Positions 1-64,000 of a DNA stretch of 64,000 nucleotides are shown piece after piece. Every line of letters starts with the position of its first letter. The stretch's first letter is position 1. Below the pieces are notes generated by a model, which saw only the letters and a list, made by a program, of their open reading frames with translations, had not been told where the DNA came from and ran no database searches. Origin of the DNA: Octopus vulgaris (Eukaryota); the NCBI GenBank assembly GCA_951406725.2, contig OX597822.1, positions 38,006,001-38,070,000 on the forward strand, in the 5' to 3' direction. Position numbers and translations under genes: made by a program.

Positions 1-36
<36 letters not shown>

Positions 37-38
<2 letters not shown>

Positions 39-344
39 CTCTTTTACTTGTTTCAGTCATTTGACTGCTGCCATGCTGGGGCACCGCCTTAACTCGAGCA
101 AATCGACCCTGGGAATTATTCTTTGTAAGCCTAGTACTTATTCTATGCCCAACTGCTAAATTACGGGGACGTAGACACACCAGCATCGGTTGTCAAGCGA
201 TGTTGGGGAGATAAACACAGACCCAGACACACACACTCACATACATACATACATACATACATACATACATGCATACATACATAAAACATACATACTTACA
301 TACATATATACATACATACATACATACATACATACATACATACA

Positions 345-380
<36 letters not shown>

Positions 381-551
381 TATATATACATACATACAAC
401 GGGCTTCTTTCAGTTTCTGTCTACCAAATCCTCTCACAAGGTTCTGATCGGCCCGATGATATAGTAGAAGACACGTGCCCATGGTGCCACACAGTGGGAC
501 TGAACACAAAACCATGTGGTTGGTAAGCAAGCTACATGCCATACAGCCACT
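37..551 (-). mobile_element. tRNA-derived SINE, family A, with internal (CATA)n expansion
   Basis: Minus strand reads gtggctgtatggcatgtagcttgcttaccaaccacatggttttgtgttcagtccc (A/B-box-like head), gacagaaactgaaagaagcccgttg, microsatellite, tail gcagtcaaatgactgaaacaagtaaaagagta; many further copies in the window. Confidence 0.85.
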
Positions 552-566
552 ATATATATATGTAAC

Positions 567-662
<96 letters not shown>

Positions 663-706
663 TATACATTCATACACACACACACATATATACATATAAT
701 TATACT

Positions 707-1113
707 CAGGCGTGACTGTGTGGTATGAAGTTTACTTCCCAACCACAGGGTTCTGGGTTCAGTTCTACTACGCGGCATCCTGTGCACGTGTCTTCTACTA
801 TAGCCTCAGGCCGACGAAAGCCTTGTGAGTGGATTTGGTAGACGGAAACTGAAAGAAGCCCATAGTATATATTTATATATATATATTATTTATGTGTTAT
901 GCGTGTCTGTGTCTGTATTTGTCACCCTGCTATCGTTTGGCAACCGATGTTCGTATATTTACGTCCTTGAGTCGTAGCGGTTCGTGAGACGCCACCGATA
1001 GAATAAGTACTAGGCTTACAAAAGTAAGTCCTGGGGTCGATTTCTTCGACTAAAGGTTGTGCTCCAGCATGGCCACAGTCAAATGACTGAAATATGTAAA
1101 AGAATAAAAGAAT
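707..1113 (+). mobile_element. tRNA-derived SINE, family A
   Basis: ggcgtgactgtgtggt...gggttcagttct head, gccttgtgagtggatttggtagacggaaactgaaagaagccc core, cagtcaaatgactgaaa tail. Confidence 0.85.
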
Positions 1114-1186
1114 GTGTGTGTATGTGGGTGTGAGTATATATATGTATATATATATATATTTATAAATATGTGTGTATATACATATG

Positions 1187-1219
<33 letters not shown>

Positions 1220-1282
1220 ATAATATATTTAACATATATATACATGTCTATATGTATATATATATATACATGTATACATATA

Positions 1283-1341
<59 letters not shown>

Positions 1342-1382
1342 ATGTATGTATTTATGTATGTATGTATCTATGTATGTATGTA

Positions 1383-1423
<41 letters not shown>

Positions 1424-1429
1424 CAACAG

Positions 1430-1462
<33 letters not shown>

Positions 1463-1760
1463 ACAGTAGATCTCGAATCAATAAAACTATAAATATTATC
1501 ATATAATAGCATATAAATAAATATTGCGTTAAAGGGCGGTCTCGGGTGTATAAATTCGAAGGCTGTCCAATTATTGAATTCCCTGTAATGTCCACTGATG
1601 TGGGTTCATATCCCACGGTTAGCCTTCGACACTTTTTTTTTTAATTAAAAATATTTACATGTTATAAGTTGTAGGTCTATGTCCTTCGAGACATACTTTA
1701 TCAAAAAATAAATATTTCTCTTTTACTCTGAAGTTCATAAATTCGCAAGACGTTCACAAT

Positions 1761-1843
<83 letters not shown>

Positions 1844-2653
1844 CACGGAATACTCTAATTCACGTACACATACAAACGCAGTGTCATTCAAAATTTCTTT
1901 TGTGCGATTTTAAATTCATATCACCTCATTAAATTAGTGCTTTGTTTACATTTTGCAGGCGTCTCTAATTACGCGTTCCGTCTTTTATTAGCCCTGCACT
2001 ACAGTAAAAGAATAGAGCTACCGTATTCTACAACTGCCGTTATTATTGTAAGCTTTATAGTTCCATATGTGATAGAATTAACCTGGCAAATGTAAAAACG
2101 AAAGAAATGATTATATTTTTAAATAGAACGAATCTTTCACATCATCAGTTTCCGTCGAGTCTGCTGTCACGAAGCAAACAGACTGATACAGCTTCTAAAG
2201 TAATAGAAATAGACAGCATTTGAGGGTGATGCTTTCTTTCTTTTTGTTTTTTCTTTTTCTTCTTCTTTCAGTTGTTCGGTGAATGATGTTAGTTCTTCCC
2301 GCCGCGTTCAATGTTTAGTAAAAGTAAACATTATTTTTTTATTTAAATAATATAGAAATAATTATTAAAAATATTTATTAGAAAAAAAAAACTTTTAATG
2401 AGCATTTATAATGAACTTTTTTTTTATTGACGGCATTGCATTCGATAAACGTAGGCATTTAAAATAGTCTTCATAGATTAATTCAAACATTTAGAAATCT
2501 AAAAATGTATAGTGAAAATTTAGAGTCTAAAGTTGAATAACTTACCCCATGTCATTGTACGTATGCATGTATGTATATATATATGTATGTATGTATGTAT
2601 GTTTGTATGTATGTATGTATGTATGTATGTATGTATGTATGTATGTATGTGCG

Positions 2654-2685
<32 letters not shown>

Positions 2686-2812
2686 CATGCATGTATGTAT
2701 GTATGTATGTATGCATGTATATATGTATGTATATATGTATGTATATATATAGATAGATGGATATGAAGATAGTATATGTTATATATACATACACTAACAT
2801 CTCTTTCTCTTC

Positions 2813-2876
<64 letters not shown>

Positions 2877-2883
2877 GTGTATG

Positions 2884-2938
<55 letters not shown>

Positions 2939-2988
2939 AGAATTTACGAAAAAACACAAGACGAAGACAGGTGGTGTACAAAACAAAC

Positions 2989-3027
<39 letters not shown>

Positions 3028-3103
3028 TATACATATATATATGTATGTATGTATATATATATATATATTATATATATATATATATGTATGCATGTATATA
3101 TAC

Positions 3104-3136
<33 letters not shown>

Positions 3137-3360
3137 TAAAAATGTAGAGGTAACACACGAGCAACTAGATATTTATGAAAAAGAACGAAAATACTCCTTT
3201 TTTTAAAATTATGTACATTTAAATTTCTTTATATAAATACATTTAAAAAATGTTTTTGTTTTACGTGTAATTAAGTGCATATTTTTGTTAAAGTTTATAA
3301 ACAACCGAAACATGTAAATGTAACTAATTTTTAAAAAGTAGAGTTTCCGTTCTTCTTTTT

Positions 3361-3436
<76 letters not shown>

Positions 3437-3555
3437 ATAATAAAAGAACGATAATATATATATAGTTTTTTTTTAAACTTAATATCTATATTTCTATTAC
3501 ACGCTGTTATTTATAACATTCTTATTTCGAGATCAGCCGTGAAAAACGAACATAC

Positions 3556-3640
<85 letters not shown>

Positions 3641-3678
3641 CATATATATATATATACATGTGTGTGTATGTATACATA

Positions 3679-3710
<32 letters not shown>

Positions 3711-3739
3711 CATAGAAAGATTGATATATATATATATAT

Positions 3740-3785
<46 letters not shown>

Positions 3786-3797
3786 CACATATATATG

Positions 3798-3840
<43 letters not shown>

Positions 3841-3922
3841 CCTGTTGATTGAATTAACATACAAGAGAGTGAACTCTCCAAAGAGACGTCATTCCCAAGT
3901 TAGACTATTATATGTTTATACG

Positions 3923-3955
<33 letters not shown>

Positions 3956-4071
3956 ACATAGATTCTAGCTAACAATTTATCTTCTCTCTCTCTTTCATTC
4001 TGTGTTTGTCTTTCTGTCTGTTTCTCTCTGTGTCATTCTGTTTATTTATATATTTATATATATGTGTTTAT

Positions 4072-4117
<46 letters not shown>

Positions 4118-4256
4118 CTATGAATATGTAAAAAGCAGTTAGCACAAAAAAATGCATTTTTCTATAATTAACAATTCATTTTTTTTAGAAAATACATTTT
4201 GTAATATTTTTGACTTCTTCAAATATTGTTATTGAATTAAATAGATAATACTCCCC

Positions 4257-4291
<35 letters not shown>

Positions 4292-4293
4292 CC

Positions 4294-4702
4294 TTTATTT
4301 GTTTTACTCATTGGACATGACTAAAACTGGGGCACCGCCTTCTAGGGTTTCGTTGAACAAATTAACCCTAGTACTATTTTGATTTTATGCCCGTTATTTA
4401 CCCCATTGGTCTCGTTTGCCAAACCGCTAAGTTAAAGGTACCCAAACAGGCCAACACCGGTTTTCAAGTAATAACGTGATCAAACGCGCACGCGCATACA
4501 CACACGCATGAATGCGAATATAAAAGTATATGCATGTATGTATTCCAGGCTTCGTTTCAGTTTCCGTATGCGAAATCAATTCACAAGGCTTTGATCAGCC
4601 CGGAGATATAGTAGACAACCCTGGCTCAAGATGCTTTGCAGTGTGACAAAGACTAAAACCAAAAGCCTGAGAATCAGCTTCCTCACTCACACGACCACGC
4701 CT
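4294..4702 (-). mobile_element. Diverged SINE, family A
   Basis: ggggcaccgcc, gccaaaccgctaagtta, tttcagtttccgt and cacaaggctttgatc motifs collinear with other copies. Confidence 0.7.
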
Positions 4703-4761
4703 ATAATCACACACACACCACACACCTACACACACATATATATATACATACATACATACTT

Positions 4762-4806
<45 letters not shown>

Positions 4807-4814
4807 AATGATCC

Positions 4815-5490
4815 TTCCGCAGTGTACCGTGCATGTGTACTGACATCGCTCCTTTACTCATGTGAGACATGGACCCTTTACAAAAGTCATGTAAGGGTCC
4901 TTAAACGCTTTCATCAGAGATGTTTCAGACACATTCTGAATGTTGGCTGGACCTTAAAAAACCCAGATACACAGGTCCTGAGGGCAGCTGATATTTTGAA
5001 TATTGAGGCGATCGTGCACAAGCACCGGTTACGTTGGACTGGACACCTTATTAGAACGAAGTCTAGCAGGATCCCTGAGCAGATGCTATATGGGGAACTT
5101 GTGAATGGAAAGAGACACCGGCAGAAACCAAGGTTGCGATTTAAGGATTGTGTCAAGTCCTCATTAAAGGCCTGTGATATGCAGGAGACTGACTGATAGA
5201 ACAATGCCTGTCATTGCCACAGATGAAGGAAGCATGTTAAGGAGGGGTCGACACTTTTGAGAGGGCACGTATTCTACATGAAGAACTTAAGCGTGCTGCT
5301 CGAAAGCGGACTACTGGCGTAGTGAATGGGGAAAGCTTGGTCTGCAATGTTTACAGTTGTGCATGCTTGTTAAGAGCAGGGCTCATTATCCACCAACGGA
5401 GCCGCAAATACAAATATATAAGTTAGTCCTAGAGCGCACAATGTTCCTGAAGGTCAGCAATGGTCTTCGTATGTCATGAGTGGATGGCCA
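4815..5490 (+). pseudogene. 5'-truncated RTE-clade LINE, C-terminal part of the RT ORF
   Basis: ORF 4822-5196 YRACVLTSLLYSCETWTL...FHQRCFRHIL...RLRWTGHLIR...RIPEQMLYGEL...PRLRFKDCVKSSLK is typical of the post-RT region of RTE/BovB; after a stop there is a degenerate C2H2-like tail (VCNVYSCACLLRAGLIIHQR). Confidence 0.85.
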
Positions 5491-5533
5491 TCGTACATAT
5501 ATACATACTTGCATACACATACACACATACACA

Positions 5534-5582
<49 letters not shown>

Positions 5583-5614
5583 ACACACACACACACACAT
5601 ACACACACATATAT

Positions 5615-5771
5615 ATTCGCCATGCTGGAAGGCTGAAATCTGTTTATTCTCTCATACCTTTCTGTTGGCGAGCATAGGCTCGAAACGTAAAAGACTTTTT
5701 TCATTTTTCCCGAACGTCTAACTAATACACTTGTTTGTTGTTCATATACCTGTCTTCGTCTTTTGTTTCTT

Positions 5772-5775
<4 letters not shown>
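5615..5775 (+). repeat. Short dispersed repeat flanked by microsatellites (also 2935-2992 -, 18815-18940 +, 47685-47775 -)
   Basis: Shared ggctcgaaa(c/t)gtaaaagactttt...ctaataca(c/t)...acctgtcttcgtcttttgttt sequence; the 2935 and 47685 copies are partial. Confidence 0.7.
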
Positions 5776-5868
<93 letters not shown>

Positions 5869-6210
5869 TAGACCTTCATCGAGTAATAAAAAACGTCCAT
5901 GCCAAATTTTATACACATTGATCTAGTGGTTTGGCCGTGCATAGAGAAAACACACACAGTGTATTTTATATATATATTCACAGACACGCCCACTGGCGTA
6001 TACGCATACACACGATCGCACACATATACACACATGCACGAAAAAATATATGTATACTTCCAATAGTAATAGAATAAAAATATATTTCTAAGATCTATGT
6101 ATATGACCGCGCACGCGTTGTGCTTATTATATCTACATACATACATATACATTTATGGATGTATCTCTTTCTCTCTTTTACTTGTTTCAGTCATTTGATG
6201 GCCATGCTGG

Positions 6211-6258
<48 letters not shown>

Positions 6259-6271
6259 CATTTATGGATGT

Positions 6272-6340
<69 letters not shown>

Positions 6341-6632
6341 TCCGTAATAATGAAGGGTGAAATTAATTAATTTGGAATAATTATCAATTACACCAAGTAG
6401 TCTTCGGCATGTAAAAGCCTCATTCGAGGAAAATTTAAGTAATACTAAGCAATAAAGGGTTTAGCAACGAATTGCCTTACCACAGACCGAATTTAGAAAT
6501 AGCAGTCAAAGAGTTATAGCTATTTCTTCTACTAAAAAGGAGATCTCAGTAAAAAACACAGCAATTGGAAGGCAGACACAAACAGGTAAGAGAGAATGAA
6601 TTGACGGCAATCTATCATACAATTTTAAGTTA

Positions 6633-6732
6633 TCTACGGACGCACGTTTCGAAATCAAGTTTTTAGAAAAGCATAAGAATTAAATATTAAATAATTCTAC
6701 GTTACCCAAACTTCTTTTCTCTTCAGCGTAGA
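6633..6732 (-). ncRNA. Type I hammerhead ribozyme motif
   Basis: Reverse complement of the 6827-6926 motif: tctacg-CTGAAGA-long insert-GAAAC-gtgc-GTC-cgtaga. Confidence 0.7.
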
Positions 6733-6826
6733 ATACTATAATCATAAATGATTATATATTGAATTTTGAGATACTCAAAATTCAATATCTCAAAATTCAA
6801 TATATAATCATTTATGATTATAGTAT

Positions 6827-6926
6827 TCTACGCTGAAGAGAAAAGAAGTTTGGGTAACGTAGAATTATTTAATATTTAATTCTTATGCTTTCCTAAAAAC
6901 TTGATTTCGAAACGTGCGTCCGTAGA
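6827..6926 (+). ncRNA. Type I hammerhead ribozyme motif
   Basis: Stem I tctacg(6827-32)/cgtaga(6921-26); CTGAAGA 6833-39; G...C closing a ~69-nt stem II region; GAAAC 6909-13, gtgc, GTC cleavage triplet 6918-20. Confidence 0.7.
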
Positions 6927-7115
6927 TAACTTAAAATTGTATGATAGATTGCCGTCAATTCATTCTCTCTTACCTGTTTGTGTCTGCCTTCCAATTGCTG
7001 TGTTTTTTACTGAGATCTCCCTTTTTTAGTAGAAGAAATAGCTATAACTCTTTGACTGCTATTTCTAAATTCGGTCTGTGGTAAGGCAATTCGTTGCTAA
7101 ACCCTTTATTGCTTA

Positions 7116-7199
<84 letters not shown>

Positions 7200-7416
7200 G
7201 GTACAGATATACATACACACACACACATATATATATATGTCATATATACAATATATATATATTCATAGAAATGTAATCATATATATATACACTATATATA
7301 TGCATATATATATATATAGATCTGTATATATAATATCAATATAATCCATACGCATGAATATTAATCCGTGAATTTGCTAGACATATTTATGAAGATATGC
7401 ATATACGTATGTATGA

Positions 7417-7458
<42 letters not shown>

Positions 7459-8064
7459 TTGCATGTCTGTTTGTATGTGCATGTGTGTGTTTGTGTGTGT
7501 GAGAGTGTGTGCATATGTGTATGTGTGTGTGCGCGCACGCGTGTGTGCATATGTAAAGGAAAGATAAAATGCTCCATTGTTCGAATGTTGAAAGCAAATT
7601 TATACGTATATATATTTAGATAATGTATGGATGGATGTAGTGGTGGATGGTGGATGTGTGTGTATATATATATACACATATACATGGAAACAGGGAGAGA
7701 ACGTTACAAAATTCTTCACGCGTGTTTTGGTGGCTATTGCAATGTACTTCTGGTAATGTGAATATCCAAGATTACGTAAGAAAGCTCTTAGTTAATCTGC
7801 TTTGTTAGTCAGCGAAACACGTGTAAAGACGCTACAAATAAATGCTTTCAGGGTTCCACATTATTATCCCCAGACATGATATGTGTATGTGGACCGTAAT
7901 TTTTATTACGCAAATAGACCGCTAGCATGACGCTTCGTTAGAACATCATTGATTATGTTCACAGGCTCTTTCACAACATTAATATGTGACATAAGCGGAT
8001 TGAAGGTTAAGCATTCGAACACCGTAACATACTTTACAAACATTATCTGCACACGTGTATGTGT

Positions 8065-8107
<43 letters not shown>

Positions 8108-8378
8108 TGTGTGTGTGTGTGTGTGTACATACATATATGTATACATATATATATATATATACATGAATATCTACATATATATAGATATATATATATAAAC
8201 ATATATATACATATGTGTATGTATATATATATATATACACACATATATGTATATATAAATATATATATATATATATCACGTGATCACATGACCGACCAGA
8301 CTATCGGACGTTGTTACACATCGCTGGTCACAATGTCCTTTACATCGTTTTGACCTTCGAATAAAGACACTCGGCTGG

Positions 8379-8438
<60 letters not shown>

Positions 8439-8771
8439 GAATACGTACATACATACATACGCGAGCGCGCACACACACTTTATCGATACCTCTATGAAAG
8501 GCTATCTCCAACCGCCACTCATCAGTGAATGACTTAACAAAGACTAATTCTAAATGTTTCTTTTGATTTGCAGAGTTTGTCTCACTGGCCATAGTGTGGC
8601 ATTCACGCGGTCGATCTTTCTGCCATTTAATCACACTTAATTCTTTATTGTATGACTTCTGGGCCTGAAACCTCCAATAATTGTTCAGCGTTCGCTTACA
8701 GATTAGCTACCACAAAAGAATTAAATTCAATATATACTCAATACATCTGGTTCCGTCATACATACACTAAA

Positions 8772-8854
<83 letters not shown>

Positions 8855-9140
8855 TACATACATACATATATATATTTATTTTTATTTATTTATTTATATA
8901 TTTATATATATTTCATTTCATTTCATTTGGGTTTGAGTCCATGCTCAGGCCAAGTCGAAGACTCCACCCTCATATATATATATACATATATGTGTATCTA
9001 TCTTTATATATGTGTGCGCGAACGCGCTCGTATCTATATCTGTGTAACTGTCTATCTGTCTATCTATTTAACTATCTATCTAGCTGGCTAGCTAACTGTG
9101 TATGTGTGTGTGTGCTTCTTTCTTTAACTTTTATCTTTTT

Positions 9141-9742
9141 AAACAACGAAGTGTCAGCACGAAGCAGTGTTTAGGTATGAGCAGAATTTAGGCTAGTTAA
9201 AATATGCTTGTCACATATTTCAACTGCTAAAAGACAAACACACTCCAGTTGCCGTGGAGAAAATATCTTTCTTATGGTAAAAAGGTGTGAAAACGCTTGG
9301 TTCGTTCAATGCCACCATCTATTAGGAATCCCAGATAAAGATGTTTCGAGTTTTTTGGCTCTTGTCAATGAGTTGTATCTAAGAGAGGCAACTCTGAACG
9401 AACTTCATAAAGTCGTAGCTTTGTATATAATTCAGTCAACACCGTCAACTGGTTTGCGTTAAGTAGATCGCCCGATCGAGGTAAACGACGAAGCGTTAGC
9501 GCGAAGCAGTGTTTAGATATGAGCAGAATTTCGGCTTGCTAAAAGGTACATCTCCTTCACAAGAGTCAAAAATCTCGAAACACCGATGTCTGGGATTCTT
9601 AATAGATGGTGACACTGAACGAACCGGGTGTTTTCAAACCTTTTTATCATAAGAGATTTTTTTTTTCTCCACGGTAACTGTTGTCTATTTGCCATTTAGC
9701 AGTTGAAATATGTGACAGACATATTTCCACTAGCCTAAATTT
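9141..9742. repeat. Composite direct plus inverted repeat element
   Basis: 9141-9203 is repeated directly at 9483-9544; 9184-9380 recurs as a diverged inverted copy at 9544-9742 (the ORFs 9208+ and 9695- translate to similar peptides). Confidence 0.75.
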
Positions 9743-9882
9743 GGATTTTATCTATTTTCTTTTCACATTACTATTATTTAATTATCTTTCATATTATTAT
9801 TATGAGCCTTTCATAGCTGGTTTGGAACAGTAGCTTTCTTAAATTCCATATCCGATGTTGCCACGCTTTCACAGTATTACTG

Positions 9883-9963
<81 letters not shown>

Positions 9964-10120
9964 CGCACATACACACATATTTATTTATATTTATGTATTA
10001 TGAAAAAATATGGGCTTGAACATCGCATAGCTGATAGATATGTTTCTATATTCGGTAAGAAATGATGTTAGAACATAAATGTTATCTATAGAGGCCCTTT
10101 ATAAGTGCAGCATGTATATA

Positions 10121-10173
<53 letters not shown>

Positions 10174-10181
10174 CATATATG

Positions 10182-10228
<47 letters not shown>

Positions 10229-10259
10229 GTATAACAACAACAACAACAACAATAATAAT

Positions 10260-10400
10260 AGCATCGAAATTACCTTAGGAATGAGAACCCAGGTTCAAAA
10301 TTTCTCCCAGGACACCTGAAGAAGGCTGGAGAGTATATCAGCCGAAGCGTTGTGTTAACAACTAACAAGATGAGGACAAATAAATATCCGTCATAATGTT
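10260..10400 (+). mobile_element. Penelope-like terminal fragment with degenerate minimal hammerhead
   Basis: acac-CTGAAGA-a-ggctg...cagcc-GAAgC-GTT-gtgt at 10312-10355; GAAAC is altered to GAAGC. Confidence 0.5.
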
Positions 10401-10401
10401 T

Positions 10402-10597
10402 CTTTCACTCTTTCTTCCTGTATTTCAAAGGGCAAGCCTTGTCACATTCTGTGTCACGCTGAATCTCCCCGAGAATTACGTTATGGGTACACATGTCTGT
10501 GGAGTGCTCAGCCACTTGCACGTTAATTTCACGAGCAGGCTTTTCCGTTGATTGGATCATCTGGAAACCTCGTCGTTGTAACCGACGGAGTGTCGTA
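10402..10597 (+). mobile_element. SINE family C, 3' part
   Basis: gccttgtcacattctgtgtcacgctgaatctccccgagaa...gtaaccgacggagt matches 12905-13080 (-) and 46355-46515 (+). Confidence 0.8.
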
Positions 10598-11404
10598 GTA
10601 ATATATATATTTTTACAATCCAGCCGTCCATTCTCACGGAATTTCGTCTATCTTTAAAACATGACCCTGAAGTGACTTATATATATAAGGGAACTGTTAT
10701 TATGTATGTATATCAGGAAATGTATATAAATCGAAACAATTTGTTGGCCTTTTATGTTTTTTTTTAATATATTATATTATGTTGTATTATATTCATAGTA
10801 TATCATGTAATATTATAATATAAATAAATTATTGGATGTCAGTAGTATCTTTCTATTTAATTTATCTTTATATAAATAACTTAACGCAGTACTACTCGCA
10901 AAAGATATCCATGTTTATTTCTATCTCATTTCAATAATTCCTAATGGTTTTGCTTCAAGCTTTGCTCCATTTTCTTCTAATGTTTTATTTGTCTTCTTTC
11001 AGGTAATCTTATTTTTCTAACCTCCACTGACACACTTCCCTTAGTGTCACTCACATTCTTCTTTATTTGTTTTTTCCCTCCTCAGTTTCCATCCTGTCTT
11101 TCTCTTTCTTCTCTCGCGCTCTCTCTCTTTCTCTCTCTCTCCCTCTCTCTCTCCCTCTCTCTCTCTCTCACTCACTCTTTGTCGCTCCCTTGCTCTCATT
11201 CTTTCACATTCTAGACGTCTGATATTTTATCACATTAGTTCACTTATTGTTCCTCTATAAATGCAGAATTCTTTGCTTTATCTCTTCTATCTTTTATTTT
11301 AACAATCTATTTGCATCATTGTCTCTCACACAAGCTAACTATTGACTATATCTAATTTTGTTTCTTTAGTTCTTTCTCTCAATCTCTTACACCCTCTCTT
11401 TTCC

Positions 11405-11436
<32 letters not shown>

Positions 11437-11437
11437 G

Positions 11438-11472
<35 letters not shown>

Positions 11473-11629
11473 CTATCTCTATCTCAAATAGTCTATTTAT
11501 CTACCTAATACACTTTTCTTTATAATACATTCTTTTTCTTTGTTTTTCACCTCTCTCATCACAGCCACTACTTTCTCCTTCCAGCAAAACACAAACAGAG
11601 AAACCAACCTCAAAAACTTGAACAAATTC

Positions 11630-12380
11630 AAATCAGTTCAAATATGTTTGAGAGATATATCAGGCTTTTCACTGCAGTTTGTCAGAGAGAAAAAGTTCTA
11701 ACTAAAGAACAATGGTGTCAAAGCACCACAGGCAGCTAAGAGCACTATCTATTCGAGTTATGGATTATTTCGAACTTTTTAGTTCTCTTTGCTTCTCAAT
11801 CAGGTCAGAGTTGCCGCACTTTGATATCTGGTGCTGAAGGGAATTAACGTGTTTGAAATGCATCCATCAGTCCAACAGAGAGCATTCTGACCCGACTTTA
11901 GTGTTTTGACACATTATTGTCTTAAGCAAGAACTATTTTCTCCATAACAACCTGCAGTGAAAAGTCTTTACATATCCATACACCTCCCAAACATACTTGA
12001 ACTGGCCTTAGTTTACCCTCTGCCACTATTTCGCGCATCTATTCAGGATGTCCAAGGTGTAATGCTTTTGCTATATTCCTCAATATCTAGTTGGTGCATC
12101 AAAGAACTAGCAGGGATTGCGTTGTATTAGCTGTAATCTTTTGCAGATGGCTGATGGTAGAGAAAAAAACCCCATCTAGATTACTTTTAAAAGCCTCAGG
12201 TAGAATTTTTTGCCACCTTCTGTAAATCTCTTTTGAGGCCGTTGTGTAGTTATGAACAAGTCAAACAGTTACTGAGTAAGTTCTTGATGCAAGTGTTTTA
12301 GGAAGGAAGTATTGAGATCTGGCACTACCTTACATAAATACCGGGGTGGACGCGTACATAAAAACCGGGGTTTATACCCT
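11630..12380 (-). mobile_element. Old DNA-transposon remnant, possibly pogo-like, with a diverged internal inverted duplication
   Basis: 11633-11735 is an imperfect reverse complement of 11897-12006; family assignment rests only on weak resemblance to an N-terminal HTH region and subterminal ccggggt repeats. Confidence 0.3.
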
Positions 12381-12904
12381 TTTCAAGGCGGTGCCCCATC
12401 ATGGCCGCAGTCCAATGACTGAAACAAGTAAAAGGTAAAAGTTTAAAGAGCATGTTTGGTAGTGAAAACATTTACTGTGAGAGACACAACAGTGATGTTA
12501 ATCCTCTGGAAGTCCCATATTTCCAACAGTTATCACATCATGGCATCCCAGGACTTATCTACCAACTGGACAGATTGCAAAAAGTATTCAAGAAAAAGAA
12601 AACAAATTACAGACAGAGGCCATAACCGCTGGGACTTGTGTATATTACATACTTTAGGGTCTTCACTTTAGAATGCTGGAGGAAGTATATACCCTATACT
12701 TGTTTCATTCATTGGACTGCAGCTATACTGGGGCACTGCTCTAAAGGGTTTCATCAAACAAATATTTTTAAGTGCAGTACCTTACATTACTCATTTGTTA
12801 CACTCTTTCTTAAAGTTGGGGACAAAATTTCCAAAAATGTTTCGTATGTATGTATGTATGTATGTATGTATGTATGTATGTATGTTTGTATGTATGTATC
12901 GTGG

Positions 12905-13283
12905 TACTCCGTTGGTTACGACGACGAAGGTTCCAGTTTATCCGATCAATGGAACGGCCTGCTCGTGAAATTAACGTGCAAGTGGCTGAGCACTCCACAG
13001 ACACGTGTGCCCTTAACATAGTTCTCGGGGAGATTCAGTGTAACACAGAGTGTGACAAAGCTGGCCCTTTGAAATACTGGTACAACAGAAACAGGAAGAA
13101 AGAGTGAGAGATAGTTGTGGTGAAAGAGTACAGCAGGGTTCACCACCCACTGCCGGAGTCTCGTGGAGATTCAGATGCTTTCGCTCAATAAACACTCAAA
13201 GCGCCCGGTCTGGTAATCGAAACCGTGATCCTAGGACCGTGAGTCCGATGCCCTAACCACTGGGCCATTGCGCCTCGCCTCCA
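12905..13283 (-). mobile_element. tRNA-derived SINE, family C, near full length
   Basis: Minus strand ggcgcaatggcccagtggttagggcatcggactcacggtcctaggatcacggtttcgattacc tRNA-like head followed by family body. Confidence 0.85.
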
Positions 13284-13420
13284 AATCTATGTATGTATAT
13301 ATGTATATATGTGTGTATGTATATTTATATATATATCTGTATATATATATATATGTATGTATATATATATATATATGTATGTATATATATATATATATAT
13401 ATATGTATACATATATATAA

Positions 13421-13451
<31 letters not shown>

Positions 13452-13595
13452 TATACATATATATACACACACACATATATATATATATATATTTGTGTGT
13501 GTGTGGGTGTGTGTATCTTTTATCGAACCACTGACTGTGAAACTGTACGGGGGATGGTAAACACAGACAAACACACAACATATACATGCATACAT

Positions 13596-13656
<61 letters not shown>

Positions 13657-14134
13657 TTGGAACTGAACTCGAAACCACATGGTTGCAAAGCGAGTTTCTT
13701 CACCACACAGCCATGCTTGTTGCCACTTTGCGATTGTATTTAGAACAGCAGTTCTCAGTAATTATGAGTCCATATAACACTCTACAAGGAACATGAAACT
13801 CTTGTTGCACTTCGTACAGAAAGTTGAAAGGAAAAAAAAATGTTGGATTTTTTTTCTTTTAATTAGAAAATATATATCCTTGTATATAACGAAATTATAA
13901 TTCACATGTTTTTCAAGAGATTCCAGCATTAATATGGCTTTTTTAAAACATGGAATTATATATTTAAAATCCGCTGTGTTCCGTTTGAAATCGCTGGTCT
14001 AGCGAAATATATATCTTCAGATATACAAGAATTATGAAGGGAGTCAAAGTCTTGTGCTATTTTCCCTGTTCGGAATCAAGGTAAAACATTTCGGTGGGAA
14101 TCCTATTTTCACATTGGAAGGCATAGAATATTCT

Positions 14135-14695
14135 TTTCTTCTCCGATCTAGGCACGAGGTCCGAAATTTTTAGATCGACCCTAGTACGCAACTGGTACTT
14201 AATTTATCGACCCCGAAAGGATGAAAGGTAAAGTCGACGCCGGCAGAATTTGAACTCAGAACATAAAGACAGACGAAATACCGCTAAGCATTTCGCCCGA
14301 TGTGCTAACGTTTCTTATTTCTTTATTGCCCACAAGGAGCTAAACGTAGAGGAGACAAACAAGGACAGACAAAGGTATTAAGTCGATTACATCGACCCCA
14401 GTACGCTACTGGTACTTAATTTATTGACTCCGAAAGAATGAAAGGCAAAGTTGATCTCGGCAGAATTTGAACTCAGAACAAGGGCCTAAACACAGAGAGG
14501 ACAGACAATGACAGACAAACAGATTAAGTCGATTATATCGACCCCAGTGCGTAACTGGTACTTATTTAATCGACCCCGAAAGGATGAAAGGCAAAGTCGA
14601 CCTCGGCGGAATTTGAACTCAGAACGTAACGGCAGCCGAAATACCGCTAAGCATTCCGACCGGCGTGTTAACGTTTCTGCCAGCTCGCCGCCTTG
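14135..14695 (-). mobile_element. SINE family B (Meta-domain-like core), three nested or tandem cores
   Basis: atcgaccc..gtacgcaactggtactt...gaaaggatgaaagg.aaagtcgac.tcggc.gaatttgaactcagaac occurs at ~14175, ~14391 and ~14537; head ggcggcgagctggcagaaacgtta on the minus strand at ~14692. Confidence 0.8.
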
Positions 14696-15223
14696 AAGAC
14701 ATGGAATATTGTAGAGTTGAACGAAGTATTATCGTCATTCAATCTGTTGTATATGCGGGGCGGAAGGGATCGAAATTTTCTTGTAGGACATAGACACTGT
14801 CATTTGTTCTCATATTTCGTATTACTTTGGTGTTATCTATATAACTGCCGAGTGAGACAGATTTTATTTTTGTGTTTGACATTATGACAAACAAGAGATA
14901 ACTCAGAACGATGCCTTGAGTGAGTAGGGACAGCACTTATAGTCACATACTTGTTGGATAGGGCTACGTTCGCCGCCACCAATTACGTTAAGAGTTCAAA
15001 TCCGGCTGAGGGAAACTTTGTTTTAATTTTTTCTGGATCAATAAAATAAAGTACCAGTTAAGCACTGGGTTAATGATATCGAGGAATCCTATCCTCTAAA
15101 AATTGCTGGCCCTGTGCCAATATTTGAAACTATTATTATTTCTATTTAAGATGTTGCACAGCATCCAATATCGTGATGTTGTTGATTGAAGACATTGTGT
15201 CTACGGGGGATTTGTACTGTCTG

Positions 15224-15490
15224 TCAGGTCACAACAAGGACCTCAGACAGTACTTTACGTAATATGCGTGCAGTTCCATGTAATGTCGATTTTTGCAATA
15301 CACCTAGATTGTAGAGTATTTCTAAAGTTTCCAGACGTTCTCCGGCTGGATCTATTGAACTCAATGCTCCGATGACAACAGGGACATCCTTTATGTTTGA
15401 CTCTCGTAGCTGCGACATCTTAGCGATCTAATTTCTCAGGTCTCCATATTTATCAATCTTTTCTCTTTCTTTCCCGATAATATGTTGATT
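15224..15490 (-). pseudogene. R4/Dong-like non-LTR retrotransposon 3' fragment (RLE tail)
   Basis: KEREKIDKYGDLR...VPVVIGALSSI...LQKSTLHGTARILRKVL; adjoins a (TTA)n array. Confidence 0.75.
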
Positions 15491-15510
15491 TCATAATTAT
15501 TATTATCATT

Positions 15511-15589
<79 letters not shown>

Positions 15590-15806
15590 GGAGGAGAATC
15601 CCTTTGGTCACGAATGACAATGGAATTGCACCTAGAAAGTTACCCCCACCCCCTGAGGCACAAGTCCGGGCAAGTTTGTTTGTGGAAGGCTAGCAGTCGT
15701 ACATGCATACCAGCCTCCCCTCTCCACACTACTGATGTTATCCAAGGGAAAGGCAAAGGCCGATGCAGCTTGGCACCAATGTTGTTGTTGTTATTGTTGC
15801 TTTTAT

Positions 15807-16080
15807 TGAGTGCGAGAGTAGTGCATGCCATCAAAGTGACACTGGGGTAGAAATATACGAAGCCCAATATACCCATCATGACTACCCATCTAATAATGGT
15901 ACACCAGGCACATGCATCACAACCATATGTGCGTGACATGGTGATCCCGTATCAAGATAAACAGTGCAAGACTTTGCCGGTGGGGCCCAGTTAGAATTTT
16001 CTTCAGGCTGAGTAGCTCAAAAGGTCATTAGATAAGGGTTGTTTAAGGATGTTGAACGAAACACCTGTGTTTCCAGTGAT
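15807..16080. repeat. Dispersed repeat embedded in triplet arrays; longer copy at 17091-17600
   Basis: ttgagtg..agagtagtgcatgccatcaaagt...gggcccagttagaatt...gttgaacgaaacacct is present twice, each time between TTA/TTG/TAG arrays. Confidence 0.8.
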
Positions 16081-16090
16081 GTTGTTGTTG

Positions 16091-16175
<85 letters not shown>

Positions 16176-16269
16176 CATCATCATTATATGAAAACTCACA
16201 GCTTATTATGCTGGGTATGCTGGAAAGGGTCAGCTGTCCACAGCCAGCAGACAAAGGTGACACTTGTTT

Positions 16270-16895
16270 ACTGATCATGCTTCAAGAACCCTTCGGAGAA
16301 CTCTTTCAGTTCCAAGCAATGATGATTTTTATGGGTGTTCTATTTTTATACTTGTTCCAGACTTTTTCAGTCGCTTTTGTAGTTGGGCACTGGTACGTTC
16401 ACTTTCTTTATTGTCCACAGTTTGCTTATTTCCCACTTCAGATTATCATAGCTGTTCAGTTTTTCTTCTTCTTTCTCCTTGAACATGTTGTCATCGGGAC
16501 AAGCTATGTCGACTATCATACAAGTTGTTTTTTTGTCCACCATAACAATGTCAAGTTTCCGATGTCTAATTTGATGGTTACACCGAATCATTGCATCCAA
16601 CAGTATTTTGCAATCCTCATCCTCATTAACTCCTTCTGGAAGTTAGTCATACCAAGTCTTTGATCTTTCTAGGTCATAATTTCCACAAAGTTCCCAATGG
16701 CTCATTGTCATATCACCGTTGGGTATTCCGTTGTGTCAATTCCGAATTTTTACTAACAATGTGCCATGCCGTTTCACTCCTCTCACACATTCTACATTTG
16801 TCACTCTCGGTTTGTTTTCTCAATTTTGCACTTCACATAGTTTGTCCGCAAAGCTTATTCTTCTTTTGCACATATAAGTGCCTCTGTTCTTCAAG
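16270..16895 (-). pseudogene. R4/Dong-like non-LTR retrotransposon fragment (CCHC knuckle plus restriction-like endonuclease)
   Basis: DKCRMCERSETAWHIVS knuckle remnant and ORF 16367-16600 HRKLDIVMVDKKTTCMIVDIACPDDNMFKEKEEEKLNSYDNLKWEISKLW (PD..D-type RLE). Confidence 0.8.
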
Positions 16896-16974
<79 letters not shown>

Positions 16975-16975
16975 C

Positions 16976-17075
<100 letters not shown>

Positions 17076-17090
17076 CTGTTGTTGTTGTTA

Positions 17091-17600
17091 TTGAGTGACA
17101 GAGTAGTGCATGCCATCAAAGTAACGCTGGAGTAAAATATACAAAACCCAGAATACCCATCATGACTACCCGTCTGATAAGGGTACACTAGGCACATGCA
17201 TCACAACCATATGTGCGCGACATGATGATCTCACATCAAGATAAACAGTGCATGACCTTGCAGATGGGGCCCAGTTAGAATTATCTGCAGGTCAAGTATC
17301 CCATCCCGCTTGAAAGGTCCCTGAATAAGGGTTGTTTAAGGAAGTTGAACGAAACACCTATGTTTCCAGAGATGAATTACTCAATACCCTAAGAACCCCT
17401 CTCAACACATGGCTATGATATTCCCCAACTACTTCTGCTCGTGATCAGAGATGCACATATTCTCAGACACCAAGAAACATGCTTAAGTGGTTAAGGTCAA
17501 ACAACTGACAAGCATATCTGTGATATTGAGCAGAATATTTGTTGTAGCCCATCTTTTATACCAAGACAAAGAATGTACATGATAACACTTCCAATCAGTT
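17091..17600. repeat. Longer copy of the triplet-array-associated repeat
   Basis: Collinear with 15807-16080; flanked by (TAG)n on both sides. Confidence 0.8.
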
Positions 17601-17665
<65 letters not shown>

Positions 17666-17773
17666 TTATATTTTACCTCTCAGAGCCCTCGATCATACTT
17701 GTTCGGTTAATTCCGTGAGAGGGGACAGCAACTTGTTGTCTAAGATCTCATAGGGTCCCTTTCAACAAATTGC

Positions 17774-17810
<37 letters not shown>

Positions 17811-18035
17811 TAATTTAAAGAACCGGAATAAATACCGCTAAGCATTTTGTCCAACTCTTACGATGAATGCATATTCCCTTAATACCACTGTCACATGTGA
17901 TCCACCCTGATTATAAATATCCCCCAAACTTATTTCAATTGTGTCATAATTTTCTGTATCTTCGATGCAATTATTAAAAGAGTATATTCATTTAATTCAC
18001 ATCAAAAGAAAATTCCACGCTTTGCATCGCAAAAT

Positions 18036-18345
18036 TTCGAAAACGCCTGCGCTAACTTCTTGGGAAATACGAAGGTTCTAAACTATTCTGAGATAGAAGG
18101 TGACTAGCTTAAGCCTTTACCAAACAATGTAGAGCAAGATGTCATTAAAAGTTCATTTCTTGAGTTGTCGTCTGATGTGATTAGAGACAAACTTAGGAAG
18201 CGTTTTCAACTGAAAACTTCCGCCGTGGAAAAGCGTTACCAAAATAAGCAGAGCTCTAGTATACATGTTGAATATTACTGGACTTTAAAGAAGGACATGC
18301 CTAGGGAAAAGTACTGAAGAAAATCAAACAAGGATAATTCTTAAA
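18036..18345 (+). pseudogene. Chapaev3-like DNA transposase C-terminal remnant
   Basis: Frameshifted NFLGNTKVLNYSE...KMSLKVHFL...KRFQLKTSAVEKRYQNK...YYWTLKKD resembles the recalled NFLGN...MSLKIHFL...ERFHQDI..MEKRYQG...YCWTLKRD motif. Confidence 0.65.
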
Positions 18346-19291
18346 GTACAATAATATCGATTATTCATACTTCAATAAATGTGTCACGATATGGGGGTCT
18401 TCAAAATTTAAATTACATGTTCATAAAATTCAAACATATAACAAATTTATATAGATTCAGAACAAAGACATACAGAATAATAATGTAAGAAATAGGTTCC
18501 GTTCGTTTCCCAGGAGAGATAATATTTAAAATGTTAGTATGGGTAGGAACTGCATAACTATCTTATCTGCCTTGAGACTGAGGTACTCCTTGACAGGCCG
18601 ATAGAATGTATAATCCTGGCTGATAACGTTATGTTTGTTGATTTGAGGTTCAAAGTTATGATGTCATCTTGGTGCAGTAGGTGGCATGTTTGTACAGTTT
18701 ACTTCAAACGCGAGGTTCGATCCCTATAAGAAATAACACAAATTTTTACACGCCTACTGTAACATACATATACATAATATATATATATGTGTATGTATGT
18801 GTGTGTGTGTGTGTCTGTATAAGAGCGTAGGCTCGAAATGTAAAAGACTTTTTCTATTCCTGAGCGTTATACTAATACATCTGTTTGTTTTGTACACCAC
18901 CTGTCTTCGTCTTTTGTTTTTTTCGTAAACTTTCCCTATATATATAAGTACAGCACACACACACGAACACACAAACGATTGGCTTACTCGCAGTTTCCGT
19001 CTGAGGAAGCTTCGGCCAGCCCGGTGCTACAGTACAAGATAATTGGCCAAAGTCTCACGCTAAACACGAAACCATGTAACTGCATAAGGATTAAAAAACA
19101 CACACTCAAAATACACACCCATGTGTTAGTGTATACATATATATTATATACGCATACGTATATATACAAATATATATGTGTGGATATATATATAAATTTA
19201 TATATACCTATATATGTGCGACCGGTTGTGTCTGTGTGAGTGTACAAATAAACATACATTCATACACGCATATATACATTCTTACATGCAC

Positions 19292-19324
<33 letters not shown>

Positions 19325-19422
19325 TACACACACATACACACACACACACACATACACACACACACATACACACACACATATGTATTTATAAAGATATATG
19401 TATGTGTGTGTGTGTATGTATG

Positions 19423-19470
<48 letters not shown>

Positions 19471-19830
19471 CATACACACATACACGGAGAGAGAGAGGGA
19501 TAGATAGACAGATAGATTGATAGATAGATACAGAAGACAGACACAGAGATTGATTGATTGATTGACTGATTGATTGAATGCTATACATGAATGTTGACAA
19601 TCTGAACTTATTAAAACATACATGCTAATTTACTGCTCATGTACAGCATATACACATTCTACATACACCAATATATATATATCAATGCATACAAGGATAT
19701 ACATGTATATGCAAGTATGTATGTATGTATATATATGTATATGTACAGGTAAATGTACGTGTATTCATGTGTACAAATATACATATATATATAAATATAT
19801 ATGCATGTATCTATTTATCTATCTATCCCC

Positions 19831-19926
<96 letters not shown>

Positions 19927-19967
19927 ATATATATATATTCTACCTTGACTTTTTCCATATTCATATA

Positions 19968-20034
<67 letters not shown>

Positions 20035-20040
20035 CATGTA

Positions 20041-20091
<51 letters not shown>

Positions 20092-20153
20092 GTGTGTGTG
20101 TATGTATTCATATATATATATATAATATATATATATATATTTATATATATGTA

Positions 20154-20213
<60 letters not shown>

Positions 20214-20586
20214 TGTAGCATCTAATTATGCTTTTACGAGTAAATGCATATCTGTAACACACATGGCGATAAACAGCTATAAGAAAATATCTTATTACTA
20301 GATTGGCATATTCATGCCAGTTTCGTTTCCAGCATGCTCTTCTAAACAATATATTTTTCGCATAATTATTTTTCTTTAATCAGATATGCTACTAAATTGC
20401 TCTGATTCGAATTATACTGTATATGCAGGATAATGTTTTATATATTGTCTTGGTTATGTAACACATACACAATATATGATTTGTGTTTTTTTAAGATGTA
20501 ATTCAAAATATTTTTTTTTATGATTTAAAGAAAACTATACATACGTACCAATACAGACAAGTAACATGCACACCCATGTGCACTGT

Positions 20587-20700
<114 letters not shown>

Positions 20701-20958
20701 ACATATATGTACATATACATATATATGTACACACTCATATATACATATATATATAATATATATATATATTTATACATACATATATATTATACATATATAC
20801 ATATATATATCATATATATGTATGTATGCATGTATGTATTATGTATACAGTATATACATCATACGTAGATTCATAACGATATGTTTGTGTGTATGAACGT
20901 ATGCACAATTATATATATATATGTGTGTGTGTGTGTATGATGATGTATATATACATAC

Positions 20959-21009
<51 letters not shown>

Positions 21010-21037
21010 AATATACACATACACACACACACACATA

Positions 21038-21140
<103 letters not shown>

Positions 21141-21141
21141 A

Positions 21142-21490
21142 GGTGCGACCACCTTGGGCAAGTGTCTTCTGCTATAGCATCTGGCTGACGATATCTTGTT
21201 AGTGAATTTGGTAGAGGGAAACTGAAAGAAGCCCGTCGTATATATGTATATATGTATATACCTATAAGTGTGTTTTTGTTTCTGTGTTTGTAACCCCGCA
21301 CCCACCCTATCACCGCTGACAACCGGTGCAGGTGTGTTTATGTCGCCGTATCTTAGCGGTTCGGACATGAGAACCGATAGAATAAGTTCTAGGCTTTTAA
21401 AAACAATTAGTCATAGGGTCGATTTGCTCGACTAAAAGCCTTCAAGTCGATGCTACAGCATGGCTACAGTCAGATGACTGTAACAAAAGT
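21142..21490 (+). mobile_element. SINE family A, 5'-truncated
   Basis: caccttgggcaagtgtcttct...gaaactgaaagaagcccgtcg...accgatagaataagt...cagtcagatgactg. Confidence 0.8.
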
Positions 21491-21649
21491 GGAACAGCGG
21501 CATCAAACTCCATCATTGACCAAAGGACACATATCAAAGGAGGTTTCAAATAATAGTACATCACATGCAATGGTGGTGCTCCAGCATGACCACAGCTGTG
21601 AAGCTGAAACATTTTAAAGATTTAAATATATATATATATGTGTGTATTC

Positions 21650-22110
<461 letters not shown>

Positions 22111-22117
22111 ATATACA

Positions 22118-22293
<176 letters not shown>

Positions 22294-22788
22294 TATAAAT
22301 ATATATATACATCTATGTATGTATTTCATTTCTACACTCAATTATATAGTATATTTGGCTTATGCTGTGTAATTGACCGTAGAAATAATAAGAAAAAGAA
22401 CCTTTTGGATATACAGTAAGTATAGTAATAATAATCTAGCAAAGCGAACCCAGGATTTACCCATCGGTTGAGTTGCACCTTAAGTAATCCTAGGTGTTCC
22501 TGACAACTCGATACTTTGATGTGGTTAGACTGGACCCGGATTATAACTGGGTGTTTGGTCATACATACACATGCACACACATGTATATATGTATATATAT
22601 ATATGTGTATGTATACATATATATAGATGTATATATATATATACATATATACATGTATATATACAAGTATACATATATATATATATGTATGTGTGTGTGT
22701 GTGTGTGTATACATATTATAATATATATATATATATATATTTGTGTGTGTGTGTATATATATGTGTGTGTATGTGTGTATATAAATGC

Positions 22789-22825
<37 letters not shown>

Positions 22826-23158
22826 GACTAATTTGTGAGTTGTACAAACAAGTATTTTAGACATTGCATACTATAGACTAGAATGAATAAATATTCCTAC
22901 GATTTCCTAATTTTAAGCTTCAAGATCATAATATATCAATTATACATGCCACAGTCTATTTGTGTATGTGTGTGTGAGTGAGTGTCTGTGTGTGGGAGTG
23001 AGTATGCGCGCGTGTGTGCTCGTGATTTTCAGCAGTGAACTCATTATCAGTGTTATATATATATATATATATATTACATTATATGTATTATGCAATATGA
23101 AATGTAGTATATATATATTTTGAAAATTAAAATCATACACATATGACTGGTAGTACCC

Positions 23159-23209
<51 letters not shown>

Positions 23210-23646
23210 CATACAAACGTACATATATAGATATATACATATATAATATATATATATGTAATATATATATACATATTTGAGCATATATGATGTAGTTCAT
23301 TCAGTAAATGTTGCATATATATATATAGATCAAAGCACATTATGTTGGTATGTTAACCGTTTCACATCTAGGATATGCTAGCCCAGTTGTTTTGAGTTAC
23401 TTTGGTAAGTCGTCGAAGGAGTATATACTACCAGTTAATAAGGTATTGTATGTATGTAAGTATATTAAGTGTGTATGTATGCATATTTGTATGTATGTAT
23501 GCCTACATAAATCTATCTAGCTATATATGTATAAATATATATATATATATATATATATGATATAGTTAATGTATGTAAACGTATATATATATATATGTGT
23601 ATATGTATATATATGTGTGTCGGGGGGTATATATGTATATGTTATA

Positions 23647-23690
<44 letters not shown>

Positions 23691-23730
23691 GAACACAAAT
23701 ACAAACATTGATATATATATTGTTGTCTCC

Positions 23731-23844
<114 letters not shown>

Positions 23845-24057
23845 TCTGACGTATATAAGGATTGTGCTAAATTACAAGAAAATATAAATTTTAAATTATA
23901 TATTTAAAAATTACAAATATTAATGACAAATTTTAAGTCATAAACAGGATAAAAAGTAGTTTCTTAAATATACAGAAGTATTCACTACAAAACAATTTAG
24001 CTATATACATGTCTTTTTAAAAACATTATATACAGTTCATATATACATATATACTGC

Positions 24058-24157
<100 letters not shown>

Positions 24158-24395
24158 ATGCATATATATATAATACATATATATATATACATATAAATAT
24201 ATATATATATATATATATACATATATATATGTATATATACATACATATATATACGTATATATATACATATATTTACACACACATATATATATATCTATAT
24301 ATATTTACATATATATGCATATATATCTACAAATATATACACTTATACTAAGATATACATATATACGTACATATATATATATACACATGTATGTA

Positions 24396-24523
<128 letters not shown>

Positions 24524-24558
24524 TATACATATATAGATATATACATATATATATACAC

Positions 24559-24594
<36 letters not shown>

Positions 24595-24612
24595 ATAGGT
24601 ATATATATACAC

Positions 24613-24655
<43 letters not shown>

Positions 24656-25049
24656 AAACGAAACCGACATGAATGCTCCATTCTAAGAATTAATTATATT
24701 TGTACACTACTATAAAGGTTTCAAATTTTAGCACAAGGTAAGTAATTTGGGCGGTGAGGGGTAATACATTGGCATAAGATCATCTGTTCAATTAATAATA
24801 ATAAATCTATAAATTTGATATTGATGGCTACGAGAATAGAAGTCTGTAGAAATGGATCACGTTTATGAAATAGAAACCTTTATTCATATTTTATTTTAAA
24901 TATATAATTTGTTGAGCTGCGAAGTAGGTAGAAATCTGGTCCTCGCCGAGTATTGAACGGCCGAATTGATGAATGCCAGTGTATTATATAAATGAAAATT
25001 ATTTATGTGTGTGTGTGTTTATGTGTTTATATATATATATATACATATA

Positions 25050-25350
25050 TCACTGTGATCACCGTGACCGACCAGATGTTGCTACACATCGCTGGTCACA
25101 ATGCGTTTCGCATTGTTTTTTTTTAGCCGTTAAATGACGCCACCCCGCTGGCTAAGCGAGCAGGCCAATAGAAGAAAGAGTAAGAGAAAGTTGTGGTGAA
25201 AGAGTACAGCAGGGATCGCTACCCCCCCCCCCCCCTTGCCGGAGCCTCGTGTTTTCGCTCAATAAACACTCACAACGCCCGGTCTGGGAATCGAAACCGC
25301 GATCCTACGACCGCGAGTTCGCTGCTCTAACCACTGAGCCATTGCACCTC

Positions 25351-25352
<2 letters not shown>
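25050..25352 (-). mobile_element. tRNA-derived SINE, family C variant with an alternative tail
   Basis: Head ggaggtgcaatggctcagtggttagagcagcgaactcgcggtcgtaggatcgcggtttcgattccc; the tail segment is also at 8278-8380 and, inverted, at 61940-62050. Confidence 0.85.
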
Positions 25353-25442
<90 letters not shown>

Positions 25443-25527
25443 TATAGTTATAAATATATATATATACATATTTGCACTCAGAAACATATATATAATGCTC
25501 CCCAAAACACATATAGAACATGATATA

Positions 25528-25564
<37 letters not shown>

Positions 25565-25673
25565 TAGACATGTATGCATACATGCGTACTTGCACACATG
25601 CACGCGCGCGCGCGCACGCACACACACACTCAAAAGGCATGCGTTCACACACTAATGTGTGCTTGCATGTATG

Positions 25674-25707
<34 letters not shown>

Positions 25708-25877
25708 TGTATACATGTATGTATGTGTGTACATATGTATGCATGCATGCGTGTATATACATAATATAACTGTCCCGTATTCAGCCTCCGTCTTATTTCA
25801 GCCGAAAGGTTTTCTTTTTAATCCAATGTACTCGCTAATATGCAGAGCGTTATCTACTTCGAATCCAAGCGTTAAAT

Positions 25878-25935
<58 letters not shown>

Positions 25936-26002
25936 AAAAATATATACACACACATACATATATATATATATATACACGCACGCACGCACACACGCACACA
26001 GA

Positions 26003-26044
<42 letters not shown>

Positions 26045-26047
<3 letters not shown>

Positions 26048-26896
26048 GGTGCGGTGAATAAACTGTCGTCTATATTAAGAAAAGTTATAATAACACTGAC
26101 ATCTTGTTTTAACAGATATAATACCGAAATTACATAAAAAATATCTTGAAATATTAAGCAGTAAATTTATTCAATAAAATCGCCATTGGCTTCAACCACT
26201 GCCTCCAGACGACTTCGAAATCTCCTGCAACTCCTCTGTACGGTTTCCTTGTTTAAGTAGATGAATGCTGCCATAATCCTTGCCTTCAGTTCATCTTTGG
26301 TGTTACAAGGAGTTTTGTTGGTCTCTCACTCAACTGCACTTCACACATAATAATGGGAGCGGGTTGTAGTCTGGGGAGTTAGATGGCCAGATGTTCGGGG
26401 TGATGTGGTCGCAGAAATTGTCAGGTAGTCGTGACTGAGTTCTCTTGCTTGTGTGGCATGGTGCAAAGTCCTGTTGCTAGGCATAGTGTCTTCCAGCAGT
26501 CACCCTCTTGACGCAGAGCAGCACAACCTCCTCCAGACACTTGATGTAGGCCTCTGTGTTGAGTGTGAGGCCGTGTGGGGAGATGAATGTAGGCAGAACG
26601 TCGCCATCACTAGCGATCACTCGAAACATCATGATGTTGACTGGATGTTTGATTTTTATCACTATCGTTTCATGTCCTCTGATTGCACTGTCCTCAAATT
26701 GACACACAAACACTCTGAAATGTTCGTATTGGAACTACCGGCGCAAATGCCAAGCAATACAGAATGTTGTTTCCAAATCTCTGACAGAGTGAATTGCGTC
26801 ATGGTGCTGTTTTTCTCACAGACAGAGCCCAAGACAAATGTTCATGTGCGAAATTAGAAATTTAAAATGGCGACCATTTATCCCACGCGCCTTCTG
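26045..26896 (-). mobile_element. DD37D (maT/Bmmar1-like) Tc1/mariner deletion derivative, copy 1
   Basis: KHPVNIMMFRVIASDGDV...QQDFAPCHTSKRTQSRLPDNFCDHITPNIWPSNSPDYNP; alignment with copy 3 (..SPD*NALDYYVW) gives 37 residues between the second and third D; terminus ta|cagggtgcgg. Confidence 0.8.
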
Positions 26897-26917
26897 TGTG
26901 TTGTGTGTGTATGTGTA

Positions 26918-26951
<34 letters not shown>

Positions 26952-27469
26952 CATATGTATATGTACAGATACACATGCACATTTTTAATGAGTGAGAGAC
27001 AGACAGACAGAAAGAAAGAGTGGGTCTTTATGGAGGGAGATAAATACGTAGAATGATACGATTAAAAAAAATCAGTACTACTGTAAACTCTACCTGTATT
27101 GCATATCATAGTATACAGGCACAGATAAGTACATATATACATGCATACATACATGAATACACATATATGAATTCATACATCCTTACCCACGTACTTACAT
27201 TCTTAGACACATACTCACATACACGCATTTTTACACAATGCATATATAATGCATACATGCACACATACACACACCTACATACATTCACACATATACATAT
27301 ACATGCACGAATGCCAACATACATACATGTATACATACATAGAGACATACAGCCAGACATACATAATTGTATAATTGTTGAAAATTATCTACATTTTTAT
27401 TGTATGTATTTCGCAATAATCACCGCGACCGGCAGCGATCCTGGTGAAATGCATTCAAGTAAGAGGAGA

Positions 27470-27990
27470 AAAGAAGGTATTTAAGGCTGTACCGAACAAC
27501 ACCACATCTACAAAACTTTCCTCAACGAACTGAAACAGCAGCGCCGAAATCTGATCACTCTATTGCTAATCTATAAAATGGCGTTTGTCGCAGTTCCTTA
27601 CTCACATGAATAATGGAGACGCTACGCTTTGCTAAGGTTCCAACTGCTGTAGACAATGACATTAAGAGACAAACAACAATATGGTTCACAGAGCTATCAC
27701 TTAAAATTGTGGCTAATACTGTAATCACTAACAGAATTAGGTTATCAACAGGAAGATTTCAGAGTGACAGTTTAGCTGAATTGCTTTTTGTCTTATCACT
27801 GGATCTCTTGTCAACCCTCTAAAGCTACATGATACGAGCTGCAGATGAAAGAAAGATTAATCTTACTCGTGATTTTATTGTTGATGACCTTAAGCCGTAC
27901 CCAAGCAATATTCATGAGACCAAGAATCAGTTAAAATTGGTCGAAAAACGTTTTCATGGAACATAGGAATATTCGAAGCAAGTGTTTCTA
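27470..27990 (+). pseudogene. Reverse transcriptase remnant of an RLE-type (R4/NeSL-like) non-LTR element
   Basis: GCTEQ...LNELKQQRRNLITLLLIYKMAFVAVP (degenerate DYKKAFDSVP), GRFQSDSLAELLFVLSL (G.FQGDSLS), FIVDDLK (Y/F.DD). Confidence 0.75.
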
Positions 27991-28619
27991 TTTGGTAGTG
28001 CATCTAGGTAAGATCATCGTCCAAGCCAGGAATATGGGTATCAATGTCTTGTCTCCCTCCCCTGTCACCGGTGGTAAATATTACATGTGACTGGGAATTG
28101 ACGAGAATATTGTATGTGTTGGTACTGTCAGTAGATCTAGAGTGAAAAAAGAATATTTCAGCAAACTTGGGAAAGTCTGGAAATCTTATATATACATGGA
28201 ATTTCGTATGTTTTTTCTTCTTTTTTGACCAAGGCCCTGAAGAAGCTTGTATACATAGATAAGAATTTATATATATATATATATATATACGCACAACATA
28301 TAAAAATGTGTGTACACTCATAGAACTTTAAATCCGCATCAATATAGAATTGTTTTTTTAGCCCTAGGTCACCCAATCACCTTTTTTTTCAGATGCACTG
28401 CATTAATATTAGTATAGAGATTGGTTCAGCAATGTTGAATTTCTTAGTTATCACGTAAATACCAATTTATACTAAAATTGTGAAACACCAAACGAGAAAC
28501 TTAAAATAAATATGGGTACTGTTTGTTTTTATAAAACCAGGAAATAATATAAAGTAGGGAAACCCAGTTTTTTAACGACGTCTTCGAAACTATAGGCCAT
28601 AGAGAGAAAATTACCTCAA

Positions 28620-29205
28620 GCCTTATCCTCTGAAAAGAAGGGGCATAGAAACGTCATTTCGTTTGTACTCCAGTTCTCCTAATATTTGAAGTCTTATGTA
28701 GATAAAGCCCTTCTTAGAATCCTCGATAAAAACTTTCCCTCTAACCATAGATATAGAAATTTCTTTAGTTGGTACATACTTAAGATTACTAATATGAAAC
28801 AGATTCTATCCCGTAACTATTTACGGTGGATGTTCGCGCATGTTCCTATATGTCTATGGAATATATTCTGCACTACTGAGGCCATCGTATATGAGACAGA
28901 GCTCAAGTCTATTGATCCAGCCTGAAGCGCTACATCGGTATGACAGAATAGCTATTCAATAAAAAATGTTGTAACCACATTTCTTCCTACATATCACTCT
29001 TCCTATACACCGCTAAATAACGAAACTTTCAAAACCTATTGGCTGGAGAATTGTAGAAAAGTATAACCTTTGCATCAATGCTAACAGAGAATATAGCCTC
29101 TTCACTGCTGAGAAGAAATTGATTCTGATGAAATCTTGTTTTAAATTTGAGAGCTAAATCGGGGGTTTTATCCTAAGAATGCACAACAAGAAATTTATTC
29201 TTCAG
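28620..29205 (+). pseudogene. Penelope-like element (Naiad-like) linker plus GIY-YIG endonuclease remnant
   Basis: RNVISFVLQFS...LLRILDKNFPSNHRYRNFF...NMKQIL then C..C.TEAIVYETE, frameshift, KRYIGMTE (IVY...YIG). Confidence 0.7.
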
Positions 29206-29319
29206 TTCAGAACATATCGACACTAAATCCGACGATGATTTCGTTCAGGTTTATTGAGTAATTAATTGCCTCCATGTTTGTTTTCATTCATTTTTCTTGT
29301 TTTTTTTCTGTCTTTTTTT

Positions 29320-29392
<73 letters not shown>

Positions 29393-29398
29393 ACCTTT

Positions 29399-29444
<46 letters not shown>

Positions 29445-30539
29445 CTGCTTCTTCATCTCTGGCCACTTCAGATTTATCGATAATTAATTTATTGTTTTCT
29501 GAAATTAAAAAGTTTCAGAAATGCTACGGCCAAAGAAAATAGCTCCAATGACCTTTCCTGCATATACCATATATGTTAGTTCCACTTTACTTTTCTTTCT
29601 TTAAGGGTCTATGAAAAATGTAGCAGCCCATGCTGGGTGTTTCATTGGGGCAAAAGTAAGTGGGTTGAAAGGGTATCTGTGTGTTCAAGCGACTACAAAG
29701 ACACCTAAAACAATTAATGAAGGTTTGGTATAACTTTTACATGCTTACGCGTGACGGCTGTGATCTTTCTACAAACGCAAGCACGCATAAATATACATGC
29801 ATAAATATACATGCATATGTATGTATTGTGAAGATGCTTGGCTCGGTGGGTAGTATGCTAGTTCAGGACGATGCACTGGACCAAGCAGTATGCTTTGTCC
29901 TTAAGCAAAGTGTGTCATTTCTTTTTATTCCAGGTTATTCAACTGAAAATGCTCTCCCTCCAGCTCTCAGATCTTTGATGTTCCCTGGAGTGGGGCTGGG
30001 ATCCGAAAAAATTATGTTTGCTCGCGACTAAATCAAGTTGCGAAAACATAATACATGCTAAAGTCACACTTGTTCGCGGGTGACGGCTGTTTAATATAAA
30101 CATAGATACATGATACCTACATACAATATAATACATACATACATACATACATACATACATACATACATACATACATACATACATAGAAACAAATATGAAA
30201 TGTAAGATCTCCTCTACCCTGATGACGGAGATTCATCTCATCTTATGTTAAATGCATCCATACGGCCGCATTTTGTGATGAACTAAATCTACCAACATTA
30301 TTATGGATCGCCGAGACCCCAGAAACAGCTGTTGGACTTATAATATCTTTCTGTCACTCCTTTAATTTTCTCTGTCGTTTGTACTCTGGGTACGCTGGAC
30401 CTATTAATATAAACGACTTATTTGGGTGTTCATTTCTGGAAATCATGGACTTACCTCTTTTCTTTCTTTTTTTTTTTTTTTTTTTGTTTATGGTTTTGTA
30501 CCAAATAAGGCTTGACACCACGGTAGCGTAAGGGACTAC

Positions 30540-31260
30540 AGGGAAAGACAAGAAAGGGCCTACAAACTTAAATGATGTCAATTGACTGAAAGCTTAAAGG
30601 ACTGACTGCCATAGAGAAGAGGAAAACAAGACGATGGTAGCATGTTCTAGAAAGCAACATCCCGAGGAAAAAGCTGAGAATAGAAATACACTTACAGAAA
30701 GTTAAATAGAGAGACTATGTACCCGGAAAGAGAAGCGGGTGACATATTTAAAGGCCTCGACAGAGGGTACTTGACCAGGGAAGGGAAGCGGGTGACATAG
30801 TTAAAAGCCTCGACAGAGGGTACTTGACCAGGGAAGAGAAGCGGGTGACATGCTTAAAGGCCTCGACAGAGGGTACTTGACCAGGGAAGAGAAGCGGGTG
30901 ACATAGTTAAAGGCCTCGACAGAGGGTACTTGACCAGGGAAGAGAAGCGGGTGACATAGTTAAAGGCCTCAACAGAGGGTACTTGACCAGGGAAGAGAAG
31001 CAGGTGACATAGTTAAAAGCCTCGACAGAGGGTACTTGACCAGGGAAGAGAAGCGGGTGATATGTTTAAATGCCTCGACAGAGGGTACTTGACCAGGGAA
31101 GAGAAGCGGGTGACATAGTTAAAGGCCTCGACAGAGGGTACTTGATCAGAAAGGTCATCAGAGCAATGACCATAGAAATTCTTATAGAAATAACACTGTG
31201 AAGATACATTCCAACGATGAGCCAAAGACACCAATCTAATAAAAAGAGGGAGACCCAAGA
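30540..31260 (-). pseudogene. CR1/Jockey-group LINE 3' end interrupted by a tandem expansion
   Basis: LAHRWNVSSQCYFYKNFYGHCSDDLSDQVP before the array and FFPRDVAF*NMLPSSCFP...QSFKLSVN after it, typical LINE ORF2 C-terminal motifs. Confidence 0.7.
30728..31146. repeat. 53-bp minisatellite, about 8 copies
   Basis: Unit aagagaagcgggtgacatagttaaaggcctcgacagagggtacttgaccaggg at 30728, 30781, 30834, 30887, 30940, 30993, 31046 and 31099. Confidence 0.95.
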
Positions 31261-32430
31261 AGATTCATTACTTTGTTCATTGCTATTTGTAGTCATTTTA
31301 TGTAGCTGCTTTAGTAAATCAGTTGATCTAGTTTGCTTGAATAATAGTTTGCTGGTCACAACTTTGCTTAATTTTTATCAATTCAAACAGTGTGTATGAA
31401 TGATTATAGATGTATAAAAATAAACAATTGAACTTGCTATATTTATCCAACCGACATTGTAGATTTTGACAAATTTAACTAAAGGCATTAAAAATGAATG
31501 TTAAAATAACATTAGATTTACCATGATACATATTTATTAAGTAGACATATATTTGTGTATGTGTGTGCGTGCACGTGCGCGTGTGTACGTTTATGTGTGC
31601 TGTGTGTTATCTCTGAGTTAAATACCAAGTTGGTGTCTAGCATTAGATAACTCACCTCATGGGAAGATACTTACTCTTTAGTTTTGCCTGACAAAGTAAG
31701 CAGGAGATAGAAAACTTTTATTCAAAATAATCAATACATATATGTGTATATACATTTTGACAGAACCATCAGTAAAACTCTCAACACTTTACGTTCATTA
31801 TTATCTCAAGGATCTTCCACTTGATGTCGAATGCAGTAATATGTTATATCAAATACTAGATGTAATTGGATAATTTTGCTGCTTTCATCTTTTCTATATT
31901 TCTGCAGGAGGAAATATGGTTGAAGTGTCGTTGTTTAAATTTACATTACACTATACTTACACAAAATTTACACGTGATTTTTGCGGGGTTTGCTTTGGTG
32001 AAAGTGACTTCTGTGTTGCAGATAATCGTTTCAGCTTGCTTGACTTATTAAGTATTAGTATTTCTGAATATACAGTTAGACTCAGTTAATAAACTTGGTT
32101 GGCTTGTTATAAAGTTATACTCTTTTTTATATTGTTGCTACAGCTATAACTCTGATTAAGGTTATTTTTTATTGAATAACTTTTTATTCCGAAGGTTGGT
32201 GGGGATTGGTGGGGATATCTTTACTTATTAAGGAAAGAAAGTATTTATTAATATTACACTAAACATTTAAGGGGATAGGACAAAACACAATATCAAAAAT
32301 TCGTTTATGTGGTTAGCATTCGCGCAACGAATTATGTTTTCACTATCTGGTGGTTGTCAAGTATTTCGGAGTACGAAACTTCAAGTCACAGTGTATTATC
32401 TGTAAAGGACAATGTGTGCGCGTGTATGTA

Positions 32431-33664
32431 CAGGGGTTGGAGAAAGTAATAGAAACACCGTAAAATTTCAAACAAATTTATTTTAATATGGGGTTAGGAC
32501 CACCTTTGGCAGTGATTAGGGCTTGAATTCTACGAGGTATGGACTCGTACAAAGTTTCAATTGTTTCCAAAGGAATTTTTGTCCATTCTTCAGCTAAAAG
32601 AGTCTCCAGTTCTTGTAGTGATGATGGTGGAGGATATCGACTCCTTACTTGTTTTCTTAAAATGTACCATAAATGTTCAATAATATTGAGATCTGGGGAC
32701 TATGGTGGCCAGATAAGATGTTGAACTCCACTAGAATGTTCCTCGTGCCATTCAGTAACAACTTTAGCGGTGTGAATTGGTGCATTATCATCCTGAAATA
32801 TTGTGTTTCCCTCCGGAAACAGTTCCGCAAACATAGCATGAATTTGATCAGATAAAATGCTTAGTCTTGACTATTGGGCCGGCAGATTTCCAAGATATAG
32901 CCCCCCTCCCTCGATCATCACAGACCCTCCTCCATGTTTAACAGTTGGAAGAAAGCAGTCTGGGTCAAATGCTTCTTTTGGCTGTCTCCACGCGTATACT
33001 AGGCCGGTGGTCGGAAATAAGGTAAAGGATGACTCGTCCGAGAAAATAACATTCTTTCACTGCTCTATGGACCAATTCTGTAGGTTTTTACTCCACTGAA
33101 AACACTTTGCAGCGTTTGTTTTTGAAAGTAGTGCTTTTTGATTGAAGCCCTCCTGTGAAATCCGGCTTTGTGCAGCTCCCGGTGAACAGTTTTTGTGGAA
33201 ACTAGGTTCCTGAGATGGTCATTAAGCTCTGCAGTAATTTTGGGAGCTGTACTTTTGTGATCTTTTCTAACAATTCGTGTAAGAGTCTGACGGTCTCTAT
33301 CTGAAAGTTTTGGTTTTCTTCCGGAGTTTTGTTTCAACGAGGAGGTTTTTTCCTTCTTTCTCAAAGGTTGTCATTACGTTCGAGACAGTACTTCTTGATA
33401 CACCAAACATTTCGGCTATTTTCGTTACGCTAGCGCCTGCCATCCGAACATCAACAATTTGACCTCTTTGGAAGTCCGATAGATCTGTCATTTTAATGAA
33501 TTTTAATTACCTATTTTTATGATATCTGAAAACAAACAGCAATTTTAGCAAAAATATCTTAAGCAACACTAATAATAAATGAAAAACATAAAAATAAACA
33601 AGCTTTTGACGATTTTATAGATATTTCAAAATTATGAAGCTATGATTATTTGGTCCAACCCCTG
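32431..33664 (-). mobile_element. Full-length decayed Tc1-family transposon (DD34E)
   Basis: TA|caggggttgga ... tccaacccctg|TA termini; frameshifted transposase from MTDLSDFQRGQIV (33491) through GRKPKLSDRD, IFSDESSF and QDDNAPIH to WPPQSPDLNIIEHLW. Confidence 0.92.
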
Positions 33665-33690
33665 TATATGTATATATATACACATACATA

Positions 33691-33758
<68 letters not shown>

Positions 33759-33922
33759 CATATATATATATACATGCATGTATGAATGTATGTATGCATG
33801 TATCTACCTATTTACATGTGTGTGTGTATTCAAATGTGTGTGTATATCCTGATATACACACACAAATGTATATATATATATATACATATATGTGTATATA
33901 TACACGCATATATAGGTATATG

Positions 33923-34019
<97 letters not shown>

Positions 34020-34284
34020 ATATGTGTGTATATATACATATATGTGGCGATGCTCGGTCCAGTCTCCTGTTACCAATTGCTGTCCGATGAGATCTTACAA
34101 ACAAATGTTAGATATCACAATTCCTCTGCATCTCCTATTAATAAATTATATCGACTTTAGATCAAGTTGATTTTCAGAAAATGATACTTGTTCCTCTTAT
34201 TAATTTTATTGAAAATAACAGCTTCAAATACATAAATATAAATATACATACATGTGTGTGTATGTGTGTGAATGTGTATGTCTG

Positions 34285-34332
<48 letters not shown>

Positions 34333-34376
34333 CACACACACGTATATAAAAGTAGGTATTGTTGCGCCTAAATAGG

Positions 34377-34437
<61 letters not shown>

Positions 34438-34519
34438 CGTATGTGTGTGTATGCGTATCTATATATGCATGTATATATATTTATATATGTGAGTGGGTGA
34501 GGTCTATTTGAATGTATCG

Positions 34520-35450
34520 TTTATCTTTTTCTTGTTTCAGTCATTGGACAGCAGCCATGCTAGGGCACCGCCTTAAAAGGTATAGTGCAAGGGTGGGAAA
34601 CTTTTTAGTACGGCGGGCAAAAATTTCCAAAGAAAGAGGTCCGCGAGAGGATCACAAGTTCTAACTCTTATATCTGTGTAAATCTTGTATAGATCTATGT
34701 ATAATTCGATATATATTAATAAAAATAAGTTTAACACGTTAAATTAACGCGTAGCATTTTCATTAACGCCGCCACTTAATCTTGACGCTTATATTGCTTA
34801 TGAGGTATTCTATATTTTTCAACTAGTGTGTAGTTAGGTCTCAAGGGTGTGATACAAACCTAGTAATATGGGTTTTATAGTAAAATCAAAATTTCCATTG
34901 AAATGGCCCTTTAATGGACGGACGATTTTCTGTTCGAGTCTAACCATTTTAAGTTGTAGTGGAAACACGAATATTGTGTAAATTTTATAATTGAAACATT
35001 TACTATGTTTTGTACATACAAGTATACCTGCGGGTGCAATAAAATGGGCTCGCGGACGCAATTGCGCCCACGGGCGGGGATTTCCCCACCCCTGTTTAGT
35101 CGAACAAATCGATCCTAGTAATTATTTCTTCTTAAGCTATCCTATAAATTTCTTTTTTGCCGAACCGCTTGCCAAGCGGTAGTGGGTGGGTACGACAAAC
35201 GCCAACAGGAAACACACACCCATACAAAAATGCATATGTGTGTACGCATGTGCGTGTGAGTGTATGTGGGTTTGTGTGGGTGTGTTTGTATGTTTCCGTG
35301 TGTCCGTGCGTGTGTTTGGGTGTGTATAAGACGGGCTACTTTCACTTTCAGTTTCCCTCTACGAAATACACTCGCATGGTTTTGGTCGTCCCGAGGCTGT
35401 AGCAGAGTACCGGAAGCAAATTTCTTACCACACGGCCATGCCTGTGCTTA
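34520..35450 (-). mobile_element. SINE family A split by a hAT-like insertion
   Basis: SINE tail 34520-34587 resumes as tttagtcgaacaaatcga at 35095. Confidence 0.75.
34588..35094. mobile_element. hAT-like MITE
   Basis: Terminal inverted repeats caagggtggg.../...cccacccctg; flanks gtatagtg and tttagtcg resemble a degenerate 8-bp TSD. Confidence 0.65.
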
Positions 35451-35807
35451 GAGTTGATTTTTGTATCATATTACTTTATTCCAGAAAGAAACCCCTCATG
35501 ACCTAGCCTAAGTTTTGGCCTCTTGCTGAGAGTAAAGACGTCACCAAAGATCAAGTGACAGCTTACAATAGGGTCTTTCTGCTCGGGGACTATGGACAAC
35601 TTGTAGGAATCATTAGTATGGCACTGCTACTGAGCTGTTCAGAAAGGAAGAACATCGCCGGTTCCAGATGAACTCTACGAGCACAGAAATGTGCCACCAA
35701 CTGATCTTAATCAAAATGTACGCCGAGCAATATCCTCGTTCAATATCACATTGAGCAGGCCTTACGATCAAAGGCATTCCAATAGTGACCATCCTGCTTT
35801 CATTTCA

Positions 35808-35859
<52 letters not shown>

Positions 35860-36546
35860 CCACACACAATCACACATACACAATCTCCTCTCTATTTTTC
35901 TGTCCCTCTTCTCTCATTCTCTCTCTCTTTCTAGCTCTTTCTAGCTCTCTCTCTCTCTCTCTCTCGCTCTCTCTCTCTCTTCCCCCTCCCTCCCTCCCTC
36001 TCTCTCTCTCTCTCTCTCTCGCACGCTCGTTCACTCTGCATACTTTACCGGAAACTATATAATCCATCGTGCCTTTCGTTTTCAAGATAACAATGTGTTA
36101 TATGGGAGAGATTCGGCTGCTCTTTCTAACAGGCTTGAGGCTCCCTTACTTTATTACTATAACAAAATAACTGATCGTTTTCCTCTCTGCATTAATTGAT
36201 AAATTTGTCACAATAACCCCGGTAATATGTGTGACGCAGGTATACTAAAGATACACATCTATGCATCTGTATATATATTCATATTACACAGATATATGCC
36301 ACAGATATATATATCTTTATTATAAAATATAGGATTGCGGTTATCACATTCGGAGGACTTTGATATTAGATATTGCACATAATAGCTGTGACATAAATAG
36401 TTTATACAATATATCGTCATATGTACTACATATTATTTGTTGTGTACAATATGATGTCATAGGCAATAATCTGGTAATTTGTCGACGTAATATAAATATG
36501 TATATATATGAAGAAAATATATTCAATATCTGTTCACCACACCTAG

Positions 36547-36588
<42 letters not shown>

Positions 36589-36787
36589 TTCTATATCTAC
36601 ATATATATATATGTATATGCATGTATACATGTATGTATGTGTATACACATACATACACATACATACATAGATACATACATACATACATACACACACACAT
36701 ATATACATACATACACATACACACATACATACACACATACATACATACACACACACACATACATACATACATACATACATACATACA

Positions 36788-36818
<31 letters not shown>

Positions 36819-36834
36819 CTTATACCTTTTCGCC

Positions 36835-37013
36835 TTTTACTTGCTCCCGTCATTAGACAGCAGCCATGATCTGGAATCGCCTTGAAATAGTTTAGCTGAA
36901 CGACTCCACACCAGTACACTTCTTCTTTTTTTTGTCGTTGCCGAACAGGGGACGCAAACACACCAACAACGGTTATCAAGCGCGCTGATGAGGGACAAAC
37001 ACAGAACAGATAC

Positions 37014-37052
<39 letters not shown>

Positions 37053-37065
37053 TACATCCATATAT

Positions 37066-37129
<64 letters not shown>

Positions 37130-37493
37130 TACTTGTTTCAGTCATTTTACTGCGGCCATGCTGGAGGATTGTCAAACAATTCAACCTCAGGACTTTACTT
37201 TTAAGCCTAAAACTTATTCTGTCAGCCTCTTTGCCGAACTGCTAATTTACGGGGACGTAAACACACCAACGCCGGTTGTCGAGCGACATTGGGGGAACAA
37301 ACACAGACACAAAGACACAAAGACATATACGCACATACATACACACATATTTTTATCTATGCGACGGGTTTCTTTCAGTTTCCGTCGGCCAAATCCACTC
37401 ACAAGGCTTTGATCAGCCTGAGGCTATAGAAAAAGACACTTGCCCAAGGTGCCACACAGTGGGATGTGATTCAGGAAGTAAACTTTTTACCGC

Positions 37494-37495
<2 letters not shown>
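36835..37495 (-). mobile_element. Two adjacent SINE family A copies
   Basis: Tail motif at 36835 and again at 37128; ggggacg.aaacacaccaac twice; core tttcagtttccgtcggccaaatccactcacaaggc. Confidence 0.8.
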
Positions 37496-37535
<40 letters not shown>

Positions 37536-37726
37536 CGCGTGTGCGTGTCCGTGTGTGCGTATTCGCTATTTCGATAATGAAAATACAAAGTTCTCGCTAT
37601 TTCCTCTAATATTCTACATGCATACATACACACTACCTACATACATACATAATACATACATACATACATACATACATACATACATACACACACACATACA
37701 TACATACATACACACACATACATACA

Positions 37727-37758
<32 letters not shown>

Positions 37759-38124
37759 CACATACACATACATACATACATACATACACACATACATACA
37801 TACATACATACATACATACATACATACCTACCTACATACATACATACATACATACATACATACATACATACATACATACATACATACATACATACATACA
37901 TACATACAGATGATGGCGTGTTTACGTCCTCGAAATATAGCTGTTCGGCAAAAAAGACCGACAGAGTAAGTACCAGGCTTAAAGAAAAAAAAATGAATGG
38001 AGGCGAGTCTTTCGACAAAGAATTATTCCAGGACATACACCCACCATGGCCGCAGTCTGGTGACTAAAACAAATAAAACAACACACACTTATATATGTGT
38101 GTGTGTATGCATATATATGTGTGC

Positions 38125-38190
<66 letters not shown>

Positions 38191-38229
38191 GGATATATTT
38201 ATACATGTATGCATATATATATATATATA

Positions 38230-38272
<43 letters not shown>

Positions 38273-38380
38273 GCACATATATAGAGAGAGACATATGCAT
38301 GCATATATATATACATATATATATATATGTATGCATATATATACATACATATTTATAGATACGTATGCATATTTATATAC

Positions 38381-38431
<51 letters not shown>

Positions 38432-38915
38432 TATGTATGCAAGCTTATATATAGATGTGTGTGTCTGAGTGTATACGTATGTATGTATGTTTGTATGTAT
38501 GCATGTATGTATGTACGTATGTATGTATACACACGTAGACACGCGTACACTTCAATGCTGAGAATTCTGAAAATATTACCATTTAAAGAATCTCACACTT
38601 CATCCCCCACCCACAAAAAAACTAACATCATCATCATCAACAACAACAACAGAACAACAATATCACGACCATTATTTACCTATTTCTATTTTTTTATATA
38701 TAAATTCTTTTATTTTTTTTATCAATGTTTTTTCTCCATTTCACTATGCGTTTACGTGTGTCTATGTGTGTCTGTGTTTGCACGTGATACTATGTATTTA
38801 AACATCGTACGTGTATGCGTATACACACACACAGAGTGAAACATATGTACCAGTATAATGTTTATGAATATATATATATAAATATACACACATATGTATA
38901 AGTATATATGTCTGT

Positions 38916-39003
<88 letters not shown>

Positions 39004-39187
39004 GGGGGGTAGAGAGAGGGCTAGAGAGACAGTAAGTGAGAGAGGGACTGACAAACAGACAGACAGACAGAGAAGGAGAGAGTTATACAATACATGAACA
39101 AGATACTGAAAACAAAAGAAGCACACACACACACACACGCACACTATATATATATATATATATATATTCATATATGCAAATGTATAC

Positions 39188-39393
39188 ATGTATGTATGTA
39201 TATATATAAATGTGCGTGTGATTATAAACACGTATAACCATATATATATACACATACACACATACATTCATTCATACAAATTTGTGTTTATATATATGTT
39301 TGGGTGTGTTTGTACGTGTATTTATGTTATCTTATTTTATATATACACATATATATATAGATATACCCACATATATATATGTATATATATATT

Positions 39394-39433
<40 letters not shown>

Positions 39434-39673
39434 CATATATATATACATATATATTTATGTGTGCGTGTGAGTGCGTGTGTGTACGCATGTGTGTTTGTAT
39501 GTATGTGGGTATATCTATATATATATGTGTATATATAAAATAAGATAACATAAATACACGTACAAACACACCCAAACATATATATAAACACAAATTTGTA
39601 TGAATGAATGTATGTGTGTATGTGTATATATATATGGTTATACGTGTTTATAATCACACGCACATTTATATAT

Positions 39674-39687
<14 letters not shown>
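39188..39687. repeat. Near-perfect inverted duplication of low-complexity DNA (~185-bp arms)
   Basis: 39188-39372 is the reverse complement of 39503-39687; ORFs 39188+ and 39687- share ~61 identical N-terminal residues. Confidence 0.9.
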
Positions 39688-39757
<70 letters not shown>

Positions 39758-39941
39758 GTTTTTTAAGGTAAGGTTTCTAAGTCTCGGATTGAGAAACATC
39801 TTTTGTAAGGCCTCATTGTGGAGCTTTACATCTGCACTTGATTTCCAATCTGATAGATTTGCCTTTGACGCGAAACTAGGACATTTTTCCTTAATCACCG
39901 ATCTTGAATTATTGTGTAGAAGCTAAAACACATTTTTCACT

Positions 39942-41335
<1,394 letters not shown>

Positions 41336-42184
41336 TATTTTATCAACAATATTTTTTATAATGGTGTAGAACAGAAAAATAAACACTTTTTTTCCCGCTC
41401 TACCAGTCTTAGCCTTAATTGAAATTATTATTAGTGTTTAACACGGAATCAAGCCTCATTCAGCTAATTTATAAGCAAAGGTGTTCCAGCAATGACTATC
41501 CCGCCTTTTGCATACCAAGAATTAATATTGTCCAATGTATCCTTAAAAACAAAAACAGGTGTGGTGATAAGAGGATGATTTGGTCTTTATTTCTAGCAGG
41601 TCAAACGACCGTACAAAGCGTGAAGCCTCCTTCTTTGACTCGGCTCAAATGAAGTTTCAAAAGAAAAAGAAAATACGCGAAGATTTATGAGTAAAATGAG
41701 AAATGTGAATCCAAAGGCCACGTCTTCGATGAGACGATAGCCCTGACCAGTGCCGTCTAAAGGAAATTGCCTGGGGGCCTCACGAGTTCTACCGTCAATA
41801 CTTATCTATGTATGCCATAACTAAATACTTTAGGGCCCAATGCAGTGATTTGCCTGGGGGCCCTATAATGCTACTCAAGCACCCTTGGTCCTAATTAATT
41901 AGGGATGGTTGTAAAATGTAATAAAAATTATTTCTGACATTGTTAAAGAATGACAGATTTGTCGATGAGAAGATAATAATATGATTGTGTTTTGTTGCTC
42001 TGGGTCAGGATTGAACTCAAATCAAAATATTACTGGACGTAACCAAAAAATTCGTATCATGACTACGCTTCTTAAAACTCCATCAAGAAAGAGCAGGTAA
42101 TATACACTAACATACACACATACACATATATAATACATACAAAAAGTAAACGTGCGCGCGCGCACGCACACACACACACACATA

Positions 42185-42394
42185 CGAGGGAGTGCTAAAA
42201 AGTTCGTGGCTTTGAGTAAATAAAAATACCGGATAATCAGTTAATTATGATTTTATTCAACATATTCTCCTCTCAGATTCATACACATATTGCTACAGTC
42301 CTTCAGAAGCCCTTTAAAAGAACTCGAAAGGTTGAGCTTTCAACCAGGCCTTTCGCGATACCCTTAAAGCCAGGAACTTTTCAACGCCCCCTCG
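42185..42394. mobile_element. Mariner-type MITE
   Basis: TA|cgagggagtgctaaaaagttcgtggcttt ... aaagccaggaacttttcaacgccccctcg|TA. Confidence 0.85.
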
Positions 42395-42398
42395 TATA

Positions 42399-42436
<38 letters not shown>

Positions 42437-42929
42437 TACTCTGCCGTTCTCCTGATTCATTCTCGGGAAGATGCGTACCCTAGTGGTTATGATTTTGTTC
42501 AACCTATCAACGATCGCAAGATCGTGGTTTCGATATCTGGATTGGATGGTGTGTTGTGTTCTTGAGCAAGACACATCATTTCACGTTGCCCCAGTCTACA
42601 CAACTGCAAATGACTAACCCTGCAATTGACTGGGGAGAATGTTATGACCTCGGTCACTTAAACACTATGGAATCAAATTAACGGACCCTACAAGTTGGAG
42701 GACTCGAAACAGGAATGTCCAGTAGTTGATGAGGATATTAAATCCGTCCCCAATAACAACGCAACTAGTCACCGGTCATTGTGAACTAAGTCGGAAGTTT
42801 CGTTCCAATAGAAATCAGTGAACAAGGCATTTACTTATTTGTGCAGAAACTAGCCAGGCTTAAACTAAATAAATATACACATTTGAAACAACTAGCATTA
42901 AAATAAAATAATAGTGGGTATATCTAAGG

Positions 42930-43150
42930 TTGTGAGCTGGCAGAAGCATTAGCACGCCGGGCGAAAGGCGTAGCCGTATTTCGTCTGCCGTTATGTTCTG
43001 AGTTCTAATTCCGCCGAGGTCGACTTTGCTTTTCATTCTTTGGGGGTCGATAAACTAAATACCAGCTGCGTACTGGGGTCGATCTAATCGACTGGCCCCC
43101 CCCCCTCCCCCAAAATATCGGGCCTTGTTCCTAGAATAGAAAAGAATAGA
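42930..43150 (+). mobile_element. SINE family B (Meta-domain-like)
   Basis: gagctggcagaagcattagcacgccggg head, gagttctaattccgccgaggtcgactttgc...ggggtcgataaa core; further copies at 51750-51955 (+), 52190-52330 (-) and 59490-59706 (-). Confidence 0.85.
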
Positions 43151-44176
43151 ATATTTAGTCCCAGAGAAATTTCTCTTTGGAGACATCACACACCCATTTA
43201 TTCCTTTTAGCGTTCCCTCCTAAATTTTTGACGTATACAATATTTTAAAATAGAACGTTTACCCTTTTCGTCTGGAGACTAAAAAAGTAATTACTTCATA
43301 ATTTTTAAGTATATATATTTGTTTAATTTACTCTATATTGTCTTTCAAGCTTTTTGTCTTTCAAGCTATATTGTCTTTCAAGCTTCAATCGTCCCAGATG
43401 ACTACACAATATAAATTAAAGTAATTTATATCTTCTCTGATACATTCCCTTAGGTATTGTATTTTTTATCCAGTCTGATAAACTGGAGGTCGAAGGTTCA
43501 TACTCCCTGGACCAGGCTTTTGTGTTTGTTTGTTTTTTTTTCTTGCAAGAGGGAATTAGAAAAGGATGGGGGGAGAAAGAGTATGGAGTAGAGTTGCATA
43601 TATATATATATATATATATATTTTTCAAAAGTTTAACAAAAACACAACATACAGAAAATTTTGCGAAAAGATAACAAACACAAAATTCATAATTAATTCC
43701 TCGTCAGTCAACGTCCAAAAGATCCTCACAATTTCGTACCGATATATATGTTGCTTATCTTTTCATTTATCTTCTATGTGTTACCAATTTAGAATAGGGT
43801 CATAACTCACTTCCACTGATCCAAATCCATTTGTCATCTTCATGAATTGAATTAAAATACTGATCATCACAATACACTCTCTCCATCCCCTTCCCTGCCT
43901 TAAACCACCTTCTCTACACTTCCTGCTTTTTCTGCCTTTTCTCACTCACCTATCAAGCTTAATGAATTTATTTTTATTTTAGTTATTTTTCACTATGTTC
44001 CATTGAGCTTTACATTATTTCACTTCATTATATTTTAAATATTTTATAATTTATGTGAGTACGTATGAGTATATATATATATATATATATGTAGGTCCCG
44101 GGTTGAGTCGGGGTTAACCACAATAAATAAGGTATTCAATACATTGCAGAGTAAAGTAATTTATTTTATAGAAGGA

Positions 44177-44225
44177 GCTTCTACAGGACTAGAACTGTTT
44201 CATTCAGATGAAATCTTCAGGAAGC
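44177..44225 (-). ncRNA. Compact type I hammerhead ribozyme motif in a ~130-bp insert within (TA)n
   Basis: Minus strand gcttc-CTGAAGA-t-ttc-atct-gaa-t-GAAACAG-ttctagtc-CTGTA-gaagc: 5-bp stem I, short stem II, stem III ACAG/CTGT, GUA triplet; insert spans about 44091-44226. Confidence 0.75.
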
Positions 44226-44369
44226 ATATATATATATATATATAAAAGTACAAAGTGAGATGTTTTATTCTGTTAGATTTGGATGTTCCTATTTAATTAG
44301 TTAATAAATTATATGAATTGGTATTATCTGTAAGTTGATGATTGAAAGGAATCTATTCCTCCATTTTCT

Positions 44370-44421
<52 letters not shown>

Positions 44422-44424
<3 letters not shown>

Positions 44425-46169
44425 GAGATTCAGTTGAATTAGGTACTTAAGTTGAAGCATCAAGTCAGTACGGTATTATCGAAGTAAGGTGGATAAAATC
44501 AAAGTAAGCAACAGGATATCAAGAAGTGATGCAGTACGACCGTTTCAAGCGGCTCCTTAATTGAACAATGCAATTATTACATCAATTTAAATGCAGTGCT
44601 ATCATCAGCTGCACAAATAAATAGAATTTTAACCAGTTGGACACATTCTCAAATACTTTAACAGAGCAAGAAGATGGAAGAAATTCATGTTGTCGCTATT
44701 GTATCTAAGAATAGACTTACACTTCCAAGAATTGCATGAAGTCCATTGGGATCATAACTTGTAAAAGGATTATGGTTCATTTCTAATTTATTTGTCTTCT
44801 TTTATCAACTACTAAATCTAAGACTAGAAGACTGTCTGTTTAGAGTGAAGGGCAAGAGTGAGTTGACAGTTCATGGCTGGGTATGGTCGTAAATATTGTT
44901 ATATGTATCCCTTTTCTTCAGGGAGGGAAGAAGATATTAGGAGCAGTCAATTGGATATAGAGTAACTACCTATAAAAGGAGACTGGGTAGAAGACTCTAA
45001 ATCATGGTGTTAATTACCAGTTAAAGGAGCAAGACGCTAATAAAACCTAGGATGTTAATACAGAGGAAATTTTATCTTGGGATACTATGAGTGATTATTT
45101 ATAAACATTGTTATGTTGTATAAAAACTAAAATTTAAGACTATCAAAAATGAAATCATAACCAAAGTAGGTAAAATGTTTGTATATATTAATTATCAACA
45201 TTAAAAAGGAAAGATTACATAGAATCAGTTTAATATTCATTCGTGTACTTAATTAATTACTTATTAGGTGGTTTCTATAAAGACTGCTCAGGGCATTTAC
45301 TTATGGAATACTAGAAAGATAAACATAACATGCTATCTATATATTATAAAATAAAGATGTGTACAGATACACATATTTATATATGTGCAAACATGCACAC
45401 ATGCACATACACAAATATTTATGCGTTTATATGGATATAGTATAACCATCTCACATATATTTAAGTAACTGAAAAGTATCTATTTGCGAACAAGAAAAAT
45501 AACAATTTATAAGGGATAAGAGGTTAATAGGTTATGCACACATATGCATATATACACATATACAAATATTTATACGTTTATATGGATATAGTATCACCAT
45601 CTCGCATAGACCTAAGTAACTGAAAAATCTCTATTTAAGAACAGTAACAACTTATAAGGGATAAAAGGTTGATAAGTAAGGATATCAAAATAAGAAAACA
45701 AAATAATAAGAATTTATAGAAAATAATAAGAAATACATATAACCTACATTTAGAGAGACAGGGTATTAAAATTCGAGGTAGGAAAAAGATAAAGGTAACC
45801 CGAAAAGAGGAGGTAGTAGGTATGGGCATAGTGAGGGCAGTTAGAAGTTTCAGACCGAAGACATTTTATAAGTTATAATTTTACAGGTGCTATTATATAT
45901 ATGCTTTTATAGTTTCTAGGGGATATATAATTAGGAGACTTATTTACATAAGTCATTACAAATATACATAATATGATCAGTAGGGGAAGGCATCTGTTAA
46001 AGCATTTGAGAAAAATATATTAATGTGTCCAACTGGTTAAAATTATATTTATTTGTACAGCTGATGATAGCACTGCATTTAAATTGATGTAATGATTGTA
46101 TTGTTCAATTAAATGGAGTCGCTTAAAACGGTCGTACTGCATCACTTTTTGATATCCTGTTGCTTATTT

Positions 46170-46173
<4 letters not shown>
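44422..46173 (-). mobile_element. Older Penelope-like element with ~170-bp terminal inverted copies carrying hammerhead motifs
   Basis: 44497-44665 is an imperfect reverse complement of 45992-46173; (TA)n on both flanks; internal ~150-bp direct duplication at 45390-45680; no intact ORF. Confidence 0.7.
44530..44613 (-). ncRNA. Type I hammerhead ribozyme motif
   Basis: tgcag-CTGATGA-t-agc...gct-t-GAAAC-ggtc-GTA-ctgca; the inverted copy at 46056-46141 (+) has GAAAC changed to AAAAC. Confidence 0.65.
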
Positions 46174-46204
<31 letters not shown>

Positions 46205-46207
<3 letters not shown>

Positions 46208-46515
46208 TGAAGACACGAGGCAGTTCGGCTCACGATTGTAAGGTCGTGATTTCAATTCCCGGTGACGCGTTGTGTCCTTGAGCAAGACACTTTATTTCAG
46301 GTTGCTCCAGTCCACTCAGCTGCCAAAAATGAGTAGTACCTCTGTTTCAAAGAACCAGCCTTGTCACACTCATGTGTCATGCTGAATCTCCCTGAGAACT
46401 ACGTTAAGGGTACACGTGTCTGTGGAGTGTTCAGCCACTTGCACGTTAATTTCACGAGCAAGTTGTTCCGTTGGTCGTATCAGCTGGGACCCTCGTAGTC
46501 GTAACCGACGGAGTA
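46205..46515 (+). mobile_element. SINE with family C body
   Basis: gtgtccttgagcaagacactttatttc...ccttgtcacact...gtaaccgacggagt. Confidence 0.8.
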
Positions 46516-46699
46516 CTCGGGTGTTATATTCCAAAACCCCTCGCCATAGGAAAAAATCTTCTAAGTAGAAACTACTGAATTTCTTTTATTGTTTTTTTTT
46601 ATGATTTGTATATAAAAACCGCAAACAACACCACAAAGGAATCAACGTAAGCTTAAATAATAAACTGCGATAGGTGAACAGCAATATGGCGAGGGATTA

Positions 46700-46832
<133 letters not shown>

Positions 46833-47284
46833 CGTATGTATATATATATATATGTGTGTGTGTGTGTATGTGTGTGAGTAAACACACATACACACATAAA
46901 TATATACATATATTATACATGTGTGTGTACATGTATACATATATATATATATACGTGTATATGTATATATATATATATATGTATATGTATGTGTATGTAT
47001 ATATTTATATATATTTTATTTATCTATTTATTTATATATTGTTATTTATTTAAATATGTCATTATTTACCAGTACACTTTTTATCCTGCTTACTGCTGTC
47101 ATCCAGTCTTTTTGTTCTTCCCTTTCTTTTACTCTCCACCACTTTCTTCTTCTTCCTTTCTTTCTTTCTTTCTCTCCACCACTTGCTTTCTTTCTTTCTA
47201 CTTCCTTCTCTAAATACGTATAAATTACCTCGCCACGCGTCTGGCTTCACATATTTGATCTCTGTAACAGAATGCAACAAAGTA

Positions 47285-47380
47285 TTCCCCTGATGATCCA
47301 TTGCAGTTAGGCGGACAAATGCACATCAATCATCGAATGCTGAGCTCCAAATAACTGCAATGGAGAAACGTACGTAGGAA
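47285..47380 (+). ncRNA. Type I hammerhead ribozyme motif with 13-bp perfect stem II
   Basis: ttccc-CTGATGA(47290-96)-tccattgcagtta...taactgcaatgga-GAAAC-gtac-GTA-ggaa; stem III ACGTACGT is a palindrome. Confidence 0.8.
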
Positions 47381-47590
47381 CAGAATATTTATATTGGTGT
47401 TTGTCTTATTTCCACAGAGTATTTTCAGTATATCATAACTAGTAACACTGCTAAGTACAGTGGTCGACTAACCGCTATACTGGAAGCCAACTGGATAAGG
47501 ACAATCTACGTGGAGCTCTAACTCATACAGTAGTAGTCATATATGTAACTCAACAAACAAAACATGCATACATTCATATGTATGTGTATG

Positions 47591-47669
<79 letters not shown>

Positions 47670-47771
47670 ATGTATGTATGTACGTATAGTTGAAATTTAC
47701 AGAAAAGACGAAGACAGATGTGCGAACAACAAGCAGGTGTATTAGTTTGACGCTCGAGAAAGTGAGAAAGT

Positions 47772-47807
<36 letters not shown>

Positions 47808-47838
47808 TGTGCGTGTGTATGTACGTATACATATATAC

Positions 47839-47898
<60 letters not shown>

Positions 47899-48549
47899 AT
47901 ATATATGCATGTATATATATATGAATGTATATGCATATATATATGTATGTAAATATATGTATCTATGTATATATATATGTGTGTGTGTGTGTGTATATAT
48001 GTATATATGTATATACATTATATAAACACAGAGAGAGAGAGAGAGAGAGAGAGAGCTATCCCTCTTTCCCTTGCTTAACGCGATTAAGTAATCGCTTGGT
48101 GTTCTTGTTCTTGCGTATATCAAAACTGCGTTAATCAAATTTAATAATCAATGGGAATAATTATAATTAATCATGAAAAATAAAAAGTGATTTGGAATTA
48201 CTGTAAATCATTTATTTATTCATTTACTTATTTATTTATTTTAGAGAAAAATTTGTCAAGAGCCAATTGAACAGATTTAGCAATTTTTTTCTGTTTTTTT
48301 TTTTTCCTTCTGTGCGTACATTTTACGATAATAAGCAATTGAATTAACTAGAGCCCCGGCGAACGAACATATTTCTCTTGATATTCGGTTTCATATACAT
48401 TAATCGTTGTTTGATCGTTCCTATATCCCTTATAAATTTATTAAGTATTTTTACTGATATTTATATGGTGACGTTTTCCGTTTCTCCATATTCCTCGTTA
48501 ATAATTTACAACCGTTTCCCACGGCGACATCCTCAAAGGACAAACTCTC

Positions 48550-48583
<34 letters not shown>

Positions 48584-49155
48584 AGTCGTAGCAATTTCAT
48601 CACTCACTTAGGTTGCTGGATTTTTAAAGGTGTTAAAATCATTAGCATTTTCAGGCAAATAATCCCTTGCATATTTTCAATTGTTAATTTGATTTCATTT
48701 TTTGTTCCACAATTCTTGAAGAGCAATAACATCTTCCCCTGTTATAATTTTAATAACCTGTGTGAAAATTCATAGAATACAATATACCTTGAATGTATCC
48801 ATTGTTTCTCAGTTCGGGGTGATGTTGCAGTTGGGGATGAGATGTTTTAGCATAGCCGTTTTGCCGTCGCTTTTTTAGCGTCGCTGATTCGACGCTGACT
48901 TATTTGACATCGGAGGTTTTAATGTTTTTCTCGTTTTAATGATTCTCTCGTACTATCCCTCCCCCCTCTCTCTCTCTCTCTCTCCCGCTCTCTCTTTGTA
49001 ACGCACTCTCTCCCTCTCTATATATATATGTGCGTGTGTGTGTGTGTGTGGGCATATTTCTCCGAGTGAATGAGCAGAGATGTGTTTATGTCAATTGTAT
49101 TCAGTTAATAAATTATAGTGTCCTCCTCTCTCTCTCTCTCTCTCTCTCCTCCCCC

Positions 49156-49194
<39 letters not shown>

Positions 49195-49653
49195 TGTCTA
49201 TCCGTATGTGTAAATTTCTGTGCATGCGCGAGTGTGTGCCTCAGTATTTATTACCAGCTCCAAAAAAAGTACTGCCGCCAAAATAGGCTGAGTCTCCAGT
49301 CAGCCAGACCAAACTATCAGCGTTTAATCATCATACTCTGGTCTCAGCTGGTAGTAAAAAACAATTTGCATATCAAATGAAAATTCATTGAGTTAGGATG
49401 GCCAAAGACATTAAGACAATTTCGAAGACCTTTCTTCTCTGTGGTATCAAATTTTCTTGCAGACATTATTACGAGGGCTGGTGGAAGACTTCCGTTTGCA
49501 ATGGTGGCTAACGAGATTCTGGGATGGCAAGACGAATGTGAGTTCAGCTGATTGGTCGTTTGCAGTTGCTTGTGCACCATTTTCAGAGAACGGTAATTAA
49601 AGCCGAATTCATCAAAACATCGGCGTTGTCTGCCTATATATACATATACATGC

Positions 49654-49717
<64 letters not shown>

Positions 49718-50045
49718 ATACACACACACACATATATATATATACATATATAAATATATATACATATACATGTGTATGCATGTATGTATACATAAGTACG
49801 TATGTGTGTTTATGGTTATATTGATAGTATATGGTCCAAATGGATCCAAATAGATCTAAATGGGCCTGTTATGTATTTCATCAACTGAGCCAAGGTATCT
49901 GACGAATATGTGTGTGTATGTGTGTGTGTGTGTGTGGATGTATATATTTATATGTATGTATGTATGTATCTCTCTATCTATCAATATATATATATATATT
50001 CATATGCATATATACATATGTGTGTGCATATGCAGATATACATAC

Positions 50046-50117
<72 letters not shown>

Positions 50118-50393
50118 TAATAAGGGTGAGAGAATTAGATACTAATTTAATAGTATATCCATTCAACACCAAGTGGCCTAGTGCTCCGAGAAACCTGGAT
50201 TATTATAATATTTTATAATATATTATAATATTTTTACAAAATAAATATAAGAGAGTGGTCACTATATGGCTCACTCTAGCACCAGTTAATCCAAAAGGTT
50301 TCAACCACTAAAAATACATGTTTCCCATGAAAGTCAGTACGATTGTTAGCTCACACGGACAGGGCAAATAAAAAATAACAAAAATACAGATTA

Positions 50394-50475
50394 TTTTGGG
50401 ACAATTGTTTCGCTATTAATGAATTAAATGTAATTTTACTTACAAAAAAATCCACTTGTAGCTCGTCAGCCAAAA
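50394..50475 (-). ncRNA. Type I hammerhead ribozyme motif
   Basis: ttttgg-CTGACGA-gcta...tagc-GAAAC-aatt-GTC-ccaaaa on the minus strand. Confidence 0.8.
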
Positions 50476-50929
50476 CTATCTGGATGAAATCCACTCAATC
50501 ACACGCCAGATTTTACCATAACGATAAATACGCGTGTGGTTCAATTGATTACATCCGACGTTATAATTCAAATGCCCCAACTAACAGCGCGCCAAACTTT
50601 CACGGAAAACAAATACAGCATTTAGAAATAAATGCAGCATAATTATAATTAATTAATAAGGGTGAGAGAATTAGATACTAATTTAATAGTATATCCATTC
50701 AACACCAAGTGGCCTAGTGCTCCGAGAAACCTGGATTATTATAATATTTTATAATATATTATAATATTTTTACAAAATAAATATAAGAGAGTGGTCACTA
50801 TATGGCTCACTCTAGCACCAGTTAATCCAAAAGGTTTCAACCACTAAAAATACATGTTTCCCATGAAAGTCAGTACGATTGTTAGCTCACACGGACAGGG
50901 CAAATAAAAAATAACAAAAATACAGATTA

Positions 50930-51011
50930 TTTTGGGACAATTGTTTCGCTATTAATGAATTAAATGTAATTTTACTTACAAAAAAATCCACTTGTAGCTC
51001 GTCAGCCAAAA
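50930..51011 (-). ncRNA. Type I hammerhead ribozyme motif (tandem copy)
   Basis: Same motif, 536 nt from the 50394-50475 copy. Confidence 0.8.
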
Positions 51012-51256
51012 CTATCTGGATGAAATCCACTCAATCACACGCCAGATTTTACCATAACGATAAATACGCGTGTGGTTCAATTGATTACATCCGACGTTAT
51101 AATTCAAATGCCGCTGTATTTGTTTTCCGTGAAAGTTTGGCGCGCTGTTAGTTGGGGCATTTGAATTATAACGTCGGATGTAATCAATTGAACCACACGC
51201 GTATTTATCGTTATGGTAAAATCTGGCGTGTGATTGAGTGGATTTCATCCAGATAG

Positions 51257-51338
51257 TTTTGGCTGACGAGCTACAAGTGGATTTTTTTGTAAGTAAACTT
51301 AAATTTAATTCATTAATAGCGAAACAATTGTCCCAAAA
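51257..51338 (+). ncRNA. Type I hammerhead ribozyme motif (inverted copy)
   Basis: ttttgg 51257-62, CTGACGA 51263-69, gcta/tagc stem II with canonical G-C, GAAAC 51321-25, palindromic ACAATTGT stem III, GTC 51330-32, ccaaaa 51333-38. Confidence 0.82.
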
Positions 51339-51487
51339 TAATCTGTATTTTTGTTATTTTTTATTTGCCCTGTCCGTGTGAGCTAACAATCGTACTGACT
51401 TTCATGGGAAACATGTATTTTTAGTGGTTGAAACCTTTTGGATTAACTGGTGCTAGAGTGAGCCATATAGTGACCACTCTCTTATAT

Positions 51488-51545
<58 letters not shown>

Positions 51546-52489
51546 GTATGTAATTATGTATGTATGTATGCATGCAAGTACGTGCGTAAATATATGGAAG
51601 ACCGCTCTGAATTCCTGACCTGTTAAGCCGATGATGATGATAGTGCTGATGACGATGAGACGAAGGGGATTAAACGCCACTGCAACAGGATAACCTTCAC
51701 CGTGATGAAGCTCTTTGGTGTTTAATCTGGTGCTTAATGCTGTAACAAGGTAGAATAGTTAGCGCACCGGGCAAAATGCTTAGTAGCGTTTCGTCCGTCT
51801 TTACATTCGGTGTTCAAATTCTGCCGAGGTCGACTCTGCCTTTCATCCCCTCGGGGTCGATGAAATGAAGTACCATTCAGATACTGGGGTCGATATAATC
51901 GACTATATCCTCTCTCTAAAAAAGTTGCTGGCCTTTTGTCAAAATTTGAAAGTTTTATTAGACTGACATTTAGAACTTAAATTAATACGGAAGGTTTTGA
52001 GTTAGGCCACTTTAAAATAAACCTATATTATAGAACAAGGGACTCTGTCAGGCATGTTGTATCAGAAGGGCTAACGAAACAAGAGTAAAGTCGACTGACC
52101 TGGAATTTGATCTCAGGCTGTTGTTGGGGTATAATGAAATATCGATTTGTAATCTAACCACAAGACCACACATTTTTATGAGGGCAGGTACAGGTAATTA
52201 TATTAACTTCAGTACTTCACTGCTGTTTTATTTTATCGACCCCCCAAAAGGATGAAAGATAAAGTTAACTCCGGTGGTATTTGAACTCCCAACTTAAAGG
52301 GACGTAAATAGTTATTGTAAACCAGTCCGGCGTTTTGCCATACTTCAAAAGAACTAAAAGTCAACGGATAGATCTCGAACCAGTAATATATCATTTGCTA
52401 TAACATCATGTTACCGGTTGTACAAAAGAAAGCTTGTTGCTTCATTGTGTTAGCGGATCATTGCATCACTATGTTACTGGTTATATAAT

Positions 52490-52680
52490 ATGACACCTAC
52501 TGGACCACCGTGTTGCCGATTCACCGTCAAGACCTCACGTCTTCTCGGGCTCCGCACTGCAGATTTCCTCCGCCAAATCAGGATAACTGCAGCCCATCCC
52601 AGAAATGAGCTCCGCGAGATGGGGCAGCTGTTTCTGCAGATGTCACTGGCCATTCTTCGCAGCAACGCCTAAACATGCCA
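52490..52680 (+). pseudogene. CRE-like non-LTR retrotransposon extreme C-terminus
   Basis: FTVKTSRLLG...FLRQI...ELREMGQLFLQMSLAILRSNA resembles the recalled FAVETLG..G...LFQRLSVAIQRGNA tail of CRE-type RLE elements. Confidence 0.6.
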
Positions 52681-53371
52681 TTTGTTTTGGGGTGTACAAT
52701 CCGTTACTCCATCCCCATCACCTTCTGCTGTTTAATCCCCACTTTTTCTCTTTTTTTTTTGTTTTCTTTGGTGAGGTAGTTTTGGATTTTATTCTCGATA
52801 ATCTAATCATTTATTCTTTTAATGTTATTTTTTCTTTCCTTCTTGTAAAAATATGTTGCTAATAAAATGTAATTCATTATTTGTGTCAATTTCCAAGAAA
52901 TTAGAGAAGACGCGTGCTGGGTCATCGAGTTAGCGACTATGTGATAGAACACCTGCTAGATCACTGTTACTGGTTACATATCAGAACGCCTACAGGATCA
53001 TCGGGTTACTGGTTACGTAACAGAGTCTCTAATATCTGAATGCTGTGACAACTTCAACAACAGGGCTGATCCAGCAAACCTACAAAAGATATTCCTGCCA
53101 TGACCTTTCTGTCTTTTATTCTGACATAGTCTGTCTTGGACTATATTGCTTAAAGTATAATTCCTTGTTGCCCCAGGTCTGTACAAATCGAAAATACCTG
53201 TAAGCAAAGTTATTCCAGCTGTGACCATCGCATTCATATAATGTGCATTTATTTGTTGTTGCTGAGCCCTAGGTCAAGCCTGATTCAACAGATTTATAAT
53301 CAAAGAAATTTCTCCTCTTTTATTAAAACGTAGTCCATCTTGGTTTACGTTATTTAATGTGTACTTGTTGC

Positions 53372-53404
<33 letters not shown>

Positions 53405-53511
53405 ACACTAGGTCACCTCTGGTCCAGCATAACATCAAAGTGTTCCAGCTGTAACCTTCTTGTCGTTTATTCAGACACAGTGTACCTAGGGCTATATAAT
53501 CTAATGTGTAC

Positions 53512-53817
53512 TGTTGCAGTGAAAATGGTACTCCCCTTCCCACGTAACAAAGTGGTATGAACCAGCCACTATAAAGTCAGATAGTCGTTGTAGAAAGTCA
53601 GTAGTAGTAGAATCGTTGTACGAGTTCTCAGTTGTAGACAGCGTTATCTACGTGATATATACGAGTTCGAGTTACCGTCAAATAGACGTTTCAAAGTAAT
53701 TGTCTTGCGGGGCTATCAGCGATAGCACGATAGACGAGTCAAAGATAATAAGACGCGGAATATCACAACTTAATAATAGCGACAACATACAAGTGGACGA
53801 GGATTCACATTATAACA
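53512..53817 (+). mobile_element. Probable solo LTR (306 bp)
   Basis: TGTTG...TAACA termini with short inverted ends (tgtt..gtgaa/ttcac..aaca), 5-bp TSD tgtac at 53507-11 and 53818-22, internal TATAAA near 53570. Confidence 0.65.
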
Positions 53818-53963
53818 TGTACATCATTGTTGTTGTTGTCAATCGCAATCAAGTAGAAATGTGATCAAGACCATTCCAGCTATGACCATTCCATCATGTT
53901 TTTCAGACATCGTATATCTAAGACTACATTGTCTAATGTGTCCTTTCATGTGGTTGTTTAGCG

Positions 53964-54048
<85 letters not shown>

Positions 54049-55009
54049 CTATCTGTAAATAATAGTAATTATATACTTATGAGCAATCAACGTGTACTGA
54101 CTAAAGAAAATTGTCTAATATTGGTGCATATAAGCCCTAGACGGAAAATTGTGGGTGTTAGTATGCATGGGAATCGAACCTACACCTCTTATATTGGCGA
54201 ATAACACCCACTCTTTTCCGTCGAGGGTTTATATGCATAACATTGTATATAACAACCTCTTCCATTTCTAGATTGATGAACTTATAACGACAGCAAAAAT
54301 CCTCATCATCATCATCATCATCACCAGCATTTTCATCACTATCTTCATCGCATCATCATCATCATCATCATCATCCTCACCAACATCATCGCCACAATGA
54401 CCATCGCCATCATTATTATTACCCATAACCATCTTAACTATCAGCACCAACACCACCAACACCGCCGTCATCACCAACACTACCGTCATTAATAACAGTA
54501 TCGTCATCACCACCACCACCAGCACCACCATCAGCTGTATCACTGGGGCCACCTCCATCATCATCATCATCATCATTATCGTCACCATCGTCATCATTAT
54601 AAAATCAATAGTAACACGTGTGAGTTCGAGCGTCGGATAGAATGTCTTGTGGTATTTGTTCTAACAGTCCGCACTCTAAGATCAAATCCTACGGAGATCG
54701 ATTTCGCTTTTTCATTCTTTGAGAGTCGATAAATAAAGAATTAGTCGAGGACGACGTATCGAACTGGATGTCTTGGAGGTATTTCTTCTGGCTCCTTGCG
54801 TTCCGAGTTCAAATTGCGTCAAGGTGGTTTATTTAATGGTCAATTGGGTTAACACCATCAACTGATACCTTGGGTGCATTTAGCCGGGTTTAATATGTGA
54901 CAAGCATTCGGGCCTGGTTTATGGTTTTAGGATAACAACTTCCTCCCGTTATGGAAGTCCTGTAAAAGATCATAAGTACTGTTTCTTCTTCTGATTAAAT
55001 AATCTAAAA

Positions 55010-55206
55010 CAGTGGTTCCTAAACTATGAGTCGCGACCCACAGATGGGTCGCGAACGGAATCTTAGTGAGTCGCAAAAAGTTATAGAATTACGCATTAGC
55101 TTTGATTAACTGCTGTCTATCGAAATAGTTCAAGACTTCAAGTGGGTCGTCATAAACTGGTGTGATAGATAGTGGGTCGCGACTCTAAAAAGTTTGGGAA
55201 CCACTG
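55010..55206. mobile_element. hAT (Charlie-like) MITE
   Basis: TIR cagtggttcctaaact/agtttgggaaccactg, perfect 8-bp TSD atctaaaa, internal gggtcgcga repeats. Confidence 0.92.
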
Positions 55207-55364
55207 ATCTAAAATATCTTTTATAGGCGCAGGCTTCCCACCCACATGGTCCCGGGTTCAGTCCCACTGCATGACACCTTGGTCATAATGTCTTTTATTA
55301 TAACCTCGGGCCAACAAAACCCTTGTGAGTGGATTTGGTTGACGGAAACTGAAAGAAGCCAGTC

Positions 55365-55427
<63 letters not shown>

Positions 55428-55737
55428 AACCTCGTGAAAGGCTGGTTTCGTCCAAGGAAATAGTGGTTCAATACCTAGTATTTTGGGGAAATTAATTTCT
55501 TTAAATTGATAGGTCAGTAGTTGCGATAGCTCAGATAACCCAGGTCAAACTAACAGCGGACAATTCCTGGCTCTGAGCAACATTCACTGCTTGTAGACAA
55601 TTACAATCTACACTCCATTACAGAGTAATAAAAGCTAGCTAAGGGTGATCTCCCTTGCCTCAGGCAATCTCCTGTTGGAAGGTAAAACACTTAAGTATAA
55701 CAGATTAGTAAAGATAAATGAATTTTATGTTGCTCGC

Positions 55738-56004
55738 TATGATGATGATGACGACGACGATGATGACGACGACGATGATGACGACGACGATGATGATGAT
55801 GATGATGAGGATGATGATAATGATGATAATGATGATAATGATGATGATGACGATGATGATGATGATGATGATGATGTGGATGATGATGATATGATGATGA
55901 TGACGTTAATGATAGCAGCGAAGTGGTAGTGGTGGAGGAGGAGGACGACGAAGAGGAGTGGACAGAAGGTGATGCAGGAGAATAGGATGAGGACGAAAGC
56001 AGAG

Positions 56005-56056
<52 letters not shown>

Positions 56057-56080
56057 CAGCAGCAGCAGCAGCAGCAGCAT
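55738..56080. repeat. Compound trinucleotide array (GAT/GAC/GAG/GTA/GCA)n
   Basis: Directly visible; similar (CAT/CAC)n arrays at 54300-54600 and 56265-56406. Confidence 0.9.
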
Positions 56081-56419
56081 TTAGTGATAAATTGGAGAGA
56101 AGAACGGGATTATGTGGTGGTCATTCAGCTATTAAATGTGTTTTATTTAATGTTAGCGAATTACTTAAAGAGTTGAGCGAACAGGATAGAAACTATTTAT
56201 ACGGAAATATACTCAACCTCTAAATACAACAACAGCTGGTAACACCAGCTCTATTGTCATCCCTGCCACCACCAATCATCATCGTCGTAGTCGTCGTCAT
56301 CACCACCACCATCACCACTACCGCCACCACCACCACCACGATCATCATCATCATCACTTCCACCACCACCATCATCACCATCACCATCAGCAGCAGCAGC
56401 AGCATCAAAAAGCAAGCAA

Positions 56420-56715
56420 TTTACTGATAATTAGTGTAAGCCTGGGCAATTTCATGTGTGTGTCACGTGTTTTTCCTCTGAAGGACGGAGAATTACATAC
56501 ACACACGATTGAATACATACATATTTACGTGGATGACAAATTTACATTTATACCAGTAGTAATTGGTGCACTTGGTTTTCTAAGTAAATGCTTAACTGTC
56601 TGTCTGGATAAGCTTAGGTTTTCAGAAAAAGAAGTCAACCGATTCGTATATTACAAATACAAATTGTAAGTGGAACAGTAAAACTATGCAAGACTTTTCT
56701 CAGGTTTACAATAAG
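56420..56715 (+). pseudogene. RLE-type non-LTR retrotransposon 3' remnant
   Basis: KFTFIPVVIGALGFLSKCL...LDKLRFSEKE, then frameshifted LQIQIVSGTVKLCKTFL. Confidence 0.65.
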
Positions 56716-56881
56716 CCATTGTTTTCGTTATCTACATTCCAAAGATGGAGCTTTATATCTTTGTTAGAAACCAGTTCCTTCATCAAAGGCAGACTTTAAT
56801 AACTGAAAACAAAACAGAACATACATACATACATACATACATACATGTATATATACATACATACTAATACGTATATACACA

Positions 56882-56977
<96 letters not shown>

Positions 56978-57221
56978 AATTACAGGGTCTGTCATGCCCG
57001 GAGTCCAACTTTGATAGAAATAAGCATTCTTGACTGCTATTTCTATTTTTTCGGTATGCGGTCAAGCAACCTGTTTTGCCTGTCCCTTTTTCTTATATAC
57101 AATATATATACTGAACTTTACAGAAGTTCCTGCCGGTAATCGGCTATATTTACATACCGAATTCTACCAGTAAATAATTGGGGTTTTTTAAAAGCCTTTA
57201 TAAAAATTATTTACTCTTATC

Positions 57222-57274
<53 letters not shown>

Positions 57275-57524
57275 GATATACACATGTACATACATATAAA
57301 TCTATATATACACGCGTATGTATATATATATTTCCCTTGTTCGAAGGTTATAATGGACACAGTTTGTGTGTCAAATAGCTAGCTTAAGGCGATGGCCTCA
57401 TGGAGCTAATCACCGACAGCTTTAGTCTTATATCTATAAGACTGCCATATTAATATGGCGATAACAATTAATTTCCAGTAACGCTGCCGTAATCTCTTTT
57501 AGAGAGACTTAGTAATTTTAATAT

Positions 57525-57577
<53 letters not shown>

Positions 57578-58045
57578 TATATATTCACACAAATACACGT
57601 GTACATATGTAAGTGTGTGTGCAAGCGAACGTGTATTTGTGCATGTGTGGGCGCGCATGTGGATGTGTTTGTGTGCGTGTGTGTGAATATATTCGACCGC
57701 GTGAGCGCACGAGCGTGTGTCTGTCTGTGTAGACTATTTGTGTATAAGTAACGAGTTGCACAAACGCGCCTGCACGCGTATTCGCGCGCGCATGTGTATA
57801 TTTTTTCCTTCTTTTTCCAGGCTTACACGGAGGAAGAACCGCTTGATTAACCTGATTATACGTTACTATAACATTCCATTCTTGTATCGACGACTTGTAT
57901 CCATGTTATAAAAGCAAAGAAATAATTGCTATTGTGTTTAGCTGTACGAACGGATGATTGTGTGCAGACGTACTCCTGAGAAGCGGACATTTTGTTTCGC
58001 TACAGACTCATACATACATCTGTGTACATGTATGTATGTGTGTAT

Positions 58046-58095
<50 letters not shown>

Positions 58096-58362
58096 TAACA
58101 AACATGAATTTTAAATAAATGTGTTTATTGTAATCATATCTTTTATTTTCTCTTATACTTGTTTCTGTCATAAGATTTGCGGCCATGTTGGGGCACCCCC
58201 TTGACGGGTTTAGTCGAACAAATCGAGTCCAGTACTTATTTTTAAAGCTTGGTTCTTATTCTAGGGTTCTCTTTTGTCGAACTGTTAAGTAAGTTTGGTT
58301 CTCAAGCTATGGCAAATGACAAACTCAAACACACGCGCGCACACACACACACAGATATATAT

Positions 58363-58393
<31 letters not shown>

Positions 58394-58398
<5 letters not shown>

Positions 58399-59240
58399 GA
58401 TGCGGTGAATAATAAACTGTCGTCTAAATTACGCAAAAATGGACTAAATTACGCAAAAATAACACTGACATCTCATTTTAACAAATATATTTACCAAAGT
58501 TGCATTAAAAGATCTCGAAATACTAAAGAATAAATTCATTCAATAAAATCGCCATTGGCTTCAACCACAACCTCTAAACCACTTCGGAATATTCTGCAAC
58601 TCTTCTGGATAGTCTCCTTGTTTAGGTTGATGAATGCTGCCATAATCCTTGCCTTCATTTCATCTTTGGTGTTACAAGGAGTTTTGTTGGTCTCTCACTG
58701 AACTGCATCCCATACACAATAAGCAAGGGCATTGCAGTTTGGAGAGTTAAGAGGCTCTGACAGCCACGACTGGGTTCTCCGGCTTGTGTGACATGGTGCA
58801 GAGTCCCGTTGCCAGACATAGCGTCTTCCAACAGCCACCCTCTTGACCCAGAGCAGCACTACCAGGCACATGATGTAGGCCTTCGTGTTGAGTGTGAGAC
58901 CGTGCGGCAAGATGAATGGAGGCATAACTTCGCCATCAATAGTGATCACTCCAAACACCATGATGTTGACCGGATGTTTGATTTTTATCATTCTCGCTTC
59001 ATGTCCTCAGAATGATACCCAAACACTCTGAAATGTTCGTATTAGAGCTTCCGGCGAGAATGCCAAGCAGTACAGCATGTCGTTTCCAAATTTTTGGCAG
59101 AGTAAATTGCACCATGGTGCTGTTTTTCGCACAGACGGTGTCTAACTGACCTTACTATACTGTGTAGTCGACAAAATCAAAAACAAATAATGCGCATGCG
59201 TGGAATTAAAAATATAAAATGACGACAATTTACCCATCTC
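58394..59240 (-). mobile_element. DD37D/maT deletion derivative, copy 2
   Basis: ORF 58695-58991 KHPVNIMVFGVITIDGEVMPPFILPHGL...WQRDSAPCHTSRRTQSWL; collinear with copy 1. Confidence 0.8.
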
Positions 59241-59260
59241 AGCTAATATATATATACATG

Positions 59261-59303
<43 letters not shown>

Positions 59304-59892
59304 CACAAATATGTATATACGCCTAGCCCTTTTCAGTTTCCGCCTACTAAATCTACTTACAAAGCTTCGGCTGGCCCCGGACTCTATAGGAAACACTTGT
59401 TGAAGATGCAGTGCAGTGGGGCTGAACCCGGAATCACGTACTTTGCAACCAAACGTCTTATCACACAGTAACGACAATATTTTTAATAATTATTTAAATT
59501 TTGGCACAAGACCAGCTATTTGAAGGGAAGGAAGTTAGTCGAGTACATTTACCTTAGTATTTAACTGGTACTTTTTTCATGGACCCCGAAAAAATTGAAG
59601 GCAAAGTCGATCTCGGCGGAATTTTAACTTAGAACATAAAGTGCCGGAAGATATGCCCCTAAGCATTTTGTCCGACACACGAACGATTCAGTTATCTCAC
59701 CACCTTTACAATGTTTTTGGTAAATAATCAATATGGTAAAAATATAATCTGATTCATTAGATCGCAGTACCTTCAGTAGCTGAGAGCGGGAAATCAGCTA
59801 TCATGTGGTCCATGTACTTATGAATACTGAACAGGGTCGCTCACAACATCTTCTCAAGTACTAAAGTTACAAAATAAAAACACACGTAAATA

Positions 59893-60147
59893 TTATACTG
59901 AAAATAAAGGATATCTAGAACGCAGAATAGCTGTGAAAACAACTTAGAAGATCGGGTAAATATCCATAGAAGACCGCTGAGCCGCCACTGTACCTCTTAA
60001 ATTCGAGTGGAAATTTGAGAGACACAGATTAGAGTCTCTGTAGCGGCTTGCTGGTCAATTTTTCCGTCTTCTAAAGGTATTTACCTGATCTTTTAAGCTG
60101 TTTTCACAGCTAATCTGCGTTTGAGATTTCCATTATTTTCTGTAAAA
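59893..60147. mobile_element. Foldback MITE / long imperfect hairpin
   Basis: ~80-bp arms ...aacgcagaatagctgtgaaaacaacttagaagatcgggtaaata... and ...tatttacctgatcttttaagctgttttcacagctaatctgcgtt..., with further pairing inside. Confidence 0.75.
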
Positions 60148-60310
60148 TACTAAACAACTTAGGGCTTCTATTTGTTTGTTTTTTTATAAAAAAATGTACA
60201 GACATAAATAAATTAGTTTAGTGACGTAAAATCATTTACGACCAGAAAATTATTAACAAAAGCAGCAACGCTGTGTCGCTTCCATAAATACGTAACTGGA
60301 AAATATAGAC

Positions 60311-60570
60311 AGGCGCAGATATGGCTAGGTGGTTAAGAGGCTTGCTTTACAACAAAATATTTTGGGGTTCAGTCCCACTGCGTGGCACCGAGTTCATCGA
60401 TACACTTGTGAGTGGATTTGATTGACGGAAACTGTGGAAACCCGTCATATATATGTATGTGTGTGTGTACCGTTTGCGCTTGTTCGCCAGCACCGCTTGA
60501 TAACGATGTTGGTTTGTTTACGTCCCATAAAAAGAGAAATCGATAGAATAAGTACCAGGCTTTAGAAATG
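60311..60570 (+). mobile_element. SINE family A
   Basis: aggcgcagatatggctaggtggttaagaggcttgc...ggggttcagtcccactgcgtggcacc...gatagaataagtaccaggctt. Confidence 0.8.
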
Positions 60571-60695
60571 ATTAGCAGCACATGGTAATCTTTTTTAAAA
60601 GCCTTGTACATATTCAATGTTTCTCTTGCCACACTTCAAGATTATGGGGACGTGAACAAACCAACATCGGTTACCATACATTCTCTCTCCCCGTA

Positions 60696-60742
<47 letters not shown>

Positions 60743-60912
60743 GAGCGCGCGGAAGTAAGCATATAAATGCAGAACAAGGTGGAAGAAAATAGTAGTCGAA
60801 TACAGAAGGTAGAGTAATATGTGTTTTATTAAAGCCGAAAAAATCTTCACAAACTCTTAGTATTTCATGTCACCGTTCGTCGGACAGCTGTGATCATAAC
60901 TATATGTATATG

Positions 60913-61776
60913 CACAGTGCGGTAAACAAACTGTCCTCTAAATTATGCAAAAATGAAAATAACACTGATATCTCATTCTAACAGGTATATATATTTACCA
61001 AAATTACATTAAAATATCTTGAAATACTAGAGAGTAAATATATTCAATAAAATCGCCATTGGCTTCAACCACAGCCTGCAGACGACTTCGGAATCTCCTT
61101 CAACTGATGTTCTCCTTGTTTAAGTTGGTGAATGATGCCATAATCCTTGCCTTCAGTTCATCTTTGGTGTCACAAGGAGTTTTGTTGGTCTCTTGCTCAA
61201 CTGTGCCCCACACATAATAATCAAGGGCATTTCAGTCTGGGGAGTTAGGTGGTCAGATGTTAGGGGTGATGTGGTCGCAGAACCATGACAGAGCTTTCCT
61301 GCTTGTTTGGCATGGTGCAGAGACCTGTTGCCAGACACAGGGTATTCCAGCAGCCACCCTCTAGACCCAGGGCAGCACTACCTCCTCCAGGCACTTGATG
61401 TAGGCCTACGTGTTGAGTGTAAGGCCGTGTGAGAAGATGAATGGAGGCATAACATCGCCATCAATAGTGATCACTCCAGACACCATGATATTGACTGAAT
61501 GTTTGATTCTTATCACTATCGGTACATTTCCTCAAATTGCACTGTCCTCAAATTGACACCCAAACACTCTGAAAAGTTCGCACTGGAGCTTCCGGTGCGA
61601 ATACCAAGCAGTACAGCATGTCGTTTCCAATTTTCTGGCAGTGTGAAATGTGTTATGGCGCTGTTTTTCTCACAGACGGTGCCCAACTGACCCTACGATA
61701 CTGTGTAGTCGACAAAATCAAGAACAAACAATGCACATGCACGAAATTAAAAACATAGTGTCGACAGTTTACCCAT
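60913..61776 (-). mobile_element. DD37D/maT deletion derivative, copy 3
   Basis: Collinear with copies 1 and 2; retains PPNSPD*NALDYYVWG. Confidence 0.8.
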
Positions 61777-61829
61777 TGTGTGTGTGTGTGTGTAGATAGA
61801 GGGACAGACAGACAGACAAACAGACAGAC

Positions 61830-61915
<86 letters not shown>

Positions 61916-62056
61916 GCAGGCAGACAGATGACAGGAATACTGGCCTGCTTGTCTAGCCAGCGGAGTGGCGTCATTCGAAGGCTAAAACGATACAAAGGCG
62001 CATTGTGACCAGCGACGTGTAACAACATTCGATTGTCAGGTTGATCACATAATCAT

Positions 62057-62093
<37 letters not shown>

Positions 62094-62205
62094 TGAGATA
62101 AAGACCTATACATGTGTGTGCGTATATGTTTACATATACATATATATATGTGTATGTTTACATACATACGTATATATATATATATATATATACGTATGTA
62201 TGTAA

Positions 62206-63528
62206 ACATCTGTCCCTTTCTCTTGTCTTTTGTTCTCACGTGACCGCTGACCGCTGTTGAGCGCTCTTTTCGTTCCAGCAGCCGTTGAAGCAACACGTAC
62301 TTGTTCGTCTCCCTGTGGCCATTAGGCACAACTTCATAAGCCAGCCCCATGCTCAATTCGTCCTGTCGAAAGACCCTTGTCCTACGTCCTGGTTTTGTTT
62401 TGTTGTTTATTTTTTATACTTTATTTTTACCGTTATTGTTTTTACGTTTTTGTATTCTTATTGTTGTCACGTATTCTGTATTTTTGTTCGTGTACTTCGT
62501 TCGTTTTCCGTCCTCGTGTTGTATACATTCGAAGCTTTCTTCCAGGGGATCTAATGCACTTGGCTTAGATTTCCCGTGGCGGGCTGCCCATATCGGAGCA
62601 ATCTCAAGATTAATCAGCCGAAATTGCTAAGATGATCTGGTTCTTGACTGATGACTGAGGGCTTCGAATGTCCCGTCCTGTGGTTCTTGTGTCGTCTCTG
62701 TGGCGTTTCATGTTCTTGTCCATGTCTGTAATTATTTTTACTGTTTACCTATATAATCGGCGGCTACGTATCCACAATTGTCCTTATACGATAAGTATAT
62801 TTTTTCTCAAGCATTGATACGACTCTTAATCTTTCTTTCTCTCTCTCTCTCCCCCTTATTCCCCCTCCTTTCTTTCCCTCTCCATCCGTTTCCCCCCCCT
62901 TCTACGTTTCTCTATCTCTCTCACCTCCAGCCCCCTCGATCTGTCTCTTTCTTCTCCTCCCTCGTCCACCTTCTCTCTCTTTTCATCTGTCCCTTTCTCT
63001 TGTCTTTTGTTCTCACGTGACCGCTGACCGCTGTTGAGCGCTCTTTTCGTTCCAGCAGCCGTTGAAGCAACACGTACTTGTTCGTCTCCCTGTGGCCATT
63101 AGGCACAACTTCATAAGCCAGCCCCATGCTCAATTCGTCCTGTCGAAAGACCCTTGTCCTACGTCCTGGTTTTGTTTTGTTGTTTATTTTTTATACTTTA
63201 TTTTTACCGTTATTGTTTTTACGTTTTTGTATTCTTATTGTTGTCACATATTCTGTATTTTTGTTCGTGTACTTCGTTCGTTTTCCGTCCTCGTGTTGTA
63301 TACATTCGAAGCTTTCTTCCAGGGGATCTAATGCACTTGGCTTAGATTTCCCGTGGCGGGCTGCCCATATCGGAGCAATCTCAAGATTAATCAGCCGAAA
63401 TTGCTAAGATGATCTGGTTCTTGACTGATGACTGAGGGCTTCGAATGTCCCGTCCTGTGGTTCTTGTGTCGTCTCTGTGGCGTTTCATGTTCTTGTCCAT
63501 GTCTGTAATTATTTTTACTGTTTACCTA
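62206..63528. mobile_element. Young partial-tandem non-coding element (777-bp period) between AT-rich microsatellites
   Basis: 62206-62755 recurs almost identically at +777 (62983-63532); duplicated ORF pairs 62285/63062, 62349/63126 and 62377/63154 differ by at most one residue. Confidence 0.8.
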
Positions 63529-63809
63529 TATATATATATATATATATATATTATGCATACATGTATACGTATGCGTGTGCGTGTGTGTAGGGAGCGTAAG
63601 CTTATGATTACCTCATTCTGCAACTTGATCTCCATGTACTCGCACGCACACACAAAAATGCACACCCACACATACATGCTTGCACGCACACATACAGACA
63701 CGGGCGCACATGCCAATACATGCTTACAGCAATTAAATGCATGCACTTGCTAATACAATAATTGTCATTCGTTTCTGCTGACACTTATACACGTTTTTGT
63801 GTATATATA

Positions 63810-63869
<60 letters not shown>

Positions 63870-64000
63870 CATTCAATTCTGCTTAATTGGTGACCGGATG
63901 ATTGCATAATTCGATTAATGACGTAACTTTTTCAATAAAGGGATTCTTGAAGCTTCCGTTTTCGCGATCGGTTATATTGACAATGTACATTTATATAATA

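Follow-up and report, generated by a model that had tools for sequence, protein, structure and literature searches.

Positions 50112-51494 of the window, by which we mean the whole 64,000-nt stretch of Octopus vulgaris DNA that was analysed, hold a repeat with hammerhead ribozyme motifs on both strands, set between two (TA)n tracts. The question raised by this locus is what kind of element it is, and by which machinery it was copied into its place. The locus is a single copy of a young, protein-free mobile repeat with 536-base units that carry a hammerhead motif, and it belongs to a family with hundreds of loci. Its kind is known: the element is a non-LTR retrozyme, which is an established type of non-autonomous Penelope-like element (PLE). 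The overall reading that we consider probable is that of a recent insertion of a protein-free hammerhead repeat with PLE ends, in which a Hydra-clade enzyme likely wrote the repeat into (TA)n, probably with a circle as template.

Anatomy of the insertion

The insertion is composed of a full unit, a truncated unit and an inverted arm (Table 1), and its arms, joined head to head, stop at two fixed sites separated by about 123 nt. A sequence-only reading of the window had described a tandem unit of 536 nt; this holds for the first unit, but the second has lost its 5' end. The near identity of the copies noted there is borne out, since the direct copies differ over their common 465 nt only at the microsatellite boundary and the inverted arm has 2 mismatches in 382 nt. 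Two private substitutions are carried by the inverted arm of this locus. An open-reading-frame check of the 536-nt unit found no long frame, in agreement with the same reading, and no ORF with the reverse transcriptase (RT) and GIY-YIG endonuclease that mark an autonomous PLE is present in the element. Taking the commonest letter at each position, 172 of 534 columns are G or C (32%), under the 50% that bounds the retrozyme class.

Table 1. Features of the element and of its flanks, in window coordinates
Feature	Position	Strand	Remark
Left (TA)n target microsatellite	50058..50114	none
Full 536-nt unit	50112..50647	-	3' end is the long end and meets (TA)n; boundary ambiguous by ~3 nt
Tail, ~123-126 nt	50112..50237	-	between short and long 3' ends; on a single arm only
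Second unit, 5'-truncated	50648..51112	-	unit positions 72-536; 465/536 nt
Inverted arm	51113..51494	+	unit positions 29-410; head to head; short end, without tail
Right (TA)n target microsatellite	51495..51533	none
Type I hammerhead motif 1	50393..50476	-	C17 at 50400; predicted cut 50400/50399
Type I hammerhead motif 2	50929..51012	-	C17 at 50936; predicted cut 50936/50935
Type I hammerhead motif 3	51256..51339	+	C17 at 51332; predicted cut 51332/51333; 2 substitutions, stem II insert
Predicted cut-to-cut monomer, 536 nt	50400..50935	-

In a predicted read-through RNA, 50774-51112 would pair with 51156-51494 in the adjacent arm. The double-stranded RNA had been put at about 340 bp or more; the computed duplex has 339 bp and a 43-nt loop. 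The inverted arm had been regarded solely as a source of such RNA, and the duplex is indeed predicted, but a second arm of this sort is what a PLE-type insertion normally has. In this model, monomer release and the read-through duplex are in conflict at this locus: the duplex would cover the upstream ribozyme at 50929-51012, so that a monomer would require a transcript starting inside 51112-51013.

The hammerhead motifs and their fold

Each of the three motifs has a 7-bp stem I, a CUGACGA core and the elements GAAAC-AAUU-GUC, with a stem II made of a 4-bp basal part and a long structured insert. Stem III has 2 bp and lies within the perfect palindrome ACAATTGT. This palindrome had been pointed out in the sequence-only reading together with the two minus-strand hammerheads, whose predicted cuts lie 536 nt apart, and the third copy on the plus strand, and all three statements hold. 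Among 121 full units of the family, the palindromic stem III is intact in every one, 114 match the strict core pattern, and 119 have a size of 530-538 nt.

Rfam gave no match at gathering score in the 64,000-nt window, and no hammerhead among its 26 weak matches in 50000-51600; the ribozyme call thus rests on the motif, the fold and covariation. As for the fold, the 91-nt ribozyme region is more stable than all of 200 shuffles (z = -3.9, for an MFE structure that differs from the active fold), and the monomer more than all of 100 (z = -6.95). The active fold of the monomer is calculated at -16.4 kcal/mol versus -22.0 kcal/mol for the inactive MFE alternative, a cost of 5.6 kcal/mol, and two ACAATTGT palindromes are predicted to form an 8-bp duplex of -6.4 kcal/mol. 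On this modelling, cleavage of the paired hammerheads as a dimer is plausible.

Covariation was assessed in 8 related units from about four lineages, four of the units being relatives at 70-79% or similar. In these 8 aligned units, 5 of the 7 pairs of stem I have changed on both sides, and stem I pairs at 92.8% versus 32-47% for slid partners; in a shuffle test, the number of pairs changed on both sides was reached by 150 of 500 shuffles. De novo consensus folding returned stems I and II along with further helices throughout the unit, and 31 of its 131 pairs have changed on both sides. The most diverged copies carry mismatches in stem II or in the core.

The design is close to that of the PLE hammerheads in PMC4209133, which are likewise of type I with an enlarged helix II and a 2-bp helix III with a palindromic loop, and differs from it in the 7-bp helix I of the octopus unit. 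According to that paper, PLE hammerheads with a short palindromic helix III were predicted to work as dimers, cleavage by metazoan PLE hammerheads was weak, and hammerhead pairs on opposite strands were noted 100-700 bp apart.

A dispersed family with two fixed ends

The genome assembly (G000; 2.8 Gb in 227 contigs) was searched with patterns for the ribozyme and the tail and with the unit itself. The ribozyme pattern has 1,051 exact matches genome-wide and none in the reversed control; the tail pattern has 3,130 (control 12), some of them in relatives whose units measure about 493 and 506 nt. The DNA search gave at least 157 matches in the best 40 of 921 candidates, the top ones at 99-100% on many contigs. 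Forty loci were taken, consisting of 26 listed matches of the ribozyme pattern, 9 of the tail pattern and 5 long arrays from the DNA search; with the diverged relatives L180 and L181 left out, 38 family loci were examined.

Twenty-two of the 38 loci are two-armed, and all 22 have one arm that ends at about unit position 410 and another that ends at about 536. If the ends were independent and at even odds, such an outcome would have a probability of 0.5^22 = 2e-7. The rule also holds in 16/16 two-armed loci among the 26 picked by the ribozyme pattern alone. The 16 single-armed loci comprise 10 long-ended and 6 short-ended ones. In an earlier set of 19 loci, chosen for full-length matches, the long-plus-short layout had been recognised in 14 by motif and in a further one by BLAST, the other 4 being single-armed.

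Measured from the predicted cut, the two fixed 3' ends lie at +162 and +285, one per arm. The 60 5' ends are scattered throughout the unit; a single one falls no more than 10 nt from the cut, where chance would give 2.4. Arms reach a length of 6.8 kb, and several head-to-head junctions overlap by 6-10 shared bases. At least two ribozymes stand on the same strand in 27 of the 38 loci, as do the two on the minus strand here. The family loci are dispersed over many contigs and stand between unique flanks; their 5' truncation is random, and their 3' ends are fixed and lie in (TA)n.

A different hammerhead element with the same layout was found in the window at 6335-7116. Its head-to-head arms are 98% alike and flanked by (TA)n, and a 107-nt tail is present on one arm only. 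This tail aligns with that of the 50112-51494 element (z 5.3-5.8, 0/200 shuffles), which marks it as a distant relative with the same end signal.

Retrozyme class and Penelope-like ends

Animal non-LTR retrozymes and their circles were described in PMC7229834, and a preprint (bioRxiv 10.64898/2026.07.22.740005) has argued that animal retrozymes are non-autonomous PLEs. The octopus family is like those in both sources in being built of non-coding units in tandem, every one with a single type I hammerhead, in its low GC and in its dispersed arrays, and PLEs were proposed there as the mobilisers. The assignment to a retrozyme-like class made from the sequence alone is confirmed by these traits, by the young age and dispersal of the family and by its conserved RNA structure. 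The 536-nt unit is above the 170-400 nt of PMC7229834 and inside the 51-972 bp of the preprint. The plant LTR retrozyme, with type III hammerheads in its LTRs and a 4-bp TSD, is a different thing from the type I tandem units seen here. The head-to-head arms with two fixed 3' ends are not described in the available text of either source, the word 'inverted' occurring 0 times in the main text of PMC7229834.

These arms are, however, at home in another literature. A PLE is laid out as partial tandems together with a copy that is inverted and 5'-truncated, and only one of its ends bears a tail (PMC8557442, PMC3846280); the Hydra clade of PLEs targets (TA)n (PMC8557442). The octopus element has all of this in common with the endonuclease-bearing (EN+) Hydra-clade PLEs, along with the 5' truncation and the hammerhead, and is unlike them in having no ORF. 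The tail also differs: about 123 nt versus the 30-40 bp published for PLEs, and exactly one in every two-armed octopus locus examined (22/22), whereas it is optional in the PLE literature as far as PMC8557442 reports. Non-autonomous Chlamys elements such as MRC1 in that paper also form multicopy head-to-tail insertions, but their 3' end resembles an autonomous family and hammerheads are mostly absent from them.

Several intact PLE families are found in the octopus genome itself. At least five are of Hydra type (L128-L147, L281-L300, L190-L219), each with its own hammerhead, and several of these have long intact ORFs of 711 to about 1,090 aa. The Hydra-type assignment was made from protein motifs: the 711-aa family carries RWK, DKT, CxCX5C, CxxC and CxH, and the 899-aa family has RWL, DKT, CxxC and CxH and lacks CxCX5C. 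In both families a long end is matched with a short one in (TA)n, in 12/12 two-armed insertions of the 899-aa family (19 insertions) and in 5/5 complete two-armed insertions of the 711-aa family (20 loci). The tails measure 155, 70, 88 and 119 nt in four Hydra-type families (88 and 119 being based on 2 and 6 ends), 38 nt in a Neptune-like family and 123 nt in the retrozyme. Based on the one-long-one-short ends and the same layout in Hydra-type PLEs, we conclude that the element is a non-LTR retrozyme likely moved by a Hydra-clade enzyme; that it is a non-autonomous element mobilised by a PLE of one kind or another we hold to be very likely.

Circle or uncut transcript as template

The insertion could have arisen as follows. 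The array would be transcribed, and two hammerheads would pair via their palindromic stem III and cut out a monomer of about 535 nt, which a host ligase would close into a circle. A PLE protein, namely a Hydra-clade reverse transcriptase/endonuclease acting in trans, would nick both strands of (TA)n; the short site and the long site would each give rise to one cDNA, both cDNAs would run round the template until each stopped at a random point, and the two would be joined head to head, often via a few shared bases. PMC11167929 places the tail between two internal start sites of the RT and shows that each target strand is nicked and then extended; in the one PLE tested there, insertion did not need ribozyme cleavage, and no reads ended at the cut.

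The circle is, in our judgement, probably the usual template. It competes with a view in which the same PLE-mobilised element is copied from an uncut multimeric transcript, or from several RNAs by template jumping, with a ribozyme that is weak or acts later and no need for a circle. We regard this as rather unlikely. The PAc protein takes unprocessed RNA in vitro (PMC11167929), and 8/9 Xenopus retrozyme dimers remained uncleaved in vitro according to the preprint. The 5' ends are not at the cut, which excludes cut linear RNA as the usual template; this lack of enrichment counts in favour of the uncut transcript, but it fits a circle equally. Arrays made of several haplotypes (L183, L153, L171) and the two arms of L184, which differ by 8.6 substitutions on average, also speak for it. 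The nearest unit belongs to the same array for 82 of 114 units and not strictly so for the other 32, and neither these 32 nor the mosaic arrays are explained by a single monomer circle. Twelve arrays were also inspected for the periodicity expected of a dimeric circle; it was not found in clean form, L183 being partly alternating.

Against the uncut transcript stand the covariation of stem I and the palindrome that is intact in all full units, and the uniform arrays. L160 has 11 full units and no substitution between them, and one variant is common to 10 consecutive units of one array and is seen in only 3 other places; the ten 533-nt units with this variant lie at G000:C10:92164480-92169298. 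A linear template alone would presumably be unable to lengthen an array. The long arms, of up to 6.8 kb, and the 82 units that are nearest to a unit of their own array also count for a circle.

Contigs of four public runs cover 50290-50825 in 30/30 bins each and those of two bridge the cut site, but such contigs cannot tell a circle from uncut RNA or DNA, and the run types are three guessed to be RNA and one of uncertain kind. T>C differences (plus strand) in these contigs looked like A-to-I editing of the ribozyme strand. At 50346 this was rejected, as the same variant exists in 13 genomic copies. At 50512-50513, T>C (A>G on the ribozyme strand) occurs in three presumed-RNA runs and is absent from the fourth run and from the assembly; the contigs concerned carry 5-6 other differences, so editing or a diverged copy may be the source. 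A>G makes up 0/5 of the array-fixed variants and 3/41 of the unit-private ones, and with no excess among the former, edited templates are not supported.

The partner enzyme

The partner of the retrozyme is likely a Hydra-clade PLE. Its 123-nt tail is within the Hydra range and nearest to that of a family with an ORF of about 980 aa, whose ribozyme is also the most similar to that of the retrozyme by eye. The (TA)n target and the hammerhead are as in Hydra; they are also present in a Neptune-like family, and hence are not diagnostic of a Hydra origin. The sequence comparisons gave no link of their own. Downstream of the cut, no significant alignment to five Hydra-type families was obtained (z -0.7 to 0.8, the second family being scored with its ORF included). 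Similarity of the pLTR to an autonomous Hydra family, as a derivative would have, was not found in the five families; others may be unsampled. The supplement of PMC8557442 includes a Hydra family from Octopus bimaculoides, and three short unit motifs had no relevant match in that supplement.

It is improbable that the retrozyme was moved by a different enzyme, whether the Neptune-like PLE, a PLE family outside those sampled, or a LINE. What can be said for this is that a 781-aa Neptune-like family, intact in many copies, also ends in (TA)n, and that there is no sequence link to Hydra families, the best 71-150 of 6,000-26,000 candidates having been scored in the protein searches for a partner. 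Yet the Neptune-like tail is 38 nt versus the 123 nt of the retrozyme, and one-sided tails are not known from LINEs in the available text of PMC8557442. The 781-aa family was also rejected as a partner on account of its different ends. One of its copies (L091, G000:C16:20833500-20843400) has an intact 781-aa ORF and a hammerhead-like motif with UUGAUAA instead of CUGANGA.

Two apparent physical links to autonomous families are most likely side-by-side or one-off joins. In L070/L098 an RT fragment is joined to the 3' half of a relative; this is a single event, as the second copy has 98%-alike flanks. In L188/L220 a relative's tail stands just before a Hydra ORF, which had made that family a candidate partner; its other 20 loci carry their own tail and 0/20 match the unit, so L188/L220 is read as a nested insertion in a shared (TA)n. 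Four further leaders likewise failed to align significantly.

Going one step further than a Hydra-clade partner, Hydra-clade proteins may integrate by a coupled two-strand reaction, with a short and a long start 70-155 nt apart on a structured RNA, and the retrozyme may be a minimal circular parasite that keeps this structure and the ribozyme. We put this forward tentatively, as a possible though doubtful account. If it were true, the 535-nt RNA would be a ready substrate on which to test rolling-circle reverse transcription by a telomerase-related enzyme.

Improbable alternatives: spread at the DNA level and assembly artefact

A satellite or other DNA-level repeat, spread by recombination and with the hammerhead as a relic, would explain head-to-tail arrays, and local amplification by unequal crossover, which is discussed in the preprint, may explain part of the array lengths. 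As an account of the family it is highly improbable, given that the loci are dispersed between unique flanks, with 5' ends lost at random and 3' ends that are fixed in (TA)n, and given the compensatory changes in RNA helices. That the duplication and inversion are an assembly artefact, which the sequence-only reading had named as one outcome that would overturn it and which the microsatellite flanks might suggest, is hardly credible in view of the many genome matches with an empty control, the compensatory changes of stem I in diverged relatives, the 22 other two-armed loci that have the layout but not the breakpoints of this one, the two private substitutions on the inverted arm, and the contigs of four public runs that join unit end to unit start.

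Relation to earlier work and other features of the window

The retrozyme class is already known, and mobilisation of non-LTR retrozymes by PLEs has been argued from co-occurrence and pLTR similarity (the preprint and PMC7229834). The preprint makes the link through pLTR sequence, whereas in the octopus family it is made through insertion anatomy. What is added here is the strict long-plus-short end rule common with Hydra-type PLEs, which ties the family to PLE integration by mechanism and not by sequence: a PLE-specific footprint is seen in young copies, with tails three times the published length. Our literature search, which covered few subscription papers, found no cephalopod retrozyme and no long Hydra tails; the supplement of PMC7229834 may list cephalopods. 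The family offers a small defined RNA together with candidate intact enzymes from the same genome, and could serve the questions of whether retrozyme circles act as template and of how the inverted structures of PLEs originate.

Three smaller features are worth recording. At unit positions of about 50-90 (window 51135-51175) there is a GC-rich TTTGGCGCG word followed by TTTGAA, kept only partly in relatives; the two presumably resemble E2F and CHR promoter sites. An open frame in the window at 4657-5193 (+) has an end that resembles a C-terminal fragment of a LINE reverse transcriptase. At 47282-47384 (+) the window holds a third, lone motif that looks like a hammerhead; its stem II is 13 bp long, and its stem III is short and palindromic.
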